Assembly: GCA_038063975.1 (NCBI GenBank)
Contig: JBBTTY010000041.1
Span: forward strand, 1 to 55,876
DNA: 55,876 nt
DNA from: Patescibacteria group bacterium
Lineage (GTDB): Bacteria; Patescibacteriota; Minisyncoccia; Phycocordibacterales; UBA6065
Direction of reading: 5' to 3'
Shown: piece after piece, positions 1 through 55,876 of the stretch
Layout of the letters: each line of letters opens with the position of its first letter
Numbering within the stretch: position 1 is the stretch's first letter
Position numbers and translations under genes: made by a program
The notes under the pieces: model-generated
Databases searched by the model: none
Told to the model about the DNA's origin: nothing
What the model saw: only the letters and a program-made list of their open reading frames with translations

Positions 1-13
1 GAAATTAACTTGG

Positions 14-913
14 TTGGAAATGTCGCTCATAGCGTTTCTCATAGCGCTGTTTTTGTGGTGGCTTTATCCTACGGAAGTGGCAAAAACCAATGATATTATA
101 GTCGTTCAAAAAAAAGGATATAATATTTTTCCATCTATATCTATAGAAGCAAAATCAGCTTATGTTCTCGAGGTTCGCACAGGTAAAATCTTGTTTGAAA
201 AAGAGCCGGAACTGCAATGGCCTCTGGCATCTCTGACAAAACTAATGGTTGCCTTTACAGCTTCGAAATTAGTACCCGATTATATGCTGGTGCGTATAAC
301 ATCCGATGATGTAGGAGAAGAAGGGGACACAGGACTTTTCCCCGGCGAAGAATGGAATATAAAAAAGCTGATTGATTACAGCCTGGTCGTCTCTTCCAAT
401 GATGGTATTCGGGCCATAGCTTCGATTGCCGGATCCCAGATTGCCTCCCTCTCGGCCACCACTTCCGTAGATGCTCTCTTTGTTGAACGTATGAATATTC
501 TGGCGCGTGAAATAGGGCTGACGGAAACGTATTTTCTCAACCATTCCGGCATAGATGTTTCTGGAACTCTCTCTGGAGGGTACGGCTCGGCCAAAGACGT
601 GGCTTTGCTCACGGCGCAAATCTTGAAAACCAACTCTCACATACTCGAAGCCACGGCCTTCTCGAAAATAAACATAGGCTCAAAAAATAAAATCCACGAT
701 GCAGTCAATACAAACAAATCTCTGGAAAAAATTCCGAATGTTTTGGCTTCAAAGACTGGCTATACAGAACTATCTGGAGGTAATGTGATGTTGGCCTTTA
801 ATACCGGACTCGATCAACCAATCATTATTTCTATCCTCGGTTCCTCATATGAAGGCAGATTCAATGATTTGAATACTATTGTAAAGGCCACTCTAGAATA
901 TTTTGCAAAATAA
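14..913 (+). CDS. D-alanyl-D-alanine carboxypeptidase, peptidase S11 (PBP5/6-like)
   Basis: Ordered SxxK (SLTK), SxN (SSN) and KTG (KTGYT) motifs; N-terminal TM anchor; frame is open to the window edge, ATG at 20 is an alternative start. Confidence 0.85.
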   Translation: MEMSLIAFLIALFLWWLYPTEVAKTNDIIVVQKKGYNIFPSISIEAKSAYVLEVRTGKILFEKEPELQWPLASLTKLMVAFTASKLVPDYMLVRITSDDVGEEGDTGLFPGEEWNIKKLIDYSLVVSSNDGIRAIASIAGSQIASLSATTSVDALFVERMNILAREIGLTETYFLNHSGIDVSGTLSGGYGSAKDVALLTAQILKTNSHILEATAFSKINIGSKNKIHDAVNTNKSLEKIPNVLASKTGYTELSGGNVMLAFNTGLDQPIIISILGSSYEGRFNDLNTIVKATLEYFAK

Positions 914-914
914 T

Positions 915-2018
915 ATGAAGAAAAAACCAGTAGATAAAAAACTGCTCATTTCTATTCTCTTGCTCGTGCTAGCCGGTTTTCTCATATTTCTATCCGCATC
1001 TCTCGGCCTGTTGACTCGTGATTCGGTTCATTTTGGTTCCGCCGCCTGGAAACAGATATTTCTCGGGCTTCTTCCTGGTCTCCTCGCTCTCTATATTTTT
1101 TCAAGATTCGATTATATCAAATGGAGGAAGCTCTCATTTTGGTTTTTTCTTTTATCTATTGTGTTGAATGTTATTATTTTCATACCAGGTGTCGGTCTCA
1201 CTCATGGAGGAGCGACCAGATGGCTTCTCATAGGTTCTTTTTCTCTCCAAGTGTCGGAAGTTTTGAAAATTGCCACTATCATGTATTTTGCGGCTTGGCT
1301 TTCTTTTGTAAGAGAGAAAGTGACGACATGGAAGAGGGGATTTCTGCCCCTGGTCATCATACTCGCTATCACTGGCGTATTATGTCGCGCCCAATCTGAT
1401 ACAGATACATTTGTAGTCATTTCCATGTCTTTAGTCGCTATGTTTATGGTGGCGGGAGGCAAGTGGAAACATGCGACTATGATTGCTCTGATCGGTATTC
1501 TGGCCTTTGCATTCTTGGTGTATGAAAAGCCTTATATCCGCGCACGTATAAGCACTTTTTTGGATCCGTCTCTAAAAAGTCTCACGACCGGTTGGCAAAT
1601 ACAGCAATCTCTCATAGCTATAGGATCAGGTGCTGTTACGGGGCGGGGTTTTGGCCAAAGTATCCAAAAATTCAATTATTTGCCGGAGCCGGTTGGCGAT
1701 TCGATTTTTGCCGTGGCGGCCGAAGAGTTTGGTTTTGTAGGATCGCTCGGTCTCATTTTTCTCTTTGTTTTTTTTACATTACGCGCTCTCAAAGTGGCAA
1801 GTGTGGCGAATCATCCTTTTGGTACATTCGTTGGTGTAGGTATTGTCACATATATAATCGTCCAATCATTTGTAAATATTGCCGCCATGGTCGGTGTTTT
1901 GCCTCTATCAGGCATTCCACTACCTTTTGTCTCTCAAGGAGGTACGGCTCTGTTTTTCGTTCTAGCTGAAGTTGGCATATTGTTGAATATCTCCAAAAGT
2001 GCGAAAATGGTAAAATAA
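915..2018 (+). CDS. ftsW: SEDS-family protein FtsW/RodA/SpoVE
   Basis: Polytopic membrane protein with C-terminal LPLSGIPLPFVSQGGTA signature; directly upstream of murG; ORF-track TTG 903 trimmed to ATG 915. Confidence 0.85.
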   Translation: MKKKPVDKKLLISILLLVLAGFLIFLSASLGLLTRDSVHFGSAAWKQIFLGLLPGLLALYIFSRFDYIKWRKLSFWFFLLSIVLNVIIFIPGVGLTHGGATRWLLIGSFSLQVSEVLKIATIMYFAAWLSFVREKVTTWKRGFLPLVIILAITGVLCRAQSDTDTFVVISMSLVAMFMVAGGKWKHATMIALIGILAFAFLVYEKPYIRARISTFLDPSLKSLTTGWQIQQSLIAIGSGAVTGRGFGQSIQKFNYLPEPVGDSIFAVAAEEFGFVGSLGLIFLFVFFTLRALKVASVANHPFGTFVGVGIVTYIIVQSFVNIAAMVGVLPLSGIPLPFVSQGGTALFFVLAEVGILLNISKSAKMVK

Positions 2019-2035
2019 ACAGACTAATATTTAAT

Positions 2036-3163
2036 ATGAAAATTATTCTCACGGGCGGTGGCACGGGCGGGCATTTTTATCCGATAATTGCCGTAGCAGA
2101 ATCTATCAGAAGTATAACCAAAACAGAGAGGCTCATAGAGCCATCTCTCTACTACATGGGTCCAAAACAGTATGATGAAAAAGCCCTTTTTGAAAACGGC
2201 ATCATATTCGAAAGGTCGTATGCGGGCAAAATGAGGCGATACTTTTCCCTTCTAAATATTATAGACGCTGTAAAAACACTTATAGGCATCATAAACGCTA
2301 TCATAAGTGTCTGGAGAATATATCCGGATGTTGTTTTCAGCAAAGGGGGTTATGTCAGTTTTCCCGTGCTTTGTGCGGCGCGATTGCTACGCATCCCCGT
2401 TATTATCCATGAGTCTGATTCTCATCCAGGAAAAGTCAATTTATGGGCGGGTAAATTCGCTCTAAAAGTCGCTATTTCATATAAAGAAGCTGCCGCATAT
2501 TTTCCAGTTGGCAAAGTAGCTTTTACCGGCAATCCTGTGAGGCGCGAAGTGATGGAGCCGGCGCGGAATGGCGCGAGAGAATTTTTGAAAATCATTGATG
2601 ACTTGCCGGTCATTTTAATCCTCGGCGGCTCTCAAGGCTCGCAGAGGATAAATGAGAGCATCACAGGCATTTTGCCGGAGCTCGTCAAAAAATATCATGT
2701 TATACATCAGACAGGCAAGGAAAATATAGAAGAAATGATCCATACAGCCAATGTTATTTTGAATGAAAGCCAATATCATGATCGTTACAAGCCTTTTGCC
2801 TATCTCAACACTCTAGCAATGCGCATGGCGAGCGGTGCGGCTTCTCTCGTAATTTCTCGTGCCGGCTCGCAAATATTTGAAATCGCTCTCTGGGGTATTC
2901 CTTCCATTGTTATTCCTATTCCAGAAGAAATCAGTCACGACCAAACATCAAACGCTTTTGCTTATGCTGCATCGGGCGCTTGTTCTGTCATAGAAGAAAT
3001 AAATCTCACACCTCATATTCTGGCTTCCGAGATAGATCGCATCATAGGAAGTGCCGATATTCGGAAAAAAATGAAAGTTGGCGCTGGCCAGTTCGCCCAC
3101 CGAAATGCCGCAGATACTATTGCCAGGGAAGTCATACGGATTGCTCTGACACATGTAAAGTAA
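2036..3163 (+). CDS. murG: Undecaprenyl-PP-MurNAc-pentapeptide GlcNAc transferase MurG
   Basis: N-terminal GGTGGHFYP G-loop, GT28 length and layout, follows ftsW. Confidence 0.9.
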   Translation: MKIILTGGGTGGHFYPIIAVAESIRSITKTERLIEPSLYYMGPKQYDEKALFENGIIFERSYAGKMRRYFSLLNIIDAVKTLIGIINAIISVWRIYPDVVFSKGGYVSFPVLCAARLLRIPVIIHESDSHPGKVNLWAGKFALKVAISYKEAAAYFPVGKVAFTGNPVRREVMEPARNGAREFLKIIDDLPVILILGGSQGSQRINESITGILPELVKKYHVIHQTGKENIEEMIHTANVILNESQYHDRYKPFAYLNTLAMRMASGAASLVISRAGSQIFEIALWGIPSIVIPIPEEISHDQTSNAFAYAASGACSVIEEINLTPHILASEIDRIIGSADIRKKMKVGAGQFAHRNAADTIAREVIRIALTHVK

Positions 3164-3168
3164 AGTAT

Positions 3169-3198
3169 AAAAACACAGAATGTTGTATCTGTGTTTTT
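3169..3198 (+). terminator. Intrinsic terminator after murG
   Basis: AAAAACACAGA / TCTGTGTTTTT stem with 8-nt loop and T-run. Confidence 0.6.
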
Positions 3199-3225
3199 CA
3201 TTTCAAAAGAGGATATACTAGAGCC

Positions 3226-4641
3226 ATGCTTCGCCGTATAAAATACCTTTTCTCCAGGAGAAAGAAGGTGGTAACCAGGTTTCCTCCGAGTCCCACCGGT
3301 TTTTTACATATCGGGCGTGCTAGGACGGCTCTTTTCAATTATTTATATGCTCGAAAAAACCGAGGTTCTTTTATTTTTCGCATAGAAGACACGGACAAGA
3401 CCAGATCAAAAGATGAATACGAAAAAGACATCATTGAATCTCTAGAGTGGTTAGGTTTGTCATATGATAATCGTGAAATTTGGCATCAATCAGAGCGAAC
3501 CGAGGTTTATAGAAAATATTTGGAAAATCTGATAGGAGAGGGCAAAGCATATTTTTCAAAAGAAGAAAATCAAAAAGAAGGAGATAGGGCAGAGGTGATC
3601 AGGTTTAAAAATCCAAATATAAAAATAAAATTCACTGACATCATCCGCGGAGATGTCGAATTTAATACGACCGAGCTCGGTGATTTTGTCATCGCTCGGG
3701 ATGTCAATGATCCGGTGTATCACTTTACCGTGGTTGTCGATGATTTTTTGTCCGGAGTTACTCATGTCATTCGGGGAGAAGATGGCGTTTCAAATACCCC
3801 TAGACAGATTCTCATTCAAAAAGCTATCGGCGCGCCAGAACCCACATATGCGCATGTGCCGCTTATTTTGGCGGCTGATAAATCAAAACTTTCTGGTCGT
3901 CATGGTGCTGTTTCAGTTCGTCAGTTTAGAGAAAAAGGTTATTTGCCACAAGCATTGGTGAATTATTTGGCTCTGCTTGGATGGAATCCGGGAACAGCGC
4001 AGGAAATTTTTACTTTAGACGAACTCATTCTGGCTTTCGATCTCTCTAAAGTTCAAAAAGGCGGTGCTGTATTTGATGAGAAAAAACTGCGCTGGATAAA
4101 CAAAGAACATATAAAACGATTGCCGAAAAAAGATTTTGAAAAAGAATTGAAAAAACACATAGAATCATCGGAAAGGGTAAAGGATTTGGCATGGAAAGTT
4201 TCAAATGAAACGATAGAGAAAATCGCTCCTGTGATCATCGACAGAATAGAAGTGTATTCCGATATAGATAATATGATTACTGGGCGAGATCTGGATTTTT
4301 ATTTTTCCGAACCGCAGTATGATTGTTTATCTCTCAAATGGAAAGAAGAGCCAGACCTCTCTTCAACTCAAAACCATCTCAATTTTATACGATCAGAACT
4401 GGAAAAATTGCCGGAAAAAAGTTGGAATGAGGAGAATGTAAAAACTGTCGTTTGGCCGTACGCCGAAAATCAGGGCAGGGGAGAGGTTCTCTGGCCTTTC
4501 CGCTATGCCCTATCAGGCAAAGAAAAATCGCCAAACCCTTTTATTTTGGCTTCTATTTTAGGCAAGCAAACGACCTTAAAACGTATAGAAAAGGCGTTAA
4601 AATTATGTACTTCCGCTTGCGCCGATGCAAATATCTTATAG
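3226..4641 (+). CDS. gltX: Glutamate--tRNA ligase
   Basis: PSPTGFLHIGRART (HIGH) and KLSGR (KMSKS-like) motifs; ORF-track start 2980 overlaps murG and was replaced by ATG 3226. Confidence 0.9.
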   Translation: MLRRIKYLFSRRKKVVTRFPPSPTGFLHIGRARTALFNYLYARKNRGSFIFRIEDTDKTRSKDEYEKDIIESLEWLGLSYDNREIWHQSERTEVYRKYLENLIGEGKAYFSKEENQKEGDRAEVIRFKNPNIKIKFTDIIRGDVEFNTTELGDFVIARDVNDPVYHFTVVVDDFLSGVTHVIRGEDGVSNTPRQILIQKAIGAPEPTYAHVPLILAADKSKLSGRHGAVSVRQFREKGYLPQALVNYLALLGWNPGTAQEIFTLDELILAFDLSKVQKGGAVFDEKKLRWINKEHIKRLPKKDFEKELKKHIESSERVKDLAWKVSNETIEKIAPVIIDRIEVYSDIDNMITGRDLDFYFSEPQYDCLSLKWKEEPDLSSTQNHLNFIRSELEKLPEKSWNEENVKTVVWPYAENQGRGEVLWPFRYALSGKEKSPNPFILASILGKQTTLKRIEKALKLCTSACADANIL

Positions 4642-4668
4642 AAAAAATTTTGTATATTCTAAATAATG

Positions 4669-4763
4669 AAAAACATCAGATATAGTTTTGCGCTACTCGG
4701 GACGGGACCCTTGCCTAAGGGCAACCCCATCCCTCCGTTGCTCAAACTATATCTGATGTTTTT
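4669..4763 (+). repeat. Family-1 nested hairpin element, copy A (20-bp AT-rich stem + 55-nt GC-rich core)
   Basis: AAAAACATCAGATATAGTTT pairs with AAACTATATCTGATGTTTTT; core 4689-4743 is 54/55 identical to 36134-36188. Confidence 0.85.
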
Positions 4764-6003
4764 TTTATCACTTCTTTTTTTCACTCTCCCTGTTTTTGCC
4801 GAGTCTGTAGACGAATTGCGACAAAAAATTTCTGATAACAATAAAAAAATAGAAGATTTGCAAAATCAGATAGAACAGTACTCGACTCTACTCAATTCAA
4901 CTTCAAAAGAAGCTCAAACCCTCAAAAGCGCTCTGGCCACTCTCGAATTGACCCAGAAAAAATTGGAAGCCAGTCTGGCTTTGACCTCGACTCAAATATC
5001 AAAAACGAAACAGACTCTTACAGGTCTAAACGACGATATAAACGAGGCGGAAAAAAGTATAAATAAGGCTCTAGTGGTTATAGGCGAGAATATACGTATC
5101 ACCAATATGACAGAATCACAGTCGGTTGTAGAAGAACTGCTTGGCAACAAAAGCATCTCCGAAACTTGGAACTATGTGAACGCTCTCCATGCCATTCAGA
5201 GCAGGATAAAAATTGACCTAGAAAATTTGCGCGATTTGCGTTCGACTCTAGCCATAAAGATGGATCAGACCATAGGCGAAAAAACAAAATTGGAAACATA
5301 TCAAAAAAATCTCTCCGATCAGAAATCAGTGGTGGTCAATACCAAACAACAAAAAGACAAATTACTCAAAGACACCCAGAGCAAAGAATCAAATTACAAA
5401 ATCATTCTTACCGAAAAAATAAAACAAAAAGAAATTTTTGAAAAAGAACTTTTTGCCTATGAATCAAAACTGAAAATCGCCATTGATCCGTCAACTATAC
5501 CGAGCGCGAGAGCAGGGGTTCTATCATGGCCTCTCGATAAAGTCTTTATAACTCAATATTTCGGCAAATCATTTTCAGCCAAACGTCTTTACGTTTCTGG
5601 CACGCATAATGGCGTAGATTTTCGAGCTTCTATAGGCACCCCAATCAAAACAGCTCTCTCGGGTACGGTGACAGAGATGGAAGCCATTCGTGCCAAAAGT
5701 GGCTGTCAATATGGCAAATTTGTCCTCATAAAACACCCAAATGGTCTTTCTACCATATATGGCCACCTCTCTGTTGTATCCGTACAGCTTGGAGATACGG
5801 TCATAACGGGCGATACCATAGGTTATAGTGGCGATACGGGATACGCCACAGGCCCACATCTCCACTTTGGTTTATACATCACCCAAGGCATTCGCATAGT
5901 CGATTCGAGCTCTCTCGGCTCGTCACGCTGCACAGGTATAAAAACTGTCGCTGCGCCCCCAACTGCATATCTCGATCCGACGGCGTATTTGCCGAAGTTG
6001 TAA
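4756..6003 (+). CDS. M23 family metallopeptidase with N-terminal coiled coil (EnvC-like)
   Basis: HNGVDF and GPHLHFGLY LytM-type motifs; long coiled-coil region; signal peptide MFFLSLLFFTLPVFA begins at ATG 4756; ATG 4666 would translate the repeat element. Confidence 0.8.
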   Translation: MFFLSLLFFTLPVFAESVDELRQKISDNNKKIEDLQNQIEQYSTLLNSTSKEAQTLKSALATLELTQKKLEASLALTSTQISKTKQTLTGLNDDINEAEKSINKALVVIGENIRITNMTESQSVVEELLGNKSISETWNYVNALHAIQSRIKIDLENLRDLRSTLAIKMDQTIGEKTKLETYQKNLSDQKSVVVNTKQQKDKLLKDTQSKESNYKIILTEKIKQKEIFEKELFAYESKLKIAIDPSTIPSARAGVLSWPLDKVFITQYFGKSFSAKRLYVSGTHNGVDFRASIGTPIKTALSGTVTEMEAIRAKSGCQYGKFVLIKHPNGLSTIYGHLSVVSVQLGDTVITGDTIGYSGDTGYATGPHLHFGLYITQGIRIVDSSSLGSSRCTGIKTVAAPPTAYLDPTAYLPKL

Positions 6004-6030
6004 TTGAAACCATTCTGTTATACTTATTTC

Positions 6031-6348
6031 ATGATCAAATATATTATTATCATTCTCATTCTCATTATCGTTTTGAGTTTTTTCGGTTATGATTTAAAAG
6101 CTGTAATCGAATCTCCTTTAGCGCAAAAAAATTTAAATTACACAAAGAGTGGGGTAGAGTACGTCTGGGATGGTTATCTGAAAGGACCACTCACCTATTT
6201 GTATAAAAATATTTTCATAGGTGTTCTCTGGAAAGCTTTCATCCATAATTTAGGCAGGATAGACGCCGGAGCACCGAGTGAATTAGAAAATGCCGGCCAG
6301 AGATTTTTGCGCATAGAGGATGAGGGGTACCGGCCGATAGATCAATAA
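6031..6348 (+). CDS. Small membrane protein, function unknown
   Basis: ATG 6031 followed by hydrophobic helix IIIILILIIVLSFFGY; no recognisable motif. Confidence 0.45.
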   Translation: MIKYIIIILILIIVLSFFGYDLKAVIESPLAQKNLNYTKSGVEYVWDGYLKGPLTYLYKNIFIGVLWKAFIHNLGRIDAGAPSELENAGQRFLRIEDEGYRPIDQ

Positions 6349-6372
6349 TGAATACCTCAAATGAATACCTCA
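6347..6372. repeat. Perfect 13-bp tandem duplication AATGAATACCTCA x2
   Basis: 6347-6359 and 6360-6372 are identical; first copy overlaps the TAA stop of the 6031-6348 ORF. Confidence 0.9.
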
Positions 6373-6463
6373 TAAGAAGCATATATTAACTATATTACCG
6401 AAAAGATATATTGTGCGACATAGATATAAACCAGCTTTTGATCCTTCCCCAATACATACAAAT

Positions 6464-6493
6464 ACAAAAAAACTACCTTCACTTGAAGGTAGT
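6464..6493 (-). terminator. Intrinsic terminator of the 6503-7393 gene
   Basis: ACTACCTTC/GAAGGTAGT stem, T-run on the minus strand (plus-strand A-run 6464-6472). Confidence 0.6.
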
Positions 6494-6502
6494 TTGAGGG
6501 TT

Positions 6503-7393
6503 TTACTTTGTTGGAGGAGAATTAAATTCGGAATCCAACAAACCAGCCCGAGCCAAAAGCAAAATGTACACATCCGCATGTGCCAGCCGACACATATCGT
6601 TGCTACGTCTGACATTATGATAGTAATCATATATCCACTCCCCTGCAGGCTTGAGAACGAGACCGTAGGAAAATACGACCCTGTGAAGAGTTTCAATTAC
6701 GGGAAATTTACCGAAATTATCCTTGTAATGTGCATTCCAACAGGCCGTGAGGAGTGCTTTGGGATTCGTAGAGAACAGAGAATCGAGGATTTTTGGCATG
6801 AACGCTTGTCTATGCAAACTCAATTGTTCAATCAACTTACATTCGAGATTTCCGTATGAGCTTGAACCATAACCTATCTCTTTTTGACAAGTCAGAAGAT
6901 AACAGAGTTTCTCGCAACCTTTTGCAAGTGCTGTTGCTGTATTCTTATCTGAAGGAGATTTACCGGGAGGGATATTAATAAAGCAGTAATCACCGTCGAT
7001 ACTGAAGAAACTAATCATCGTGGCACATAATTCTGGTTGTTCAATTATAAGTTTTGAGATCACCCGATTAAATTCCAGAGGTCCTGGACCAGAATAGATA
7101 TCAATCGAATTTTGTTTCTCGAAAAACTGATATGCCAGTATTCCCCGAGCGAGTTTATGGACTTTATCCGATTCGCCGTTTCCATAGATGGCTTTTCTGA
7201 TAAGAAAAATAAGCCGTTTGGCGTATTCTTTTGCGCACACTTCTGGACTAGATCTCCCGGCAATGAGCTCCCCAATATCTGGCAAGAGAGCGTGGAGAAG
7301 GCCCATTTTCTCCGCCAAAGTTATTTCCTCTACATGGTATCGTTCGCGCCATTTATCAAACATACCAATTTTACTGACATCGACGTCATTCAT
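6503..7393 (-). CDS. Hypothetical protein (296 aa), no recognised domain
   Basis: Long ORF with its own terminator; cytoplasmic-looking, Cys-rich, no motif I can name. Confidence 0.6.
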   Translation of the reverse strand: MNDVDVSKIGMFDKWRERYHVEEITLAEKMGLLHALLPDIGELIAGRSSPEVCAKEYAKRLIFLIRKAIYGNGESDKVHKLARGILAYQFFEKQNSIDIYSGPGPLEFNRVISKLIIEQPELCATMISFFSIDGDYCFINIPPGKSPSDKNTATALAKGCEKLCYLLTCQKEIGYGSSSYGNLECKLIEQLSLHRQAFMPKILDSLFSTNPKALLTACWNAHYKDNFGKFPVIETLHRVVFSYGLVLKPAGEWIYDYYHNVRRSNDMCRLAHADVYILLLARAGLLDSEFNSPPTK

Positions 7394-7498
7394 AGTTATA
7401 CCTCTTTTTTCTATTGTTTACCCAGGTAATTTTTTAGGGCGGTTGTGATGAACTAACCGTTTTAGATATTACTCTTCCACGTCATTTTTGTCTAATAA

Positions 7499-7969
7499 TT
7501 ACTTCATGGCAATCTCACGGTATTTTTTCCAACATTTTGACGAACTGTTCCACGGGGTATCGCCGTATTTAGTATAAAGCCATTTGGCATAACCGAGATT
7601 TCCGTCGAATGTGTAGATATCGAAGCCAAGCTCGGTAGCATCTTCTTCATGGTAATACTTGTTGATCTGCATGATACCTATATCGCCTTTATTCACTTCG
7701 CCTCTAATCACACTTCCACGAGAGTCGAACTGTCTAAAGGTTGATTCGCATTTTGCTATCTCCGCTAGAATCGGATCACTGACAAAATAATCACGCACAT
7801 AGGCTTCTACGGATACAGAAGTGAGAGGATAGTTTGGTGATATTGCCTGCTCGGTCGTATCAGCCTTCATGTTCGTGTCTAGATTTGCTTTCGTATCGAC
7901 AAGCATTTTGGCGGTTATCGGTGTGAATGCAGAGAGGAGCATGAGAAATGTGGTTGTAAGTTCTATCAT
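7499..7969 (-). CDS. Secreted lytic transglycosylase / lysozyme-like domain protein
   Basis: N-terminal signal/TM segment; AKCESTFRQF ... GDIGIMQIN ... Y pattern typical of SLT/goose-lysozyme-like catalytic Glu region. Confidence 0.6.
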   Translation of the reverse strand: MIELTTTFLMLLSAFTPITAKMLVDTKANLDTNMKADTTEQAISPNYPLTSVSVEAYVRDYFVSDPILAEIAKCESTFRQFDSRGSVIRGEVNKGDIGIMQINKYYHEEDATELGFDIYTFDGNLGYAKWLYTKYGDTPWNSSSKCWKKYREIAMK

Positions 7970-8048
7970 AAAAAGCCTTTAAAATAAATCATCAGAGATC
8001 AATCTCTGATGTGCCTCCATTGTGGCACTTATCGTTCTAGTTGTCAAT

Positions 8049-8077
8049 AGTTTACAAGAAAATGGAGTATTTGTCAA
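8049..8077 (-). promoter_or_regulatory. Sigma70-like promoter for the 7499-7969 gene
   Basis: Minus strand TTGACA (8077-8072), 17-nt spacer, TAAACT (8054-8049). Confidence 0.4.
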
Positions 8078-8080
8078 CCC

Positions 8081-8104
8081 AAAACGGCTCAATAGAGCCG
8101 TTTT
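8081..8104 (-). terminator. Intrinsic terminator after the 8123-8509 gene
   Basis: AAAACGGCTC AATA GAGCCGTTTT, symmetric A/T runs. Confidence 0.6.
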
Positions 8105-8122
8105 AAAGTCTTGCCAGTTAGC

Positions 8123-8509
8123 CTATATTCCTTTGCAATTTCCAGCTGGGCTATAACCAGCCTTTTCCGCTTCTATTTTGGAAGAAAACCAGATTTTATT
8201 AGCTTCATTTATTTGTTTGGCGCCTGGACAGGTCAGCAAATGATATTTTGTGCCTGATTTTGAGCCGATATAAACACCTTTGTTTAAATTAGGTTTTAAA
8301 TTAGGTAAAGTAGAACTGATAGACTCTGGAGAAATCCAGTCTCCCCTTTCAATCGTAATTGGTTTTCTATTTGTTTCTATGGAGGATATTTTACCCAAGA
8401 AAAAAGAACCCAATCCAACAAAAATAACGATTAAAATGGTATACAAATCTCTCTTGTCGAGAATCCGAGCCAAAATCTTGATTTTTGATACATATTTGTG
8501 TATATTCAT
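8123..8509 (-). CDS. Membrane-anchored protein with C-terminal Ada-like/sunset-type motif
   Basis: One TM helix; C-terminal KYHLLTCPGAKQINEANKIWFSSKIEAEKAGYSPAGNC matches the YH..C....I...N...F.S...A...GY pattern. Confidence 0.5.
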   Translation of the reverse strand: MNIHKYVSKIKILARILDKRDLYTILIVIFVGLGSFFLGKISSIETNRKPITIERGDWISPESISSTLPNLKPNLNKGVYIGSKSGTKYHLLTCPGAKQINEANKIWFSSKIEAEKAGYSPAGNCKGI

Positions 8510-8529
8510 TGTTCAAGCATACAACAAAT

Positions 8530-8802
8530 ATGGCAACCAAAAAATCAGCAGGTACAACCAAAAACGGCCGCGATTCAAATCCACGATATCTTGGGATCAA
8601 ACTTTATGCCGGTGAACAGGCCAAAATCGGTTCTATTATCATTCGTCAGGAGGGTCTCAATACATTGGCCGGCAAAAATACTGCTCTCGGTCGCGATTAC
8701 ACTATTTACGCCACAAAAGACGGCATCGTCAGAAATTCTATAAAAAGAAAAGTCGGATTCAATAACAAGACGAAGATAAAAAATGTTGTAAATATAGAGT
8801 AG
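8530..8802 (+). CDS. rpmA: 50S ribosomal protein L27
   Basis: MATKKSAGTTKNGRDSNPRYLGIK N-terminus; ORF-track start 8485 trimmed to ATG 8530. Confidence 0.9.
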   Translation: MATKKSAGTTKNGRDSNPRYLGIKLYAGEQAKIGSIIIRQEGLNTLAGKNTALGRDYTIYATKDGIVRNSIKRKVGFNNKTKIKNVVNIE

Positions 8803-8834
8803 GGAAAATAAACAAAAAAATCACCATCTGTTTG

Positions 8835-9278
8835 TTATTTTGCTTTTATATTTAAGGTGAAAGTCGCAGATTTGCCGTGAATAGAAACGTCTATTTTGTG
8901 CTCGCCGATTTCTTTGATCGGCTTGTCGAGTTTTATAAATTCCGGCAGGACGTCTATACGAGTTTGTTCTTTTATGAGAGAGGCGATTTCGACTGTATGA
9001 ATACCGGCAAAGAGATGGCCTTTTTCATTGGCTGGCAAAGCGACTTCTACAACTGCATCATGGAGGGATTTGATATTTTTTGAAAGCAGGTCCTCATGAA
9101 TTTTTTTATCCATCCCTTCTTGCTTTTTTATTTTTTCCACACGTTCCAACACTTGCGTCGTCGCTATTTCAGCCAATTCTCTGGGTATAAGACTGTTTAG
9201 GGCAAAACCGTCCGCTACCGTCTTTATGTCATGCTTTTTCCCCACCCCTTTTACATCCTTTATCAGTACTATTTTCAT
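8835..9278 (-). CDS. rplI: 50S ribosomal protein L9
   Basis: MKIVLIKDVKGVGKKHDIKTVADGFALN N-terminal domain, 147 aa. Confidence 0.88.
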   Translation of the reverse strand: MKIVLIKDVKGVGKKHDIKTVADGFALNSLIPRELAEIATTQVLERVEKIKKQEGMDKKIHEDLLSKNIKSLHDAVVEVALPANEKGHLFAGIHTVEIASLIKEQTRIDVLPEFIKLDKPIKEIGEHKIDVSIHGKSATFTLNIKAK

Positions 9279-9310
9279 AATCTGTACAGGTTATATTATT
9301 TTATATAGAT

Positions 9311-9431
9311 CTGCAATGTTGCTGAAATGCTTGCGAGCGGAGACTCTCGGAGCGCGGGCGCGAGAGTGAGCTGACGTGCCAGCAGGCACGTACAGCGTGC
9401 TCTGCGAGCAAGCATTCCAGCAACATTGTAG
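9311..9431 (+). repeat. Family-2 nested hairpin element, copy 1 (24-bp stem + three-way-junction core)
   Basis: CTGCAATGTTGCTGAAATGCTTGC pairs with GCAAGCATTCCAGCAACATTGTAG; core shares GGAGAC..TCGGAG..GAGAGTGAG..CAGCAG..CGTGCTC with 19571-19707 and 52321-52443. Confidence 0.85.
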
Positions 9432-9459
9432 GTGAAAGAAAGTATACTTTCTTTCACCT
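9430..9459 (-). terminator. Perfect 30-nt palindrome directly after ctp stop
   Basis: AGGTGAAAGAAAGTATACTTTCTTTCACCT. Confidence 0.5.
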
Positions 9460-9461
9460 AT

Positions 9462-10721
9462 CTATGGCTCTTTTGAAAGTAATTCCACCGCTTTATCCAT
9501 CTGTTTGTCATTTTTATTTTTCACATCATCAGCGGATAGCTCTACGACATAATCCGGCACTATTCCCTGCTGGGATATAGAATGACCATTTGGTGTCAGC
9601 CATTTTGCGATTGTCACTTTGAGGGACGTATCGGACGTAATACTCACTAATTCCTGAACTGAACCCTTGCCGAATGTTTTCGTGCCGACGAGCTTGGCCA
9701 CACCGTTTTCTGACAGAGCGCCAGCCAGAATTTCAGAAGCTGAAGCCGAACCCGCATCAACCAAAATAATCATACGTAACTTATCAGAGAAAATATTATA
9801 GCCTTTGCTTCTGTATGTACGCTCTTCTTTATCCTTGCCGAATTCTTCACGCACAATTACTTTTCCTGACGGTAAAAACCACGAAGCCATGTCGACAGCC
9901 GCCTCCAAATATCCTCCAGGATTACTTCGCAAATCGATGATCAGTTTATGTGAGCCGGAATCTATAAATTCTTTCAGGGCGTTTCGAAAGAGATTTGCCG
10001 AATTGGCGCTAAAACTGTAAAGAGAAATAGCGAATATGCCATCTTTGCGCAAGCCTGTGCCACCTCTCGCGCCGACATCTGTCACCTCGTTTTTTGTCGT
10101 CGTTTTTATCGTCGGCAAATCGATAGTCGCTCGAGTAATGATTACTTCTATAGGATTTTTTACACCTTCACGCACCAAAGTCAGTTTTACATTTGTGCCG
10201 GCTTTGCCACGAATCAGCCGCACCGCTTTGTCTGTTGGCATAGTGAGAGATTCCTTACCATCTATCATCATAATCGTGTCTCCCGCTCTAATGCCAGCTT
10301 TTTCAGCTGGAGAGTCTTTTATGGGAGAAACAACGACGAGTTTGCCGTCTTTTGCTCCCACTTCCATGCCGACACCCTCAAAGTTGCCGGCGATTTCACT
10401 CTGAAAAATTTTCGATTCCTCGGGTGGAAAGAAAACAGTATAAGGATCGCCGAGAGAGGTCGTCATGCCCTCTATGGCTCCCCAAACACGATTCTGATCG
10501 ACAGTCGTTGTGCCAGCATATTTTTGATTTATGACATTCCAGGCCGTCCAAAAAGTCGAAAAATCTACGCTTTCAGGCTTGCCCGTGTCTTTGTTTATGA
10601 TGGTAGCAATGAGACTTTCCGGAGGCACGGAAATACGGCCTGATTGAAAACCGATGAGATATGAAATAACGATGACAACTATCAATACAGCGCCGAGCGA
10701 AAGTCGTTTTGATGAATTCAT
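9462..10721 (-). CDS. Carboxy-terminal processing peptidase S41 with PDZ domain
   Basis: PDZ region (GIRAGDTIMMIDG), RSNPGGYL, SASASEILAGAL and TFGKGSVQ S41 signatures; N-terminal TM anchor. Confidence 0.88.
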   Translation of the reverse strand: MNSSKRLSLGAVLIVVIVISYLIGFQSGRISVPPESLIATIINKDTGKPESVDFSTFWTAWNVINQKYAGTTTVDQNRVWGAIEGMTTSLGDPYTVFFPPEESKIFQSEIAGNFEGVGMEVGAKDGKLVVVSPIKDSPAEKAGIRAGDTIMMIDGKESLTMPTDKAVRLIRGKAGTNVKLTLVREGVKNPIEVIITRATIDLPTIKTTTKNEVTDVGARGGTGLRKDGIFAISLYSFSANSANLFRNALKEFIDSGSHKLIIDLRSNPGGYLEAAVDMASWFLPSGKVIVREEFGKDKEERTYRSKGYNIFSDKLRMIILVDAGSASASEILAGALSENGVAKLVGTKTFGKGSVQELVSITSDTSLKVTIAKWLTPNGHSISQQGIVPDYVVELSADDVKNKNDKQMDKAVELLSKEP

Positions 10722-10760
10722 AGAGCCGATTATAATATAAACAGTATACTATACCAATAT

Positions 10761-12203
10761 ATGGATATCGAGCTTCACAATACTCTCACTAGGAAGAAAG
10801 AAAAATTCACGCCTCTCCAGCACGGTTTATTCAGCAAACCTACAATCGGCATGTATAACTGCGGCCCGACAGTTTATAACTACGCTCACATAGGAAATTT
10901 GCGGGCATATGTATTCGCTGATACTTTGAAACGCCTAATGAAAGCCAATGGATACAAAGTAAAACAAGTAATTAATATAACTGATGTAGGACACCTCACA
11001 AGCGAAGCTGATAGCGGTGAAGACAAAATAGAAAAAGCCAGCGAGCGCGAGCACAAATCGGCATGGGATATAGCCAAATTTTATACAGACGCTTTTTTTG
11101 AAGATTTAACCCTTCTCAATATTGACACTCAAGGTACGAAATTTCCAAGGGCCACTGATTATATTTCGGAGCAAATAAAAATAATAAAAACGCTAGAGAC
11201 GAAAGGTTTTACTTATCGCACTTCTGATGGCATTTATTTTGATACGTCAAAATTTCCTGGATATGGCAAATTAGGTGGTTTGTATGGTATGGGTAAAGAT
11301 TTAAAAATTGATAATCAATTAAATCTTAGTTCGAGAATTGGTTTAGATAATGAAAAAAGAAACCAACGAGATTTTGCTCTCTGGAAATTCTCTCCAAAAG
11401 GTGAAAAGCGCGATATGGAATGGCCATCGCCCTGGGGTGTAGGTTTTCCCGGCTGGCATATTGAATGTTCTGCTATGTCTCGAGCTTTGCTTGGTGAAAC
11501 TTTTGATATACACACGGGCGGTATAGATCATATACCCACTCATCACAATAATGAGATTGCTCAATCCGAAGGCTCACAAGGCAAACCTTTTGTCCGTTAT
11601 TGGATGCATAATGCTTTTATAAATATTCAGGGCGAAAAGATGGCAAAATCCGACGAAAATTTTATTACTCTCCAATCAGTCAAAGAAAAAGGCTATTCTC
11701 CCCTAGCCTATCGTTATTTCCTCTTGGGTGCTCGATATTCCACACCGCTCAATTTCACATGGCAGGCTCTAGACGGGGCGGCAAATGCATACAAGAAACT
11801 AATTACGGCTGTTTGCGAACTACCTTTGGGTGGAAAAGTAAATAAAGAAATTTGGAATCGAGCTCTCGGTTTTGTCGCAGATGATTTGGATACGCCGAAA
11901 GTTCTGGCACTCTGTTGGGATCTTTTAAAAGACGACAAACTCTCTCCCGCCGACAAAAAAGCGACGATTATAAAGATCGACGAAATGCTCGGACTTAAAC
12001 TAGGAGAAAAAGAAGACAAAATTGAAATCCCTGAAAATATTTTGAAACTGGTGAATGAACGTAAGAATGCCCGCGACAAAAAAGATTGGAAAAAATCCGA
12101 TCAGTTACGCGAGCAGATTACAAAACTCGGTTTTGAAGTGAAGGATACTGCCGAAGGTCAGAAAATCGTTTCCCCATCTTCTCCCCACGTTGTAAACGTT
12201 TGA
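10761..12203 (+). CDS. cysS: Cysteine--tRNA ligase
   Basis: CGPTVYNYAHIGNLR (HIGH) and KMAKS (KMSKS) motifs; TGA stop. Confidence 0.92.
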   Translation: MDIELHNTLTRKKEKFTPLQHGLFSKPTIGMYNCGPTVYNYAHIGNLRAYVFADTLKRLMKANGYKVKQVINITDVGHLTSEADSGEDKIEKASEREHKSAWDIAKFYTDAFFEDLTLLNIDTQGTKFPRATDYISEQIKIIKTLETKGFTYRTSDGIYFDTSKFPGYGKLGGLYGMGKDLKIDNQLNLSSRIGLDNEKRNQRDFALWKFSPKGEKRDMEWPSPWGVGFPGWHIECSAMSRALLGETFDIHTGGIDHIPTHHNNEIAQSEGSQGKPFVRYWMHNAFINIQGEKMAKSDENFITLQSVKEKGYSPLAYRYFLLGARYSTPLNFTWQALDGAANAYKKLITAVCELPLGGKVNKEIWNRALGFVADDLDTPKVLALCWDLLKDDKLSPADKKATIIKIDEMLGLKLGEKEDKIEIPENILKLVNERKNARDKKDWKKSDQLREQITKLGFEVKDTAEGQKIVSPSSPHVVNV

Positions 12204-12242
12204 ATTTTCTGTATCCGATTTTTTAAATGCTAAAATGTCTCC

Positions 12243-13625
12243 ATGCAACGCATTGGAGATCATATACGCGTGCCGCCACAGTCACTTGAAGCCGAGCAGG
12301 CACTGATTGGTTCTGTCATGCTTCGTCCCGAAGCTATCCATGATGTCAGTGATGTCGTGCGCGAAGAAGATTTTTACGCAGACAAGCACCGAGTGGTTTG
12401 GCGGGCCTGTTTGGAACTCGTTTCAAAAGCCGAACCGATAGACTTGCTCTCTCTCTCGACGAAACTCAAAGACAAAAACGAACTCGATAGAATTGGCGGT
12501 TCTTCGTATCTTTCGGAGCTCGTCAGTCTGGTGCCTTCGGCTTCAAATGTGCGCCACTATGCGACCATAGTTCAGAAAAAAAGTATGATGCGCCGGCTGA
12601 TAGAAGCCGGAGAGCATATTTCAACTATGAGTTTTTCCGAAGAAGGCGATTTGGAGGAAATCATAGACAATGCCGAAAAGCGTCTCTTCGACGTCACCAA
12701 TTCCGTGGGTACTCATAAATTTGTCGAATTGAAAGACACCCTTCACGAAGCTTGGGAACAAATCGAAAGATTGCATTCATCTGGAGATGAATTACGCGGC
12801 GTGCCGACTGGTTTCAAAGCTCTCGATAACAAACTTTCTGGTTTGCAAAAATCAGATCTCATCATATTGGCGGCCAGACCTTCTATGGGTAAAACTTCTC
12901 TGGCTCTCGATATCGCTCGTCAGGCGGCGGTAAAACATAAAATTCCAACCGCCATATTTTCCCTAGAAATGAGTGCCCAGCAATTGGTCCAGAGGATGCT
13001 TGCGGCGGAATCCAAAATTGATGCCTGGAAACTACGTACAGGCAAAGGTCTGAAGATGGAAGAACTCTCAACTCATTTGCGCGATGCCATGGGAGTGCTC
13101 TCCCAAGCTCCTATTTATGTAGATGATCAGCCGGGTAATACTATTTTGAAGATGCGCGCCATCGCCAGACGCCTCAAGGCAGAAAAAAATCTCGGACTGA
13201 TCATCGTTGACTACCTCCAGCTCATGACCCCTACTCAATCGCGCGGTTCGGATAATCTGGTACAGCAGATAACAGAAATTTCCCGATCACTCAAAAATCT
13301 GGCGCGCGATTTGGATGTGCCTGTGCTTGCCTTGTCACAACTCTCACGGGCTGTTGAAAACCGCGGAGGCAAACCTCGCCTCTCCGATCTCCGTGATTCT
13401 GGTTCTATAGAACAAGATGCCGATGTTGTCATGTTCATTCACCGCGAAAAAGATGAGAGTGGCGAACAAGCCAAATCGCGAGATACGACAATTCTCATAG
13501 AAAAGCACAGAAATGGCCCGACTGGCGAAGTGAAACTTATTTTTGATAGTAGTAAGTCCACTTTCCTGTCTGCCGAAAAAGCCGACTTTGGTGATTTTGT
13601 TCAAGTTGAGGACGAATCGTTTTAA
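12243..13625 (+). CDS. dnaB: Replicative DNA helicase DnaB
   Basis: PPQSLEAEQALIGS N-terminus, Walker A ARPSMGKTS, DYLQLM, RELQSR-like SQLSRAVE. Confidence 0.92.
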   Translation: MQRIGDHIRVPPQSLEAEQALIGSVMLRPEAIHDVSDVVREEDFYADKHRVVWRACLELVSKAEPIDLLSLSTKLKDKNELDRIGGSSYLSELVSLVPSASNVRHYATIVQKKSMMRRLIEAGEHISTMSFSEEGDLEEIIDNAEKRLFDVTNSVGTHKFVELKDTLHEAWEQIERLHSSGDELRGVPTGFKALDNKLSGLQKSDLIILAARPSMGKTSLALDIARQAAVKHKIPTAIFSLEMSAQQLVQRMLAAESKIDAWKLRTGKGLKMEELSTHLRDAMGVLSQAPIYVDDQPGNTILKMRAIARRLKAEKNLGLIIVDYLQLMTPTQSRGSDNLVQQITEISRSLKNLARDLDVPVLALSQLSRAVENRGGKPRLSDLRDSGSIEQDADVVMFIHREKDESGEQAKSRDTTILIEKHRNGPTGEVKLIFDSSKSTFLSAEKADFGDFVQVEDESF

Positions 13626-13634
13626 AGTACTTCG

Positions 13635-13663
13635 AAAAATAGTGCTCCACAAGCACTATTTTT
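13635..13663 (+). terminator. Intrinsic terminator after dnaB
   Basis: AAAAATAGTGCT CCACA AGCACTATTTTT. Confidence 0.65.
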
Positions 13664-13686
13664 CTGCGCTTGTTATAATTTCATTC

Positions 13687-14319
13687 ATGGACCACTTGAA
13701 TCGTCTGCATGAGCTGTTTCGGCAGTTTCCCGGCATAGGGCCAAGGCAGGCCAAAAGATTTGTCTATTTTCTACTTGGTACGACTGATGGTTTTCGCAGT
13801 TCTCTAGCCAAAGAAATTACTGAATTGGTTTCTCGGGTTACTTTATGTACTTCTTGTTTTCGATTTTTTGATAGAAAAAGTTCTGGCAAAAACCTCTGTT
13901 CTGTCTGTTCTGATGACTCTCGGGACGTGAACTGCCTCTTGCTCGTGGCAAAAGATATAGACCTCGATGCTGTCGAAAAGAGTAAAGTTTATAACGGCTA
14001 TTATTTCGTTTTGGGTAATCAATTATCTCTCATAGAAAAGGAACCTGAATCAAAAATACGGACAAAAGAACTCGTGCGAATAATTGAACATCGTACAAAA
14101 AGTGGTCTAAAAGAAATTATTCTGGCTCTCTCTTTAAATAACGAAGGCGAACATACGCGCGAGTTCGTGGAGGGCCTCATATCCCCTCTCGTCAAAAAAC
14201 ATTTTCTCAAAGTTTCTATTCTCGGTCGAGGACTTTCCACCGGAACAGAATTGGAATATTCAGATACCGAAACGATCAGAAATGCTCTGGCGAGCAGAAA
14301 AGAAGAAGTGATTATGTAA
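13687..14319 (+). CDS. recR: Recombination protein RecR
   Basis: LHELFRQFPGIGPRQAKRF HhH, C4 Zn finger CTSC...CSVC, Toprim region; ORF-track start 13543 overlaps dnaB, trimmed to ATG 13687. Confidence 0.88.
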   Translation: MDHLNRLHELFRQFPGIGPRQAKRFVYFLLGTTDGFRSSLAKEITELVSRVTLCTSCFRFFDRKSSGKNLCSVCSDDSRDVNCLLLVAKDIDLDAVEKSKVYNGYYFVLGNQLSLIEKEPESKIRTKELVRIIEHRTKSGLKEIILALSLNNEGEHTREFVEGLISPLVKKHFLKVSILGRGLSTGTELEYSDTETIRNALASRKEEVIM

Positions 14320-14331
14320 CAAAAACAAAAA

Positions 14332-14353
14332 CCGTCCGAAAAAACGGACGGTC
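14332..14353 (-). terminator. Hairpin terminator (T-run on minus strand)
   Basis: ACCGTCCG AAAAAA CGGACGGT; minus-strand reading is followed by TTTTTGTTTTTG. Confidence 0.55.
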
Positions 14354-14358
14354 TCGAG

Positions 14359-14601
14359 CTACGGTAATGGATCAAAAAATATTCCTGTCATACAACATCT
14401 GGGACACAAAATTTCACTTTCCATTCTTTTTACTTCTTTCATATCTGTCACAAACGGACGATATTTTGCCCCTTTGATAATCCTATCAACAATAGAAGAC
14501 CTAGATCCTTCTGGAATTTCTTCTTCAGATTTCAAAACCGGTACCAAAAAAGCATTTCCACACGTATGGGTAAATACATGATAAAAAATATATTTATTCA
14601 T
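14359..14601 (-). CDS. Small hypothetical protein (80 aa)
   Basis: Good SD (AAAAGGAGATATTA before ATG), own terminator; contains CPRCC; no recognised family. Confidence 0.45.
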   Translation of the reverse strand: MNKYIFYHVFTHTCGNAFLVPVLKSEEEIPEGSRSSIVDRIIKGAKYRPFVTDMKEVKRMESEILCPRCCMTGIFFDPLP

Positions 14602-14704
14602 TAATATCTCCTTTTATCAAAATCCTAACACAATAATTTAAAAAATCAAAGTTTACGAAATCGATTATGTAAAATATGTAAAAAAACTATACCTGCCGTT
14701 TTTT

Positions 14705-15703
14705 TTACTTCTTCCTCTTCAAAACTTTCATGACGGCGGTTTTTATGTGAGAAGTTCCCATGCCGTAATGTTCTACGAGCTCCACTGGCGTGCCTGATTG
14801 GCCAAATTTGTCGCAGATGCCTATAAATTCAATCGGCACAGGTAAATTTGAGGCGAGCAATTCAGCAATTGCACTTCCCATACCTCCGGCAATCTGATGC
14901 TCTTCTACTGTGACGATGGCACCGGTAGATTTCGCCACTGCCAATATTATTTTCTCGTCGAGAGGTTTTATAGTAGATAGATTGACAACAGTCACACCGA
15001 CTTTTTCTTTTTCCAATTCTCTGGCGACCATGAGCGCTCGGTAAACGAGAGCTCCTGTGGCTATGATAGCGACGTCTGGTTTACCTGTAATCGGTTCAAA
15101 ATAGATTTGCGCCTTGCCTATTTCAAAAGGCGTATTTTCGGTCGTTATAACGGGCGTTTTGTCCCGAATAAGACGTATATATATAGGTGTTTTTGTCTTC
15201 GCGGCCTCAATAGTCGCCTTTTTAGCTTCAATGTGATCACAAGGAGAAATAACCGTCATATTTGGCAAGACGCGCATGAGAGCGATATCTTCAATCGCTT
15301 GGTGTGTGCCACCATCAGGACCCACAGAAACTCCGGCGTGAGAGCCTATAATTTTTACAGGCACATCATTGTATGCGATGGTCGTGCGTATCTGCTCCCA
15401 ATTTCGGCCCGGGGAAAACATGGCATAAGAAGAGACAAAAGGAATTTTGCCCATGGAAGCCATGCCGGAAGCGACGGTTACCAAATTTTGCTCCGCCACA
15501 CCGATTTCTACAAATCTCTTTGGAAATTTTTCGGCGAAAAGGTGCATTTGAGTGGACTCAGTCAAATCAGCGCAGAGCCCAACCATATTTGTGTCTTTTT
15601 CCCCTGCCTCAAGTAAGCCCTGGCCAAAACCTTTTCGAATTGGCACTTGTTCGACGTCTCTGTCGAATACTTTTGGATTTAATTTTTGGTTTTGGGAAAT
15701 CAT
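14705..15703 (-). CDS. Transketolase, C-terminal (pyrimidine-binding + C-terminal domain) subunit
   Basis: FVEIGVAEQNLV, typical Pyr/C-terminal halves of split transketolase, 332 aa. Confidence 0.88.
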   Translation of the reverse strand: MISQNQKLNPKVFDRDVEQVPIRKGFGQGLLEAGEKDTNMVGLCADLTESTQMHLFAEKFPKRFVEIGVAEQNLVTVASGMASMGKIPFVSSYAMFSPGRNWEQIRTTIAYNDVPVKIIGSHAGVSVGPDGGTHQAIEDIALMRVLPNMTVISPCDHIEAKKATIEAAKTKTPIYIRLIRDKTPVITTENTPFEIGKAQIYFEPITGKPDVAIIATGALVYRALMVARELEKEKVGVTVVNLSTIKPLDEKIILAVAKSTGAIVTVEEHQIAGGMGSAIAELLASNLPVPIEFIGICDKFGQSGTPVELVEHYGMGTSHIKTAVMKVLKRKK

Positions 15704-15735
15704 ACAATAGGCTTGATCATTGCCTGTTTAGTATA

Positions 15736-16038
15736 TCACCCGTGTGTTGGTTTTACAGTGAGTGTAAGGTTAAGACCTTTGGTTATTTTTTGTAGAAACG
15801 AGAGTGTTGGATTCCCCCTACCAGATTCAAAGCGTGCGAGGGATGATTGAGCTATCTTTATACGTTTTGAAAATTCTCTCTGTGAAAGTTTCTTTTCATT
15901 TCTAGCTTTAATTAAAGCCCTTATGATACTAAATTCAAACTCCATGTCGTCATAAACCTTTTTTAGCTCAGGGTCATTTTCAAAAGCCTCTTTTATTACT
16001 TGTTTATGATTTATAAATTTTAATTTTTTCATATCCAT
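15736..16038 (-). CDS. XRE-family HTH antitoxin (HigA-like)
   Basis: LSQREFSKRIKIAQSSLARFESGRGNPTLSFLQKI HTH_XRE core; sits 10 nt downstream of a RelE/Gp49-like toxin remnant. Confidence 0.75.
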   Translation of the reverse strand: MDMKKLKFINHKQVIKEAFENDPELKKVYDDMEFEFSIIRALIKARNEKKLSQREFSKRIKIAQSSLARFESGRGNPTLSFLQKITKGLNLTLTVKPTHG

Positions 16039-16047
16039 AATGATAGC

Positions 16048-16324
16048 TTATGTGTTATCAGAACGCAACAGGTTCATAAGGTTAATTGCTTTGTCAATAT
16101 CTTTTCTTTTTAATTTATTTTGTTTCTTTGTCACAATATGCAAAAGATAAGCTTTATTATTATGAAAACAATACAAAATTCTAATCTCCGTGTCTCGAGT
16201 TTTAATTCTAAGTTCAAATAATCCTTTCCTCAAAGATTTTGAAAATGGTAAAGAGATTTGATTTTTTGAATTTATCTAGTTCCTCTATTTTTTGCTGTAC
16301 TTTTAAAAAGTATTCAATTTCCAT
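16048..16324 (-). pseudogene. RelE/ParE-superfamily (HigB / Gp49-like) toxin interrupted by a frameshift
   Basis: ATG 16324 opens a 36-codon frame (MEIEYFLKVQQKIEELDKFKKSNLFTIFKIFEE..) that stops at 16214-16216; the family core LFELRIKTRDTEIRILYCF..LLHIVTKKQNKL continues in another frame from 16233. Confidence 0.6.
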
Positions 16325-16414
16325 CACCAAACCCTAACAAATGGGAGATAAAGAAAAGATAAAGAAAATTTAATAACTTATTTGACCCTACGGCAAGGTT
16401 ATGATCGGTATATT

Positions 16415-17281
16415 TTATTCGTGCTCGCTCCTTATCTTGCCTCCAAGCGTGCGAAGCTCTCTCAATGCCATCTCTGCTTCTTTTTTATTCGGCGCTTTGC
16501 CGTGCCATTCGTATTTGCGTTCGAATTCAGAAACACCACGACCTGGGATAGTGTGAGCGATGATAACCGTCGGCTTTTCAAAAATAGTTTTGGCTTCATC
16601 AAATGCCAAAACGATTTCGGCTATGGAGTTCCCATCAATTTCTATGACATGCCAGTTGAAGGTTATGTATTTGTTTGCCAGAGGTTCGAGGGGCATAATG
16701 TTTTCCGTATAGCCGTCTATTTGAATGTTGTTTCTATCAACCACACAGACGAGATTATTTAGTTTCTCTTTGCCGGCTAGCATTATGGCTTCCCACGTAT
16801 TACCTTCATCATGCTCACCATCCGAAGTGAGGCAGTAAATCCTTTTTTGTGTTTGTTTACCGTTATCAATTCTATCTGCCAGAGCCATACCGACGGCTTG
16901 AGAGAGACCGGCGCCGAGAGGCCCTGAACTGGTTTCGAGCATGGGTAAATATTCGCGATGAGGATGACCCTGCAGACGTGTGCCGAATTTACGGAGAGTT
17001 TTTAGTTCGTCCACTGGAAAATAGCCGGCATGAGCCATAGTCGCATAGAGCACAGGAGCTATGTGGCCGTTCGAAAGTACCAGACGATCACGCTCTGGCC
17101 AGCGTGGTTTTTTTGGATCGTGTTTCAGGGTGTGAAAATATAGAGTTGTGAAAACATCAGCCATACCGAGAGACCCTGCAGTATGTCCAGAACCCGCTTC
17201 CAAGAGCATTTCTATGATCGAACGACGTATATCATTCGCTTTTATTTCCAACTCTTTTATTTTTGATTGTGTGAGTATCAT
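16415..17281 (-). CDS. Transketolase, N-terminal (thiamine-diphosphate-binding) subunit
   Basis: GSGHTAGSLG, SNGH, LTSDGEHDEGNTWEA (GDG-x-N ThDP motif). Confidence 0.88.
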   Translation of the reverse strand: MILTQSKIKELEIKANDIRRSIIEMLLEAGSGHTAGSLGMADVFTTLYFHTLKHDPKKPRWPERDRLVLSNGHIAPVLYATMAHAGYFPVDELKTLRKFGTRLQGHPHREYLPMLETSSGPLGAGLSQAVGMALADRIDNGKQTQKRIYCLTSDGEHDEGNTWEAIMLAGKEKLNNLVCVVDRNNIQIDGYTENIMPLEPLANKYITFNWHVIEIDGNSIAEIVLAFDEAKTIFEKPTVIIAHTIPGRGVSEFERKYEWHGKAPNKKEAEMALRELRTLGGKIRSEHE

Positions 17282-17995
17282 TTAAAGAGCCCTGAGTGTC
17301 TTTAGTGTATCAGAAAAATTAGTGGCATTGAATAGATAGGAACCCACTATCAGTTTATCCGCACCAGCGGAAATTAGAAGTTTTGCCGTATCTATATTTA
17401 TTCCTCCATCAACTGAAATTATAATAGATGGATATGCGACTTTCAGACCACGAATCAAATCGAGTGATTGGGGATCAAAATCTTGACCCTGAAAACCGAT
17501 TTTGGAAATGCCCATGACTTGGACAAAGTGGATTTGAGACGCAATTTCTTTGATTGAATCGGCAGAATCATCAGCTTGTAGGGCTATACCGAGCTCAACA
17601 TCAAAAGGTCCAAGTTCTGGAGAATGTTTTCCATAGTGACGGATGATATTTGCCAGTTCTATCTCATCAACGCTTCTCTTATGAACAATAATTTTTGAAG
17701 CGCCAGCAGAAATAAAATCAGCAATTTTTTCATAAGGATTTTTGACCATGAGATCAAATTCAAAATCCAACTCTTCCCAATGGGGCAGAGCTTTTTCTTG
17801 GTTTACAATCCTTTCAAAAATCTGATCATTTATTTCGCTCTTTGCACCTTTTAAATATGGCCACGTACGATTTGCCACATAAACTCCGTCGCAGATATCT
17901 ATTTGAACCACACTACTGTGACCTACAACAATATCGAGTTTTGATTCTAATTCTGCATATGATTTTGGAAGTATTGCTGGAATAATTTCTACCAT
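17282..17995 (-). CDS. Ribulose-phosphate 3-epimerase-like TIM-barrel protein (divergent)
   Basis: IPAIL..., MGISKIGFQGQDF, SVDGGI, GADKLIVGSYLF align to Rpe, but the two metal-binding His positions read QID and FDLMV. Confidence 0.6.
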   Translation of the reverse strand: MVEIIPAILPKSYAELESKLDIVVGHSSVVQIDICDGVYVANRTWPYLKGAKSEINDQIFERIVNQEKALPHWEELDFEFDLMVKNPYEKIADFISAGASKIIVHKRSVDEIELANIIRHYGKHSPELGPFDVELGIALQADDSADSIKEIASQIHFVQVMGISKIGFQGQDFDPQSLDLIRGLKVAYPSIIISVDGGINIDTAKLLISAGADKLIVGSYLFNATNFSDTLKTLRAL

Positions 17996-18031
17996 AGTTT
18001 TGAAGTGATTATAATAAGGTTAATTGAAAAC

Positions 18032-18487
18032 TTATTTCTGCGTAATATTGAAAAGTTTTTGCAGTCGGCGTTTGTGTCTTTCGTCTCCGGAAAAAGGTGT
18101 AGCGAGCCACAGTGTCACGGCACTCATAGCATCTGTGGAAGAGAGAAATCGTGCGCCGAGAGACAGTATATTGGCGTCATTGTGTTCGCGGGAAAGCTTT
18201 ATGATGTCTTGGTTGCCTCCGTAATAAACAGCCGTGCGAACACCGTAGAATTTGTTTGCGCACATTGCTTCGCCTTCACCTGAAGCTCCTATGACTATGC
18301 CTTTTGCACTAGACGGCTCTCTGGAAATTTCTTTGGCCACTAAGGAAATAAAATCGGGATAATCATCTTCCGGATTGAATTCTTTTGGTCCTAAATCCCT
18401 CACATCATGTCCGGCCAGAGAAAGCCTCTCAACTAAGAATTTTTTGAGTTCAAACCCAGCATGATCTGATGCGATAAAAATTCTCAT
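18032..18487 (-). CDS. rpiB: Ribose-5-phosphate isomerase B
   Basis: MRIFIASDHAGFELKKFL N-terminus, GEGEAMCANK, 151 aa. Confidence 0.88.
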   Translation of the reverse strand: MRIFIASDHAGFELKKFLVERLSLAGHDVRDLGPKEFNPEDDYPDFISLVAKEISREPSSAKGIVIGASGEGEAMCANKFYGVRTAVYYGGNQDIIKLSREHNDANILSLGARFLSSTDAMSAVTLWLATPFSGDERHKRRLQKLFNITQK

Positions 18488-18500
18488 AAATTAAATATAA

Positions 18501-19538
18501 TTAAATATATTGCGCCGTTTTTTTGACGTGATCGACGAGAGTATGGGCATACCCCATCTCATTGTCATACCAAGCCAGGACTTTTACGAGATTGTCTCCA
18601 ATTACGCGTGTAAACTTGAGATCGGCGATAGAGGCATACTGCGAACCCAAAATGTCAGATGAGACAAGTTCTTCCTCTGTTACCTCAAAAATTCCTTTCC
18701 AGCGAGCCTCGCCTGAGGCTTTTTTGAGAGCGATGTTTACTTCTTCTACTGTGGTATTTCTTTTTGCTATGAAAGTTATATCGACAATCGAACCGGCGAC
18801 AACGGGTACGCGGATAGCTATGCCATCAAATTTGTTTTGGAACTGTGTCAGAGCTTTGGTTGTGGCCATAGCCGCACCGGTGGATGAAGGCACGATGTTC
18901 ATAGCTGCCGCTCTGCCCTCGCGCCAATCTTTTTTATTCGGTCCATCTACAATTCCCTGGCTCGCCGTGTATCCATGGACAGTATTGAGAACTGCTTTTT
19001 CAATTCCAATTGCTTCGTCTAGTATGGCAAGCAGAGGACTGCCGGCGTTTGTCGTACATGAAGCATTCGAAGTAATATTGCATGTTTTCAACTTGTCTTC
19101 ATTTATACCCATAAGAACGGTTTCGCCGTTTGTGGTAGAATCCCCTTTTGCCGGCGCACTGATCACCACTCTCTTTGCCCCCGCTTCAATATGAATTTTT
19201 GCTTTATCATACGAAGTGAAAAGTCCCGTGGATTCAACGACTACGTCTATATTCATTTTTTTCCACGGTAATTGTGATGGTTCTTTCTGGCTTAAAAAAA
19301 ATATTTTCTTTCCATCAACCAAGAGATATGGATCGCTTCCTTCTACAGCAGTCACATCAAAGGGAAAAGTCTTATAGACCGTGTCGTATTTCAAGAGATA
19401 GGCCATATTTTTAATATCGCCGAGGTCGTTCACGGCGACAATTTCAATTTCTTCGTGTTCGCGAGCTACTTTGAGGAAAGCTCTGCCTATTCTGCCGAAG
19501 CCGTTTATAGCCACTCTAATTTTTCTTTTTGAGAACAT
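18501..19538 (-). CDS. gap: Type I glyceraldehyde-3-phosphate dehydrogenase
   Basis: INGFGRIGR NAD-binding and SNASCTTN catalytic Cys motifs. Confidence 0.93.
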   Translation of the reverse strand: MFSKRKIRVAINGFGRIGRAFLKVAREHEEIEIVAVNDLGDIKNMAYLLKYDTVYKTFPFDVTAVEGSDPYLLVDGKKIFFLSQKEPSQLPWKKMNIDVVVESTGLFTSYDKAKIHIEAGAKRVVISAPAKGDSTTNGETVLMGINEDKLKTCNITSNASCTTNAGSPLLAILDEAIGIEKAVLNTVHGYTASQGIVDGPNKKDWREGRAAAMNIVPSSTGAAMATTKALTQFQNKFDGIAIRVPVVAGSIVDITFIAKRNTTVEEVNIALKKASGEARWKGIFEVTEEELVSSDILGSQYASIADLKFTRVIGDNLVKVLAWYDNEMGYAHTLVDHVKKTAQYI

Positions 19539-19558
19539 GTTTATGATTTATGTGATGA

Positions 19559-19567
19559 ATTATAGCA
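19559..19567 (-). promoter_or_regulatory. Extended -10 element (TGCTATAAT) upstream of gap
   Basis: Reverse complement of ATTATAGCA, 21 nt upstream of the gap ATG; no clear -35. Confidence 0.4.
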
Positions 19568-19570
19568 TTG

Positions 19571-19707
19571 TAAGCAGAAAAGAAAGCGAAAAGAAGTCTG
19601 TGAGTGGAGACTCTCGGAGCACGACGGTGCGAGAGTGAGCTGCTCCGTCAGCAGACGGAGACAGCGTGCTCCACGAGCAGACTTCTTTTCGCTTTCTTTT
19701 CTGCTTA
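19571..19707 (+). repeat. Family-2 nested hairpin element, copy 2 (perfect 30-bp stem + three-way-junction core)
   Basis: TAAGCAGAAAAGAAAGCGAAAAGAAGTCTG pairs perfectly with CAGACTTCTTTTCGCTTTCTTTTCTGCTTA; conserved core 19601-19677. Confidence 0.88.
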
Positions 19708-19749
19708 TTTCTCCCCATATATTCCACAGCTTATCAACATTATTAAACC

Positions 19750-19777
19750 TTGATAGACGTTTTAAAATGAGTATAAT
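19750..19777 (+). promoter_or_regulatory. Sigma70-like promoter of the MerR-like gene
   Basis: TTGATA, 16-nt spacer, TATAAT; 25 nt upstream of ATG 19802. Confidence 0.55.
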
Positions 19778-19801
19778 TTATAACTATATAAATCAAGCTT
19801 T

Positions 19802-20050
19802 ATGGCAGTCTCATTTATGATGATAAAAGATGCAGCGAAGTATTTGGGGGTCTCTCCTCTCACTTTACGTAATTGGGATAAGCAAGGAAAGCTCCCAGCT
19901 ACCCGTCATCCCATGTCAAACTACCGAATTTACAAAATAGAGCATATAGAAAAACTTCTTAAAGACATAGAAGCTGGAATCATTCCCACAAAAGCAAAAC
20001 CGCGTAAAGTTTTGAAAAGAAAACTCACAGTAAAAAGTGTTATAGACTAA
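19802..20050 (+). CDS. MerR/excisionase-family HTH DNA-binding protein (82 aa)
   Basis: IKDAAKYLGVSPLTLRNWDKQGKLPATRHPMSNYRIY matches the MerR/Xis-type winged HTH. Confidence 0.7.
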   Translation: MAVSFMMIKDAAKYLGVSPLTLRNWDKQGKLPATRHPMSNYRIYKIEHIEKLLKDIEAGIIPTKAKPRKVLKRKLTVKSVID

Positions 20051-20084
20051 AGCTATCTCGGTTATCTCGGATACACGAGATAGT

Positions 20085-20187
20085 AAAAAAAGTGGCAGAT
20101 ATAAGTTCTCATTGCTCGGGAGGGGACCCTTGCCTAAGGGCAATCCCTCTCCCTCGCAGCCTCGAACTTATATCTGCCACTTTTTTT
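20085..20187 (+). repeat. Family-1 nested hairpin element, copy B
   Basis: AAAAAAAGTGGCAGATATAAGTTC ... GAACTTATATCTGCCACTTTTTTT around the 55-nt core 20109-20163. Confidence 0.85.
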
Positions 20188-20192
20188 ACCAT

Positions 20193-20555
20193 CTATGAAA
20201 TCGATGTAATCGCTACTTTAAAATACGGCTGACGATGGCCTTGTTTTTTAAAATATTTGCTTTTTGGCTTGTAATGGACGACGGTTACCTTTGGATCGCG
20301 ACCAATTTCCTTTATTTCGCCCTCCACCTTTGAATTGCTCACAAATGGAGTTCCCACTACAGTTTGACTGGCATTATCCACTAAGAGAACTTTATCAAAT
20401 GTAATCTTACCGCCTATAACGTGATTTCCGATGATTTTTTCTATTTTTATGATATTTCCCACACTTACTTTATATTGCTTGCCTCCGGTCATTATAACAG
20501 CAAAAGCACTAGTTCCAATTACCTTTTGCGTCTTTTTTGTTTTATCTGTAGCCAT
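20193..20555 (-). CDS. rplU: 50S ribosomal protein L21
   Basis: FAVIMTGGKQYKVSVGNII core; 120 aa with short N-terminal extension. Confidence 0.88.
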   Translation of the reverse strand: MATDKTKKTQKVIGTSAFAVIMTGGKQYKVSVGNIIKIEKIIGNHVIGGKITFDKVLLVDNASQTVVGTPFVSNSKVEGEIKEIGRDPKVTVVHYKPKSKYFKKQGHRQPYFKVAITSIS

Positions 20556-20627
20556 AGTTTGAACAGTATTGCATATAGCCTTTTAAAAGGCAAGAATATA
20601 AGCCCTATATAACAGTATATGCATCGC

Positions 20628-21707
20628 TTACTCTTCCATTTCAGGTTTTTCCACGAGCACAGGATCCAGTCCTACTGCTGTGCCTGTAATACGTAAAACG
20701 TCTTTGTCTACTTTTTTCAACTCTTTTGAAGAAAATACATATTGATTCACAACTGTCGCTAAATTGTTACCGAGTTTGTTGTGATAGTCCTCGTAGGCTT
20801 TCAGATGCTTGCCGAGTTCCCCCACCCGCAGAACGATATCTTTGGCCGTTTCTTCTATTTGCATGGCTTTCAATCCTTGGAGTACGGTTTGAAGATATGC
20901 CAGAAATGATGTCGGAGAAACAATAATCACTTTGAATTTATTTGCCGCTCTCTGAATTAAATTATCCGTATCTTCCGTAATAGCCCCGATTTTATTCACC
21001 AACAGATCATAATAAATTGCTTCATGAGGAATAAACATAAAAGCAAAGTCCATAGTACCTTCACTCGGCCTGATATATTTTGAAGTTTCCTGAATACGTA
21101 ATTTGAGGTCGCCCACAAATAATTTCTCCAGCCTAATTTTTTCAACCTCGTTTTTTTCCTCCGCCAAACGGTTATAATTTTCCAAAGAGAATTTCGAATC
21201 AATAGGGATAATCTTATCTTTCACCCGCACGATGGCGTCAACAATCTCTCCATCTTTGAATGGATATTGCATTTGATAACTGCCCGGCGGTAAAACATTT
21301 TTCAGAAGAGCTTCTAGATAGTATTCGCCGAGAACACCACGTTGTTTTGGATTTTTCAATATATCTTGAAGGTTCTGCAATTGATCGGCAAAGTTCACCA
21401 TTTGTTTGCCCGTCTCCTCTACCCTAGTCACTTTCTCTGTCATTGTACCGAGTTCTTTCAAAAACTTGTCCACTAGCTTTTGAGACTCGGAAAACTGATT
21501 GCGCATAGAATCTCCCACCGTGCGATTGGTTTCCCCTATTTTTTTATCCACCGTACGATTCAGCTCATTCATCTGATTGAGTAGAAGTTTCATGGCTTCA
21601 TTATCATTTTTTTCTATTTCCGGTTTCTTTTTGAGAATAAAAAAGAGAATACCTGCATTCAAAACTAGGATTAATATTCCAAATATAATGAGAAGCGAAC
21701 TGGTCAT
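20628..21707 (-). CDS. rmuC: DNA recombination protein RmuC
   Basis: N-terminal TM, long coiled coil, C-terminal FAFMFIPHEAIYYDLL RmuC-type nuclease-like region. Confidence 0.8.
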   Translation of the reverse strand: MTSSLLIIFGILILVLNAGILFFILKKKPEIEKNDNEAMKLLLNQMNELNRTVDKKIGETNRTVGDSMRNQFSESQKLVDKFLKELGTMTEKVTRVEETGKQMVNFADQLQNLQDILKNPKQRGVLGEYYLEALLKNVLPPGSYQMQYPFKDGEIVDAIVRVKDKIIPIDSKFSLENYNRLAEEKNEVEKIRLEKLFVGDLKLRIQETSKYIRPSEGTMDFAFMFIPHEAIYYDLLVNKIGAITEDTDNLIQRAANKFKVIIVSPTSFLAYLQTVLQGLKAMQIEETAKDIVLRVGELGKHLKAYEDYHNKLGNNLATVVNQYVFSSKELKKVDKDVLRITGTAVGLDPVLVEKPEMEE

Positions 21708-21727
21708 GATTGTAGTATACTTTGCTT

Positions 21728-22183
21728 ATGACCCTACATCAAACAATAAAAAGCCATATAAAAGAATCCATGCTTGCCAAAAACGAAATCCGTACTCTCG
21801 TCTTGCGTGGCGTTCAAGCAGAAATACAAAAGGAGCTCATAGCCAAAAAATCTACGGCAAACGAAGGCACGGACGAAGAAGTTTTAACCATTATAAAAAG
21901 ACTGGTAAAGCAAAGAAAAGATTCCATAGATCAATTTACAAAGGGTGGCCGACCAGATCTCGCAGAAAATGAATCAAAAGAATTAAAAATCCTCTCTGCC
22001 TATCTCCCCGCCACCATGCCATTGGAAGAAATTAAAAAAATAGCATTGATCAAAAAAACAGAACTCAAAATCACAGACAAAACAGGTGCAGGCAAACTGA
22101 TTGGCACGATTTCAAAGGAACTTAAAGGTAAAGCGGAGGGGTCTGATATAAAAGTTGTCGTAGATAGTCTTTTTGTTGTATAG
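21728..22183 (+). CDS. GatB/YqeY domain protein
   Basis: IKESMLAKNEIRTLVLRGVQAEI ... LSAYLP pattern of YqeY; ATG 21728 preferred over TTG 21722. Confidence 0.8.
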   Translation: MTLHQTIKSHIKESMLAKNEIRTLVLRGVQAEIQKELIAKKSTANEGTDEEVLTIIKRLVKQRKDSIDQFTKGGRPDLAENESKELKILSAYLPATMPLEEIKKIALIKKTELKITDKTGAGKLIGTISKELKGKAEGSDIKVVVDSLFVV

Positions 22184-22226
22184 TTGCAACAGTTGTAACT
22201 TGTAAATTCAACCAAAGGAGGCAATC

Positions 22227-22895
22227 ATGCCCGAATTAATAGATCTTTCCCTATCAGCAAAGGAGAGAGAGAAACAAAGAAAATTGTTAGAGAAAAAACA
22301 AGCTCGTATAGCCAGTTCTTGGTTTATTTGGATCGCATTTGAAAGACCGCTCAAAGAAAATCAGCCAGAGTATCTCAAATCCTTGTATGATACTGTTCGC
22401 AGGATTTCACAGGAAATCGTATATGCAGATACCGTAGAGGGTAGAAACATCAGATGGGATGAAGCTCGAAACAGGATTTTGGATTTCGATCTTATAGAGA
22501 GAACGGCAAAAAGATTTGGAAAATCTCATGCCACGATACAAGGTGATATAGGCAGAGTCGCTAGTCACAATTCCTGGTTGGCTCGTATCAACAGAAATGG
22601 TGATTATGGAATATTAAATAACATAATCAAAGAAAGCACGAAAAATTCCAAGATTAATGTGCCAGTAATTGCGATGCCTGTAGCGCCACCTATTGTCATG
22701 ACGGCAATAGAAATAAAACGTAAAGTGGTTCAATTAAATACGGCCTTTCAAAAAACACAGAAAGAGTTTCTTGGTGATGAACCTCCACGAGCTCGAACTG
22801 TGATGTTTAGCTTTGTGAGCGAAATGGACCTAATGTCGACAAATCATCCAAAGAAAAAACCTCGCAGAAATTGGAGGAGAGAAATTGGAGTGTAA
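22227..22895 (+). CDS. Hypothetical protein (222 aa) with a possible HTH and basic C-terminus
   Basis: Strong SD AAAGGAGG 8 nt upstream; IERTAKRFGKSHATIQGDIGRV resembles an HTH; no family recognised. Confidence 0.55.
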   Translation: MPELIDLSLSAKEREKQRKLLEKKQARIASSWFIWIAFERPLKENQPEYLKSLYDTVRRISQEIVYADTVEGRNIRWDEARNRILDFDLIERTAKRFGKSHATIQGDIGRVASHNSWLARINRNGDYGILNNIIKESTKNSKINVPVIAMPVAPPIVMTAIEIKRKVVQLNTAFQKTQKEFLGDEPPRARTVMFSFVSEMDLMSTNHPKKKPRRNWRREIGV

Positions 22896-22928
22896 CAACA
22901 CTCTATTTTCGGACATTATTTCACGAGC

Positions 22929-22957
22929 TTGACAGAATGAGATAGTGGGTGTATAAT
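22929..22957 (+). promoter_or_regulatory. Consensus sigma70 promoter with extended -10
   Basis: TTGACA (22929-22934), 17-nt spacer ending TG, TATAAT (22952-22957); ATG at 22967. Confidence 0.7.
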
Positions 22958-22966
22958 GGCGATTAG

Positions 22967-23311
22967 ATGATCATGAAAACCAAAGCCGGCTCGAAGCCAT
23001 ATCAGTTCGAGGCCGTCGTAGGAAAATTAGCTGATAGAGCTGAAAACCTGCTTCCTTCTTTGAGAGAAGGAGCTTCCATACACGATGCAGCGATGCTCGT
23101 CGCCATGGAAGAATACAGGGTGGTTGACAGCGCGTCAGCCAAAATCTATGCGGCCATAGTCACGGAGCTCTTCAATCGCAAGAGATTTGAGGAGTTCCAC
23201 CAAAAGCGGACACTCTCGTCCGCAATGGCTCACGGGTACACGTCTGCTGCGCACTCTGCCACAGCACTCGCGAAGATCGAAGACGACGCAGTCGTCATTG
23301 ATCACAAATAG
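22967..23311 (+). CDS. Hypothetical protein (114 aa), Ala-rich, no recognised domain
   Basis: ORF between a consensus promoter and a strong terminator; locally higher GC by eye. Confidence 0.55.
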   Translation: MIMKTKAGSKPYQFEAVVGKLADRAENLLPSLREGASIHDAAMLVAMEEYRVVDSASAKIYAAIVTELFNRKRFEEFHQKRTLSSAMAHGYTSAAHSATALAKIEDDAVVIDHK

Positions 23312-23316
23312 ACAGA

Positions 23317-23354
23317 GTGACCGGAAGCATTTATGCTCTCCGGTCACTTTTTTC
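23317..23354 (+). terminator. Intrinsic terminator
   Basis: GTGACCGGAAGCAT / ATGCTCTCCGGTCAC stem (1-nt bulge) followed by TTTTTT. Confidence 0.7.
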
Positions 23355-23432
23355 TTGATAAAAACTGAAAAATTGGCTATTCTCTAAAAGCTTTCGCAAT
23401 ATTGATTAGTGTTAGTCGATGATTTTTAAGAC

Positions 23433-23504
23433 GGCCCTATCGTCTAATGGTCAGGACAGGAGCTTTTCAAGCTCTAAATCGGGGTCCGATTCCCCGTAGG
23501 GTCA
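23433..23504 (+). tRNA. tRNA-Glu (anticodon UUC), no encoded CCA
   Basis: Cloverleaf by hand: acceptor GGCCCTA/TAGGGTC, anticodon arm GGAGC-TTTTCAA-GCTCT, T-arm CGGGG-TCCGATT-CCCCG (C at position 55). Confidence 0.85.
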
Positions 23505-23571
23505 CAAGTGAACTATCAAAACTGATGAATTATATTATGTACGACGGCAAGAAAAAAAGTACATGATACTG

Positions 23572-24879
23572 TTACCGTTTTTTCCACTCTTCTTCTTGTC
23601 TAACCAAGAGTTCCCCGGCTTTTGAAGGATTTTCCAAAAGTGCTAGAACGATTCTTTCCATTCTCATGGATTGAGAGCCTTTTACGAGTATTACATCACC
23701 TTCACGCAAGATGTCGGCTATAGATTTGACAGCCTGTTCGGAAGTTTCAAATGAGAGTATACGATCGGCTGACATACCAGCTTTTCGGGCGCCATCTGCC
23801 ATATCTCTGGCTAGCTCTCCTACCGTGACAAGTGTATGGACTATTTCTCCGGCTAATTTACCTATATCTCTGTGAGCTTTTTTTGTGTGAGCGCCGAGTT
23901 CCTTCATATCGGCCAAAACGGCAATTTTTTTGCCTCTGACGGATAGTTCTTTTAAAGTTTTTAAAGCTTCAACACACGCTATAGGAGAAGAATTATATGT
24001 GTCGTCTACGATGGTACTTTTTGATTTGCCTGCGAGCAATCGCATCCTGCCTCTAGGCTCTCTTTGGTGTTTGAAGATATCTGCCAAATCATTTGCAATA
24101 TTTAAAATAAAAGCCACAGCACAGGCGGCGGCAACTGAATACATAATATGACTGCCTATTACCCCATTGAGCTCTATTCTCTCTCCTCGGCCATTTATAT
24201 CTAGAACCCCACTTTGTCCGTGCGGTCTTGCCGGAAATACATTATCATATAGGGTTTCTGTTTCAATAATTTTTACCCCAGCTTCTTTAGCTTGACCATA
24301 AAATATTTTGTTTACATCTAGGTCTTTTACAGCCTTTGTAAAGTATGAATCATCCGCATTTACAACGAGCGTGCCACCCTGCTTCAAAGATCGCACCAAA
24401 AACATTTTTTCGTGCAGAACTTCTTCTGTGTTTTCAAAATATTCTATATGCACAGGCACATCCGCCATACGAGTGAGAACGACGATATCAGCATGGAGCC
24501 ATTTCCCCACTTTTTCTATATCTCCCGGGTGATCTGCACCGATTTCGAGAACGAGCCACTCTGGAAATGAGTTGCTAGAGAGAGCTATACGAGCACCTCG
24601 CCAGATATTTCTGGCCCAACCGGAAGCCGAAGACCATTGATTTTCCAATCCTAATATAGCCAGAGGTAGGCCAATTTCGCTATTCATGCTCTTTTGACTC
24701 TTTCTCGTTTCAAAAGCGCTCGATACAATTGCATATATGGCGTCTTTAGTCCCTGTTTTACCCACGCTTCCCGTCACGGCGATAATTTTTGGTTTGTGAC
24801 GCATCAAAGCCTTTTGAGCTTCGAATGTAAGAATAGCTACTGTAATTTTTTTTGCGGTTTTTTTGAGAAAATTTCTCAT
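23572..24879 (-). CDS. murF: UDP-MurNAc-tripeptide--D-Ala-D-Ala ligase MurF
   Basis: AVTGSVGKTGTKD P-loop, Mur ligase middle and C-terminal domains, dcw context. Confidence 0.88.
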   Translation of the reverse strand: MRNFLKKTAKKITVAILTFEAQKALMRHKPKIIAVTGSVGKTGTKDAIYAIVSSAFETRKSQKSMNSEIGLPLAILGLENQWSSASGWARNIWRGARIALSSNSFPEWLVLEIGADHPGDIEKVGKWLHADIVVLTRMADVPVHIEYFENTEEVLHEKMFLVRSLKQGGTLVVNADDSYFTKAVKDLDVNKIFYGQAKEAGVKIIETETLYDNVFPARPHGQSGVLDINGRGERIELNGVIGSHIMYSVAAACAVAFILNIANDLADIFKHQREPRGRMRLLAGKSKSTIVDDTYNSSPIACVEALKTLKELSVRGKKIAVLADMKELGAHTKKAHRDIGKLAGEIVHTLVTVGELARDMADGARKAGMSADRILSFETSEQAVKSIADILREGDVILVKGSQSMRMERIVLALLENPSKAGELLVRQEEEWKKR

Positions 24880-24897
24880 TCAGTTTTACCTTTCATT

Positions 24898-26595
24898 TTA
24901 TCTATCGGGAGGAATATCATAATAATTAATCAAAAACTTTACGAGGTCAATGAAAGGCATAGTGAGGGTATGACTGGCATACTGTGCTCCTCTCGGATAA
25001 ACCGTAAAGAGAAAAATAATGAAACGCGGTTTGTATGCCGGAAAATAGCCGAAAAACGAATGCAGATATCTGTCTTCATAATACCCCCTGCCGTCCTCGA
25101 GAGCCATCTGCGCCGTCCCTGTTTTTGCGGCTATGGAATAACGTGGCTGTTTGACCGTTCCGTTGAGGAGCGCTTTATCCACCACTTCTACGAGCATACG
25201 TGTAATAGTCTCGGAAGTTTCCGGCTTAAAAACTCTCTCTGTATTGTCGTACGAGGGTGTCTTTGAAATACCTGTCACATAGTCTATGCGTTTTACTATA
25301 TGCGGATTTGGAAGTGTCCCACCATTTCCTAAAGCAGACAGAGCGCGTACTGTTTCAATCGGTGTCATGGCTATACCCTGACCGAAAGCCGCCGTGGCAT
25401 ATTCTATATCGCGCGGACTATCTAGATTTTTTATCAGACCATGTGTTTCTCCCGGCAGATCTATGCCTGTTTCTTTGCCAAAACCGTATGATTTAAAATA
25501 TTTTGAAATTTTTTCGTTGCCGAGTTTTAGCGCAACAAATGCCATGCCAGTATTGAGTGATTGATTTAAAACTTCCTGCATAGGTACATTACCTCTGCCC
25601 TTGCCGTCAAAATTGGATATTTTGGCTCCATTTATAGTTATAAAACCATAGTCTGTATATGTAGTTTGAGGTGTGATAACTCCTGCGTCAATTCCTGCCG
25701 CCATGGTCAGAGGTTTTATAATAGAACCCATCTCATAAACTCTGTCTATGAGTGGGTTGCCGAAGACAGCCGAATTTTTTTCCCCAGCAAAATCATTTGG
25801 ATCAAATGAAGGTAAAACTGCCATGGCGTATATTTCTCCTGTCATAGGATCCATGATGATGCCTCCGACGAGATCGGATTTCCACATCGCTAGGACAGAA
25901 GAAATTTTCTTTTCCAGTTCCTGTTCAACCGTAGGCTCGATTGATGTGATGATATCGCCTCCGGTAGATACATCATTGTCAAAAACTTTACCTAGATCAG
26001 AAAAAATTTTGGCAAAAAAGTTGCCGTATAAATCAGAGGAATCACGGGTGAGAATATCGTTGTAGTATCTCTCTAGACCATAACTGCCAGCCAGAGTTGT
26101 GCCGTCTTCTTGGAATCCGACGAATCCCAAAACATTGGCGGCTGTTTTGCCACCAGGATATATTCTCCAACGTTCTTTATATGTGTTCACTCCTGCCAGA
26201 TCGAGATCTTGTATGCGTTTGGCGGTTTTTTCATTTACCCGTTTTACTATTTCCACATAGGTTTTGTTTGTTTCGATTTTGGTCAAAAGTACCGATTCAT
26301 CTATGGACAAAATTCCGGACAAAGCATTGAAAACATCTTCAGGCTGTTCAATTTTTTTTGGTTCAATGGCGATGATCCAGCCAGTGGCGAGAGTGGCTGC
26401 TGAAATGATATTACCTGTTTCTGGTGAAAAAAAAATAGAGCCTCGATCATATATAGCTTGTCCTCTCTTCACATATTGTTTGTCAGCTTGATCTCTGTAG
26501 ATTTGGCTTTCTAGAACTTGAATATAATAAAGCCGACTAATCAGAATGAGAGCGAAAGCCAATATGAAAACCTTTAACAGTTGTATTCGGCGCAT
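24898..26595 (-). CDS. ftsI: Class B penicillin-binding protein (division transpeptidase)
   Basis: SIIKP (SxxK), SLN (SxN), KTGTA; N-terminal TM; between ftsL-like gene and murF. Confidence 0.85.
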   Translation of the reverse strand: MRRIQLLKVFILAFALILISRLYYIQVLESQIYRDQADKQYVKRGQAIYDRGSIFFSPETGNIISAATLATGWIIAIEPKKIEQPEDVFNALSGILSIDESVLLTKIETNKTYVEIVKRVNEKTAKRIQDLDLAGVNTYKERWRIYPGGKTAANVLGFVGFQEDGTTLAGSYGLERYYNDILTRDSSDLYGNFFAKIFSDLGKVFDNDVSTGGDIITSIEPTVEQELEKKISSVLAMWKSDLVGGIIMDPMTGEIYAMAVLPSFDPNDFAGEKNSAVFGNPLIDRVYEMGSIIKPLTMAAGIDAGVITPQTTYTDYGFITINGAKISNFDGKGRGNVPMQEVLNQSLNTGMAFVALKLGNEKISKYFKSYGFGKETGIDLPGETHGLIKNLDSPRDIEYATAAFGQGIAMTPIETVRALSALGNGGTLPNPHIVKRIDYVTGISKTPSYDNTERVFKPETSETITRMLVEVVDKALLNGTVKQPRYSIAAKTGTAQMALEDGRGYYEDRYLHSFFGYFPAYKPRFIIFLFTVYPRGAQYASHTLTMPFIDLVKFLINYYDIPPDR

Positions 26596-26604
26596 GAAGC
26601 AAGG

Positions 26605-26925
26605 CTATCTATTGAAGGATAGAGAGATAGATGGTCTCTTTGCAATATATGTTGGTTCGACTAGAGATTCTATAAAACCAATTGAACGAGCATATTCAAT
26701 ATTGATTTCAGTTTTAGTCGACAAAAACTGCCCTTCCAAATTTCCGACGGAAGAAGCCAATTGAGCGATTTCTGCATGCATGTTTTTTGTTGCTACGATA
26801 TATGTGATAGCTCCGTTTACAAAATAAACATATGCGGATATGAAGAGAAAAGCAATAGAGAGGAATATCCATGCCGTCATTGGCTGTTCCATTGTTTCGA
26901 TTTTTGCTTGTACATATTGTGTCAT
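26605..26925 (-). CDS. FtsL-like small bitopic membrane protein
   Basis: 106 aa, one TM followed by coiled coil; position between rsmH and ftsI. Confidence 0.5.
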   Translation of the reverse strand: MTQYVQAKIETMEQPMTAWIFLSIAFLFISAYVYFVNGAITYIVATKNMHAEIAQLASSVGNLEGQFLSTKTEINIEYARSIGFIESLVEPTYIAKRPSISLSFNR

Positions 26926-26943
26926 ATATTTTATTTTTAATTT

Positions 26944-27840
26944 TTATTGCTTTATGAAAATTCTTAGTTTAGCGCTTCGCGATCTGGGATTTTGTGAAAT
27001 TTCCTCAAAGTCAGGCACGATAGGTTTTTTTGTAAACGGTTCACCATAGTCATTCTTTTGCGCCTCTTTCATGAAATTTTTTACAATACGGTCTTCGAGG
27101 CTGTGAAAGGATATAATTGCCATCCTACCCCCTGTTTTGAGGCTTTTGAGACCGATCTCTAGAGCTGATTTGAGACTATCGAGTTCGTCATTTACCGCTA
27201 TGCGCAGAGCTTGGAAGGTTCTGGTAGCTGGATGGATTTTACCTCTCTTGTATATGGCAGGTACCGAACTTGAAACTATATCCACCAAATCATCTGTTGT
27301 TTCTATAGATTTTTTTTGCCTTCTCTCTACTATAGCTTTGGCAATTCGCCGAGAGTATCTCTCGTCACCGTAGGCATATATGACGTTGGCTATATCTTCT
27401 TGAGCCCAGGTGTTGACAATGTCGCGAGCGGTAAAAGAATCTTTGTTCGGATTTTTTTCCATGGTCATGAGCAGGGGCTCATTTTTTTTGAAGCTGAAGC
27501 CTCGACCGGAAGAATCCAAATGAGGAGAAGATAGTCCCAAATCAAGTATGATTTTATCTGCGTGATCTTTGCCTGATTCTTTCAAGAACCCATCCATGTT
27601 CCGAAAATTTCCCCGAAAGAGTCTGAAGCTCTTCGGATCGACTCCGGCTCCCATCAGTTTTTTTCTCGATTCCTCTATAGCATCTTCGTCTCTATCAATA
27701 CCTATGAGAAAAATTCCTTTTTCTTTTAGCAGAGCGCCGATTGCATGTCCCGCTCGGCCTAAAGTACCGTCAATGACAACATCGCCAGCTTTGAGATCGA
27801 GACCATCTATTGTTTCTTGTAAAAGAACTGCCTGATGCAT
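26944..27840 (-). CDS. rsmH: 16S rRNA (cytosine1402-N4)-methyltransferase RsmH
   Basis: MHQAVLLQETIDGL..DGTLGRAGH, ISFHSLEDRIVK signatures. Confidence 0.92.
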   Translation of the reverse strand: MHQAVLLQETIDGLDLKAGDVVIDGTLGRAGHAIGALLKEKGIFLIGIDRDEDAIEESRKKLMGAGVDPKSFRLFRGNFRNMDGFLKESGKDHADKIILDLGLSSPHLDSSGRGFSFKKNEPLLMTMEKNPNKDSFTARDIVNTWAQEDIANVIYAYGDERYSRRIAKAIVERRQKKSIETTDDLVDIVSSSVPAIYKRGKIHPATRTFQALRIAVNDELDSLKSALEIGLKSLKTGGRMAIISFHSLEDRIVKNFMKEAQKNDYGEPFTKKPIVPDFEEISQNPRSRSAKLRIFIKQ

Positions 27841-27858
27841 ACGGTTGACTGCGATCGA

Positions 27859-28293
27859 TTAGATCACGCCTACCTGGCCTAATTTTTCAGCCAAAGCGCC
27901 GGCTTTACCCTCAACGCCTTTTTTATAGCTGGTCCATGCTTTTTCGTTCCAGATTTCAACGCGAGATTGCACACCGACCACAGCGACCTTGCCTTTGAGC
28001 TTTGCCCAATTTTGGAGAAAATCCGGAACGAGGATGCGACCGATGGAATCAACGTCCGCCTCGACCGCCCCGCCAAACATAAATCGGCTGAAACTTCGGC
28101 TGTCGGATTGGCCAATAGAGGCTTCCGAGAGCTTTGTTGAAATTTTGTCCCATTCTTTTGGCATGAAGACAAACAGACAATGATCGAGACCGGGCGTGAC
28201 CACTACTCTCTTGCCCATGCTCTCTCTGAATTTTGCCGGCAGAGAAATGCGGTTTTTCTCGTCTATCGAATGTATGTATTCGCCTATGAGCAT
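27859..28293 (-). CDS. mraZ: Transcriptional regulator MraZ
   Basis: Two SpoVT/AbrB-type repeats (DEKNRISLP and DSIGRILVP); ORF-track start 28392 trimmed to ATG 28293 (MLIGEY...). Confidence 0.88.
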   Translation of the reverse strand: MLIGEYIHSIDEKNRISLPAKFRESMGKRVVVTPGLDHCLFVFMPKEWDKISTKLSEASIGQSDSRSFSRFMFGGAVEADVDSIGRILVPDFLQNWAKLKGKVAVVGVQSRVEIWNEKAWTSYKKGVEGKAGALAEKLGQVGVI

Positions 28294-28337
28294 GTATAGT
28301 GGGTTTTTATCGGAGAAAGTGTAATGATGTTCACTTT

Positions 28338-28402
28338 CCACTTTTTCCCACTTGTATAATAGTATATAACACTCTATCCCACTCTGATACATAGTTATCC
28401 AC
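28338..28402 (-). promoter_or_regulatory. Putative MraZ operator: four GTGG(G/A) boxes upstream of mraZ
   Basis: Plus-strand CCAC/CCCAC at 28338-41, 28347-51, 28378-82, 28398-402, spaced about 10, 31 and 20 bp. Confidence 0.35.
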
Positions 28403-28448
28403 TTTATTCATCTACAACACATATAGTTTTTGTGTCAAAAAAACATTA

Positions 28449-28494
28449 TAAAAGTGGCAGGTATAAGTTCGAGAACTTATACCTGCCACTTTTT
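28449..28494. terminator. Bidirectional terminator hairpin, empty-site paralog of family-1 stems
   Basis: AAAAGTGGCAGGTATAAGTTC GA GAACTTATACCTGCCACTTTT; stem differs from 20092-20108 by one compensated pair. Confidence 0.8.
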
Positions 28495-28497
28495 TGA

Positions 28498-29964
28498 CTA
28501 CTTAGACGATTTCTTTGGTCGCATCAGAGGGAAAGTTTGCACTTCACGTAGAGGTTTGTCTATGAGAAAGGCAAAAAGGCGCTCGCCAAAGCCAAAACCA
28601 CAGGTAGGTGGCATGCCGTGCTCGAGCATTTCAACGAATTCATAGTCAGCCATCATAGCTTGTTCATCTCCTCCATCTATCAATTTCTGCTGTGTATCAA
28701 AGCGCTTGCGCTGATCTATCGGATCATTCAGTTCCGAATATCCCCTGCCCATTTCACTACCGGCCAATATCGGCTGAAACATTTGAGCGACGTTCTTGCC
28801 TTCTATTGGTTTTGCCAGAGGAGCGACGAGTAGAGGATGATCAATGACAAAAGCCGGCCCGGAAATATTTTTGCGGCAGTATTTCCAAAGGGTGTCGAGT
28901 AGGCGCTCACGATTGTCACCCTCGTATTTTACTTTGAGCGAATCGAGTTTTTTCTTTATTTCAGAATTTTTTGCTTTTTCAATATCCAAACCGGTCTGTC
29001 TCTTTATTTCTTCGGCATATCGGATTTCTTTCCATTCGAGAGCCAGATCAAACGTATGATCTCGAGTTGTAAACTTTGTCGTGCCGAAAACTTCTTTAGC
29101 AATTGTTCTATACAGTTCTTGGACGAGTTTCATACCGTCTCGATAATCGGCGTAAGCCCAATAAAATTCCATATTTGTAAATTCTTGGAGGTGTTCCTGG
29201 CTCGAGCCTTCATTGCGAAACGCCCGTCCAATTTCAAATGTTTTCTGAAAACCGCCAGCCATTAGTCTTTTCTGCCAGAGTTCGCCTACTGATATACGCA
29301 AATAAACATCTATGTTAAAATCATTGTGGTGCGTTTTGAAAGGCCGCGCTTCTGCTCCACCAGTGGTCAATTCGAGCGTAGGTGTTTCAACTTCCAAAAA
29401 TCCTTCTTTTTTCAAAAATTCACGCGTCACATCCCAAAATTTGGCTTTCTTTTTGAATATATCGCGGAGTACTGGTGTCATAATCATATCGAGATAGCGT
29501 TTGCGATATCGCTCATCTTCGTCTGTCAGGCCGTGCCATTTTTCAGGCAGAGGCAAGAGGGATTTTGAAGCCATGGTCCAAGAGGAAACTAGAATACTCT
29601 CTTCGCCTTTTTGGGTAGTAAAGAATATGCCTGTTACACTCACAAAATCACCAATATCCACGGTGTCAGTAAAAAGTTCAAAAAGAAGTTTGGGATTTAA
29701 GGTGTCTTTTTTGAAAACAGCTTGAAGTTTATCCTTGCCGTCGTCTAATACCACAAAAAGAATTGCTCCTTGTCCGCGTATAGCTATGATCCTGCCTGCC
29801 AGTGATATGGTTTTATTCTGTTTTACGAAATCGGCGAAATTCTTGCGTGCATCGCAGAGGCACATGTTCCGAGGAACCTTGGCTGGATAGGGATCCATAC
29901 CCGCTTGCCTTAAAAGCTCGAGTTTTGCAAGTCTCGAAAGTCGTATTTTATCTAGTGGTGCCAT
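28498..29964 (-). CDS. lysS: Lysine--tRNA ligase (class II)
   Basis: OB-fold N-domain, class II motifs (FRNEG, GFGFGERL), 488 aa. Confidence 0.92.
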   Translation of the reverse strand: MAPLDKIRLSRLAKLELLRQAGMDPYPAKVPRNMCLCDARKNFADFVKQNKTISLAGRIIAIRGQGAILFVVLDDGKDKLQAVFKKDTLNPKLLFELFTDTVDIGDFVSVTGIFFTTQKGEESILVSSWTMASKSLLPLPEKWHGLTDEDERYRKRYLDMIMTPVLRDIFKKKAKFWDVTREFLKKEGFLEVETPTLELTTGGAEARPFKTHHNDFNIDVYLRISVGELWQKRLMAGGFQKTFEIGRAFRNEGSSQEHLQEFTNMEFYWAYADYRDGMKLVQELYRTIAKEVFGTTKFTTRDHTFDLALEWKEIRYAEEIKRQTGLDIEKAKNSEIKKKLDSLKVKYEGDNRERLLDTLWKYCRKNISGPAFVIDHPLLVAPLAKPIEGKNVAQMFQPILAGSEMGRGYSELNDPIDQRKRFDTQQKLIDGGDEQAMMADYEFVEMLEHGMPPTCGFGFGERLFAFLIDKPLREVQTFPLMRPKKSSK

Positions 29965-29982
29965 AGGGCAATTATACCTGAT

Positions 29983-30453
29983 TTATTCTACAGAGACGAT
30001 TTTATAGAAAATAGTCCCTTTTGAAGTTTTTATCGTAACACTATCACCACTCTTTTTTCCTATGAGGACTGAACCTAGAGGAGAAAGATTTGAGATCTTA
30101 CCTTCAGTCATATTAACTTCATCTGAGCCGACAATTTTAAATTTCTGCATGCCCTTGATTCCTTGTTTTTCGACAGTTACAAGCGAGCCTATAGACACAT
30201 GATCGCCATGAGTTTCGTGGACGATTTCGGCCGTTTTGAGAGTATTTTCAATGGTTGAAATACGATCTTCTGTAGTTGCCTGTAATTCTCTCGCCTCTTG
30301 ATATTCGGCATTTTCGGAGAGGTCTCCTAGAGATCTAGCATATTCGAGACTGGTCGCTACTTCTTTTCTCTTTACTGTCTTTAGAATCTCTAACTCTTTC
30401 TCCAATTCTTTAAACTTCTCGCCGGTGAGGTATTTTGTGGTATCCATCATCAT
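29983..30453 (-). CDS. greA: Transcription elongation factor GreA
   Basis: Coiled-coil N-domain with GDLSENAEY, FKBP-like C-domain. Confidence 0.9.
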   Translation of the reverse strand: MMMDTTKYLTGEKFKELEKELEILKTVKRKEVATSLEYARSLGDLSENAEYQEARELQATTEDRISTIENTLKTAEIVHETHGDHVSIGSLVTVEKQGIKGMQKFKIVGSDEVNMTEGKISNLSPLGSVLIGKKSGDSVTIKTSKGTIFYKIVSVE

Positions 30454-30573
30454 AAATGGGAATTATTTGTTATGTGGCCTAGTATATCACAGATTTCTAT
30501 AATTACAAAAATTGCAAAGTTTTTCCACCGAAAAACTTCCGTACTCCACACAAACACGTCCTCTGCTTTTATT

Positions 30574-32265
30574 TTACTTCAAATACTCTGGTGCATATAT
30601 ATGCATCCAATCCAGAAGTTCTCGCATGACGAATGTGGCGCCGTATACATTGGCACGTGGACCGTGTTCCATAATGACAACGAAAGCATACTTTGGATCA
30701 TCGTATGGAAAAAAACCAGTGACCCATGAATTGACATAAGTTTTTGAGATACCCAATTCCGCCGTACCGGTTTTCGCCCCTACTTCAACATATGGAACAT
30801 TGAGCCCGCTTGCCGTGCCAATCAGAACCCCTTGCCTCATGCCTTCGCGGACAATTTTAAAATGAAACGGGTCAATTGACATTTTATCTGCCATAACACC
30901 ATTTTCTCCTGAAATTTTTAAAATGCTCGGATGGAACAATAGGCCACCGTTCGCCACTGCGCCAACCGCTTTAAGTATCTGAAGTGGTGTCACTTGAAAG
31001 CCGTACTGGCCAATAGCTGTAAAGTAAGTGTCACCTATTCTCCATGGATCGCCGGGGAAAACTTTTTCTTTCCATGATGGAGAAGGAATAGTGCCAGCAG
31101 GCCCAACAAAATAATCACTTTCCAGATTTTTTCCCAAACCAAACAGAGAGAAATATTGTTTGAGCCTCTCTATGCCGAGCCCTCGTTGGTTTTCGAATCC
31201 TCCACCAATCTCATAAAAATAAACATTTGAAGATACAGCGATAGCTTTTCTCATATCTACGAGGCCATGCGCCTTCCAATCCATAAAAACACTTTTTTTC
31301 TCCGGATCATATGGATTGGGAATACTTATAGATCCTGTGCTCGCTATTTCTTTTTCCGGGTCAATGATTTCTTCTTCCAAGGCGGCGATGGCAATATATG
31401 GTTTTATGATGGAACCAGGCGTATATAATCCGCTGATTATACGATTGAGAAAAGGTTTTTTCTTGTCAGTCAAAAACTTTGAAATGGTCTCATCATCTGT
31501 GCCGTCGGACATGATTTGACTATCATATTCAGGAAAACTAGTCAGAGCGATTATTTCTCCTGTTCGCACATCCATAATCGCCCCTCCACCTCCTGTAAAG
31601 CCGACCCGATCTGCTAATTCCTTGATGTAATAAAAGAGTTTTGTCTCGACTGCCGAATCGACAGATAGCGTTATATTCTCGCCGTCTACTGCTCTCCGTA
31701 TGACTGATTCAGATTTTATATTTCCCACGGCATCCAGTTCTATGATTTCCAGTCCATGTTTTCCTTTGAGTTTATCATCATATATTTTTTCGACACCAGT
31801 CACGCTCTCAAAATCACTGCGATAATAAAAACCCTGTTTGTCTTTGGAGGGATATTTAATATAACCGAGTACATGAGAGAGGCCTGCCGCTTTGAAATAA
31901 TTTCGTGTAGAAAAATCATTTTCTGCCACACTCCCTTTATTCCAAGCTAATATGACATTGTTTATGTCATATATCGCTCCTCTCTCGGCAAAAATTATAG
32001 TTTCATTGACCACGTTATTTTCACTTATAGCACTATAATTTTTTCCGTCTTTTGCTTGCAGGGTCCAGGCGCGACCTAGGAGAATGATCATGATAAACAG
32101 ACATGAGCCAGAAAGGGTGATGATAGAAGCTACAGAAATAGATTTCTCTAGCCGACCTTCAAATTGATTTACGTCAAAACCGGGCATATTCTCTGAATCG
32201 AGAAATATTTCATCAGGATCAATCTCGTGCCGGACGACTGATTTTTGTCTACGAAAAAAATTCAC
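30574..32265 (-). CDS. mrdA: Class B penicillin-binding protein 2 (elongation transpeptidase)
   Basis: SIIKP, SSN, KTGTAE; immediately downstream of mreBCD. Confidence 0.85.
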   Translation of the reverse strand: MNFFRRQKSVVRHEIDPDEIFLDSENMPGFDVNQFEGRLEKSISVASIITLSGSCLFIMIILLGRAWTLQAKDGKNYSAISENNVVNETIIFAERGAIYDINNVILAWNKGSVAENDFSTRNYFKAAGLSHVLGYIKYPSKDKQGFYYRSDFESVTGVEKIYDDKLKGKHGLEIIELDAVGNIKSESVIRRAVDGENITLSVDSAVETKLFYYIKELADRVGFTGGGGAIMDVRTGEIIALTSFPEYDSQIMSDGTDDETISKFLTDKKKPFLNRIISGLYTPGSIIKPYIAIAALEEEIIDPEKEIASTGSISIPNPYDPEKKSVFMDWKAHGLVDMRKAIAVSSNVYFYEIGGGFENQRGLGIERLKQYFSLFGLGKNLESDYFVGPAGTIPSPSWKEKVFPGDPWRIGDTYFTAIGQYGFQVTPLQILKAVGAVANGGLLFHPSILKISGENGVMADKMSIDPFHFKIVREGMRQGVLIGTASGLNVPYVEVGAKTGTAELGISKTYVNSWVTGFFPYDDPKYAFVVIMEHGPRANVYGATFVMRELLDWMHIYAPEYLK

Positions 32266-32274
32266 AAAATTATG

Positions 32275-32523
32275 TTACCACACTACTCTGTTTCGAATAA
32301 TGGCCGAGAGAAAAAAAATGATAACAGAAAAAACAGAGAAAATATATGCTAAGCCATATATACCTAATTTTGTACCGTAAAAGGCGTCTATGAGAATGCC
32401 GAAAAAAATAGCTTCATAAAATCTGGGAATTGCAAAACATGAAATAATGAGGATGGTAGTGGTGATCCACCAAGGAAAAAAAAGTATTGATGTGATGATA
32501 ATGATATTTGCGACTGTTCTCAT
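32275..32523 (-). CDS. MreD-like small polytopic membrane protein
   Basis: 82 aa, 3 hydrophobic helices, located between mreC and mrdA, 4-nt overlap with mreC. Confidence 0.45.
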   Translation of the reverse strand: MRTVANIIIITSILFFPWWITTTILIISCFAIPRFYEAIFFGILIDAFYGTKLGIYGLAYIFSVFSVIIFFLSAIIRNRVVW

Positions 32524-33317
32524 TGTTTGATTTGTACTTCTACGAAGTTTATATCATAGATATTTATAGGTGTTTTGAAAAGAATGGTTGAAAAAGAATC
32601 AGCCGAATCAACAATAATGCTCTCAACCACTCCCAAGATATGAAATTTTATATTTGGCAGTATTACTATATCTCCTTCTTTTATATCAGCGGAAGCAGGC
32701 ACGTTCGCTATAAAATTACCTCCCCCTCTGCCCGTAGCTTCCGTGTTTATTTTTGATCCTGTAAATAAAACATTTATTTTTTTGCCTGGGGTGGAAAATA
32801 AACTCACTTTTGACTGATGTGGATATACTTCTGCAATTTCTCCTATGATTACATCACTTGCCGTATAAACCAAGGCACCAACTTCAATTCCGTCTCTCGA
32901 TCCTATGTCTATGACGAGCGTATCATATGGAGAAACCGGTGGTCTAGTCAAAACGACACCCAAAATTATCCGTCCTTCAGGAATTCTGGCGAGCATATTT
33001 TTGAGATTTTCATTTTCTTGTTTTAATGTGTCGAGCATGAGCAGTGATGTTTCTTTAGAGCGAATTTTTTCCACTAGCGTCTCATTTTCCTTTAGCAAAC
33101 TGTTTTTTGATTTCATAGTCTTTGCTATATGCCCCATCCAACCGACAAAAGAGTTTTCGATTTTCCACGCCAGAGATGCCACAGGATAAAATAAAGAAGC
33201 ATAAAAACGTGGAAAGAAGAAATGCAGGCCAAAAAGAAGTATAAGAAAGAGCATAATACCCACTATCGTCAGTCTGTTTTTCTTTTTTGCCGTATTACTG
33301 CGCTTTAGGTAGATCAT
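32520..33317 (-). CDS. mreC: Rod shape-determining protein MreC
   Basis: TM + coiled coil + beta-rich domain (GDIVILP, VTRPP); 23-nt overlap with mreB, ATG 33254 possible. Confidence 0.8.
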   Translation of the reverse strand: MIYLKRSNTAKKKNRLTIVGIMLFLILLFGLHFFFPRFYASLFYPVASLAWKIENSFVGWMGHIAKTMKSKNSLLKENETLVEKIRSKETSLLMLDTLKQENENLKNMLARIPEGRIILGVVLTRPPVSPYDTLVIDIGSRDGIEVGALVYTASDVIIGEIAEVYPHQSKVSLFSTPGKKINVLFTGSKINTEATGRGGGNFIANVPASADIKEGDIVILPNIKFHILGVVESIIVDSADSFSTILFKTPINIYDINFVEVQIKQ

Positions 33318-34359
33318 CTTCGTTTTGGATGAGCACGTCCTGATAAAGTTCGAAGTCTTCTAAAATAACGCCTGTACCGCGCGCCACGGCTGTAAGTGGA
33401 TCGTCCACTATATGGACGGGGATTTTGACGGCTTCTTCTATTAGTTTGTCAAGGCCACGAATGAGGGCCCCGCCACCGACGAGAAAAATGCCTCTCTGCA
33501 TGACATCAGCCAGAATTTCTGGTGGAGTTATTTCGAGTACTTCTTTTACCGAATCAACTAGATTGTCTATTGATTGTGATATGGCTTCACGAATGTCGGC
33601 ATCTGTCAGTATCACTTCACGAGGTAGTCCAGTAACCAAATCCCGGCCACGGATAGGAGCTTCGTGAGGAGTTGGCTCTGGCTTGACGACGCCTATGATA
33701 ATTTTTATATCTTCTGCGGTTTTTTCACCTATTAGTATTTTAAATTCGTTTCGGATGTATGAAATGATGTCGCTATTCATCTTATCGCCTGCGATTTTGA
33801 GGGATTTGGAACGCACCACACCACCTAGAGATATAACAGCGATATCAGTTGTGCCTCCGCCTATATCTATGATCATATTACCTGCTGGTTCATGAATAGG
33901 AAGCCTGATACCTATGGCCGCAGCCATAGGTTGTTCCACTATATGCACTTCTCTAGCCCCGGCATTTTTGGTGGCGTCGCGTACAGCTCTAGCTTCTACG
34001 TTGGTCACTCCGGAAGGAATACCGACGAGCACTCTTGGCCCGAAAAATTTTTTTGATTCTTTTTGCGCTCTGTTTATGAGATAAACAATCATTTCCTCAG
34101 CCACTTCAAAATCGGAAATAACTCCATCAACCAGAGGTTTTACTGCCGTGATATGAGCAGGTGTACGACCGAGCATATCTTTAGCTTGAGCACCGACAGC
34201 GACGACACGACCGGTTTTTTGATTGACAGCTACGACCGAAGGCTCGTTTATGACTATGCCCTGGCCTTTGACGTAGACCAGGGTATTAGCCGTACCGAGG
34301 TCTATGCCGATATCATGAGAGAAAGCAGTATATAATCTATCGAGTAATCCTATGGCCAT
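33295..34359 (-). CDS. mreB: Rod shape-determining protein MreB
   Basis: IGIDLGTANTLVY, DIGGGTTDIAV actin-fold phosphate motifs. Confidence 0.93.
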   Translation of the reverse strand: MAIGLLDRLYTAFSHDIGIDLGTANTLVYVKGQGIVINEPSVVAVNQKTGRVVAVGAQAKDMLGRTPAHITAVKPLVDGVISDFEVAEEMIVYLINRAQKESKKFFGPRVLVGIPSGVTNVEARAVRDATKNAGAREVHIVEQPMAAAIGIRLPIHEPAGNMIIDIGGGTTDIAVISLGGVVRSKSLKIAGDKMNSDIISYIRNEFKILIGEKTAEDIKIIIGVVKPEPTPHEAPIRGRDLVTGLPREVILTDADIREAISQSIDNLVDSVKEVLEITPPEILADVMQRGIFLVGGGALIRGLDKLIEEAVKIPVHIVDDPLTAVARGTGVILEDFELYQDVLIQNEDDLPKAQ

Positions 34360-34371
34360 GTGATGTATATG

Positions 34372-35628
34372 TCAGTTTTTTAGTTTAGCTATAAGTTCAT
34401 TTTCTGCAAGATGAAGTGTCTGCCCGGTCATTCTATTTTTTAATTCATGAGCTCCGGCCATAATGGTCTTTTGACTCACTACAATTCTCCATGGAATACC
34501 AATGAGGTCTGCGTCAGCAAATTTCTCTCCCGCACGGATATCTCTGTCGTCGTAGAGTGTCTCAATCCCCTCTTCCGTAAGTAATTCATAGAGTTCGTCT
34601 GCTTCTTTTCGTGTAATTCCATCGGTTTTATCTGGAAGCAATACAAGATGAACTCTGAAAGGCGCCACTGATTCCGGCCAAACGATACCGTTTTCATCTG
34701 AGAGAGTTTCAACAATTGTACCCATCACTCTACCTGGTCCTATACCGTATGAACCCATAATAACAGGTTTTTTATTTCCCGTTTCGTCAACGTATGTGAG
34801 TGCAAATGCATCAGAAAAACGAGTGCCGAGATTGAAAATGTTTCCGACTTCTATTGCTTTTTTCTCGACTAGATTTTTCCGATTCAGATTGAGATCTCTC
34901 AACACATCGTCAGTCAAAACTTCTTTATTTATGGCGATTTTCTTTTTCTCGTCTACATATATGACATCTTCACCTGTATCGCTCGTCGTTTGAAATTCGT
35001 GGGAGTATTTTGAAAAACTACCGCCGGAAGCAAAAGTAATATAAGTTTTTTCACCGAGACCGAGACGCTTCCAAACATTCATGTACGCTCTCTTGGTTTT
35101 TTCATAGAACTCTTCGTGGTCTTTTAGGTCTCTCGAAAAAGAATAGAGATCTTTCATCAGAAATTCCCGCCCTCGTATGATGCCTGATTTGGCGCGTTCC
35201 TCATTTCTGAATTTTGTTTGAAATTGATAGACATAGCGAGGTAAATCTCGATAAGAATGAATATAATCGCGCATGAGGGCGGTCAGAGGTTCTTCATGGG
35301 TAAAACCTAAACCGACTTCATTGCCATTTTTTAAATTTGTTTTGAACCAACTACTGACAACATCATCTGACCACCTACCAGTTGTTTCCCAAATTTTTTT
35401 GTCCTGCAGAGCTGTGAGAACCACTTCTTCTCCGCCTATAGCATTCATTTCCTCGCGGATGACTTGGATGATTTTGTTCAGTACACGCAAACCTAGAGGT
35501 AAATAGGAATAAACACCAGCTATTTCCTTGTGGATATATCCGGCACGGATGAGCAGTTGGGCATTTTTTGCCACTTCGTCTTTTGGAGCTTCTTTTCTGG
35601 TTTTTGTAAATAGTTGGCTTTGGCGCAT
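34372..35628 (-). CDS. proS: Proline--tRNA ligase (short form without large editing insertion)
   Basis: MRQSQLFTKTRKEAPKDE..., class II motifs, C-terminal anticodon-binding domain; start trimmed to ATG 35628. Confidence 0.88.
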   Translation of the reverse strand: MRQSQLFTKTRKEAPKDEVAKNAQLLIRAGYIHKEIAGVYSYLPLGLRVLNKIIQVIREEMNAIGGEEVVLTALQDKKIWETTGRWSDDVVSSWFKTNLKNGNEVGLGFTHEEPLTALMRDYIHSYRDLPRYVYQFQTKFRNEERAKSGIIRGREFLMKDLYSFSRDLKDHEEFYEKTKRAYMNVWKRLGLGEKTYITFASGGSFSKYSHEFQTTSDTGEDVIYVDEKKKIAINKEVLTDDVLRDLNLNRKNLVEKKAIEVGNIFNLGTRFSDAFALTYVDETGNKKPVIMGSYGIGPGRVMGTIVETLSDENGIVWPESVAPFRVHLVLLPDKTDGITRKEADELYELLTEEGIETLYDDRDIRAGEKFADADLIGIPWRIVVSQKTIMAGAHELKNRMTGQTLHLAENELIAKLKN

Positions 35629-35767
35629 AAAAAAGCAATTAGCTCTAATGGGCCAATAATAGCTCATTTAAAGCGTTTTGTAATGGGATTGACAGAAATA
35701 ATATTACTTGGTAGAAATACAGCGAATCCCGTCACTCTTCAACCTCTAACCTCTAATTCTGAAATCC

Positions 35768-36049
35768 ATGAATGCACTTATATCGCTTGTCCTGTTAGTC
35801 CTTTATCCGTTCATCGCCATTCGCCGGTATTTTGAGTACAAATATACCCAACCGGAGGAAGCCCGTAAGATTATACAAATCGGAGCCGGAGGTTTCATTG
35901 GCCTTTTGCTGATCTATACTGTTTTTTCCAGATTACCGGTTTCATCTTGGAAATATGCTCTGATAGCCATCATCGCCGGTTTTTACTTTTTATGCATGCA
36001 CGCATTCGTAAGAGTAAACTTCAGGCTCCGAGGTAAAACACCTGCTTGA
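35768..36049 (+). CDS. Small membrane protein, function unknown
   Basis: 93 aa, 3 predicted TM helices, followed by a terminator. Confidence 0.45.
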   Translation: MNALISLVLLVLYPFIAIRRYFEYKYTQPEEARKIIQIGAGGFIGLLLIYTVFSRLPVSSWKYALIAIIAGFYFLCMHAFVRVNFRLRGKTPA

Positions 36050-36074
36050 TTCTTAGAGCGGGAATTATCTTTTC

Positions 36075-36102
36075 AAAACACGTCCACAAGACGTGTTTTT
36101 TT
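36075..36102 (+). terminator. Intrinsic terminator
   Basis: AACACGTC CACAA GACGTGTT followed by TTTTT. Confidence 0.7.
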
Positions 36103-36107
36103 ACTGA

Positions 36108-36214
36108 AAAACAAAAATAGCAGATATAAGTCTTGCGCTACTCGGGACGGGACCCTTGCCTAAGGGCAACCCCGTCCCTCCGTTGCTCAGACTTATATCT
36201 GCTATTTTTGTTTT
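36108..36214 (+). repeat. Family-1 nested hairpin element, copy C
   Basis: 26-bp stem AAAACAAAAATAGCAGATATAAGTCT / AGACTTATATCTGCTATTTTTGTTTT around the 55-nt core 36134-36188. Confidence 0.88.
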
Positions 36215-36216
36215 CT

Positions 36217-37281
36217 TTAAAACAATTTCACCACATCCCTATAAGTCACAAAAAGCATAAAGAGAATGAGCAAACCAAAGCCTATGGCGTTTATGGTATT
36301 GGCTATTTTTGGAGAAATCATTTTTCTACGCACGGCTTCAATACCAACAAAAAGAATACGTCCGCCATCGAGAGCCGGAAAAGGAATGAGGTTTAGAACG
36401 GCTAAGTTAAGAGATATGAATGCTGTGAATGACAATAGATAGACAAAACCGAGTCTGCCTGCGTCACCTACCAGCCGAGCGATGCCTATGGGACCGGAAA
36501 TTTGAGAGATATCTCCCTGTCCTATGATAGCGTTATAAATGAGCATATAGATTCCGACAACTATATTTTTAGACATATAGACGGTCAGTTTCGCCCCTTC
36601 CCAGAAAGCGATATGAATGGGTAATTTTACTTTACCCACCATATCCATAGATATGCCCACGGCATATCTGTCTCCTAAAACTCCTTTTTCCGGAATGATC
36701 ACAATATCTTTTATATCCGCCAAGTGTTGTATTTGAAATGTCACAGGCCGACCGTCTGAATTTTTGATTACGTCTTGAACAGCGGATACTGTCGAAAAAG
36801 AAAGTATTTCATCTCCAGAAACCAATCCTGCTTTTTCGGCAGGAGAATTGGGCAATGTATCGACGATGATGACATGACTATCTGTAATATATTTCGAATT
36901 ATTTTCTGAAACGCCTGTTGTCATACCTGACATGAAAGCTATTCCAAATAAAAGCCAAGCAAACAAAATATTCATGACGATACCGGCAGCTAAAATGACA
37001 ACTTGTTTCCATCGAGATTTGTGAATAAAGCTACGTGAACTATCAGGTCCGGAAATAGACTGATCATCCGGACTCTCGCCAAATATTTTGACGAATCCAC
37101 CGAAAGGAATGACGTTTATGGAATATACGGTCTCTCCCTTTTTCCAACTCCAAATTTTTGGCGGAAAGCCGAGGCCAAATTCATCTACCCGCACACCACA
37201 TTTTTTGGCGGCGTAAAAATGGCCGAATTCATGGACGAGAATCAAAACCGCCAAAACAATTAAAAATAAAATAATAGTCAC
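36217..37281 (-). CDS. rseP: Site-2 (M50) RIP metalloprotease RseP
   Basis: HEFGHF zinc motif, PDZ domain (PAEKAGLVSGDEIL), C-terminal NLIPFPALDGG. Confidence 0.9.
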   Translation of the reverse strand: MTIILFLIVLAVLILVHEFGHFYAAKKCGVRVDEFGLGFPPKIWSWKKGETVYSINVIPFGGFVKIFGESPDDQSISGPDSSRSFIHKSRWKQVVILAAGIVMNILFAWLLFGIAFMSGMTTGVSENNSKYITDSHVIIVDTLPNSPAEKAGLVSGDEILSFSTVSAVQDVIKNSDGRPVTFQIQHLADIKDIVIIPEKGVLGDRYAVGISMDMVGKVKLPIHIAFWEGAKLTVYMSKNIVVGIYMLIYNAIIGQGDISQISGPIGIARLVGDAGRLGFVYLLSFTAFISLNLAVLNLIPFPALDGGRILFVGIEAVRRKMISPKIANTINAIGFGLLILFMLFVTYRDVVKLF

Positions 37282-37314
37282 AAATAATGCAAAAAAATCA
37301 AATATAAATAAATT

Positions 37315-37866
37315 CTAATTCAAAATCTCTTTTTCTTTTTTGGTCATTAGACTTTGCAGTCTCTCTGACGACTGATCTATGAGTTTCTGGCCTTCTGTTT
37401 TCAATCTGAATTTATCATCCTCGCTCATACCACCTTCTTTTTCTTTTTTTGCTATATCGCTATTTACCAGATCGCGATGTTTGCGCACTTGGATACGAGC
37501 TTGCTCAAATTTTACCGAAGCCATTTTTACGATTTCTCTCCGACGATCACTGGTCAGTTCAGGAAAAGAAACACGTATACCTCTATCATCTACGGCCACT
37601 GAAACACCCAGATTCGCCACCATGATGGATTTCTCTATTGATTTTACCAAAACCTGATCCCAAGGGGTGATGCGGATAGTGCGTGGATCTTCGTTTGTTA
37701 TACTGGCAAGACCGGAAATTGGCATATCAGAGCCGTAAGCTTCTACACGCACAATATCTAGGATAGACGGACTGGCACGATTGGTTCTGATAGAGCTGAG
37801 TTCTTTTTCTAGCCATTTTTCCGTGGTCAGCAAATCAGTTTTTAGTTTGCTAAAGTTGTATTGCAT
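37315..37866 (-). CDS. frr: Ribosome recycling factor
   Basis: 183 aa, RTNRASPSILD and LTSDRRREIVK signatures. Confidence 0.92.
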   Translation of the reverse strand: MQYNFSKLKTDLLTTEKWLEKELSSIRTNRASPSILDIVRVEAYGSDMPISGLASITNEDPRTIRITPWDQVLVKSIEKSIMVANLGVSVAVDDRGIRVSFPELTSDRRREIVKMASVKFEQARIQVRKHRDLVNSDIAKKEKEGGMSEDDKFRLKTEGQKLIDQSSERLQSLMTKKEKEILN

Positions 37867-37888
37867 ACATTTGTATATTCGTAATATA

Positions 37889-38539
37889 TCATAAATCGAG
37901 CAGAGCTACCCTCTCTAAAATCAATTTGAGCGATGGTGAGCGGTTTTTTAGATATTTTGAAAGAGATAAAATTTCTTTTATGACATCAGTTTTTTCTTTG
38001 AGTTTATTCTCGTGAAGCAGAGCAACTAGAGCGTTTAAAAAAACCTCTGCACCGGTTTTGTCTTTTTCTTCTATCATTTTTGCAACATCTATCAGACGAT
38101 CTCTTGGCGACATTGCGACAAACTGCGCCACTTCGTTTTTAAAAGAAATATTCACGGCTGAAGTATGATAGATAATGACCAAGCGAGAACGGAGTGTTGG
38201 TAAAAGTATGCGTGCGGATGATGAAATAATAAAAAAATGTGTACCAGCTGTCGGTTCCTCAAAAACTTTTAGAAGCGAGTTCTGTGCTTCGCTGGTAATA
38301 CTGGCAAGGGCAATGATAAATATCTTTTTGTCTCCTAAAACAGGCTTCATGGACTGCATATTTTGAAGTTCCCTGCCATCGTCTATGCCAAACGATTGAT
38401 GTTGGCTATAGTGAACGTCAGGATGTCCTTGGCGAGTTATATTGAAAGCGCTGTGCAAGAAGTTTTCTATTTCGGCGAGGACTGATTGCTTATGGCCTTC
38501 TATAAAATATGCGTGATGGAGAGATTCTTTTGAAAACAT
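37889..38539 (-). CDS. holB: DNA polymerase III delta-prime-like clamp-loader subunit (short)
   Basis: HAYFIEG, AQNSLLKVFEEP, LLPTLRSR (SRC) motifs; no Walker A lysine. Confidence 0.7.
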   Translation of the reverse strand: MFSKESLHHAYFIEGHKQSVLAEIENFLHSAFNITRQGHPDVHYSQHQSFGIDDGRELQNMQSMKPVLGDKKIFIIALASITSEAQNSLLKVFEEPTAGTHFFIISSSARILLPTLRSRLVIIYHTSAVNISFKNEVAQFVAMSPRDRLIDVAKMIEEKDKTGAEVFLNALVALLHENKLKEKTDVIKEILSLSKYLKNRSPSLKLILERVALLDL

Positions 38540-38597
38540 AGAGAAAGTATAGCAAATGAAAAGCGCTTAACCGAAGTTAAGTATTTTGCGGGAATAA

Positions 38598-39611
38598 CTA
38601 CCGCTTTGCAATAATCGTCTTCTTGTACATATCCAAATGTTCCAGAGCGATGCCCGTGCCTTTGGCGACGCAATACAGAGCGTCTTCGGCGAGGATGGCT
38701 TTGACGCCTATGCGACGAAAGACGAGTTCGGGGAGATTGCGGAGGAGTGAAGAGCCGCCGGTCATAATGATGCCGTGATCTATGATATCAGCCGAGAGTT
38801 CAGGAGGTGTTTCTTGGAGGACGTCCTTGATTGCTTTTATCATATCGCGCAATTCCTTGTTTATGGCTTTTACGATTTCATTTGTTTTTATTTCAGTTGA
38901 ACGAGGTAGGCCGGAAATAAAATCACGGCCTTTGATGGTGAGGATCAATTCTTCTTCCAGTGGCACAGCTGAACCGATTTTTATTTTTATCTCCTCGGCT
39001 GTTTTATCTCCGATGGCGAGGTTGAAAGTCTTTTTTATATAATCGGCGATAGCCGCATCTATCCTATTGCCCGCACATTTGACTGAAGTCGAGGCGACGA
39101 TGCCACCGAGAGAAATCACCGCCACATCCGTCGTGCCACCGCCTATATCTACGACCATGTGCCCTCTAGCCTCATGAATGGGAATGCCAGCGCCAATGGC
39201 CGCCAGAATCGGTTCTTTGACTACATAAGCGCTTTTTGCTCCCGCTTTGATGGTGGCTTCGATGACAGCGCGTCTTTCAGTCGAAGTAACGCCCGCTGGC
39301 ACAGAAATCAAAACTTCCGGTTTCCATATATTCCATTTACCCAGAGCTTTGTCTATAAAGTATCGAAGCATGGCTTCGGTTACGCGATAGTCGGCGATGA
39401 CCCCATCTTTCATAGGACGATAGGCTATGATTGATTCAGGTGTGCGACCAATCATATTTTTGGCCTCTACGCCAACAGCTAAGATTTTATTATCTTGTTC
39501 CGAAACAGCCACAACAGAGGGCTCGTTCAAAATGATTCCTTTGCCAGGCACAAAAACCAGCGTATTAGCCGTGCCTAAATCAATGCCCAGTTTTTTTGCA
39601 AATAGAACCAT
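38598..39611 (-). CDS. Second MreB/Mbl paralog
   Basis: LGIDLGTANTLVF, DIGGGTTDVAV; 337 aa. Confidence 0.9.
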   Translation of the reverse strand: MVLFAKKLGIDLGTANTLVFVPGKGIILNEPSVVAVSEQDNKILAVGVEAKNMIGRTPESIIAYRPMKDGVIADYRVTEAMLRYFIDKALGKWNIWKPEVLISVPAGVTSTERRAVIEATIKAGAKSAYVVKEPILAAIGAGIPIHEARGHMVVDIGGGTTDVAVISLGGIVASTSVKCAGNRIDAAIADYIKKTFNLAIGDKTAEEIKIKIGSAVPLEEELILTIKGRDFISGLPRSTEIKTNEIVKAINKELRDMIKAIKDVLQETPPELSADIIDHGIIMTGGSSLLRNLPELVFRRIGVKAILAEDALYCVAKGTGIALEHLDMYKKTIIAKR

Positions 39612-39707
39612 AAGCGACTTTACTATACGCTCTTTTTAATCTTTAGCGAATTGACAAATATTTTATTTACATTTCAAAATACATAGCGTATATGCTATGA
39701 TATATTT

Positions 39708-41243
39708 ATGTCAAAACAAACTGGACAAAAAGCCTTGATTTCCATAGGAGCGATGATCGCTCGATTGCGCGAAGACAGGCGCATGACCCAAGCTAGTCTC
39801 GGTAAAAAAATTAGTACGACCCAGAGCGTCATCGCCCGTATAGAAAAAGGTGAGCAGAATCTGTCTACCGAAACTTTGGCTAAACTTTCAAAAGCACTCA
39901 ATCACGAGATCGTAACCATATCAAAAGGTGGCACGGTTAATTTTCGCATTCATGGCAATCATAAACTCTCTGGCACGATCAAAGTTCGTACCTCAAAGAA
40001 TGGCGCGGTCGGAGTGATGTGCGCTTCCCTGCTCAATAGAGGAACGACTGTCATAAAAAATATTCCAAAAATAGAAGAAGTAAATCGTATGATTGAAGTT
40101 TTTGAATCAATCGGCGTAAAAGCCGAATGGAGAAATCTCGACCTCCACATCACTCCGCCAGAAAAATTTGCCATGAAAAATATAACTTATGATTCCGCAG
40201 CCAGAACCCGAACGGTCATTATGATGATAGGTTCTCTGATTCATCGCCTAAATGTATTTGATTTGCCGCAAATCGGCGGTTGTAAACTAGGCTCACGGAC
40301 CATAAAACCTTATTTCTACGCTCTGGAAAAACTTGGAATAAAGATAGAAACGAGCTCGAGATTTTATAAAATTTCACATAATGGCCTAAAAAGAAATCGT
40401 GAAATTATCATGTATGAAGCTGGAGACACGGTAACTGAAACGCTTCTCATGGCGGTCGCGCTCATACCTGGTAAAACCGTTATCAAATTCGCTTCGGCAA
40501 ATTATCAAGTACAGGATGTATGTTTTTATCTCGAATCACTCGGTGTAAAGATCGATGGTGTGGGCACTTCTGTCATGACCGTGCATGGTATCCCAGGTCC
40601 CATAAAAAAAGATGTTCGGTATTTTCTCTCCGAAGACCCTATAGAAGCCATGTCTCTCTTGACAGTCGCTATCGTTACGAAGTCTTCTATTACTATAGAG
40701 CGGTGTCCTATCGATTTTCTCGAACTCGAACTTTTGAAACTAGAAAAAATGGGTTTCAGATATAAAATTTTGAAGAGATATAAAGCCGAGAATGGCAAAA
40801 CAAATCTCGTTGACATAAAAACTTTTTTGGGGAAACTCCACGCTCTGGACGAAAAAATTCATGCCCTGCCCTATCCAGGCATAAATATGGACAATCTCCC
40901 GTTTTTTGCAATCATCGGTACGCAAGCGGAGGGAGAAACATTCATTCATGATTGGGTTTATGAGAAACGCGCTATATATTACAAAGAACTCGACAAATTG
41001 GGTGCTGAAACAATCCTCGCAGATCCTCATCGGTTTTATGTCAAAGGTCCGACAAAACTGAAAGCCACTGAAATCCTCTGTCCTCCCGCTCTGCGACCTT
41101 CTGTCATTATCATGATAGGCATGCTGGCCGCTGAAGGAACTTCTATATTACGCAATGTATATAATATAAATCGTGGATACGAAGATTTGGCTCACCGATT
41201 GAACTCTCTAGGTGCAAAGATTGAGGTCTTTAGGGATTTGTAG
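39708..41243 (+). CDS. murA: XRE-type HTH domain fused to UDP-GlcNAc 1-carboxyvinyltransferase (MurA)
   Basis: aa ~10-70 MTQASLGKKISTTQSVIARIEKGEQNLSTETLAKL (HTH_XRE); remainder aligns to MurA incl. TSKNGAV (Lys22 site) and GGCKLGSR (catalytic Cys loop). Confidence 0.8.
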   Translation: MSKQTGQKALISIGAMIARLREDRRMTQASLGKKISTTQSVIARIEKGEQNLSTETLAKLSKALNHEIVTISKGGTVNFRIHGNHKLSGTIKVRTSKNGAVGVMCASLLNRGTTVIKNIPKIEEVNRMIEVFESIGVKAEWRNLDLHITPPEKFAMKNITYDSAARTRTVIMMIGSLIHRLNVFDLPQIGGCKLGSRTIKPYFYALEKLGIKIETSSRFYKISHNGLKRNREIIMYEAGDTVTETLLMAVALIPGKTVIKFASANYQVQDVCFYLESLGVKIDGVGTSVMTVHGIPGPIKKDVRYFLSEDPIEAMSLLTVAIVTKSSITIERCPIDFLELELLKLEKMGFRYKILKRYKAENGKTNLVDIKTFLGKLHALDEKIHALPYPGINMDNLPFFAIIGTQAEGETFIHDWVYEKRAIYYKELDKLGAETILADPHRFYVKGPTKLKATEILCPPALRPSVIIMIGMLAAEGTSILRNVYNINRGYEDLAHRLNSLGAKIEVFRDL

Positions 41244-41255
41244 GATACTTTAATC

Positions 41256-43139
41256 ATGTATCTCATAAAAGCCATTCCTATCGCTCGCGGCATAGGTTTA
41301 GACACTCTCTCGTATTGGAGCTCTAAAAATGTAGTTTCGGGATCAATCATCCGAGTACCTCTACGTAAACGCAAAATAGGAGCCATCGTTATATCCTGTG
41401 AATCAGCTCTAGAAAGCAAATCTGAAATCAGAGGAGCAGATTTTTCTGTTAAAAAAATCACCGATACTCACGCACGCTCGATCATCTTTCCCCAATTCTT
41501 TAAAACCGCCGAACAAATGGCGCGTTATTATGCTTGCTCGGTTGGCAGTATTCTCTTTGAACTCTTGCCTAGTGCAATACTTTCTCAATATGAAAAACTG
41601 TCCCAAGCCAAAGAAATTATAAAAAGAGAAAGGCCGCGCGAATCTTTTGTTCTTCAAAAAAACGACGAAGATCGTTTTGCCCACTACAAGAGTCTTATCC
41701 GCGAGAAATTTGCCCGTAAAGAGTCTGTTTTTATGGTCATGCCTTCGGTGGAAGATATAAAAAAAGCCTGTTCATATTTTGAAAAAGGTATAGAACCCTA
41801 TACATACATAATTCACGGAGCACTTTCAAAAAATGAAATTATAAAACGATGGAAAGCCATAATGGAAGACAAACATCCTATAATCATTGTCGCTACGGGA
41901 TTATTTCTATCTATTCCTCGCGGAGATATAGGTATTATAATCATTGAACGAGAAAACTCCAGAAACTACAAAATTCAGTCGAGACCATATCTCGACTTTC
42001 GCCATATGGCGGAACATTTTGCCAGAGAAATAGGGGCGGATTTCATCGCTGGTGATTCATGTCTACGTATTGAAACTCTGTATCGGGAAACAGAAGGTGA
42101 TTTAGTTCAATATGCCCCTCTGTCTATGCGTTCCCTGTCTACGGCCCGAGATTCTCTTATGGATATGAAAGTCTATAAAAATGTCGAACATAAAATACGT
42201 ATACTTTCAGATGACTTGAAAGCTCTGGCAAATAAAAATCGCACGGAAAACGGCCTGCTGTTTATTTTTGCTGGCAGACGGGGTCTGGCTCCTCAGACGA
42301 TATGCGCCGATTGTGAAACTACTCTAGTCTGCGACTTATGCTCTTCTCCTTTGGTTCTCTACGGCAAAGATGGGTCAAAATTTTTTCTTTGCAATAAATG
42401 TGGCAAAAAGTTTGGCCCTGATCAAATATGCGAACAATGCGGCGGTTGGAGGCTTATTACTCTGGGTATAGGCACGGAAAAAATAGAAGAAGAGTTGAAG
42501 AAAATCATTCCGGAAGCAAAAATATGGCGACTGGACAAAATTTCCGCCCCATCCCACAAAAAAGCTATTGATATGGTAGAAAAGTGGTACGCTTCTCCTG
42601 GTAGTATTTTGATTGGTACGGAATTAGCCCTGCTCTATTTGGATAAACCGATTGATTACAGTGCCGTGGCTTCTTTAGATGCTCTCTTTTCCATTCCAGA
42701 CTTTCGCATAAATGAAAAAATATTTTCTATTATTTTAAAAATGCGCTCAATCACTCAAAAGCAATTTCTGCTCCAGACGAGAGTGCCTCTCATGGCAGTG
42801 CTCGGCTGGAGCGTCAAAGGTAATATCATTGATTTCTACCGCGATGAAATCGAAAGTCGGAGAAAATTTTCTTTTCCGCCATTTTCTACGTTTATAAAAA
42901 TTTCGTCCACCGGCAAAAAGCAAGATGTCCTAGACGCTATGGAAAAGCTCAAAGTGATTCTAGTTGGCTATGTCATAGACGTCTTTCCCGCTTTTATAGC
43001 CACGATCAAGGGCAATTATATCATGCATGCTTTGATAAAGCTCCAAAGTGGAGAATGGATAAATCAGGAATTATTGAATCGTTTGCGCAGTCTTCCGCCT
43101 AATTATGCAATAAATGTGGATCCTGAATCCATACTATAG
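41256..43139 (+). CDS. priA: Primosomal protein N' (PriA)-like, helicase ATPase motifs degenerate
   Basis: N-terminal 3' DNA-binding-like domain, Cys-rich Zn region CADC..CDLC..CNKC..CEQC; Walker A position reads QKNDEDRF and DExH position reads IERENS. Confidence 0.7.
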   Translation: MYLIKAIPIARGIGLDTLSYWSSKNVVSGSIIRVPLRKRKIGAIVISCESALESKSEIRGADFSVKKITDTHARSIIFPQFFKTAEQMARYYACSVGSILFELLPSAILSQYEKLSQAKEIIKRERPRESFVLQKNDEDRFAHYKSLIREKFARKESVFMVMPSVEDIKKACSYFEKGIEPYTYIIHGALSKNEIIKRWKAIMEDKHPIIIVATGLFLSIPRGDIGIIIIERENSRNYKIQSRPYLDFRHMAEHFAREIGADFIAGDSCLRIETLYRETEGDLVQYAPLSMRSLSTARDSLMDMKVYKNVEHKIRILSDDLKALANKNRTENGLLFIFAGRRGLAPQTICADCETTLVCDLCSSPLVLYGKDGSKFFLCNKCGKKFGPDQICEQCGGWRLITLGIGTEKIEEELKKIIPEAKIWRLDKISAPSHKKAIDMVEKWYASPGSILIGTELALLYLDKPIDYSAVASLDALFSIPDFRINEKIFSIILKMRSITQKQFLLQTRVPLMAVLGWSVKGNIIDFYRDEIESRRKFSFPPFSTFIKISSTGKKQDVLDAMEKLKVILVGYVIDVFPAFIATIKGNYIMHALIKLQSGEWINQELLNRLRSLPPNYAINVDPESIL

Positions 43140-43213
43140 ATTAGTCGATTTATCCTCTCTCATTTCACGAGATAAAGTTTTGTACCCGCAGGGCTTTCAT
43201 ATATACTCTAAAT

Positions 43214-44590
43214 ATGGTGAAAATAGTCCAAAAAGATGATCCCATACTTCGTGAGATTGCCAAAACGGTGACTGACGATATGTTTGGTACGTCTAAGCTA
43301 AAGAAAATCGTCGGTGATATGAAAATTGCTTTAGCAAAAGAAAGTGACGGTGTGGCTCTAGCTGCGCCACAGATTGGCGTGCCTCTTCGATTATTTGTCA
43401 TTTCCGGCAAAATTACGGAATTACTTCATAGAGATAAAACTGAAACCAAGAAAAAATATCCCGATACAGTTTTCATAAACCCTGAAATTATAAAACTTTC
43501 AAAAGACAAGGAAGTTTTGGAAGAAGGTTGTCTGTCAGTTAGATTTCTCTACGGCAAAATTGAAAGAGCGAAAAAAGCAAAAATCAGAGCTTTTGATGAA
43601 AATGGCAAAAAATTCGAAATTGGTACTTCCGGACTTCTGGCTCAAATATTTCAGCACGAAACAGATCATCTCGATGGCAAGTTGTTCATAGATATCGCTA
43701 CTGACGTCCACAATATTCCGCCAAATAAAATTAAAATAGCTTTTTTTGGCACACCGGACAGAGCCGTCGTAATTTTAGAAGCTCTCAAACACGCAAATAT
43801 TGTCCCATCTCTCATAATCACTCAACCTGACAGGCCTCAGGGCAGAAAATTAATAATGACTGCTACACCGGTCAAAATTTGGGCAAAGAAAGAAAAAATT
43901 GCCGTGTTGGAACCAGAAAATTTAGAAGATCAAGCATTCGTTAAAACTCTCCAAAAAGGAGACTTTGATCTGTTTGTCGTCGTGGCTTACGGAAAAATAA
44001 TTAAAGAAAATATTTTGGATATTCCGAAACGAGGTTCTCTCAACTTACATACTTCCCTATTGCCGAAATTGCGAGGTTCTTCCCCTATGGAGACTGCTAT
44101 TCTCACAGATGATAAAAAAACCGGCGTGACGATCATGCTCATTGATAGTCTGATGGATCATGGACCGATTATTGCCCAAAAAGAAGTGTCTCTCTCAAAG
44201 TGGCCACTTACGGTAAATGAATTAGAGGAGATATTACTGAAAACGGGCGGTGAACTCTTGGCTAAAACCATACCTTTATGGCTCGAAGGAAAAATAAAGC
44301 CCCGCGACCAAGATCATTCACAAGCTACTTTGGCCAAAAAAATAAAAAAAGAAGATGGCTTGATCAATTTTTCGGATAATCCATACAAAAATTATTTGAA
44401 ATTTCTGGCTTACAAACAATGGCCGAAGACCTATTTTTTTGTTCGGAAAAACGAGGATAAAATACGCATTATCATAACTGAAGCCGAGTATAAAAATGGT
44501 TTATTTATCATACAAAGAGTCATACCTGAAGGTAAAAAAGAGATTTCTTTCTCTGAATTCGAGAAGAATTACAAAATTTCCGCTATATAA
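43214..44590 (+). CDS. Peptide deformylase fused to methionyl-tRNA formyltransferase
   Basis: Def motifs GVALAAPQIG, EGCLS, HETDH (aa 1-~165) then Fmt IKIAFFGTP, TQPDRPQGR, NLHTSLLP..RG, MDHGPI in the same frame. Confidence 0.85.
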   Translation: MVKIVQKDDPILREIAKTVTDDMFGTSKLKKIVGDMKIALAKESDGVALAAPQIGVPLRLFVISGKITELLHRDKTETKKKYPDTVFINPEIIKLSKDKEVLEEGCLSVRFLYGKIERAKKAKIRAFDENGKKFEIGTSGLLAQIFQHETDHLDGKLFIDIATDVHNIPPNKIKIAFFGTPDRAVVILEALKHANIVPSLIITQPDRPQGRKLIMTATPVKIWAKKEKIAVLEPENLEDQAFVKTLQKGDFDLFVVVAYGKIIKENILDIPKRGSLNLHTSLLPKLRGSSPMETAILTDDKKTGVTIMLIDSLMDHGPIIAQKEVSLSKWPLTVNELEEILLKTGGELLAKTIPLWLEGKIKPRDQDHSQATLAKKIKKEDGLINFSDNPYKNYLKFLAYKQWPKTYFFVRKNEDKIRIIITEAEYKNGLFIIQRVIPEGKKEISFSEFEKNYKISAI

Positions 44591-44619
44591 TCATGTGATA
44601 ATCATGTGCCGTAGTCATT

Positions 44620-45000
44620 TTATTTTCTCTTTCTCCACGGCAGGCCGCGAAGCATATTTTTCAATATTAATCCTGATTTTCTCATAAAACGAACTCGTTT
44701 GGACTTGTGCGAACGTAAGACTTCTATGAGCTCGTCTTTTACGGCTCCGAGCGCCATATACAAATCTTCTTTTTCCGACTCAACTCGCAGACTGCCGTGT
44801 CTCGAGTGAAAATTTATTTCTGCCCTGAATATCTCGCCGCTTTTATGATGTTGGGTCGTGCGTGATACCTCGATTTCGGCGATGGCACTGGTATCATTCG
44901 GATCAACATAACTTTCCAAAGAGGAAATTAGTCTGTCTATCGCTTGTTCAATTGCCGGAGTAAGCGAAAGTGACGTACCTTTGACAGTTTTTCTGATCAT
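44620..45000 (-). CDS. hpf: Ribosome hibernation promoting factor / RaiA family
   Basis: Short HPF fold pattern (LTPAIEQAI..., EINFHSRHGSLRVESEKEDLYMALG); ATG 45000 preferred. Confidence 0.8.
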   Translation of the reverse strand: MIRKTVKGTSLSLTPAIEQAIDRLISSLESYVDPNDTSAIAEIEVSRTTQHHKSGEIFRAEINFHSRHGSLRVESEKEDLYMALGAVKDELIEVLRSHKSKRVRFMRKSGLILKNMLRGLPWRKRK

Positions 45001-45067
45001 ACATTTATTTATTATATGCACTCATTATAGTATACAAACTGCGTCACACAAGATATCATATCTATCA

Positions 45068-46567
45068 ATGCGAAAAAAAATAAAAGTAGCGCAAGTGGCT
45101 GCGGAAATTGAGCCGTTTTCCAAAAGCGGCGGTCTAGCCAATGTTATGGGTTCATTGCCTAGAACAGAATCCAAACTCGGTTTGAATGTCATTGTCATCA
45201 CTCCTCACTATGGCGAGACCAATACATCGCCGGTCGGAGATCTGGAAATTGTATTTGAAGATGTTCCCATAGAAGTTACTTCTGGTGTTTTCGATAAAGC
45301 GACATATTTGCGAGGCTATATACCGGACAGCAAAGTTCCAATTTATTTTGTTTCAAATAAAAAATATCTCGGTCCATCTTCCATGATAAATGGAAAAATA
45401 TATGGGGCCAAAAACGATAATGCCAGGTTTCTTTTTTTTGATGTAGCTGTTTTAAAACTTCTCCAAATGATCAATTGGAAACCTGATATCATACATTGTC
45501 ACGATTGGCATACAGGACTGATTCCCTATTTTCTTAAAGGTCGCTATAAAAAAGATCCTTTCTGGGCAAAAACAGCTTGCTTATTTACTATTCACAACCT
45601 GGTCTATCAGCTCGGACATGATTGGTGGCTCATAGACGAAAATGACCGTGATCTCGGTAGGACACCTCTACCATCCTTTGTTGAAAACGGCGTCATAGAG
45701 CATATCAATTTCGTCAAACGAGCCATCATGAATGCCGATGCCATCAATACAGTTTCAGAAACATATCGCGAGGAGATCATGACTCGAGATTTTGGCGAAG
45801 ATCTCCATCGTATATTAAAAAATCGTGAGAATATTATTTTCGGCATCGTGAACGGCATTGATTACAATGAATACAATCCTCTGACTGACCCCGGTTTAAA
45901 TCAGCATTACAGCGCCAAATCTGTAGCCCGCAAGAGAGACAATAAAATCTGGCTTCAAAAACATTACGGCCTGAAGAATGGCCCTAATATTCCTCTAGTC
46001 TGTATGACCTCGAGAATTGTGGAACAAAAAGGTTTTGCTCTGATCATTCCTATCATTCCCGCACTCATGGAAACCGGCATGCAGATGATAATTATGGGCG
46101 ATGGTGACGGAGAAATTATTAAAGCTTTTGACGATATGCAAAAGAATTTTCCTGGACAATTTATATATACGCCTTTTGACAGCGCCCGTGAAACTTCTCT
46201 CTATGCTGGTTCGGATATTTTTCTTCTGCCTTCACGTTTTGAGCCGTGCGGTGTAAATCAACTCATTGCTCTGCGTTACGGATGCATACCGATTGTTCAT
46301 CACATAGGCGGTCTAGCCGATACGATTATTGATTTTGATCCTTGGACAGAAGACGGTAATGGTTTTACATTTGCCGGTTATGATTCAAACAGTTTGCTTT
46401 TTGCCATGGCCAGAGCTATGGAAACATACAAATACAAAGATGTGTGGAAACGACTAGTCGTTTCTGGACTGCGAGAAGCTAATTCATGGATAATTCCCAC
46501 CAAGAAATACATTGAGCTCTATAAAACGACTATTAAATTGCGAAAAGCTCGCAAAAAAAAAGAATAG
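45068..46567 (+). CDS. glgA: Glycogen/starch synthase (GT5)
   Basis: AAEIEPFSKSGGLANV (KxGGL), C-terminal PSRFEPCG; ORF-track start 44981 trimmed to ATG 45068. Confidence 0.88.
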   Translation: MRKKIKVAQVAAEIEPFSKSGGLANVMGSLPRTESKLGLNVIVITPHYGETNTSPVGDLEIVFEDVPIEVTSGVFDKATYLRGYIPDSKVPIYFVSNKKYLGPSSMINGKIYGAKNDNARFLFFDVAVLKLLQMINWKPDIIHCHDWHTGLIPYFLKGRYKKDPFWAKTACLFTIHNLVYQLGHDWWLIDENDRDLGRTPLPSFVENGVIEHINFVKRAIMNADAINTVSETYREEIMTRDFGEDLHRILKNRENIIFGIVNGIDYNEYNPLTDPGLNQHYSAKSVARKRDNKIWLQKHYGLKNGPNIPLVCMTSRIVEQKGFALIIPIIPALMETGMQMIIMGDGDGEIIKAFDDMQKNFPGQFIYTPFDSARETSLYAGSDIFLLPSRFEPCGVNQLIALRYGCIPIVHHIGGLADTIIDFDPWTEDGNGFTFAGYDSNSLLFAMARAMETYKYKDVWKRLVVSGLREANSWIIPTKKYIELYKTTIKLRKARKKKE

Positions 46568-46577
46568 TTATAAAAAC

Positions 46578-47738
46578 ATGAAATGGGTAAATATTCTCCA
46601 TCTATATCAACCACCGACCCAGACAAGAGAAATTGTCGGGGAGGTGGTGCACGACAGTTATGAAAAAATCCTCTGCCTGCTCGATCAGTATCCAAATCTT
46701 CGGCTTACTTTGAATATTTCCGGATCCCTGCTCGAGCTTCTCTCGAAATACGGGCACCAGAGTGTTATCGACGGCTTCAAAAAACATGCGGAACGAGGAG
46801 CTATAGAGTTTTTGGCAAGCGCTATGTATCACCCTATTCTTCCTTTATTGGAAGAAAAAGAAATTCTCCGACAAATACGGCTTCATGAGAATATTTCAAA
46901 AAAATGCTTTGGTGCGATTTATCAACCAGGCGGGTTTTATTTTCCTGAAATGGCCTATAGCGAAAACTCTTGCAAGGCTGTAATCAAAGCTGGTTTCAAA
47001 TGGACAGTTCTCGATGAAATTCACGCTACTGTAAAAGTTGATTCTGAAACACGTTATGAGATCAAAGATCTGAAATTTGGCGTGGTTTTCCGAGATAGCT
47101 CTTATTCCAGGACATTTCCTCCGGAATCTATAATTTTGGATTTGGAAAAAATAAAAAAACCATATCTCGTCACATGTCACGATGGTGAATTGTATGGTCA
47201 TTGGCATAGAGAAGATCATGGCTATTACAAAAAAGCTTTTTCTCATCCTGGAATTACAACTATCACAGTGAGTCAATATATAGACGAACTTGAAAAAGAA
47301 ACAAAAATTGCCGTCAGAGATGCTAGTTGGGAATCAAAACCTGATGAATTGAAACAAAACATCACTTTAGGCTTGTGGCATAATCCTCAAAACGAGATCC
47401 ATAATATGCTCGAAGCTTTCAAAAAGGAAATTTTGACGCTTGTTGAAAACCATCAAGATGACCCCGGTTACTCTCTGGCTCGGCATCATGCTGACAGAGG
47501 TGTGGCTAGTTGTGCTTGGTGGTGGGCCAGCGAGAAAAAAATCGGTCCTTTTTCACCTGTTTCATGGAACCCTACGGAAATAGAAAAAGGCGCGCAAGAA
47601 CTGTATAAAGCAATGAATTCTTTTACAACGCTTTCCCCAAATGAAATATCGAAAACCGCTCTCCTCTTTCGAAATCTACAAAAATCTATTTGGCAAAAGC
47701 ACAAGCAAAAGTATGATCCTGATTATCTGCTAGAATGA
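46578..47738 (+). CDS. Glycoside hydrolase family 57 protein
   Basis: GH57 conserved regions: HLYQPP, GAIEFLASAMYHPILPLL, FYFPEMAY (nucleophile Glu), CHDGELYGHW (acid/base Asp). Confidence 0.75.
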   Translation: MKWVNILHLYQPPTQTREIVGEVVHDSYEKILCLLDQYPNLRLTLNISGSLLELLSKYGHQSVIDGFKKHAERGAIEFLASAMYHPILPLLEEKEILRQIRLHENISKKCFGAIYQPGGFYFPEMAYSENSCKAVIKAGFKWTVLDEIHATVKVDSETRYEIKDLKFGVVFRDSSYSRTFPPESIILDLEKIKKPYLVTCHDGELYGHWHREDHGYYKKAFSHPGITTITVSQYIDELEKETKIAVRDASWESKPDELKQNITLGLWHNPQNEIHNMLEAFKKEILTLVENHQDDPGYSLARHHADRGVASCAWWWASEKKIGPFSPVSWNPTEIEKGAQELYKAMNSFTTLSPNEISKTALLFRNLQKSIWQKHKQKYDPDYLLE

Positions 47739-47745
47739 TGACTAT

Positions 47746-48312
47746 ATGAAAAATTATGCTAGCCGGACACATTCGGAAATGCTAGATGTGCTCATGGATG
47801 CTAAATCTCCAGGGCCTGAAATTTACTATTATATGGTTCGTGGTGGCAAGGAAAAGACAAACATTACAATTCTGGAACCAGGCATAATTGGTGACGAGTA
47901 TATAAAAACATACGGTCACTATCATGTAGGAAAACTAGACGAGACTTATACAATTCTTCAAGGAAAAGGTGTGATCGTCATGCAAACGAGAAAAATTGAT
48001 GAAAAAGGAAAACCGCTAGACGAAGAAATTGAAACTTTTAGAGCGATTAGCGTAAAAACTGGAGATAGGGTTTTCATTCCGAGCGGAGCGGGTCATTTGG
48101 CCATAAATACCGGCGAAACATGGTTCGTTACTTCAGACGACAGTCCGGTCAATTTTCTAGAAAAAGATCCTATCAGTTTACCTGGACACGCCGATTACGG
48201 CCCCTTCAAACGACTCCACGGCGCTGCCTATTATGTCATCAAAAAAAATAACGAACCTACTCTCGTGAAAAATCCTCTTTATAAAGTAATTCCTAAAGCA
48301 AAAATAGAATAA
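47746..48312 (+). CDS. Cupin-type glucose-6-phosphate isomerase (archaeal cPGI-like)
   Basis: 188 aa, TYGHYH and PSGAGHLAINTG cupin metal-site motifs as in Pyrococcus-type PGI. Confidence 0.65.
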   Translation: MKNYASRTHSEMLDVLMDAKSPGPEIYYYMVRGGKEKTNITILEPGIIGDEYIKTYGHYHVGKLDETYTILQGKGVIVMQTRKIDEKGKPLDEEIETFRAISVKTGDRVFIPSGAGHLAINTGETWFVTSDDSPVNFLEKDPISLPGHADYGPFKRLHGAAYYVIKKNNEPTLVKNPLYKVIPKAKIE

Positions 48313-48426
48313 AAAATACAAGTACAAGCTAATCGAGAACCTCCGCAGGGAAGGATTTGTCATAGGTCTGTCCTTGACAAATCCGACCCGAGGACTGTTC
48401 GAGAGTAGTTTGTACTTGTATTTTTT
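48311..48426. repeat. Long nested hairpin (21-bp AT-rich stem, GC-richer branched core), singleton
   Basis: AAAAAATACAAGTACAAGCTA pairs with TAGTTTGTACTTGTATTTTTT; inner 10-bp hairpin GGATTTGTCA/TGACAAATCC. Confidence 0.8.
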
Positions 48427-48429
48427 ATA

Positions 48430-50778
48430 TTACAGTTTGTAGAGTTTTTTAATATAATCATCAAGCATTCTTTTTGTAGTAAACTTTTTCTCTACCATAG
48501 ACATAGTTTTTTTCATACGTCTAATCCACTGATGAGGTGTATTGTTTTCTCTTTTATAAAATAATGGTGTTACTTCTTTTTCTAGAAAATTATACATGGC
48601 CGAGGCCGTGTTTTCTTCGGGCAAGATCCAGCCGATGTTTTTCCATTTTACTTCCTCTATCCAGCCATCACTAATACTCATTTGAAGTGTACCGTTTAAT
48701 CCAGCTTTCATACCACTCGTGCCACAAGCTTCTTTACCTCGAAAAGGAGTGTTTAGCCAGATGTCCGCACCAGCCACTAGTTTGTGGGCTAGGGATATAG
48801 AATAGTCTGGTATATAGGCGATTTTGTTTTTCCATTTTGGATTGTTTGTCAGAGTGCGGATGCGATCCAAAGCGTTCTTCGCACTGACGTCGTTGTTGTA
48901 AACATTGCCGGAAATGATTAATTGCAGAGAATGAATTCCGAAACAAATTTTTTCCAGTCTTTCTATATCGGATATGAGTAGTTCTGGTCGTTTGTAGGCA
49001 ACAAAACGTCTGGCCCAGACAACTGTGCAAGTATTTTGATCGAGAGTAGAGCCTGTTTTGGCATTTGTGTAATCAATCAGTTCTTTGCGAAGTTTCGATT
49101 TCACCTGCCAGATTTTTTCATCGGTTAATTTTTGTCTATCATTTCCCCACTCTCTGCCAAACCATCTGTCTCTGTAAACGCCATTTGTAATAGATATGAG
49201 ACGACTTTTTGGATGAACTTTCTTTTCGAACTTTGCGTGGAGAATACTCACAGCATTCCGACGTATAGCTGTATTCAAGAGAAAATGGGTGGCAGAAAAG
49301 ACGCGCACCTCAGGATCGACACCTAGAGAGAATAATTCTTCGGCAGAAACACCGAGACTATGAAAATATGGCCCAAAATAACGCATAAAATCGCTTTCTT
49401 CTATTTTTACGCCGGCTTGAGAAAAGATAGTATGTTTTGTCGCTACTATTTTTTTGCGTATCTCTTTTACAGCCTTTAGGATATTTTTATCTTTAAAGGA
49501 AGAAGCAGAGCGAGCGATCAATTCCAGAGTGGTAAATGCGGTATGGCCTTCATTCAAATGATATAGATGTGGCGAAATATGAAGTGTTTGGAGCATTCTG
49601 GCGCTACCCACACCTAAAACTAAATCTTGTCTTACCCACGTATAATCATCCATGGCATAGATAGTTGACAAGATTTTCCGTGATTCTTCATCATTTTCTT
49701 CTATATCTGTATCTAAGAGGATAAGCCAAGTGTTTTGCCCAAAGTTTCTGGCGTAAGCGCGAGCTTTGATAGCTTTATTTTCAAAGGGAATTTCTATGAC
49801 CAGCGGCTTGCCATTTATGGTTATGAGCGAATATTTGTTTTGTTTTATGTCTTTGTTTTTATGACTGTACCATAATCCTACGAAAACCATGGGCAAAGCC
49901 CTATCATTTGCTTCATAGAGAAAATCTGCCGCCAATACTCCCAGGCCTCCGGCATAAGTCAGGGAATCGTCGTCGAGGGCGTATTCGGCTGATATAAAAG
50001 CCACAGGTTCTCTCTGGTCATATTTTATAGAACTTGCTTCTATGGTTTTTGGCGCTTGGAGAAAATCTCCCATAATTTTCTGGGTGTTTTCCGGCCCTCT
50101 AGTTTCCATCACTTTTATACCCACATTTTTTACAGGATTGTCATTACCTTCAGGAAAGAGAGCATCACCGACAAACACGACAGAATCTCTAGGCAGTTTT
50201 GTATATTCAATAATTTTTCGCAAGCCGAAAGCTTTATCAATGCCATCATTTGTCACATCGATAGAAGTGGTACCTCCGATTTTCAACTCCAAGCCTGACA
50301 GCAGTGGCGAAAGTTTTTCCACCAAAATTGTTCGTTTTTTCTGATCTGGATCCCATAAGTGCTTCAGATCGGCTGGAGTATCTTTGCCTAGAGCTGAATA
50401 AGTCATACCAGAATCTCTGTCGTCCAACAATGGTTCTAATTCTTTTTCGCTAATGGCGAGAATTTGCCTGAAAGCCCTGCGTACACGCACCTTATCTCTG
50501 CTTGCCAGTTTTTCGGCATATATTCTCTGCCAGCCTCCTCTATATACCCAGAGTTCTGCGCCACTAGTTGTGAGAATGTAGAGATTTGTCAATTCTCTCA
50601 CAGTGGCAGTCAGAGGTTTTAGAAGTTCTGATTCAAATTGTTTGAAAGACGCCCCAGATATAACTGCTACCTTTGTCTGCTTTAAAAGCTCGCATAGGAG
50701 AGATGCCGTTTCTTCCATAATTGGCGCCCTGCTTTCCGTGAGAGTATTGTCTAGGTCAAATACGATAAGTTTCGGCAT
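48430..50778 (-). CDS. HAD-IIB (PMM/Cof-like) phosphatase/mutase domain fused to alpha-glucan phosphorylase (GT35)
   Basis: N-terminal FDLDNTLT, VISGAS, GDALFPEGNDNP HAD motifs; C-terminal YAGGLGVLAADF and EACGTSGMKAGLNG (PLP Lys); start trimmed to ATG 50778 because 50779-50856 overlaps tRNA-Asn. Confidence 0.8.
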   Translation of the reverse strand: MPKLIVFDLDNTLTESRAPIMEETASLLCELLKQTKVAVISGASFKQFESELLKPLTATVRELTNLYILTTSGAELWVYRGGWQRIYAEKLASRDKVRVRRAFRQILAISEKELEPLLDDRDSGMTYSALGKDTPADLKHLWDPDQKKRTILVEKLSPLLSGLELKIGGTTSIDVTNDGIDKAFGLRKIIEYTKLPRDSVVFVGDALFPEGNDNPVKNVGIKVMETRGPENTQKIMGDFLQAPKTIEASSIKYDQREPVAFISAEYALDDDSLTYAGGLGVLAADFLYEANDRALPMVFVGLWYSHKNKDIKQNKYSLITINGKPLVIEIPFENKAIKARAYARNFGQNTWLILLDTDIEENDEESRKILSTIYAMDDYTWVRQDLVLGVGSARMLQTLHISPHLYHLNEGHTAFTTLELIARSASSFKDKNILKAVKEIRKKIVATKHTIFSQAGVKIEESDFMRYFGPYFHSLGVSAEELFSLGVDPEVRVFSATHFLLNTAIRRNAVSILHAKFEKKVHPKSRLISITNGVYRDRWFGREWGNDRQKLTDEKIWQVKSKLRKELIDYTNAKTGSTLDQNTCTVVWARRFVAYKRPELLISDIERLEKICFGIHSLQLIISGNVYNNDVSAKNALDRIRTLTNNPKWKNKIAYIPDYSISLAHKLVAGADIWLNTPFRGKEACGTSGMKAGLNGTLQMSISDGWIEEVKWKNIGWILPEENTASAMYNFLEKEVTPLFYKRENNTPHQWIRRMKKTMSMVEKKFTTKRMLDDYIKKLYKL

Positions 50779-50821
50779 GGGACCATTATATAATATGAAT
50801 CTGATTTTATCCTGAATTGTT

Positions 50822-50897
50822 TGGCTCCTCGGCCTGGACTCGAACCAGGGACCCATCCCTTAACAGGGGATCGCTCTACCAACTGAGCTACCGAGGA
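50822..50897 (-). tRNA. tRNA-Asn (anticodon GUU), CCA encoded
   Basis: Reverse complement folds as a 76-nt cloverleaf: acceptor TCCTCGG/CCGAGGA, anticodon loop CTGTTAA, T-loop TTCGAGT. Confidence 0.9.
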
Positions 50898-50983
50898 ATA
50901 ATTTCGTCGTTGAAATAATTTTCAACTCGCGAATAGAATAGTATCAAAATATCAAAGAAAGACAACGCTTCTCCAAAACGTAC

Positions 50984-50989
50984 TATAAT
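50984..50989 (+). promoter_or_regulatory. TATAAT -10 box placed for a leaderless sigma-factor mRNA
   Basis: TATAAT ends 8 nt before ATG 50998; no SD in between; weak -35. Confidence 0.4.
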
Positions 50990-50997
50990 GAGACATA

Positions 50998-51603
50998 ATG
51001 GTCGAAGATAAACAAGCAAAAAATCAGGCAGATGTCATATTGGTAGAGAATGCTCTCACATCAAGCAATCAGTTCAGCCGTATCATTGAAAAATACCAAG
51101 AACCTCTGCGTCGATATGTCCGTCGTATGGCCAGACCAAATGAGGATGAACTGGATATGCTCTTGCAGGATATATTTATAAAAACGTACGAGAATTTGAA
51201 CGACTTTGATCTGGGATTGTCATTTTCATCATGGATATATCGTATCGCCCATAATGAGAGTATAGATTTTCATCGCAGGAACAAGAGATATGGCGGTTCT
51301 CTAGACGATTCCACCGGCGACGATGATAGTCTCTCTCTAATCGAGACTATTGCCGCCGATGGAGACATCATCACAGAAGCCGATAGACATTACGTGAAAA
51401 AATCCATAAACGCCATACTTGATGAATTAGATTCAAAGTATCGGTCGGTGCTGGTGTTGAAATTTATTGAGGGCAAAGATTATGATGATATTTCTCACAT
51501 TCTCCGAAAGCCCCTGGGAACTATAGGGACTTTGATTCATCGAGCAAAGAAAGAGTTCAGGCGATTAGTGGAGAAACGAGGTATATATAGCGGAGACTTA
51601 TGA
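50998..51603 (+). CDS. ECF-type sigma-70 family RNA polymerase sigma factor
   Basis: Region 2 (FSSWIYRIAHNESIDFHRR) and region 4 (YRSVLVLKFIEGKDYDDISHILRKPLGTIGTLIHRAKKEF). Confidence 0.85.
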   Translation: MVEDKQAKNQADVILVENALTSSNQFSRIIEKYQEPLRRYVRRMARPNEDELDMLLQDIFIKTYENLNDFDLGLSFSSWIYRIAHNESIDFHRRNKRYGGSLDDSTGDDDSLSLIETIAADGDIITEADRHYVKKSINAILDELDSKYRSVLVLKFIEGKDYDDISHILRKPLGTIGTLIHRAKKEFRRLVEKRGIYSGDL

Positions 51604-51619
51604 CAAAAATAAAAAAAAT

Positions 51620-52324
51620 ATGACATTCGAAAAACAAATCATGGAAAAAATAAGAGGGAGACGGCTCCGGCCGATGCCAAAGGGTTATTTCTATGTGCGC
51701 GACGTCGTTGTCTGGCTTCTGCTCGGTGTATTTGTGACGGCTCTGTCTCTCGGTTTTGCTATGACTATGTTTATGATTCGCGGCACAGACTTTGGGCTTT
51801 TTGAAAAGCTCGGCTTGTCGAGTGGTCAGAAAATAATTTATTCCATTCCATTTTTTTGGATTGCTACATGCATCGCCTTGGCTTTAGCTGTCTTTATCAA
51901 TTTTCGAAATACTCGCAGGGGTTATCGCATGAGCACGAAACAATTTTCTCTGATAACTGTGCTCATTGCTCTGGCTTTCGGCAGTGTTTTGTACTCTCTC
52001 GATATCGCTAAATATGTAGACAAGACCGCTTCGAAAAACTTTCCTTTGTACAATTCTGTCGTGCCACTCAATATAAATAATTGGCTCGATCCAGAGCACG
52101 GTCTGCTCTCTGGCGCTGTGCGGGACAGGGAATCAGAATCTGATTTCATGCTCCGAGACGCAAATGGTATCTTGTGGCATGTAACGGGCAGAAATATTGA
52201 AGTGGAAAAAGGTTTCAAATGGGCTAGTGGTGATAGAATCAAAATTATAGGCGTACAGTCCGGACTTGATGAATTCCGCGCTATAGAAATATTGCCGTGG
52301 GAGGAGAAACCTACAAAGGAATAA
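51620..52324 (+). CDS. Polytopic membrane protein, possible non-canonical anti-sigma partner
   Basis: 16 nt downstream of the ECF sigma gene; 3-4 TM helices; no HxxxCxxC zinc anti-sigma motif. Confidence 0.4.
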   Translation: MTFEKQIMEKIRGRRLRPMPKGYFYVRDVVVWLLLGVFVTALSLGFAMTMFMIRGTDFGLFEKLGLSSGQKIIYSIPFFWIATCIALALAVFINFRNTRRGYRMSTKQFSLITVLIALAFGSVLYSLDIAKYVDKTASKNFPLYNSVVPLNINNWLDPEHGLLSGAVRDRESESDFMLRDANGILWHVTGRNIEVEKGFKWASGDRIKIIGVQSGLDEFRAIEILPWEEKPTKE

Positions 52325-52443
52325 AATCGCAAGAATAGTTGCTTGAGGAGACCTTCGGAGGACGCGAAGGCGTCCGAGAATGAGACGCCCCGCCAGCAGG
52401 CGGGGATGTCGTGCTCCGAAAGTAACTATTCTTGCGATTTTAT
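52321..52443 (+). repeat. Family-2 nested hairpin element, copy 3 (divergent)
   Basis: ATAAAATCGCAAGAATAGTT pairs with AACTATTCTTGCGATTTTAT; overlaps the stop codons of both convergent flanking genes. Confidence 0.85.
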
Positions 52444-52817
52444 TCTTTTATAGTAATCATCACACGAATGTCTAAATTCATGCGGTCGTAAAAAGAATAT
52501 GTGCCCGGACCGAAAAAAGAAAGAGTGTAACTCTCGCCCGTTCCGAATTCTCCCGATTCCAGCCTAGCATCACGCTTTGATGATCTCTCTTCGGCGATAG
52601 TGTGCCGACTTTCGTCTAGAACCATAAAAACTATCTCATCGCCTGGTCGGGCCGTAACGGAAATCGGTTCCGCCCTGTCCTCAAAGAGAAGGATTTTATG
52701 GATGGTACCTCCGCCAAAGAAAACAGAAGCGGTATTATCTCCTTCTCGACCTAACCTTTTTGTGAGAGCAAAAGTTCCCGCCAGAGCGAGCAGAAGAAAA
52801 AACCAAATTAAAACCAT
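52440..52817 (-). CDS. Secreted/membrane-anchored cupredoxin-like protein lacking Cu ligands
   Basis: Signal anchor MVLIWFFLLLALAG; PGDEIVFMVLDESRHT beta-sandwich-like pattern, no Cys; start trimmed to ATG 52817. Confidence 0.35.
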   Translation of the reverse strand: MVLIWFFLLLALAGTFALTKRLGREGDNTASVFFGGGTIHKILLFEDRAEPISVTARPGDEIVFMVLDESRHTIAEERSSKRDARLESGEFGTGESYTLSFFGPGTYSFYDRMNLDIRVMITIKE

Positions 52818-52915
52818 TTTAGTATTCACGATAGTATTGTACCATACTCGTCTATCCGAGATAACTATATAAATCAATGGTATCTCGGTAATTTTAGATT
52901 TTTTAATTTAATTAT

Positions 52916-53395
52916 CTAAATCTTGATTTTATCAATGTTTTGTAATGTTTTACCTCTGTCAATTCCGTGCCATTTTTTCCATGATAATTCGAGATGGAAG
53001 GTCTTTGTTCTGCTATCCACATAACGCAATATTAAATCATCTATTAAATCAATCAGAACTTTGGCTCCATACATACCTTTTATATGTTCCAAATATATGA
53101 TCATTTTGTTACATCCGGACATAGCTTTTTCTATGAGAGCAATACCTTGGGTGAAATTTCCAAATCTGATGCTGTGGGCTTCACCAATAGACAGAGGTAT
53201 GGTCATAGCACAATTCACAAAACCTTCTAAAAATGGATACTTAAAAGTAACTAATTTTGGCCTGATATTTTTTACAACTATCACCGAACATTCCAATGTT
53301 CTCTGATAGATATCCAAATCCCGAAAAGTTTTCACTGGTTTTTTGGGTGTAAATTTGTATTTTGAATCGTATTTTGATTGCATGTAATTTTTCAT
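52916..53395 (-). CDS. Four-helix-bundle protein (23S rRNA IVS / Avd-like family)
   Basis: FRDLDIYQRTLE..., IGEAHS and helical pattern resemble the TIGR02436-type four-helix-bundle family. Confidence 0.5.
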   Translation of the reverse strand: MKNYMQSKYDSKYKFTPKKPVKTFRDLDIYQRTLECSVIVVKNIRPKLVTFKYPFLEGFVNCAMTIPLSIGEAHSIRFGNFTQGIALIEKAMSGCNKMIIYLEHIKGMYGAKVLIDLIDDLILRYVDSRTKTFHLELSWKKWHGIDRGKTLQNIDKIKI

Positions 53396-53440
53396 TTTTA
53401 TTATGTATTTTTTTATTTAAAGGGCTCCTTCGCCCCAACA

Positions 53441-54640
53441 TCAAACAACAACTAGAGCATTTTTACGAGGTAGAGATACGACGGTGCCATCGCGATAATG
53501 TACTTTTCGCGCTCTCTTCCTCGCCTGTAATTTTTTGACAATATGAAGAGGATAAAATTCATAAAAATCTTTGTCGTCAAACCATGCACATTTGAATTCA
53601 AATAATCGTAATCCCGTGAGACGAGATAGCGCCAGAGCATACCACGTGAGCTGTTCTATAGGTTTTTCTTTGCTGGCATTCGGCTTATAATCCAAAATAT
53701 GTACCATACCATTTCTGATTTGCACAAAATCTATATGACCAGTGAGTAGTTTTGGAAATTTTTGTTCTTGTTTGTCACCTTTCATTTCTATAAGACCATC
53801 ACCCGTAATTTTGAATTTAAGAACATTTTCCATATGTTCAACATCTTCCCTCCTTATATATACAGGCACTTCCGTAGCGACAGTAACAGAATCGTTGGCT
53901 ATCATAAATCTCTGCAGAGCTTCATGCCGTGCTTTATTATCGGTTACACCACTCAAAACAAACGAGGCAATATCATTGGCAAAATTCGATTTACCCCTCA
54001 CGATCATATCCGTTTTATCGAATTTTGATCTGATTTCCGACATTCTGGAACCTTCGGCAAAATATTGATGTGGGGTTTCCGAAGAAACGGCATCCAAATA
54101 TTCCTTTAATCTACCGAATCGGCGATTTTTAAATTCTTCCATTATGAGAACCGTCTTAGCCCTGTGATACCTGAAACGATATAACTGACGATGAGCCATA
54201 GTGACGACTTCAATCATTTTCTGCGGCGAAAACATTTTTATTGCCCACGGACGCATTCTCTCAAATCTACAAAGTGGTTTATATTCTTCTACCCAAGACG
54301 ATAATGTCGCTGGTAACGGTGCTAAAAAATCTCCCATGGTTTTCGAAAATTTATCCCCCAAAATTTTACAAGTTTGTTCCAATGTCAAACCGAGATTATA
54401 ATAACTGATTCCCTCCATAATGACATTAATAGGAAACCGCTTGCCTTTTACCCTTTCGGCTGTAAAAGTTCTACCACAATTTTCTTCCTTGCAAATATAC
54501 AACTGAACAATTTCATGTTTTTTCTGTCTTATACCTCTCTTTACAAAATTTTCTGAATTACAATACGGACAAACGGTTTTGGTTGATATATCCGCTTTTG
54601 TTTTCTCTTCTTTATTTTCTTGTATTTTTTCGCTTGACAT
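53441..54640 (-). CDS. Zn-ribbon + HTH + PD-(D/E)xK (RecB/Cas4-like) nuclease-domain protein
   Basis: CPYC..x17..CKEENC IS1/InsA-like zinc ribbon, following HTH-like segment; C-terminal GHIDFV ... ILDYK ... QLTWY (D, D-x-K, QxxxY). Confidence 0.6.
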   Translation of the reverse strand: MSSEKIQENKEEKTKADISTKTVCPYCNSENFVKRGIRQKKHEIVQLYICKEENCGRTFTAERVKGKRFPINVIMEGISYYNLGLTLEQTCKILGDKFSKTMGDFLAPLPATLSSWVEEYKPLCRFERMRPWAIKMFSPQKMIEVVTMAHRQLYRFRYHRAKTVLIMEEFKNRRFGRLKEYLDAVSSETPHQYFAEGSRMSEIRSKFDKTDMIVRGKSNFANDIASFVLSGVTDNKARHEALQRFMIANDSVTVATEVPVYIRREDVEHMENVLKFKITGDGLIEMKGDKQEQKFPKLLTGHIDFVQIRNGMVHILDYKPNASKEKPIEQLTWYALALSRLTGLRLFEFKCAWFDDKDFYEFYPLHIVKKLQARKRARKVHYRDGTVVSLPRKNALVVV

Positions 54641-54705
54641 ATTTTTTTTGATTGTTAGGATATAGTTACATACGGCTTCGGCCCTCCCCGCAAGGGGTAA
54701 ATACG

Positions 54706-54737
54706 AAAAACTCAGAGCATTACTGGTCTGAGTTTTT
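54706..54737 (-). terminator. Symmetric terminator overlapping the MazF-like stop codon
   Basis: AAAAACTCAGA / TCTGAGTTTTT stem with 10-nt loop. Confidence 0.6.
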
Positions 54738-54999
54738 CTTTTATTTTTTTGAAATCCTGTTTATTTACATCACCGATTTTTTCTTTTTTTGTCATAGAAA
54801 TACCCCAAAAACTTTCGTTGTTAAACTTTTTTATAATTATCACTGGTCGGAGAAATTTTTCACCCTTGCCATCAATTTCAAAACCTATATTCGCACCAAT
54901 AGATGTAAACCAAATATCGCGTTCATGAAAAAATGGACGATTTTTCAATTCGTGAATATCACTTTTTTCTATATGCCACTTTGAATAATCTTTTTTCAT
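54712..54999 (-). CDS. PemK/MazF-like toxin family protein, apparently shortened
   Basis: FFHERDIWFTSIGANIGFEIDGKGEKFLRPVIIIKKFN matches the solo MazF-like family; about 30 residues expected after MTKKEK seem absent. Confidence 0.45.
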   Translation of the reverse strand: MKKDYSKWHIEKSDIHELKNRPFFHERDIWFTSIGANIGFEIDGKGEKFLRPVIIIKKFNNESFWGISMTKKEKIGDVNKQDFKKIKEKLRPVML

Positions 55000-55200
55000 A
55001 TTCTTTTGTTCATATCACGAATTACCATTACCGAAATATCACGACTTTCACGGTTTTTAGAGCCTAAATAGAGCATCCGTGATACAGTTTTGATGATTTT
55101 TGGGCGGTTTTTTAACCGTTTTTCTATTTCAAATTCATACTATTCCTCTCACTATTTTTGTCAACTTTTTTTGATAATCAATTTTTTACTTTCTCTATTC

Positions 55201-55876
55201 TTATGGCATCAATTCTGGAATGGTTTCTGAAATTGTTTCCACCACTACAGGTTCACTCACCACCGTTGTTTCCGGCACTATTTCCGACACAGATTCAGAC
55301 GATGTTGGTGTGGATTCTGGAACGGATTCTGGAATTGTTTCTGATTCTGACACAGGTTCTGTTACTGTTTCTGGCGATGTTGGAACAGTAGGTGTAGATG
55401 TATTTTCTGGAACTATTTCCGAAACTGTACCTTGATTAGTTGAGACTGTATTTGTCGCACCACAAACACCGAGCTCCGATTGAATCACCCCATTTGCCAC
55501 ATACATACATGTCGGTGCTCCGGTCTGACGATCATATATAGTTATACCGCTCGCCGACAAATTATCCAATGAACCGACGGTCAATGTATTCACCACTACG
55601 GTACGTGCTGTAATCGAATCGGCTATGACGGCGACGAATCTAGCTAGACCATTTTCTATTGTACTCCCAAGATTACCAAAGAAAGAAATGATGCTTGCCC
55701 CCATATCATTTGACCATGTGACTTGCACTGTGCTCGTGCCTGATGTCGTGTTTCCCGAACTATCAATAGTTGAAACAGAAGTTGAAGCAAATGAGACTAG
55801 TCTGGCTTCCAATTCAGCTAATTTCGTTTCTGTGCTACGAACCGCTTCTGTCGTACTAGCCAAAGTGCCAGATATG
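55201..55876 (-). CDS. Surface/secreted protein with acidic Ser/Thr/Pro/Glu-rich C-terminal repeats (5' end outside window)
   Basis: Frame open to window edge; C-terminus is degenerate E-[ST]-[IV]-P-E repeats; conserved-looking ITIYDRQTGAPTCMYVANGVI segment. Confidence 0.6.
   Translation of the reverse strand, partial: ISGTLASTTEAVRSTETKLAELEARLVSFASTSVSTIDSSGNTTSGTSTVQVTWSNDMGASIISFFGNLGSTIENGLARFVAVIADSITARTVVVNTLTVGSLDNLSASGITIYDRQTGAPTCMYVANGVIQSELGVCGATNTVSTNQGTVSEIVPENTSTPTVPTSPETVTEPVSESETIPESVPESTPTSSESVSEIVPETTVVSEPVVVETISETIPELMP

Follow-up and report, generated by a model that had tools for sequence, protein, structure and literature searches.

A covarying three-way-junction family at the tips of intergenic hairpins in Paceibacteria-type Parcubacteria: a candidate mobile structured element

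What is the GC-rich structure carried at the tip of a long AT-rich hairpin between divergent genes for GAPDH and a small MerR-type HTH protein in the 55,876-nt window, the whole stretch of Patescibacteria DNA analysed here? The hairpin, at 19571–19707 on the plus strand, is the second of three in the window that enclose a common core, which we refer to as Family-2. The other two lie at 9311–9431 (copy 1, core 9339–9403) and 52311–52453 (copy 3, core 52347–52417), also on the plus strand, giving a density of three copies in 56 kb. The core of copy 2 is a three-way junction at 19606–19672, defined by its fold and by a covariance model match of 91.5 bits; the outer arms of copy 3 overlap the stop codons of both convergent genes. 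The exact 14-mer GGAGACYYTCGGAG is present at these three loci only, the cores have a GC content of 66–69% in a genome of 41%, and the hairpin ends differ among the copies (CT..AG, TA..TA and CTA..TAG). The flanking genes in the window have housekeeping functions (GAPDH, the small MerR-type HTH protein, L21, RmuC, L9, an S41 protease and a sigma factor), and the top-ranking protein matches carry the label Candidatus Paceibacterota or Taylorbacteria.

On the plus strand, every window copy has the three-way junction as its minimum-free-energy fold (z-scores relative to dinucleotide-shuffled sequences of −14.1, −9.6 and −10.9), and the sequences at the three loci are as the original prediction described them. 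In copy 2, a perfect AT-rich stem of 30 bp (19571–19600 with 19678–19707) leads through a U·G and tandem G·A pairs (19601–19603/19675–19677) to P1, formed by GTGGAG at 19604–19609 and CTCCAC at 19669–19674. P2a (ACTCTC, 19610–19615; GAGAGT, 19631–19636) stacks straight on P1, and the GGA bulge (19616–19618) is followed by P2b (GCAC-GACG-GTGC, 19619–19630). J2/3 is GA (19637–19638). P3 spans 19639–19665 and comprises 11 bp with the AGCA loop at 19650–19653 and a bulged A at 19661, and J3/1 is GTG (GUG in RNA; 19666–19668). Some details of the fold have had to be amended: J2/3 had been read as GAG, but the last G pairs within P3; P2a, given as ACTCTC/GAGAGT in every copy, is ACCTTC/GAGAAT with C·A mismatches in copy 3; and the indels introduced into P3 of copy 3 are not needed, all three copies fitting the arrangement TGAG + 10 nt + AGCA + 12 nt + GTGCTC. 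A covariance model search found no decayed copies of Family-2 in the window.

The pattern of conserved letters, run on 185,579 species genomes, was found at 7 sites in 5 MAGs, one of the matched records being labelled Parcubacteria GW2011_GWA2_40_14, and a looser pattern in which P1 and most of P2a were left free gave 42 metagenome loci. A covariance model made from 10 cores returned 49 matches, including the window and MAG copies and 39 additional ones on metagenome contigs; these represent 46 unique loci and 41 distinct core sequences. The host range is that of Paceibacteria-type Parcubacteria. The conserved-letter pattern had 0 matches in IMG/VR and blastn gave none in phage and plasmid collections, and a phage or plasmid origin was rejected on these grounds.

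Standard pairs occupy 94.2% of the pair cells among the 41 distinct sequences, compared with 33–55% when the partners are slid, in an alignment that was fitted to the model and leans towards the structure, a bias from which the 10-sequence MAFFT alignment is free. Both sides change in 18 of the 24 pairs, well above shuffled and slid controls, and the double-sided changes span P1 (GGAG/CUCC, AGAG/CUCU, UCAG/CUGA), the whole of P2b and the whole of P3. The unpaired letters are much more constant than the helices, and the length of P3 is fixed. J2/3 is GA in all 41 cores, the AGCA loop is retained in 40 and the J3/1 GUG in 38, so that the predicted conservation of the last two holds nearly without exception. 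The GGA bulge, which had been called invariant, occurs in 34 cores, the remainder having AGA, GCA, ACA or GAG; model-found members without TCGGA carry AGA, GCA or ACA. The GGA, TGAG, AGCA and GTGCT letters were partly imposed by the search patterns, but several model matches lying outside those patterns (for example L018:9849, L046 and L015) retain most of them.

Weaker matches are sister variants in which the GACG-loop and AGCA-loop hairpins are retained: variant 2b at L022:2829, L030:2741, L051:14489, L052:20353 and L050:8717, and variant 2c at L050:8164 and L052:14152. The motif is kept across MAGs whose GAPDH proteins are only about 70–89% identical, and copies inside one genome can differ wholly in P2b and P3 and yet keep the pairing and the invariant nucleotides. 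Orthologous copies in the same orientation in L011, L025 and L036 display an apparent stepwise compensatory path from C–G through C·A to U–A. With all four helices covarying in the larger alignment and the single-stranded nucleotides nearly invariant, we conclude, in agreement with the original prediction, that the core is a selected structure and that Family-2 is a real multi-copy family.

This structure matches no family in Rfam 15. A scan with this database, which covered the hammerhead, twister, twister-sister, pistol, hatchet, HDV-like and hairpin ribozymes as well as riboswitches, gave only tRNAs at the gathering threshold in the window and 10 loci, and only generic miRNA-precursor hairpins and noise for copy 2 at E≤10; this agrees with the original prediction, which recognised no described ribozyme or riboswitch family in it. 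Several familiar possibilities were set aside on what we take to be their defining features, which are missing or variable in the divergent members: a CsrA-type GGA sponge, Shine–Dalgarno sequestration, a kink-turn, a bulge–helix–bulge intron, an SRP- or 5S-like fold and an MS2-like operator. In the literature we found no described equivalent or structured repeat for CPR/Patescibacteria.

The stems that enclose the core are layered. A whole hairpin has 20–48 outer pairs, and the original prediction regarded these stems as unrelated and specific to each locus. This is true of the outermost layer, which consists of pre-existing local hairpins or of inverted copies of the local flank. The inner part is different: members of each of four subfamilies (a–d) have a closing stem of 15–25 bp in common across unrelated contigs, a subfamily being a core together with the closing stem that it shares at different loci. 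Thus the 30-bp outer stem of copy 2 comprises an outermost local part, CAGAAAAGAAAGC, and an inner part, GCGAAAAGAAGTCTG-TGAGT, which is the stem of subfamily (d), found elsewhere as GCGAAAGRARGTCTG-YGAGC in L018, L022, L023, L030, L031 and L047. Several subfamilies conserve purine-rich internal loops, among them tandem G·A pairs and a GUYGA/GARAAAG loop. Long arms are often perfect, and stems without a core and solo arms also occur. In subfamily a (L035, L001, L044, L021, L016, L003 and L014), a conserved outer motif, CAAAACUACGGCGAGUG … CCGAGACAAGAGUUUUG, surrounds the Family-2 hairpin and may be another element into whose tip Family-2 became nested.

Family-2 is not alone in occupying hairpin tips. 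The window also carries two further GC-rich core families in this position, together with core-less versions of their stems. The GC-rich core of Family-1 (…CTCGGGACGGGACCCTTGCCTAAGGGCAACCCCGTCCC…), of 55 nt, is borne on stems with CAGATATAAGT in common; the family is present in the window at 4669–4763, 20078–20194 and 36108–36214 and has relatives in L051 and L056. A hairpin at 28450–28493 has the same stem as that at 20078 and no core, with one pair compensated from A–T to G–C. The third family, at 48309–48428, has the core …GGATTTGTCA-N-TGACAAATCC… flanked by CGAGAAC/GTTCGAGAG and occurs also in L052, at the MerR–GAPDH and L21/MerR sites, and in L050, replacing Family-2 or Family-1 at orthologous sites. 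Permissive Rfam scans gave no match to either Family-1 or the third family.

The window also holds a solo 3′ arm of the Family-1 type, AACTATACCTGCCGTTTTTTTT, at 14685–14706, which has no partner arm and is apparently a remnant; the corresponding RecR–transketolase site of L052 holds a variant 2c element in reverse orientation. Close by, at 15689–16414, about 700 nt separate two transketolase halves and contain a 100-aa open reading frame on the minus strand (15736–16038), where L051 and L052 have only 24–27 nt.

Which strand is active, and what relation does the element bear to its neighbours? Among 35 copies with both neighbouring genes called, 15 are antisense to co-directional genes and 9 sense, with 7 flanked by convergent and 4 by divergent genes; orientation relative to the genes is close to random, and a sense-strand 3′-UTR element or riboswitch was rejected for this reason. 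Copy 1 is antisense to both its neighbours. When upstream regions were aligned at the hairpin base, neither a promoter-like motif at a fixed distance nor a universal T-run was apparent. The extended −10 noted beside copy 2 is present, but it is on the minus strand, where ATTATAGCA at 19559–19567 reads TGCTATAAT from 19567 down to 19559, pointing to GAPDH and away from the element. It is kept as TGNTATAAT in three relatives (L050–L052), and we therefore assign 19559–19567 to the GAPDH promoter. The promoter of the MerR-type gene, TTGATA-16-TATAAT, is at 19750–19777 on the plus strand, downstream of copy 2. It follows that copy 2, lying between two divergent promoters, is upstream of both, in DNA transcribed by neither gene. 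An independent small-RNA gene with its own promoter was rejected, there being no motif at a fixed distance and the −10 near copy 2 being on the other strand. Relatives also retain an inverted repeat, CTTATCAA-N12-TTGATAG (19730–19756), that extends into the −35 of the MerR-type promoter and probably serves the MerR-type regulator as its operator.

The outer stems favour the strand of the core. With the core swapped for a neutral loop, the stem is more stable on that strand in 32 of 43 copies, and transitions between the two arms give 71 G·U on the core's strand versus 26 on the other, counts that are not independent because copies within a subfamily are related. By our tally, the G·U bias is seen in both antisense (20:8) and sense (23:7) copies. 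The recurrent G·A pairs are likewise specific to the core's strand. The core helices themselves are uninformative in this respect (29 G·U and 25 A·C), since the type-B P2a contributes one of either kind. The six hairpin elements of the window all share the plus strand; a replication-strand bias, the signature of single-stranded-DNA transposons, was dropped from consideration, pairs of copies on other contigs being opposed in 4 cases and co-oriented in 3.

Relatives with GAPDH or S41 proteins 81–89% identical to those of the window are syntenic with it at 67–82% DNA identity, and comparison of orthologous sites reveals gain, loss, replacement and inversion of the element, although the direction of a change, insertion or deletion, is inferred from few genomes and with no rooted tree. 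At the MerR–GAPDH site, where the window has copy 2, an unrelated 28-bp stem in L052 bears a third-type core, the sequence in L050 is a gapped mixture, and L051 has nothing beyond a 10-bp hairpin, whose homologue in the window is the outermost portion of the stem. At the convergent L21/MerR site, four genomes have four different cores, all flanked by A7...T7. At the copy-3 site, L054 has the same outer arms in a plain 23-bp hairpin with a 7-nt loop, the window has Family-2 with its own 16-bp stem at the same tip, and L056 has Family-1 there. In genomes with the hairpin, its two arms supply the last codons of both convergent genes, (K/R/E)-E-stop, the residues being KE in L054 and the window. 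At this site L055 lacks the hairpin and has different, longer C-termini, from which we conclude that the palindrome rewrote two protein ends. In the window the genes concerned are 51620–52324 (plus strand) and 52440–52877 (minus strand), whose K-E-stop ends are encoded by the palindrome arms.

At the S41–L9 site of copy 1, L057 has a 17-nt spacer and L059 and L060 have unrelated spacers, while the subfamily-(d) stem present in L052 and L058 lacks a core but still includes a remnant of the 3′ strand of P1. The window has the orthologue of this core-less stem, at 9429–9460 (strand unassigned), plus copy 1. Of the two outer arms of copy 1, the 3′ one, CAGCAACATTGT, corresponds to a local stretch present once in L052 and L058 (GAGCAACTTGT), and the 5′ one, CTGCAATGTTGCTG, repeats this stretch in inverted form. 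At the L9/L27 site, L052 carries a variant 2b element and the window and L057 have none. More distant relatives have ordinary GC-rich intrinsic terminators with A/T flanks at this site (L059 4280–4595 and L060 4305–4798; for example, AAAAAAGCCCCGCGAGATGCGGGGCTTTT), and the hairpin-tip elements are therefore confined to a narrower clade. In a further pair of loci, L006 and L011, the flanks are 77% identical over 915 nt and lie in opposite orientation, whereas the element is in the same orientation in both and 86% identical; the core has therefore flipped inside one orthologous hairpin. One stem position is G·U relative to the core in L011 and A·C in L006, which suggests that the outer stem stayed in place and that only the inner part was flipped.

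Comparison of filled with empty sites revealed no direct target-site duplication; the two flanks of a copy instead complement each other. MITE-like elements had been set aside in the original prediction, but at orthologous sites Family-2 is gained, lost, inverted and replaced in the manner of an interspersed mobile repeat. Like a classical MITE, Family-2 is short, non-coding, multi-copy and interspersed, and it is polymorphic for presence or absence at four orthologous sites. Classical MITEs, however, have family-wide terminal inverted repeats and direct target-site duplications, whereas the arms of Family-2 are conserved only within subfamilies (a–d) and direct duplications are lacking. The layout is in fact the opposite: the centre of Family-2 is conserved and its termini are variable.

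Element sites also coincide with irregularities in the metagenome assemblies. Runs of N fall exactly on the MerR–GAPDH site of L050 and the copy-3 site of L056, and at L023:576–646 the two halves of P3 belong to different subfamilies and fail to pair. Either the assemblies are broken or chimerised by the repeats at these sites, or the populations are heterogeneous.

Taking these observations together, we somewhat favour the view that Family-2 is a non-autonomous mobile structured element that resides at hairpin tips and is recognised as a folded single strand. The spreading unit appears to be the core, a GC-rich three-way junction of ~67 nt, with its subfamily-specific closing stem, about 105–115 nt in all, and its landing place would be the tip of an intergenic hairpin or palindrome, often a bidirectional terminator. 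Insertion there would be tolerated because the hairpin is lengthened and not destroyed, and the element may be neutral to the host or of use to it as a terminator or hairpin. Following insertion, the arms could grow outwards through inverted copying of the flank, recombination between the arms could flip the core, deletion of the core would leave a plain hairpin, and a different core family could take over the same tip. Four features suggest that a conserved partner, presumably an apparatus for copying or moving Family-2, recognises one of its strands in folded form, as RNA or single-stranded DNA: unpaired nucleotides that hardly vary, a P3 of constant length, tandem G·A pairs and G·U wobbles specific to one strand. 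Mobility at hairpin tips would account for the layered stems, the interchangeable core families, the near-random orientation, the terminator-like flanks and the core-less remnants. Against it, no transposase, reverse transcriptase, recombinase or parent autonomous element was seen in the annotated neighbourhoods of the inspected loci, direct duplications are lacking, the termini are variable and the window has yielded no decayed copies. Moreover, the pairing and invariant letters kept in each copy look, from the sequences, like purifying selection in place, which would be unexpected for a purely selfish element. Mobility thus leaves the retained pairing, the invariant letters and the absent direct repeats unexplained.

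These same features keep alive the main rival, which we regard as unlikely though a serious contender: that the core is a host-functional RNA domain, such as a protein-binding or RNP module, an exonuclease roadblock or a small ribozyme, borne on long hairpins. The long stem would then be a putative RNase III processing or stabilising stem, and spread and turnover would be secondary. Conservation that is stronger in the unpaired nucleotides than in the helices is what such a domain would show, as are a P3 of fixed length, the recurrence of tandem G·A and purine-rich internal loops in the stems, the 71:26 bias of G·U towards one strand and the compensatory substitutions made in place at an orthologous locus. 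Its persistence across MAGs with GAPDH about 70–89% identical and the want of decayed copies in the window point the same way. A host RNA is harder to reconcile with a gene orientation that is near random, a core inverted between orthologues and upstream regions with no promoter motif at a fixed distance, or with the placing of copy 2 upstream of both divergent promoters and of copy 1 antisense to both neighbours. Furthermore, the element is absent from the orthologous sites of close relatives, which have unrelated cores instead, and so no individual locus needs Family-2.

A further reading, which we put forward tentatively and regard as unlikely, makes the core a new active module, a small catalytic or protein-recruiting fold of RNA or single-stranded DNA that homes specifically to the apical loops of hairpins, terminators and other hairpin elements among them. 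Such a module would need neither terminal repeats nor direct duplication of its target in order to spread, its trace being inverted duplications of the flank, and several unrelated core families would have this hairpin-tip lifestyle in common in CPR bacteria.

It is improbable, in our estimation, that palindrome dynamics without any selected function are responsible, with template switching or fold-back repair perfecting and extending inverted repeats and common ancestry explaining the letters. The outer 5′ arm of copy 1 is indeed an inverted local flank, the two arms at the copy-3 site give the convergent genes a common K-E-stop ending, long arms commonly pair perfectly, and core-less stems and solo arms exist. 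Template switching would, however, erase bulges and asymmetric junctions, and yet J2/3, J3/1, the bulged A and the 3-nt bulge are all still present across 41 sequences in which the helices have diverged to saturation and the unpaired letters are nearly invariant; nor would the 71:26 G·U bias and the strand-specific G·A be expected if both strands were treated alike. Arm growth can be explained in this way; the preservation of bulges and junctions and the wobble bias cannot. Least probable of all is that the hairpins are only elaborate intrinsic, bidirectional terminators: about half of the copies do look like these, with an A-run at the 5′ base in 22 of 43, a T-run at the 3′ base in 22 and both in 17, many lie at gene 3′ ends, 7 lie between convergent genes, and all variants at the L21/MerR site keep their A7...T7 flanks, but the T-run is missing from half of the copies, ~35 conserved nucleotides or a three-way junction are superfluous for termination, distant relatives have ordinary GC-rich terminators at the same sites, and copy 2, which as a whole was not called as a terminator, lies between the divergent promoters of genes that the original prediction had already noted as divergent, with no gene to terminate.

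As a candidate mobile element at hairpin tips, Family-2 is placed here with the structured interspersed palindromic repeats, and its likeness to several of these is evident. The Correia elements (CREE/NEMIS) of Neisseria are, like Family-2, intergenic interspersed repeats of ~100–150 nt with inverted-repeat arms and a conserved core, which fold as long RNA hairpins, lie adjacent to genes and vary in presence between genomes; they affect transcripts via RNase III binding or cleavage (PMC2649163). A Correia element is bounded by conserved terminal inverted repeats of 26 bp and has an IHF site and a TA target duplication, none of which is found in Family-2, where the central covarying three-way junction is conserved and the arms are unrelated between copies. 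SPRITE, bcr1 and similar repeats are also terminator- or cruciform-like with predicted RNA structure, and for bcr1 compensatory base changes and non-conserved genomic positions have been reported (PMC3184786). However, bcr1 is flanked by 5-bp direct repeats and restricted to a single species group (PMC3184786), whereas Family-2 has no direct repeats, keeps its junction and loops invariant across distant MAGs and is nested in other hairpins. The GC clusters of yeast mitochondria and the double-hairpin elements of fungal mitochondria (PMC4478555) resemble Family-2 as GC-rich, foldable mini-elements in a compact AT-rich genome, with fast turnover at homologous positions, merging or shuffling of modules, and no enzyme or known mechanism of their own. 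Family-2 differs from them in being bacterial (CPR) and in its three-way junction, invariant loops, covarying helices and location at hairpin tips.

Comparable structure-based repeats are those of the REP/REPIN–RAYT (Y1) system and the REP-targeting insertion sequences, in which a folded single strand is recognised by an enzyme acting in trans and palindromes serve as insertion targets (PMC2817692, PMC3333891, PMC1525189). REPs are imperfect palindromes of 20–40 nt with a conserved 5′ GTAG, whereas Family-2 has a 67-nt three-way junction and no GTAG signature; the conserved parts of a REPIN are at the hairpin ends and those of Family-2 at the tip. No RAYT gene was seen in the gene tables of the inspected loci. 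The R″/R′ boxes of integron attC sites (RYYYAAC...GTTRRRY) are absent from the hairpin base in all three window copies. Family-2 is not a member of any of these groups, whether Correia/CREE, SPRITE, bcr1, GC clusters, REP/RAYT or palindrome-targeting insertion sequences.

In practical terms, the repeats coincide with gaps and chimeric joins in MAG assemblies. If confirmed, Family-2 would represent a structured motif from candidate-phyla-radiation bacteria that is absent from Rfam 15 and has ~35 conserved nucleotides and covariation in every helix, and it is a good candidate for assays of self-cleavage, protein binding and RNase III processing. With moderate probability, it conceals a new RNA activity or a new mode of mobility. 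The combination of a conserved centre, variable complementary flanks, nesting at tips and no direct repeats would point to a route of mobilisation not described before. For the organisms themselves, it would mean that very small genomes host dynamic populations of hairpin-tip elements, of several families and at roughly one element per 8 kb in the window, which remodel intergenic regions, terminators and even the C-termini encoded by neighbouring genes.

Follow-up and report, generated by a model that had tools for sequence, protein, structure and literature searches.

A dispersed family of long palindromic repeats, probably acting as bidirectional terminators, in groundwater Saccharibacteria

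The element between the merR-like gene and rplU and its copies in the window

The DNA analysed here, referred to as the window, is a stretch of 55,876 nt from a Patescibacteria group bacterium, in which three copies (A, B and C) of a long hairpin element have been identified. Copy B (type 2), a complete element, occupies positions 20085-20187 (+ strand) between two convergent genes, the merR-like gene (19802-20050, +), which is its 5' neighbour, and rplU (20193-20555, -). The following parts of copy B have been distinguished, all given on the + strand: (i) an A-run (20085-20091), which pairs with the T-run and corresponds to the U-run of transcripts from the - strand; (ii) the left shell arm GTGGCAGATATAAGTTC (20092-20108), forming helix 1; (iii) a GC-rich core of 55 nt (20109-20163); (iv) the right shell arm GAACTTATATCTGCCAC (20164-20180), the stem partner of the left arm; (v) a T-run (20181-20187), which ends 5 nt before the rplU stop codon. 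Inside the core lie a mid stem TTGC/GCAG (20112-20115 with 20156-20159), a TC/TC mismatch loop (20116-20117 with 20154-20155), a clamp GGGAGGGG/CCCTCTCCC (20118-20125 with 20145-20153) and a 17-nt apex, CCCTTGCCTAAGGGCAA (20127-20143), for which TTGCC-TAAG-GGCAA is the best-supported fold.

Copy A (type 1; 4669-4763, +) is located between gltX, which ends at 4641, and a gene for an M23 peptidase, the true start of which is probably an in-frame ATG (4756-4758) in the right arm of copy A. Copy C (type 1; 36108-36214, +) lies 3 nt past the stop codon of rseP (36217-37281, -). The earlier note on this DNA had assigned one layout to the three loci, and it was found as described: an A-run and an AT-rich stem with CAGATATA(A)GT, followed by 55 nt of GC-rich sequence, the matching stem strand and a T-run. 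As claimed, a single position out of 55 separates the copy A core from that of copy C; the core of copy B is identical to them in 45 of 57 aligned columns (about 79%, given earlier as roughly three-quarters). One shell sequence, CAGATATAAGT, carries both the type 1 core of copy C and the type 2 core of copy B. Each copy forms one long hairpin (-44 to -65 kcal/mol) that is far more stable than shuffled sequences (z-scores of -9.5 to -12.7). The proposed 8-bp helix within the insert is present, but contains a C.A mismatch in copy A (CCCATCCC), while in copy B its right arm has 9 nt, which allows either a bulged T or a G.T pair and not the G-T pair only. Among the open reading frames crossing the copies, frame and strand differ, so a coding function is rejected and the element is, as had been stated, non-coding, structured and repeated. 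The ORF across copy A is best read as an over-extension; for annotators, it is worth noting that ORFs such as 4666-6003 are extended through the hairpin elements.

Chance similarity or an assembly artefact can be set aside with near certainty. The apex has exactly three exact matches in the window, all on the + strand, with 0.08 expected from shuffles, and allowing up to 3 mismatches adds no further site in the window; for the shell motif CAGRTATARNT, 11 occurrences compare with 0.38 expected. Such counts, far above the shuffled expectation, speak against chance. In the 625-nt contig L004 the left half of copy A has been joined to the right half of copy B, an assembly chimera which indicates that the repeat can confuse assemblers. 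Against an artefact stands the recovery of copy B, together with the coreless hairpin described below, in independent assemblies of the same population, and therefore copy B does not result from faulty assembly. A cross-genome search, which the earlier note had named as a check, leads to the same answer, since it returned homologous copies in four other assemblies/MAGs, in unique flanks.

Further hairpins have been detected in the window. Directly after the lysS stop codon lies a shell lacking a core, AAAAGTGGCAGGTATAAGTTC-GA-GAACTTATACCTGCCACTTTTTT (28449-28496; 36 bits), the stem of which differs from the copy B shell in one base pair, with compensation; on the lysS sense strand its loop reads TTC-TC-GAA. 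A half-element remnant, consisting of one shell arm (AACTATACCTGCCG) and a T-run without the partner arm, lies at 14683-14708, at the 3' end of the gene 14705-15703 (-). The long hairpin at 48309-48428 (29 bits), designated "family 3", has A-run and T-run flanks and an AT-rich shell (ACAAGTACAA..) similar to that of family 1, with an unrelated core; a homologous core is found at the lysS site in contig L089. Ordinary terminators, which have a layout of A-run, stem and T-run like that of the element, are represented at 13635-13663, 36077-36104 and 54706-54737, of which the second (AAAACACGTCCACAAGACGTGTTTTTTT) is bidirectional and adjoins copy C.

Relatives, anatomy and covariation of the family

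Exact-protein matches to the window were obtained in contigs of the Hainich groundwater metagenome (0.1 µm fraction), and the window genome belongs to a groundwater Saccharibacteria. A scan of species-representative genomes with a 20-mer of the core gave 10 matches in three MAGs: uncultured Candidatus Saccharibacteria bacterium (CAZVHT01), "bacterium E14 bin148" (JAUSGU01) and Patescibacteria H32-bin108 (JBBTTH01). A metagenome scan with the 17-mer gave 69 matches, 4 of them real and 2 of these new. According to both scans, the family is rare and confined to one clade. Related contigs yielded 14 more copies in which the apex is the same or nearly so and 4 more with other apexes, giving a small sample of about 21 copies, partly gathered by searching with the apex sequence itself; the relatives with other apexes were found by position and hairpin, independently of the apex. 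Parts of the window show synteny to contigs of CAZVHT and E14, at approximately 70-80% nucleotide identity, and the lysS proteins (lysine-tRNA ligase) of these two genomes are 87% and 90% identical to that of the window, respectively.

In a search of the whole window at the Rfam gathering threshold only two tRNAs were found, and a permissive Rfam scan of 19540-20200 gave as the best hit a plant miRNA hairpin with 25.7 bits against a threshold of 96 bits. The comparison thus returned no family match, in agreement with the earlier view that the element is not a known family. BLASTN of copy C against phages and plasmids produced no match, and scans of viral contigs gave one chance match and were otherwise empty; a phage or plasmid origin is rejected on these grounds. 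Full-text literature searches turned up no account of repeats like these from Saccharibacteria or Patescibacteria.

The element is about 95-107 nt long and forms one long imperfect hairpin. In an alignment of 17 copies (types 1-3), representing one hairpin of 34 pairs, 97.8% of the pair cells hold standard pairs and 21 of the 34 pairs have changed on both sides, a value reached by none of 500 shuffles; slid registers of the alignment pair at only about 50%. An A-run of 4-7 nt and a T-run of 5-8 nt flank every aligned copy (17/17), with hairpins of -44 to -65 kcal/mol. The shell (helix 1) is an AT-rich stem of 17-22 bp beginning G-YRG-CAGRTAYA..., in which covariation is seen in 14 of 18 pairs. 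The core, GC-rich and about 55 nt long, comprises one or two tandem T.C/C.T mismatch loops, a mid stem, a clamp and a short apical hairpin. The mismatch loops are 2x2 internal loops with TC on both arms, which become tandem G.A on the opposite strand. The covarying mid stem has 4-7 bp; in type 1, GCGCTAC/GTTGC and GCGTTGC/GCTAC represent a double compensatory swap, and type 2 shows TTGC/GCAG, TCGC/GCGA and TCGT/ACGA. The 9-10-nt strands flanking the apex region, described earlier as unpaired, are in fact paired and constitute this mid stem. The clamp is an 8-bp G/C helix: GGGACGGG/CCCGTCCC, GGGAGGGG/CCCTCTCCC with a bulged T, or GGGGCGGG/CCCTTCCCC. It is followed by an asymmetric loop (ACCC opposite C or T) and the apical hairpin TTGCC-TAAG-GGCAA. 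The whole stem of about 40 bp is far above the typical terminator length.

Six apex types have been recognised. Besides types 1 and 2, these are type 3, with apex ACGCCTARGGGCGC (L006 4230-4327 and L009 4253-4348), type 4, with apex/core CTCGGAACGGGAGCCCTCGGGACAGACCCGTACC (L086 9723-9822 and L087 11467-11564), type 5 (L089 6008-6111) and type 6 (L091 2016-2125). The exact length of 55 nt and the invariant apex put forward in the earlier note therefore apply within a subfamily, but not to the family, in which related copies have other apexes. Its suggestion that the apex can adopt either of two mutually exclusive hairpins finds no comparative support: in the type 3 variant ACGCC..GGCGC one TTGCC/GGCAA pair is kept by a compensatory change from T-A to C-G, while two CCCTT/AAGGG pairs are broken and uncompensated. 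The TC-flanked G/C clamp is common to all six types, and the ACCC bulge to types 1-3 and 6 only. Two other candidate features were rejected: a G-quadruplex, since there are only three G-runs per strand, and a promoter inside the shell, since TATAAG and TACAAA are without the final T of a -10 box.

Turnover at orthologous sites and the unit of spread

Insertion polymorphism is present between the related genomes. The gltX/M23 site, filled with copy A in the window, is empty in CAZVHT (L014), with 13 nt instead; conversely, between the genes 39708-41243 and 41256-43139 the window has a 12-nt gap and E14 a family 1 element (the L007 copy). After rseP, copy C and a simple terminator in the window correspond to the simple terminator only in CAZVHT, to an unrelated family 2 element with the simple terminator in E14, and to a family 1 relative in the same orientation with a different apex in H32-bin108. 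At the rplU/merR site, copy B is represented in E14 by family 2. After lysS, where the window has the coreless shell, the orthologous sites in three relatives hold full long hairpins, of type 4 in CAZVHT and E14 and with a family 3 core in the H43 contig L089. This site-by-site comparison indicates that long-hairpin elements turn over at fixed 3'-end sites. Comparison with empty orthologous sites, where these are available, shows the complete hairpin (shell with A- and T-runs) as the gained unit. Copy C can be identified as an addition, as the terminator 36077-36104 is conserved in relatives without the element. The CAZVHT family 1 copy L014 7297-7396 takes the place of the window's simple terminator 6465-6495, at exactly the orthologous position. 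Insertion into the loops of ordinary terminators is rejected, with 36077-36104 intact and the stem of 6465-6495 unlike that of the L014 element. Exact-protein look-ups for empty/filled pairs at strain level gave same-population contigs only.

The extent of the unit is further indicated by near-identical copies at unrelated places. Copy A and the L007 copy, at non-orthologous loci of different species whose syntenic regions are about 72% identical, share an identical block of 79 nt from CAG to CTG; L006 and L013, at unrelated loci of the same MAG, share one of 81 nt. From these blocks it follows that the shell travels with the core. Both near-identical pairs differ only in the 2-5 stem pairs at the base, adjoining the runs, and each change on one arm has its complement on the other. 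This pattern is not accounted for by simple transposition and later drift; template switching within the palindrome, or gene-conversion tracts in its centre, possibly accounts for it.

Alongside the joint travel of shell and core, there are signs of mosaicism. After lysS, E14 and CAZVHT have an identical type 4 core (34/34) in shells and mid stems that differ widely, resembling type 1 in one genome and type 2 in the other; after rseP it is the apex that differs, on a similar shell, mid stem and clamp. With the shared shell of copies B and C, these cases indicate that the layers reassort as in modular BOX elements.

Such modularity would also fit a nested insert, in which a GC-rich core of about 51-55 nt would be the mobile unit, entering the loops of pre-existing AT-rich terminator hairpins. 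In favour of this reading are the coreless shell in the window, one compensated pair away from the copy B shell, and the TC...TC that brackets type 2/3 cores, with an empty loop TTC-TC-GAA, which would fit a 2-nt duplication. The same reading is favoured by the CAGATATAAGT shell with its two core types, by one core type on two different shells at the lysS site and by similar shells with unrelated cores, as at 48309-48428. A 2-nt repeat is, however, too short as evidence, and the joint identity of shell and core over 79-81 nt at unrelated loci, the gain of whole hairpins at empty orthologous sites and the lack of shared stem sequence between the window's ordinary terminator and the L014 element at the orthologous site all argue against an insert of this kind, which is judged unlikely. 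With the lysS site filled in three relatives, loss of the core at 28449-28496 is also likelier than a target that was never filled: a deletion between the TC(G) repeats bracketing type 2/3 cores would leave exactly TTC-TC-GAA. Of the nested insert proposed in the earlier note, modularity is thus retained on account of the coreless shell and the core/shell reassortment between genomes, while the independence of the insert is not, given the 79-nt identity and the gain of whole hairpins.

No target-site duplication, including TA and palindromic dinucleotides, was seen in three filled/empty comparisons between genomes that are only 70-80% identical. The flanks of the element are inverted complements, not direct repeats, and those of copy B are without a palindromic dinucleotide. 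No transposase occurs among the ORFs and gene calls examined, which cover part of about 280 kb of related sequence, and no parent IS was found in the window, in Pfam/NCBIfam scans of about 25 window ORFs or in the gene tables of six contigs.

Probable terminator role, strand questions and relation to known systems

At every locus with resolved context the copies start 0-36 nt past a stop codon (the L012 copy, near a contig end, is left out of this statement). At least six loci lie between convergent genes and the remainder are mostly co-directional, with the next gene 9-36 nt downstream or, for copy A, beginning inside the right arm. The flanking genes are ordinary housekeeping genes: gltX, M23 peptidase, rplU, a MerR-type regulator, rseP, proS, lysS and mraZ. 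The only operon-internal copy found, between pbp and murE in L089, is without A-run and T-run. The terminator-like appearance noted earlier is well founded, the copies having a stable stem-loop with a T-run and an upstream A-run just past stop codons. A hairpin that is followed by a U-run when read from either side, in this position, points to a bidirectional intrinsic terminator. Judged from its anatomy, the element is most likely such a terminator combined with a 3'-end-protecting hairpin, and termination in both directions wherever the runs are present would fit this form. An efficient terminator in co-directional contexts needs a promoter overlapping the element. It may be added that a plain terminator needs neither conserved tandem mismatches, nor a type-specific invariant apex, nor a core that stays identical while the shell diverges.

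The strand reading CTC-GGG...CCC-TC is mRNA-sense at 7-9 of 8-10 independent co-directional loci. The opposite (GA) strand, in which the mismatches become tandem G.A and sporadic A.C becomes G.U, is predicted to fold better in all 17 copies of types 1-3, by -1.2 to -14.9 kcal/mol; in the type 4 element of L086 the order is reversed. Two criteria of strand choice were rejected: GC skew, which has no consistent sign on the TC strand (13 positive and 8 negative), and wobble, for which A.C pairs on the TC strand (about 12 versus 4) are often shared by descent and too few to count. The conservation of an asymmetric mismatch within a palindrome suggests that it is a single strand, either RNA or DNA, that is read.

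If it is read as RNA, the core might be a cis-acting motif of the 3'-UTR or intercistronic region under purifying selection, for instance a protein-binding, processing or stability element, which the shell merely presents. The stems covary while unpaired or mismatched nucleotides stay conserved, with TC/TC loops in every one of the six types and an ACCC bulge in four of them (1-3 and 6), and the TC strand is mRNA-sense at most of the co-directional loci counted above. The lysS-site core was found by position, and its 34/34 identity has a chance of about 0.8^34 = 5e-4 at 20% divergence; the copy without A/T-runs lies inside the dcw operon. A function of this sort in the host is nevertheless doubtful. 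The element is present or absent between relatives, unrelated families swap at the same sites, the neighbours are assorted housekeeping genes with no consistent one among them, and the apex is wholly different between types, even at one orthologous site. Moreover, convergent contexts place the opposite strand next to the closest stop codon, it is the GA strand that is predicted to fold better in 17/17 copies of types 1-3, and no Rfam family matches.

Read as DNA, the core hairpin could be the recognition site of an HUH/Y1 transposase, as in elements of the REP/RAYT or IS200/IS605 (PATE) type, and an enzyme encoded elsewhere would cut and join the folded strand during replication. The conserved asymmetric tandem mismatch and bulge, implying that one strand is read single-stranded, the orientation bias relative to flanking genes, the GTAG (the REP tag) at the beginning of some copies, and the target duplication not being seen, as expected of such systems, are in line with this. 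On the other hand, the gene tables and Pfam scans made contain no Y1/HUH gene, GTAG is present in only about 5 of 17 copies at a position that is YRG, and the GC skew of the TC strand is inconsistent (13 positive, 8 negative). The element is also one symmetric hairpin without distinct left and right ends, and its junctions have no conserved tetranucleotide. This origin is accordingly rated as quite improbable, below either the nested insert or the RNA motif.

A wider proposal can be offered only tentatively, with a low probability: families 1-3 might form a new class of self-propagating "terminator cassette", recognised through the GC-rich core as a folded single strand (DNA or RNA) and homing to gene 3' ends or resident cassettes without transposition by terminal repeats and target duplication, so that cassettes compete, replace one another and recombine at fixed sites of streamlined Patescibacteria genomes. 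Recognition would rest on a G/C clamp between conserved tandem mismatches, T.C (or G.A), together with a type-specific apex.

The explanation regarded as probable, with moderate confidence, is that copies A-C belong to a dispersed SPRITE/MITE-like palindromic repeat family acting as bidirectional terminators in a clade of groundwater Saccharibacteria. Transcription from either side would give a -45 to -65 kcal/mol hairpin with a U-run behind it. The family behaves like a repeat of the MITE or SPRITE type, with copies gained and lost at orthologous sites, different long-hairpin families replacing one another at the same 3'-end sites and identical copies at unrelated loci of different species. 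Shell, clamp and apex reassort, probably by recombination or template switching between copies, and the coreless hairpin 28449-28496 is most simply a shell minus its core, left by deletion between flanking TC(G) repeats.

Genomes of Patescibacteria (CPR) are small and, by the usual description, contain few repeats and little mobile DNA. In the present genomes, three or more long-hairpin families, at about one element per 10-20 kb, appear to provide or take over the terminators of housekeeping genes, with turnover from species to species. If this is confirmed, they would offer a natural set of bidirectional terminators for new genetic systems of Saccharibacteria, and it could be traced site by site how 3'-end signals evolve through mobile or recombining cassettes. 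The clamp with its tandem mismatches would then be a defined motif for seeking the protein that binds or moves the element.

Several known systems have been compared with the element. DNA uptake sequences, DUS in Neisseria and USS in Pasteurellaceae, are 10-12 nt long and occur about once per kb, with inverted pairs forming terminator stems after genes. A DNA uptake sequence is rejected here, since about one per 19 kb is too sparse and the conserved part is the tip, while the stem would be expected. Mitochondrial GC clusters and hairpin elements (yeast; sponges, PMC2800124) are likewise short GC-rich palindromes in AT-rich DNA, seemingly mobile without a known enzyme; they are, in contrast, organellar and not terminator-shaped, and there is no evidence of homology.

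The element shares with MITEs that it is short, non-coding and multi-copy and has terminal inverted repeats. Correia/NEMIS, ERIC and other MITEs of about 100-150 nt also form long RNA hairpins, vary between strains and influence how adjacent mRNAs are terminated, processed or stabilised (PMC3184786, PMC10969869), but these elements have target-site duplications (TA for Correia) and recognisable parent IS families, neither of which was found here in the sequences examined. Unlike IS200/IS605 PATE, the element has no distinct end hairpins and no fixed junction motif at three empty/filled sites. REP, BIME and REPIN sequences resemble it as GC-rich imperfect palindromes, 20-40 nt in length, that lie in intergenic regions after genes and evolve by compensatory change, REPINs being long hairpins (PMC3337134, PMC3733652), and roles in termination and mRNA stabilisation have been described for REP-type elements (Nunvar 2010; Bertels & Rainey 2011, PMC3337134; Di Nocera 2013, PMC3733652). 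The differences are that the GTAG/CGTC tag is not conserved (GTAG in about 5/17 copies, otherwise GTGG, GCGG, ATAG, ACAG, CAT and others), that the gene tables examined hold no match to Y1_Tnp (RAYT), that the arms are not palindromic REPs, and that an AT-rich shell with A/T-runs is not a REP feature. The pneumococcal BOX element (boxA-boxB-boxC) has an inner module that is absent, present or exchanged with the outer pairing intact, and a long stem-loop in the transcript, as is the case here. BOX differs in its defined terminal inverted repeats, target duplications and tandem boxB, whereas the present layers are nested concentrically and no duplication was seen.

Compared by description, the closest analogue is SPRITE of Streptococcus pneumoniae (PMC3049150). 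SPRITE ends in AAAA/TTTT, combines an over-long stem with a U-rich tail and lies near 3' ends and between convergent genes; about 30 copies are known, with no target duplication and no matching IS, and co-option as a terminator has been proposed (PMC3049150). The present element agrees with it as a small AT-rich repeat with AAAA...TTTT termini, an over-long stem, a T-rich tail, a location at gene 3' ends and convergent enrichment (PMC3049150), and equally in having tens of copies per genome, no identifiable target duplication, no matching IS and a proposed terminator role. It differs in its Patescibacteria host, in the GC-rich, covarying, multi-layer core at the stem tip with conserved tandem mismatches and type-specific apexes, and in being symmetric and potentially bidirectional. 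Given the phylum and the GC-rich core, sequence homology to SPRITE is unlikely. The Saccharibacteria elements are, rather than a demonstrated RNA switch, a new family of a known kind of repeat.

Further long hairpin families

In a second repeat family (family 2), a long AT-rich stem encloses a GC-rich core that measures about 80 nt. The core folds as a three-way junction; it comprises a closing helix, GUGGAGAC/GUGCUCCAC, and two variable hairpins, one of which carries a CAGCAG or UAGCAAG loop. Three of the listed copies lie in the window (9311-9431, 19571-19707 and 52311-52453) and three in the E14 contig L086 (1911-2029, 18416-18546 and 18917-19037), with one each in the H32-bin108 contig L091 (7679-7799), in L013 (4589-4707) and in the CAZVHT contig L014 (3863-3975). 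Over these nine copies covariation has been identified in 36 of 48 pairs, and a permissive Rfam scan of window 19540-20200 returned no match for family 2. The family also shows presence/absence differences: the site filled in L014 (3863-3975) corresponds to about 25 nt (3176-3200) in the window. In E14, family 2 is located at the sites orthologous to copies B (20085-20187) and C (36108-36214) of family 1, the hairpin repeat with a GC-rich core of about 55 nt.

A third long hairpin family (family 3), with A/T-runs on its flanks, has the core ...CTCGAACAGTCCTCGGGTCGGATTTGTCA...TGACAAATCC...CTGCGGAGGTTCTCGA. It is found between convergent genes in the window (48309-48428) and behind the lysS stop in the H43 contig L089 (2131-2272). 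Long composite hairpins of a fourth kind, whose core is ...GGGCACGACGGTGCCC...GGAAAATTTTTTGCTAAAAATTTTCC..., are represented in L086 (7592-7710) and L043 (3148-3272). The pbp/greA gap of E14 holds this fourth kind, and the orthologous spot of the window (~30500-30560) contains only a degenerate family 2-like remnant.

Unusual family 1 copies and their neighbouring genes

A family 1-like copy is situated inside the dcw cluster of L089 (6008-6111), after the stop of pbp and ahead of the start of murE; it possesses a 27-bp GC-rich shell and is devoid of A/T-runs. The same two genes are separated by 18 nt in the window (24880-24897). A transketolase-family gene carries at its 3' end a lone shell arm with a T-run and no partner arm (window 14683-14708), which looks like a decayed half-element.

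The listed M23 peptidase ORF (window 4666-6003) runs in frame through family 1 copy A (4669-4763). Alignment with the CAZVHT orthologue suggests that the true start is the ATG at 4756-4758, within the right arm of copy A; in that case the signal peptide would take its first phenylalanines from the T-run of the element.

Directly behind several elements, a -10-like box (TATAAT or TGgTACAAT) is present 6-7 nt ahead of the next ATG (L009 ~1493-1520; L010 ~3095-3130; L007, from E14, 1643-1690). So short a distance suggests that transcription starts just past the terminator and yields leaderless or very short-leader mRNAs. The inserted element of L007 is accompanied by a 10-nt direct repeat, TTGATACTTT.

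Contig structure and comparison with CAZVHT

The 625-nt Hainich groundwater contig L004 is chimeric: its left half derives from copy A and its right half from copy B, joined within the apex common to both. The family 1 repeat mis-joins or breaks short-read assemblies.

A 296-aa ORF on the reverse strand (window 6503-7393), with a hairpin on either side (6470-6495 and 7433-7466), is absent from the syntenic CAZVHT contig, and Pfam and NCBIfam scans of it gave no match. The window (6385-6435) and L014 (7222-7255) share an almost identical intergenic stretch, tattaccgaaaagatatattgtgcgacatagata, amid non-coding DNA that has diverged between the two species.

What the first reader, a model, noticed from the sequence alone, without database searches (positions are those of the whole stretch)
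28449..28494. Apparent empty site: same hairpin stem without the 55-nt module
GTGGCAGGTATAAGTTC-GA-GAACTTATACCTGCCAC (28453-28488) matches the stem of copy B, GTGGCAGATATAAGTTC-[55 nt]-GAACTTATATCTGCCAC. The only stem difference is one compensated pair (G-C versus A-T). The loop here is 2 nt where copy B carries the module. A filled/empty pair of paralogous hairpins suggests two alternatives: the 55-nt module inserts into (or is excised from) the loop of this terminator-type hairpin, or the hairpin itself is a dispersed repeat with an optional core. The compensated substitution shows selection on the stem.
Basis: partly seen in the sequence, partly recalled or inferred. Interest (0 to 1): 0.62.

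Follow-up and report, generated by a model that had tools for sequence, protein, structure and literature searches.

The report
Core-less copy of nested-hairpin repeat
The 44-base perfect hairpin right after the lysS gene is a real "stem-only" copy of an undescribed family of about 100-base hairpin-within-hairpin repeats that sit at gene ends in a small group of groundwater Patescibacteria; sister genomes carry a filled hairpin at the same spot.

Summary
Window 28450-28493 is a perfect 21-bp palindrome with a 2-nt loop, 3 nt after the lysS stop codon. Its arms match copy B (20088-20108 / 20164-20184) at 20 of 21 positions, with one compensated pair.

It belongs to a dispersed family I call F1. 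F1 is an A-run, a 15-20 bp arm (nnGCAGRTAYArAGTYY), a 54-56 nt GC-rich core, the second arm and a T-run.
- I found 20 different filled copies and this one empty copy in 233 kb from at least 5 related genomes.
- 27 of 35 pairs show compensatory change.
- 20 of 21 copies lie within about 30 nt of a stop codon, in either orientation.

At the orthologous lysS site, two sister genomes have F1 arms plus a variant core. A third has F1 arms with a complete element of another family nested at the apex. Three outgroups have plain terminators.

The core is never found outside a long palindromic stem. No transposase lies in the window, and no filled/empty polymorphism appears in 8 metagenome runs, although the 2-nt loop is flipped in one strain.

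Most likely this is a terminator-type hairpin that lost its core by a symmetric apical deletion (about 0.55). The rival is an unfilled hairpin that elements colonise at the apex (about 0.25). No Rfam, literature, phage or plasmid match was found.

The parts
28450..28493 (.). Core-less ('empty') F1 hairpin. Left arm 28450-28470, loop GA 28471-28472, right arm 28473-28493. It starts 3 nt after the lysS stop codon and is followed on the lysS-sense (-) strand by TTTTATAATGTTTTTTT.
   Evidence: terminator-like on the - strand: 20 pairs, loop 4; fold; the F1 covariance model hits it at 37 bits, E about 5e-7; it is the only core-less hit in 233 kb; arm 16/17 identical to B.
28498..29964 (-). lysS (lysyl-tRNA synthetase class II, 488 aa), the gene whose 3' end the hairpin follows. 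Its stop codon TAG lies at 28500-28498.
   Evidence: PF00152, PF01336; homologues named lysine--tRNA ligase.
20083..20189 (+). Filled F1 copy B. Arms at 20088-20108 / 20164-20184 (perfect complementarity extends over 20083-20108 / 20164-20189), type-2 core at 20109-20163. It lies between the convergent genes merR-like (19802..20050 +) and rplU (20193..20555 -), 7 nt from the rplU stop.
   Evidence: I4; -68.6/-75 kcal/mol; 97 bits.
36108..36214 (+). Filled F1 copy A. Perfect 26-bp arms and a type-1 core, 6 nt from the rseP stop (36217..37281 -). It sits next to the separate plain terminator of the convergent gene (36080-36102).
   Evidence: I11; 103 bits.
4669..4763 (+). Filled F1 copy C (arms AAAAACATCAGATATAGTTT, type-1 core). 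It lies 26 nt after the gltX stop and in frame within the annotated 5' end of the M23 peptidase ORF 4666..6003. It is absent from the orthologous place in L010.
   Evidence: D1; 100 bits.
14680..14706 (-). Solo F1 arm (read on the - strand: TAAAAAAAACGGCAGGTATAGTTTTTTT). It abuts the stop of ORF 14705..15703(-). The core and second arm are missing.
   Evidence: D3; 91% to the L003 arm; alignment.

Best explanation
The palindrome at 28450-28493 is the hairpin of the lysS 3' end. It is a Rho-independent, bidirectional-type terminator structure (A-run, stem, T-run). It is also a core-less member of an undescribed dispersed family, F1, of about 97-105 nt nested-hairpin elements carried by a small clade of groundwater Patescibacteria.

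A full F1 element has four parts:
- an A-run;
- a 15-20 bp AT-rich arm with consensus nnGCAGRTAYArAGTYY;
- a 54-56 nt GC-rich core that folds into a basal helix, an 8-bp G/C helix and an apical 5-bp hairpin;
- the complementary arm and a T-run.

Elements sit directly after stop codons in either orientation. They most likely act at the RNA level as orientation-independent 3'-end hairpins, for termination and perhaps 3'-end protection.

The empty copy most likely came from a B-type ('GTTC|TC', type-2) full element by a symmetric apical deletion. In this model, replication bypasses the stable core hairpin between the CTC triplets that flank the core base (GTT-CTC-ATTG...GCAGC-CTC-GAAC becomes GTT-CTC-GAAC). 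The deletion leaves the whole arm pair intact and still able to terminate.

The arms stay perfectly Watson-Crick paired. The cause is either the need for both strands to fold or copying of one arm from the other by template switching.

Shown: family membership, structure conservation, position after stop codons, and the orthologous filled, nested and plain states. Inferred: terminator function, the direction of change (loss), and the deletion mechanism.
For: Family and structure:
- The 21-mer core scan found 10 loci in 3 Patescibacteria MAGs and 4 metagenome contigs, every one inside F1-type arms.
- The covariance model found 20 distinct filled copies and one empty copy in 233 kb.
- 94.7% of cells are paired. 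27 of 35 pairs show double changes against 11.5 +/- 2.1 in shuffles (0/500) and 5-10 when the partners are slid.

Gene ends:
- 20 of 21 copies lie 0-31 nt from a stop codon, sense:antisense about 11:7.
- The empty copy scores as a terminator on the lysS strand.
- Outgroups L022, L025 and L026 have plain A-run/stem/T-run terminators at the same place.

Evidence for loss:
- The empty arm is 16/17 identical to B, 15/17 to L008 and 14/17 to L002b. All three are type-2 elements, in which this arm type is tied to a core in at least two species.
- Its junction is colinear with B for 24 nt, including CTC.
- Sister genomes L015 and L016 have a core at the orthologous site.
- Empty copies are rare (1 in 21).
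- A solo arm at 14680-14706 shows that F1 copies in this genome do decay by short-repeat deletions.

Deletion of hairpin-forming DNA between short direct repeats at the stem base is established for bacterial palindromes. That statement rests on my own knowledge of the slipped-mispairing literature and was not tested here.
Against: - The direction of change is not resolved. Window, L015 and L016 form an unresolved trichotomy in six gene trees, so gain and loss need similar numbers of events.
- L018/L020 show that something can be placed exactly at the apex of an F1-type stem.
- The empty arms resemble B, not the orthologous arms (10/18, 14/20, 12/18). Loss in situ therefore also needs an earlier replacement or gene conversion by a B-type copy.
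- The CTC microhomology is only 3 nt and is part of the family consensus.
- The 2-nt loop is flipped in strains X6/X7, so the inferred orientation is soft.
- Terminator function is inferred only. No RNA data exist, and the stem has only 7 G-C pairs in 20.
- One F1-like copy (L018 6010-6109) has no A/T runs and sits inside the ftsI-murE operon.
- Copy A sits beside an existing plain terminator, and L016 does without any element there. The elements are therefore not needed for termination everywhere.
Confidence: 0.55

Rival explanations
1. Unfilled target. The stem-only hairpin is the older state, and cores or whole palindromic elements are inserted at the apex of resident hairpins, by an unknown hairpin- or cruciform-specific enzyme or by repair of apex breaks. 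The window keeps the unfilled hairpin. L015 and L016 gained core variant b, and L018/L020 gained a family-3 element.
For: - At the orthologous site, L018/L020 carry F1-type arms (GCGGAAATATAAGTTAT / ATAACTATAATCCGCCGC) with a complete family-3 element inserted exactly at the apex. That element has its own A/T runs and a 28-bp stem, and no F1 core remnant is left.
- Different families occupy the same gene ends in different genomes. After rseP: F1, family 2, or nothing. After rplU: F1 or family 2.
- Complementarity often runs several bp beyond the family-specific sequence, for example AATAAT...ATTATT in L008.
- Apical modules a-e combine with different basal cores and arms.
- Parsimony does not favour loss.
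Against: - The F1 core was never seen outside a long palindromic stem, and in 20 of 21 cases that stem is F1-type.
- The basal core type co-varies with the arm base (TCT/TTT with type 1, TTC/TCC with type 2), as expected if arm plus core is one unit.
- Only one empty hairpin was found in 233 kb, so candidate targets are scarce.
- Whole elements appear in tiny non-palindromic spacers, so a pre-existing hairpin is not required: L003 versus window 41243-41256, and L018 6010-6109 versus a 6-18 nt spacer.
- No enzyme candidate lies in the window.
- No filled/empty polymorphism in 8 runs.
Confidence: 0.25
2. Enzymatic excision or insertion of the 55-nt module by a Y1/HUH (IS200/IS605 or RAYT-like) or similar single-strand transposase acting on the folded hairpin.
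For: - The junction is exact and symmetric, and the arms are left fully intact.
- Near-identical elements (92-94%) lie at non-orthologous loci in species whose coding DNA is only 70-83% identical, which suggests mobility of some kind.
Against: - No HUH, RAYT or other transposase domain appears in any window ORF.
- What differs between non-orthologous sites is the whole arm+core unit, not the module.
- Copy number is low: about 3-8 per genome, and the depth of the collapsed type-1 core unitig is about 17 against a genome depth of about 7. REP/RAYT systems have hundreds of copies.
- There is no conserved 5' tetranucleotide such as GTAG at the element ends.
- No excision joints appear in contigs of X1-X4.
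Confidence: 0.07
3. Gene conversion of the arms only. The lysS hairpin was always a plain terminator, and its arms were overwritten by, or converged on, B-type arm sequence without ever holding a core.
For: - The arms are 16/17 identical to B, 8 kb away in the same genome, but only 10/18 to 14/20 identical to the orthologous arms.
- The mosaic combinations of arms, basal cores and apical modules suggest frequent exchange between copies.
Against: - All four genomes of the clade have F1-type arms at this site, and two of them have a core, so an F1 element was there early.
- Both 21-nt arms would have to be converted while skipping the core that lies between them in the donor.
Confidence: 0.08
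4. Chance resemblance of an ordinary terminator, or an assembly collapse of a filled element.
For: Palindromes do break de Bruijn contigs. Contigs of 5 runs end at the apex.
Against: - The arms match at 20 of 21 positions, and 0 of 100 shuffles reach the observed motif count.
- The covariance model hits it at E about 5e-7.
- Contigs from three independent runs span the empty hairpin, with apex variants of their own.
Confidence: 0.02

Closest known systems
Bidirectional Rho-independent (intrinsic) terminators
   Same: A-run, stem and T-run symmetry; position 0-30 nt after stop codons, often between convergent genes; orientation independence. Outgroup genomes have plain terminators at the same site.
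   Different: Full F1 hairpins are about 45 bp long with a conserved, structured 55-nt apex and form a dispersed sequence family. One copy lacks T/A runs and lies within an operon. Termination was not measured.
REP / BIME / REPIN elements with RAYT transposases (Enterobacteria, Pseudomonas; my own knowledge)
   Same: Short intergenic palindromic repeats at gene 3' ends that form long hairpins, are dispersed in the chromosome and vary in presence between relatives.
   Different: In REP/REPIN the arms are the conserved part and the loop varies. In F1 the apex is conserved (a 21-mer identical in 17 copies) and the arms covary. Copy number is about 3-8 per genome rather than hundreds. There is no GTAG-type end motif, and no RAYT was found in the window (the whole genome was not testable).
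MITE-like terminator-forming repeats: Correia/CREE (Neisseria), RUP/BOX (Streptococcus), ERIC/IRU, SMAG (my own knowledge)
   Same: Palindromic units of about 100 nt, intergenic and close to gene ends, with presence/absence differences between related genomes. They can act as terminators or RNA-stability elements.
   Different: No target-site duplication is visible at three filled versus unoccupied comparisons. Arm similarity fades outward while complementarity stays perfect, instead of sharply bounded terminal inverted repeats. No partner IS is known, and there is no Rfam match.
Rickettsia palindromic elements (RPE; my own knowledge)
   Same: Copy C lies in frame inside the 5' part of a protein-coding ORF (M23 peptidase 4666..6003), as RPEs do.
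   Different: This is one case out of 21. All other copies are intergenic, and there is no sequence relation.
IS1397/ISKpn1 and IS1111/IS110-type insertion into REP palindromes (my own knowledge)
   Same: A precedent for mobile DNA that targets the centre of a chromosomal palindromic unit, like the family-3 element nested at the apex of the F1 arms in L018/L020.
   Different: Those are full insertion sequences that encode a transposase. Here the nested unit is a 140-nt non-coding palindrome, and no enzyme is known.

Membership tests
Intrinsic (Rho-independent) terminator | Stable stem-loop directly followed by a U-tract, downstream of a stop codon | tested here: met
   (20 pairs, 7 G-C, loop 4, tail TTTTATAATG on the lysS strand); the hairpin starts 3 nt after the stop.: -30 kcal/mol.
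Intrinsic (Rho-independent) terminator | Transcripts actually end at the U-tract | not testable with these tools
   No RNA run holds this genome.
F1 nested-hairpin family (defined here) | A-run + arm nnGCAGRTAYArAGTYY + complementary arm + T-run | tested here: met
   37 bits with model R1; 16/17 to B.
F1 nested-hairpin family (defined here) | 54-56 nt GC-rich core (CTCGGGRSGGG ... CCC) between the arms | tested here: not met
   The loop is 2 nt. This absence is what makes the copy 'empty'.
MITE (non-autonomous DNA transposon) | Target-site duplication flanking terminal inverted repeats | tested here: not met
   No direct repeat flanks the element in L003 versus the window, window C versus L010, site A versus L016, or L018b versus window/L015.
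MITE (non-autonomous DNA transposon) | A related autonomous IS with the same ends | not testable with these tools
No transposase was found in the window.
REP/REPIN-RAYT | High copy number with conserved arm sequence and an end tetranucleotide (GTAG-like) | tested here: not met
   3 full copies in 56 kb. The unitig depth implies about 2-3 type-1 copies per genome. The arms vary and have no conserved end motif.
REP/REPIN-RAYT | A RAYT (HUH Y1) gene in the genome, usually flanked by REPs | tested here: inconclusive
   Absent from the window's ORFs. The rest of the genome was not seen.
   All 17 hits of the core 21-mer are inside F1 arms. The one diverged core in a foreign stem is still a complete palindrome.
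Any Rfam RNA family | Covariance-model score at or above the gathering threshold | tested here: not met
   One search found only two tRNAs in the window. In one search the best hit on copy B was a plant miRNA model at 25.7 bits against a threshold of 96.

The most novel reading that the evidence does not exclude
Patescibacteria of this clade carry several families of non-coding palindromic elements that colonise the apical loops of resident hairpins. This builds Russian-doll structures, and the families replace one another at the same gene ends. The stem-only lysS hairpin would be the naked landing pad. That would imply a hairpin- or cruciform-apex-specific insertion route: an unknown enzyme, or templated repair of apex breaks.
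Probability: 0.2. Interest if true: 0.75.

Novelty: new variant of a known kind. Interest (0 to 1): 0.5.

Why it matters
Small intergenic palindromic repeats (REP, Correia, RPE and others) shape transcription and genome plasticity in well-studied bacteria. I found nothing comparable described for the Candidate Phyla Radiation, whose roughly 1-Mb genomes are usually thought to have little room for repeats.

This clade has at least three structured hairpin families packed at gene ends. Their conservation pattern is the reverse of REP-type elements: the apex is conserved and the arms covary.

One orthologous site shows four states across related genomes: plain terminator, stem only, stem plus core, and stem plus a nested foreign element. 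That series is a natural experiment on how terminator hairpins are born, extended, hollowed out and replaced. It also gives simple constructs (empty versus full) for testing what the conserved core adds.

Tried and rejected
- **Rfam.** Gathering thresholds on the whole window and E-value mode on 19500-20300 found nothing beyond two tRNAs.
- **Exact protein look-up.** The window's LysRS is not on record, so I went through homologues instead. One of them, P0006, had no DNA available.
- **One pattern for filled and empty hairpins.** The two large scans therefore went to the core 21/20-mer. Only filled copies were collected genome-wide. Empty copies could be sought only in the 233 kb fetched.
- **Population polymorphism.** Four read-laying runs over the empty site and copies A and B, and one using B itself as bait, found no filled/empty joints. 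Logan contigs drop rare variants and break at the palindrome, so absence is weak evidence.
- **RNA evidence.** No RNA runs were available.
- **Other collections.** Viral contigs, phages and plasmids gave no match.
- **Literature.** Four searches found nothing on such elements in CPR/Patescibacteria.
- **Fold-back origin of the arms.** BLAST of odd arms (L018b, family-2 copies) against all fetched DNA found no donor flank. This is uninformative at the present sample size.
- **Strand of function from G.U versus A.C counts.** There was no clear asymmetry.
- **Gene trees to polarise gain versus loss.** They were unresolved.
- **Palindrome 9429-9460 as a second 'empty' stem.** It is 14/16 identical to a family-2 arm of L015. 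That is roughly a 1-in-10 chance event in this much sequence, so I keep it only as a hint.

Full report
**Observation**

The window (about 41% G+C) reads AAAAGTGGCAGGTATAAGTTC-GA-GAACTTATACCTGCCACTTTT at 28450-28493. This is a perfect 21-bp palindrome with a 2-nt loop.

Copy B carries the same 17-nt arms with one compensated pair, and exactly 55 nt between them (20109-20163). The shared motif CAGRTATAAGT is far above chance: 9 hits against 1.6 expected, with 0 of 100 shuffles reaching that.

As RNA the hairpin folds at -30 kcal/mol on either strand (z = -9 and -14). The simple terminator scan picks it up on the minus strand. It starts 3 nt after the TAG stop codon of lysS (28498..29964, minus strand). 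It is followed by the mraZ promoter and leader.

Contigs assembled independently from three public groundwater runs span it, so it is not an assembly collapse.

There are three filled copies in the window, not two: A at 36108-36214, B at 20083-20189 and C at 4669-4763. There is also a solo arm at 14680-14706 that abuts another stop codon.

The window also holds at least two other families of long palindromes with conserved structured cores:
- family 2, at 9311-9431, 19571-19707 and 52311-52453, with a remnant near 30454-30573;
- family 3, at 48309-48428.

**Origin and relatives**

The DNA occurs in groundwater metagenomes. All ORFs with a Pfam match are housekeeping genes; about ten ORFs have no significant match.

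The invariant core 21-mer GGGACCCTTGCCTAAGGGCAA was found at only 10 places in 3 Patescibacteria MAGs among 185,579 species genomes. It occurs in 4 metagenome contigs and in no viral contig, phage or plasmid.

Every hit has the same anatomy: A-run, arm, core, arm, T-run.

A covariance model built from 19 copies was searched over all 233 kb fetched. It found 20 distinct filled copies and a single core-less one, the hairpin in question.

Rfam has no such family. Four full-text searches found no description of it.

**Structure**

The whole element is one long nested hairpin.
- 94.7% of pair cells are standard pairs.
- 27 of 35 pairs have double (compensatory) changes, against 11.5 +/- 2.1 in shuffles (0/500) and 5-10 when partners are slid.
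- The conservation pattern is unusual. The apex is identical in 17 copies from at least 4 species. The middle of the arm (GCAGATA) is fairly constant. The outermost 3-4 bp and the arm base vary freely but always in a compensated way.
- In the outer helix there are only 3 G.U cells against 72 double changes.

This fits a structure that must pair on both strands. It also fits arms that are copied from each other.

Cores come in two basal types that go with the arm base: type 1 with ..TCT/TTT and type 2 with ..TTC/TCC. There are at least five apical variants, a to e.

**Position**

Twenty of 21 copies lie 0-31 nt from a stop codon, often with the A-run touching it. They occur in both orientations relative to that gene, about 11 sense to 7 antisense.

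This is the behaviour of an orientation-independent 3'-end hairpin, not of a directional RNA gene.

**Orthologous sites**

LysRS homologues led to syntenic contigs of four relatives. After lysS the states are:

| Genome | State after lysS |
|---|---|
| Window | stem only |
| L015 (JAUSGU01) | F1-type arms + 54-56 nt core, apical variant b |
| L016 (CAZVHT01) | F1-type arms + 54-56 nt core, apical variant b |
| L018 / L020 (Hainich / JBBTTH01) | decayed F1-type arms enclosing, exactly at the apex, a complete family-3 element with its own A/T runs and 28-bp arms |
| L025, L026, L022 (LysRS 84%, 78%, 74-77% identical) | plain unrelated terminators |

Other sites also differ between genomes:
- After rseP the window and L020 have F1, L015 has family 2, and L016 has nothing beyond the neighbour's plain terminator.
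- After rplU the window has F1 and L015 has family 2.
- Whole elements, arms included, are present in one genome and absent in another at spacers of 6-18 nt. Examples are L003 versus window 41243-41256, L018 6010-6109 in ftsI|murE, and window C versus L010.
- No target-site duplication is visible in any of these comparisons.
- Near-identical copies sit at non-orthologous loci in different species. B and L008 are 94% identical, but L008 follows rpmG. The surrounding DNA in the syntenic alignments (L003, L010) is only 69-83% identical.

The units therefore move or are exchanged over evolutionary time. What moves is arm plus core.

**Population data**

Contigs of eight runs show no filled allele at lysS and no core-less allele at A or B. 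These are contigs at about 3-10x depth, so this is weak evidence.

The apex itself is variable while the arms are invariant:
- GA in the window;
- TC, the reverse complement and therefore a flipped apex, in X6 and X7;
- 28470 C>A in X1.

In the X6 strain the 50 nt next to the hairpin carry five differences.

**Loss or gain**

Evidence for loss:
- The empty arm is closest to type-2 full elements: B 16/17, L008 15/17, L002b 14/17.
- Its sequence is colinear with B for 24 nt across the junction. It equals B minus the stretch between two CTC triplets.
- Two sister genomes have a core at the site.
- Empty copies are rare.
- A solo arm elsewhere in the window shows decay by short-repeat deletion.

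Evidence for gain:
- The nested element in L018/L020 proves that DNA can land exactly at an F1 apex.
- Six gene trees leave window, L015 and L016 unresolved.
- The empty arms are unlike the orthologous arms (10/18 to 14/20). In-situ loss therefore needs an earlier overwrite by a B-type copy.

I put loss at about 0.55, apex colonisation at about 0.25, and the rest on arm-only conversion or enzymatic excision.

**Mechanism proposed**

Shown: the hairpin, its family, the covariation, the stop-codon adjacency and the orthologous states.

Inferred:
1. The hairpin terminates lysS transcription and perhaps protects the 3' end.
2. The full element does the same, with an added apical module that is read by something sequence-specific, given the invariant 21-mer.
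3. The core was lost when replication bypassed the stable GC-rich core hairpin between the flanking CTC repeats. This is a symmetric deletion that keeps the arms.
4. The arms stay perfectly complementary through selection on both strands, through intra-palindrome template switching, or through both. The flipped loop is a sign of the latter.

**Comparison with known systems**

It works like a bidirectional intrinsic terminator. As a repeat it resembles REP/REPIN, Correia-type MITEs and, for copy C, Rickettsia RPEs.

It fails their defining tests where those could be run: no TSD, no conserved arm or end motif, low copy number, and no transposase in view.

I therefore call it a new variant of the known kind 'intergenic palindromic repeat'. 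It is not a member of any named family.

**Caveats**

- Only 56 kb of this genome and about 177 kb of relatives were examined.
- Empty hairpins could not be searched for in the big collections.
- Function is untested.

Noticed in passing
window 9311-9431, 19571-19707, 52311-52453; remnant about 30454-30573; L015 1917-2023, 18418-18544, 18928-19026; L020 7679-7799; L009 4589-4707; L010 3862-3976: A second dispersed family. It has a three-way-junction core (GAGTGGAGAC - hairpin - hairpin with AGCA loop - CGTGCTCCAC) closed by 20-40 bp perfect arms whose sequence differs between copies. 16 of 28 core pairs covary. Copy 19571-19707 lies between divergent promoters (gap | merR) and has an orthologue in L015 with different hairpin sequences. 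There is no Rfam match.
   Followed up: partly
window 48309-48428; L018 2131-2272 (same element in L019-L021): A third palindromic family (core ...GGATTTGTCA...TGACAAATCC...). In the window it lies between ORFs 47746..48312 and 48430..50856. In L018/L020 it is nested at the apex of the F1-type arms after lysS.
   Followed up: partly
window 9429-9460: A perfect 16-bp palindrome with no loop (TAGGTGAAAGAAAGTA|TACTTTCTTTCACCTA), abutting the family-2 copy at 9311-9431. Its arm is 14/16 identical to a family-2 arm in L015 (GTAGTGGAAAGAAAGT). It may be a second 'stem without core', but the match is within reach of chance.
   Followed up: partly
window 28471-28472 and 28470, in runs X6, X7, X1: The 2-nt loop reads TC instead of GA in a related strain, which is an exact reverse complement (a flipped apex). 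X1 has C>A at the top pair. The 21-nt arms are unchanged while the neighbouring spacer differs at 5 positions. Contigs of five other runs end at the apex.
   Followed up: yes
window 4666-4763 (ORF 4666..6003): F1 copy C is in frame within the annotated 5' end of the M23 peptidase gene (MKNIRYSFALLGTGPLPKGNPIPPLLKLYLM...). The L010 orthologue starts differently and lacks the element. An internal ATG at 4751 lies inside the right arm. This resembles in-frame Rickettsia palindromic elements.
   Followed up: partly
window 14680-14706: A solo F1 arm (AAAAAACGGCAGGTATAGTTTTTTT on the minus strand) directly after the stop of the transketolase C-terminal ORF 14705..15703(-). The core and second arm have been deleted between T-runs.
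   Followed up: yes
L018 6010-6109: An F1-like core (TTCATTCGGGACGG...CCATCCCTCATGAG) inside an unrelated, perfect 28-bp G+C-rich stem without A/T runs. It is inserted in the ftsI|murE spacer, which is only 6-18 nt in the window, L015 and L022. A palindromic element has therefore arrived inside the dcw operon.
   Followed up: partly
window about 28300-28400 (minus strand, upstream of mraZ): The block GTGGATAACTATGTATCAGAGTGGGATAGAGTGTTATATACTATTATACAAGTGGGAAAAAGTGGAAAGTGAACATCATTAC is almost identical in window, L015, L016, L018 and L025, and is more conserved than the flanking genes. It contains repeated GTGGG/GTGGA motifs, probably MraZ operator boxes. The 177-aa ORF call 27859..28392 is probably too long, because relatives have a 144-aa MraZ.
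   Followed up: no
window 53441-54640 (-): A 399-aa ORF of unknown function with a weak PD-(D/E)XK nuclease match (E = 2e-4, 21.8 bits against a cut-off of 22) and N-terminal zinc-ribbon-like hits. It lies about 1 kb from the family-2 copy at 52311-52453. It is the only nuclease-like candidate in the window.
   Followed up: no
window 6503-7393 (-) versus L010 7297-7396: The window has a 296-aa ORF without any Pfam match where the syntenic L010 contig has about 100 nt holding an F1 element. This is a gene-sized presence/absence difference at an element site.
   Followed up: no

Follow-up and report, generated by a model that had tools for sequence, protein, structure and literature searches.

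The question raised by this locus is what an apparently DNA-cutting enzyme does just past the stop codon of a giant tail-fibre-like gene. The window, i.e. the whole stretch of 55,876 bp analysed here (contig JBBTTY010000041.1 of a Patescibacteria group bacterium), contains at 53441..54640 on the minus strand an intact ORF of 399 aa, hereafter T, coding for a protein with a zinc ribbon, a helix-turn-helix (HTH) module and a RecB-like PD-(D/E)xK nuclease domain. A first-pass annotation, made from the sequence alone, had regarded T as an orphan and had suggested a homing or selfish nuclease, a stand-alone defence effector or a non-canonical transposase. The partner gene and the giant host gene had escaped it, as had the size and conservation of the T family.

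The nuclease T and its partner P

The zinc ribbon (54461..54571, minus strand, aa 24-60) is formed by C24, C27, C50 and C55, located in the motifs CPYC (aa 24-27) and CKEENC (aa 50-55), with the spacer between the two cysteine pairs being 22 residues long and not 17 as originally counted. It matches the NCBIfam model NF050000 (IS1_IS1595_Zn) with 31 bits at a curated cut-off of 28; the IS1 transposase N-terminal domain gives a weak match to aa 24-91, the IS1 equivalog model scores 18 bits at a cut-off of 100, and no DDE domain was found in T in the family profile searches. Downstream of the ribbon there are an HTH-like helical module (54284..54430, minus strand, aa 71-119), for which the support is moderate only, with the motif LGLTLEQTCKILG at aa 83-95, and the nuclease domain (53546..54268, minus strand, aa 125-365) with the motifs GHIDFV (aa 301-306), ILDYK (aa 315-319) and QLTWY (aa 330-334). 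Pfam PDDEXK_1 (PF12705) covers aa 281-341 of T with 21.8 bits at a cut-off of 22, which is passed by many T relatives.

The putative catalytic residues are E257, H302, D304, D317, K319, Q330 and Y334. All of them are invariant or nearly so in the alignments; for those other than E257, and for the four ribbon cysteines, this holds down to identities of about 30%, with C27, C50 and C55 being invariant and C24 invariant or nearly so in the alignments A1-A3. The only cysteines outside the ribbon are those at positions 91, 124 and 351, and the Cas4-type Fe-S cysteines are absent from T.

An AF2 model of T with a pLDDT of 87.4 was built from a 77-sequence alignment including distant relatives, superseding an earlier poor one (pLDDT 62.7) based on 26 close homologs. 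In the model, the ribbon has beta strands at aa 32-40, 43-50 and 58-60, and the HTH-like module, which gives small Foldseek matches of the HTH/PadR/NrdR type, consists of helices at aa 71-82, 87-102 and 110-119. The approximately 200 middle residues previously taken to be devoid of motifs turned out to be mostly the N-terminal part of the nuclease fold, modelled with high confidence. The residues expected of RecB/Cas4-like nucleases are on the expected elements: motif II D304 on strand 298-309, motif III D317-x-K319 with D317 at the end of strand 312-318 and K319 adjacent to it, and Q330-x3-Y334 on helix 328-342. Foldseek matched the model to nucleases of the RecB, AddA, Cas4 and MGME1 types, with probabilities up to 0.93 for RecB/AddA nuclease domains and Cas4 and E-values of only 7e-3 to 0.1, while a PDB sequence search with T returned nothing below E = 0.3. 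A PD-(D/E)xK fold is what the structure prediction, proposed earlier as a check, returned, matching RecB/AddA/Cas4-type nucleases.

T, a basic protein, consists of an IS1-type zinc ribbon, an HTH-like module and a RecB/Cas4-like PD-(D/E)xK domain with invariant catalytic residues; the original domain reading, including the lack of Fe-S cysteines, is borne out by NF050000, the alignments and AF2/Foldseek. The ribbon and the HTH suggest that T may bind DNA in a sequence-specific manner.

The partner gene P (52916..53395, minus strand) is located 45 nt downstream of T and codes for a basic protein of 159 aa with a pI of 9.6. In 72 of 82 loci it directly follows T on the same strand, the median distance between the two genes being about 9 nt and 15 pairs overlapping; being co-directional and tightly linked in nearly all genomes, T and P constitute an operon. 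Judging by profile matches, P is a predicted divergent four-helix-bundle protein of the 23S_rRNA_IVP/Avd family, the matches being partial: PF05635 is matched by 19 of 35 P-family members in a member-wise Pfam scan (best E 7e-6) and TIGR02436 by four, the PRK12275 and TIGR02436 matches are weak, and the window copy of P has no Pfam match. The partner gene at one distant T locus carries a precomputed PF05635 annotation, and a PDB profile search with the P family gave no match.

Giant host genes and their inteins

T is not an orphan, as 2,925 homologs were found at E ≤ 1e-3 (2,092 clusters at 50% identity; 217 species genomes). The closest 120 have identities of 65-86% and are spread across Patescibacteria lineages. 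The conservation of T (72.5% identity) is on a par with that of GAPDH (69.1%), its divergence follows that of the neighbouring genes (identity correlation r about 0.6), dS is saturated and dN low, and only two of 82 copies look disrupted; across the sampled lineages of Patescibacteria, T experiences strong purifying selection. Each genome among the 80 best loci/assemblies carries a single copy. Several homologs are named "transposase-like protein" by JGI. Distant relatives are found in integrative/conjugative elements, beside integrases, those outside Patescibacteria reside in mobile elements devoid of giant genes, and one distant relative lies downstream of an RHS toxin gene. The T gene was not found in RNA-seq runs, and a literature search yielded no paper describing the T family or inteins in giant genes of Patescibacteria.

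Checking the gene neighbourhood of the homologs, as had been proposed, revealed a strongly conserved context. T and P are tied to giant Peptidase_S74 tail-fibre-like genes of Patescibacteria, which they almost always adjoin, and the linkage also holds in relatives about 50% identical to T. A co-directional ORF of at least 500 aa is located upstream of T in 28 of the 35 loci whose flanks are long enough. The giant genes contain GNVGIGTT repeats and several intein copies per gene, and assemblies very often end inside them, for which repeats and strain mixtures may be the sole cause. In the window, the 3' end of such a gene occupies 55201..55876 on the minus strand and runs off the window; on the source contig the gene codes for at least 1165 aa and, further upstream, contains a contiguous intein into which NYN is inserted (domains of L001:3-3500: Peptidase_S74, Intein_splicing and NYN). 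Residues 813-944 of its product share 58% identity with the C-extein protein encoded at the nested locus L076. The window copies of T and P are stand-alone genes just past the stop codon of the giant gene, which is contiguous there, and lie outside any intron or intein. Most genomes likewise have T as a separate gene past the stop codon.

Between the giant gene and T there is a shortened PemK/MazF-like ORF of 95 aa (54712..54999, minus strand), a recurrent interloper at these loci, which is 55% identical to a 134-aa homolog in L003 and 40-59% identical to about 20 others. The homolog in L085 is a Pfam PemK_toxin, and the window ORF itself has no Pfam match. It ends in a terminator-like hairpin 5' of the T module (54705..54738, minus strand; inverted repeat I7 with 15-nt arms, 93% complementary), and the fold of 54641-54745 has a z-score of -4.0. 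A further two hairpins, both small, GC-rich and with tetraloops (GGC-CGAA-GCC and CCCC-TTGC-GGGG as read on the coding strand; 54674..54697, minus strand), are located 23-56 nt upstream of the ATG of T. The hairpin motif GGCCGAAGCC occurs once in the window with 0.04 occurrences expected; about 15 loci, nested as well as non-nested, have it 20-300 nt upstream of T on the same strand. We rejected it as a T-specific element, since in L008 and L015 it is also found behind PemK-like genes that do not lie beside T; its position 3' of these genes suggests that it may be a shared terminator or a REP-like element. Contig depth is raised at 54660-54701, with loose ends. A junction skipping 52416-54770 in the DNA-run contigs was rejected as an empty-site allele (21-nt anchor; 62-nt match with 7 mismatches), and Rfam gave no match at E ≤ 1 for 52250-54800.

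The second position of T and P is inside the same host gene. In 20 of 80 related genome loci they are located within a split intein, between its blocks B and F, i.e. where a homing endonuclease is canonically inserted; 17 of these loci have both intein halves flanking T and P, and three have one half at the contig edge. The metagenome loci with T and P between blocks B and F number at least 7, probably 19. The intein is of class 1, with its splicing residues intact (C1, T-x-x-H-P-[YF]-L, AHN|T). The nested giant ORFs end in Peptidase_S74 and the N-terminal part of the intein, and the ORF 3' of P opens with the C-terminal part, as identified with Pfam; the 3' boundary of the module supplies the promoter/ATG for the downstream half-gene. 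The nested host gene is broken into an N-extein/Int-N gene and an Int-C/C-extein gene, i.e. it is a "fractured gene". In five loci T is fused in frame to Int-N. One T homolog, P0084, is named "Hint domain-containing protein". Elsewhere the same intein is empty, degenerate or occupied by NYN: the 91 intein copies include 30 contiguous ones, 14 contiguous ones with NYN, 7 split by T and P, 12 with T and P beside the C-half, and three mini-inteins. Mapped on the T tree, the positions of T and P have switched at least about 11 times.

Possible roles of T and P

The intein endonuclease slot and the giant-gene context point to a new kind of homing-type endonuclease and thus favour the first of the three roles originally suggested. 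We hold with moderate confidence that T is a site-specific homing-type endonuclease with P as a cofactor or inhibitor, the two representing a novel form of the "fractured gene" arrangement. The zinc ribbon together with the HTH would recognise a long DNA site in alleles lacking T and P, the nuclease domain would cut this site with Mg2+, and repair by recombination from a T-bearing copy would copy T and P and co-convert the flanks. Such copying would maintain T and P and possibly promote exchange in the giant gene. P, in complex with T, could be a nucleic-acid-binding cofactor like Avd in diversity-generating retroelements (DGRs), or an inhibitor protecting the resident genome, and the host protein would be restored by trans-splicing of the split intein. 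T and P have moved repeatedly between the intein slot and the position past the stop codon, the window representing the second state.

Members of the family occupy the endonuclease slot, with the window copy being the free-standing form, and the intein exists in empty, degenerate, NYN-bearing and T+P-bearing states. T changes its position, but is rarely degenerate and looks vertically inherited. Several observations do not fit homing well. The distribution of T looks vertical and ancient rather than sporadic, while classical homing cycles are expected to lead to frequent decay after fixation. To our knowledge, homing endonucleases normally require no partner protein. According to Foldseek, the fold of T is nearest to RecB/Cas4-type exo- and endonucleases and not to any known homing endonuclease, and searches of IMG/VR viral contigs, PLSDB plasmids and INPHARED phages yielded no relatives, in contrast to the fractured genes, which are phage-borne.

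The atypically deep vertical conservation leaves room for a domesticated role resembling that of yeast HO, which we consider unlikely but the best of the alternatives. T and P would then originate from an intein-borne or free-standing homing endonuclease and be retained by the host for cutting the giant adhesin/tail-fibre-like gene, or DNA adjacent to it, in a programmed manner, so that its repeats or alleles recombine and the cell surface varies. The GAPDH-level conservation with broadly vertical divergence, the constant linkage to giant genes across Patescibacteria and in the relatives about 50% identical to T, the repeats and multiple inteins of these genes, the frequent assembly breaks within them and a dedicated partner, which would suit a regulated system, are all consistent with it. 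However, silent cassettes, recombination sites or variant junctions were not detected, the contig breaks may reflect just repeats or strain mixtures, and the relatives outside Patescibacteria are in mobile elements without giant genes. In its full form, by analogy with HO, this explanation would make T and P a domesticated two-protein system of episymbiotic Patescibacteria, with T guided to programmed breaks by its ribbon/HTH and P acting as an Avd-like controller, which we likewise find rather improbable; a T and P pair domesticated to drive surface variation would account for a "selfish-looking" gene being as conserved as GAPDH.

Still less probable is a housekeeping nuclease of Paceibacteria engaged in repair or recombination, e.g. 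processing DNA ends in place of RecBCD/AddAB, with its position at the giant gene being mere synteny. The RecB/AddA/Cas4/MGME1-like fold, the single copy in the 80 best loci, the very strong purifying selection and the basic nature of T agree with such a role, but an enzyme of this kind would not be expected inside the endonuclease slot of an intein in a quarter of the related loci, in some of them fused to Int-N, or to switch position repeatedly, nor would its relatives be expected next to the integrases of mobile elements; the combination of zinc ribbon and HTH also suggests sequence-specific binding.

The remaining three explanations appear very improbable. A polymorphic-toxin-like module, in which a Hint domain at the end of the giant surface protein would free T as a nuclease toxin with P as its immunity protein, would agree with the five in-frame Hint-N::T fusions, P lying tightly 3' of T or overlapping it, the distant relative downstream of an RHS toxin gene and a weak PT-HINT match in the giant genes, but the Hint forms a complete splicing intein, the C-half of which, containing HN|T, comes after P, so that T lies inside and not after it, and T is highly conserved and not polymorphic, usually has its own start with upstream hairpins, and in most genomes is a separate gene past the stop codon.

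A stand-alone defence effector or toxin-antitoxin pair, with T cleaving invading DNA and P regulating it, could be read from a weak PADLOC match to an Argonaute-associated Cas4-like nuclease (1.4e-5), from the small neighbouring genes including PemK-like toxins, AbiEii and DUF3800, and from the low GC content, which the first-pass annotation had noticed correctly (0.35 at 53-55 kb vs about 0.37-0.45 elsewhere in the window). This suggestion of the annotation found no support, since the PADLOC match is to a generic domain, neither Argonaute nor other PADLOC system partners are found near T, there is no conserved defence-island content around T and P, and deep vertical conservation with intein nesting is not defence-like.

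A non-canonical transposase mobilising the T and P cassette with its IS1-type DNA-binding module and PD-(D/E)xK catalytic domain was the third role suggested; the IS1/IS1595 zinc-ribbon match above the cut-off, the JGI naming, the differing cassette position between lineages and a weak 30-nt inverted pair (52400-52429 / 54662-54691) are outweighed by the single copy per genome, the moves confined to one locus, a divergence tracking that of the neighbouring genes, the absence of a DDE domain and the lack of conserved terminal inverted repeats or target duplications. The inverted pair was rejected as IS ends, being only 70% complementary, and its similarity flanking 52430-54661 is probably due to chance or REP-like.

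If the preferred reading is correct and T is an active site-specific endonuclease, it would represent a new homing-endonuclease family with a RecB-like core, an IS1-type zinc ribbon and an obligatory four-helix-bundle partner; the "fractured gene" arrangement would no longer be confined to phage enzymes but would include genes for giant surface proteins in cellular CPR bacteria, and a part of the very widespread and unexplained 23S_rRNA_IVP family would obtain its first functional context outside DGRs. The T loci also provide a natural set of split inteins which, judging by their residues (Cys1 / Thr+1), are apparently functional. They raise the question of why the selfish-looking T and P are kept under strong purifying selection across the sampled Patescibacteria lineages, and the reason may bear on how episymbionts vary or maintain giant attachment proteins.

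Comparison with known systems

Several known systems share single features with T and P. The fold of T and its motifs II (hhhD), III (D-x-K) and Q-x3-Y are those of RecB, AddA-AddB, Cas4 and MGME1, which also rank first among the Foldseek matches, but T has no helicase and no CRISPR context and possesses an N-terminal zinc ribbon and HTH; with neither Fe-S cysteines nor a CRISPR array or cas genes it is not Cas4 proper. As the first-pass annotation had noted, no DDE transposase, CRISPR array or methyltransferase is present near T, and no cas genes were found there either. T shares with the N-terminal module of IS1 InsA/IS1595 a four-Cys ribbon followed by helices, but differs from these elements in lacking a DDE transposase domain, IS ends and multiple copies. 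It differs from polymorphic toxins with PT-HINT in being located between Hint halves and in being conserved rather than variable, and the generic Cas4-like match with no partner genes does not make it a member of a PADLOC system.

I-Ssp6803I, a small tetramer whose gene lies in a group I intron and which has no zinc ribbon, exemplifies that the PD-(D/E)xK fold can serve as a homing endonuclease; no structure of this type was among the top 50 Foldseek matches of the T model. Yeast HO derives from an intein/homing nuclease, recognises DNA with a zinc-binding module and is maintained by selection for a host function. It resembles T in the proposed intein/homing origin, the zinc-binding module and the selection, and differs in being a LAGLIDADG enzyme of a eukaryote. 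P resembles the Avd/23S rRNA-intervening-sequence proteins (PF05635, TIGR02436) in being small, basic and encoded beside a nucleic-acid enzyme which it presumably binds, but is very divergent, and there is no reverse transcriptase or template/variable repeat among its annotated neighbours.

The closest counterparts are the fractured genes, in which a free-standing homing-endonuclease gene separates the two halves of a split intein (Dassa et al. 2009, PMC2677866), whose endonucleases belong to the Vsr-like/EDxHD family, e.g. I-Bth0305I (PMC3239194). Their architecture, in which a nuclease gene stands between an Int-N gene and an Int-C gene, is that of the related loci and not that of the window. 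In both kinds of loci a nuclease gene that is expressed independently and has hairpins upstream of its ORF interrupts the intein between blocks B and F, the 3' end of the insert provides the beginning of the half-gene downstream of it (as modelled by Dassa et al., PMC2677866), and the nuclease also occurs stand-alone and, in some loci, in frame. The differences are that the nuclease is Vsr-like in the fractured genes and a RecB-like PD-(D/E)xK enzyme with an IS1-type zinc ribbon in the T loci, that the latter nearly always include a second gene coding for a predicted four-helix bundle, and that the host gene codes for a phage DNA-metabolism enzyme in the former and for a giant surface/tail-fibre-like protein of cellular Patescibacteria in the latter, where the nuclease family is deeply conserved and the window copy lies outside any intein.

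The nuclease T and its partner P

The nuclease gene of the window, hereafter T, is an intact ORF coding for 399 aa (53441..54640, minus strand) and lies in a patch with a GC content of 0.35, as compared to about 0.37-0.45 elsewhere in the window. The motifs named in the first-pass annotation were found at their places, except that the spacer between the Cys pairs comprises 22 residues and not 17. The NCBIfam model of the IS1/IS1595 zinc-binding domain matches aa 24-61 with 31 bits (curated cut-off 28), Pfam PDDEXK_1 reaches 21.8 bits at aa 281-341 (cut-off 22), PADLOC returned a generic Cas4-like nuclease match and nothing more, and a PDB sequence search gave no match. The architecture is retained in homologs down to ~30% identity, with the four Cys, W116, H159, K162, D250, E257, H302, D304, Q307, D317, K319, Q330 and Y334 being invariant or nearly so.

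The first structural model, for which close homologs alone were used, had poor confidence (pLDDT 62.7); the one obtained from a 77-sequence alignment including distant relatives has a pLDDT of 87.4 and a pTM of 0.79. It contains a three-stranded ribbon (aa 32-60), a helical HTH-like module (aa 71-119) and a single large α/β domain (about aa 125 to 365), where D304 is located on strand 298-309, D317 at the end of strand 312-318 with K319 adjacent, and Q330 and Y334 on the next helix. Foldseek matches in the PDB are the RecB and AddA nuclease domains, Cas4 (SSO0001, Pcal_0546), MGME1 and HincII (probability up to 0.93, E-values from 7e-3 to 0.1), and those among viral models are phage PD-(D/E)xK / RecB-family exonucleases (best E 2.8e-4); known homing-endonuclease structures are absent from the matches. 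The fold model and the Foldseek matches, together with the profile matches, show the initial assignment of a zinc ribbon, an HTH-like segment and a RecB-like nuclease core to be right. The middle part, initially considered motif-less, is predicted by the model to consist largely of the N-terminal portion of that nuclease fold.

ORF calling and clustering in 82 T loci revealed a protein of ~156 aa, designated P, which 72 of them encode directly after T and in the same orientation (median gap about 9 nt, 15 overlaps). In the window, P occupies 52916..53395 on the minus strand, as T does, starts 45 nt past the T stop codon and is basic (pI 9.6). This copy has no direct Pfam match; PF05635 (23S_rRNA_IVP, a four-helix-bundle family including DGR Avd) is matched by 19 of 35 P family members with the best E of 7e-6, TIGR02436 "four helix bundle protein" is matched by four, and PF05635 is also the precomputed annotation of the partner at a locus whose T homolog has only ~50% identity.

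The giant host gene and its intein

A co-directional large ORF of up to 3,052 aa is almost always present upstream of T (28 of the 35 loci whose flank is 3 kb or longer), and many contigs end inside it. According to Pfam, these giant ORFs carry Peptidase_S74, a tail-spike/fibre chaperone domain, near the C-terminus, their final 60-70 residues match the N-terminal part of an intein splicing domain, and the ORF after P begins with the C-terminal intein part followed by Ig-like surface domains. The class-1 intein blocks are canonical, with "...Q|CVTGDTRLR..." and "TTANHPYL" ending the giant ORF and "VYDIEVEGTHNFVGN.IFAHN|T" at the beginning of the ORF downstream of P, and the splice residues are kept in all loci but one. 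When HMMs of both intein halves were run on six-frame translations of the T loci, T and P were found flanked by both halves (nested) in 17 loci; in 3 further loci a single half was detected, at the edge of a contig. Five loci (L017, L018, L026, L030, L040) possess in-frame fusions of the N-terminal half to T, one of which is the database protein P0084, named "Hint domain-containing protein".

The same search detected no intein halves anywhere in the window. On its source contig the homologous intein is contiguous, lies ~3 kb upstream in the same giant gene, past the window end, and contains an in-frame NYN domain (PIN-like nuclease) in the endonuclease slot (L001:216-1274). In the window lineage, the portion of the giant ORF that precedes T shares homology with the C-extein proteins found at nested loci (58% identity in the case of L076), so T and P reside either in the intein slot or just past the stop codon of one host gene. 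In a neighbour-joining tree of T, nested loci form about nine groups interleaved with non-nested ones, requiring by parsimony at least about 11 changes of position, a rough count, given that some of the tips come from short contigs. Within the window, a 30-nt tandem repeat (55313-55373, 2 copies, 77% match) falls in the acidic Pro/Thr/Ser/Glu-rich tail of the giant gene; comparable low-complexity tails are found at the ends of the giant ORFs at other non-nested loci.

Probing metagenome contigs with the intein C-half gave 91 classified copies, of which 30 are contiguous with neither T nor NYN, 14 are contiguous with an in-frame NYN and 7 are split by T and P, one of these additionally having NYN. 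In 12 more, T and P are immediately upstream of the C-half on contigs too short for the N-half, and the other 28, which include copies that could not be assessed, are split without T (4) or have no N-half found (24). Inteins containing T are without exception split, and P accompanies T in all of them. Inserts other than NYN are 2-46 aa long in three mini-inteins and otherwise heterogeneous, degenerate-looking and 100-277 aa long. Besides the source contig of the window, L046 and the 14 metagenome loci (e.g. L122, L124, L133, L149) have contiguous inteins with NYN in frame, a candidate for an unusual intein endonuclease, and at L008 an NYN ORF, T and P share one split intein. Single giant tail-fibre-like genes harbor two to four intein copies (metagenome loci L122, L133, L149), which fits insertion before the repeated "GNVGIGTT" motif of these genes, where the copies apparently reside.

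Hairpins and neighboring genes

Two GC-rich tetraloop hairpins are located between 23 and 56 nt upstream of the T ATG, preceded by a terminator-like hairpin. The element GGCCGAAGCC is found immediately upstream of T on the same strand in about 15 loci, both nested and non-nested. Since it also occurs after PemK-like genes distant from T, and groundwater assemblies show elevated contig depth and numerous loose ends over the hairpin segment, the segment may represent a shared terminator or an REP-like element and not a signal specific to T. Between the convergent ORFs 51620..52324(+) and 52440..52877(-), a very stable 149-nt hairpin is found (52308-52456, -85 kcal/mol, z = -13), which has an AT-rich stem of ~32 bp, a branched, GC-rich tip bearing tetraloops and no match in Rfam. 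Its GC-rich core (52349-52415) has elevated depth in groundwater assemblies and is therefore repeated elsewhere, and the hairpin element upstream of T recurs in inverted orientation, with a 70% match, at 52400-52429.

At 54712-54999 (-), a 95-aa ORF encodes a shortened version of a PemK/MazF-like protein. Members of this family, normally 127-160 aa long, recur between the giant gene and T in about 20 loci, and no antitoxin is obvious; the same gap repeatedly contains genes for classic four-helix-bundle, IS200/RAYT-like, Bro-N-like and GIY-YIG proteins. Further away, the longest-ORF call at 48430-50856 (-), an 808-aa HAD-phosphatase/alpha-glucan-phosphorylase fusion, begins inside a tRNA-Asn (50822-50897, minus strand), its first residues MGPWFESRPRSQ being translated tRNA, so the true start has to lie downstream of this point; on the source contigs, gene callers predict 762-782 aa.

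Evolution and possible role of T and P

Contrary to the initial supposition, T is not an orphan: there are 2,925 homologs in the protein database (E <= 1e-3), the best 120 being 65-86% identical and coming from Patescibacteria labelled Kaiserbacteria, Moranbacteria, Minisyncoccota and others. An exhaustive profile search yielded 2,092 clusters at 50% identity (280 at E <= 1e-30), a scan limited to one genome for each species detected homologs in 217 genomes, and the 80 best loci belong to 80 different assemblies. Over the same locus pairs, identity is 72.5% for T vs 69.1% for GAPDH (r = 0.61) and 67% for T vs 57% for P (r = 0.67). Synonymous sites of T are saturated even against the 86%-identical relative, its dN is 0.08-0.28, omega of P is about 0.03, and only 2 of 82 T copies look disrupted. 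These sequence comparisons show prolonged purifying selection, with descent that looks broadly vertical and no recent spread, and this pattern is the chief misfit with a simple selfish element.

Relatives ~40-55% identical in other bacteria are found in mobile contexts, adjoining large serine recombinases with TraG/VirB4-like, relaxase, Prim-Pol and methyltransferase genes, or a tyrosine integrase and ParA, or lying among small ORFs with a DnaG-like primase; others neighbor an RHS toxin or a 9,492-aa ORF. No relatives were found in IMG/VR, INPHARED phages or PLSDB plasmids. At L083 and L094, relatives ~40-50% identical are convergent to a large serine recombinase at the apparent edge of integrative/conjugative elements with HTH, Prim-Pol or Dam methylase, VirB4/TraG-like and relaxase genes, a placement suggestive of a role at the boundaries of mobile elements in bacteria other than Patescibacteria. 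The ORF annotated as 9,492 aa (L085:9194-17065) is convergent to the T relative and adjoins DUF2341/LamG giant proteins, a PemK toxin and a DUF3800 gene.

The best-supported reading, to which we give an about even chance, is that T is a homing-type, site-specific PD-(D/E)xK endonuclease with a four-helix-bundle cofactor or inhibitor, in which case T of the window would be a free-standing form adjoining the giant host gene. Because T is deeply conserved, other readings retain some weight: it is conceivable, though rather improbable, that T and P are domesticated and contribute, in an HO-like manner, to the recombination of the giant gene, and less probable still that T is a housekeeping nuclease. 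A toxin-immunity pair, a defence system and a transposase are all unlikely. The neighborhood holds no DDE domain, CRISPR array or methyltransferase, as the first-pass annotation had noted.

The literature search found no paper describing the T family. Among known systems, the split-intein loci have the same arrangement as the fractured genes of Dassa et al. (2009, PMC2677866). That model foresees both in-frame and stand-alone forms of the endonuclease, hairpins upstream of its ORF and an insert supplying the start codon of the downstream half, all of which are displayed by the loci described here; T and P would represent a new form of the fractured-gene and free-standing homing-endonuclease theme.
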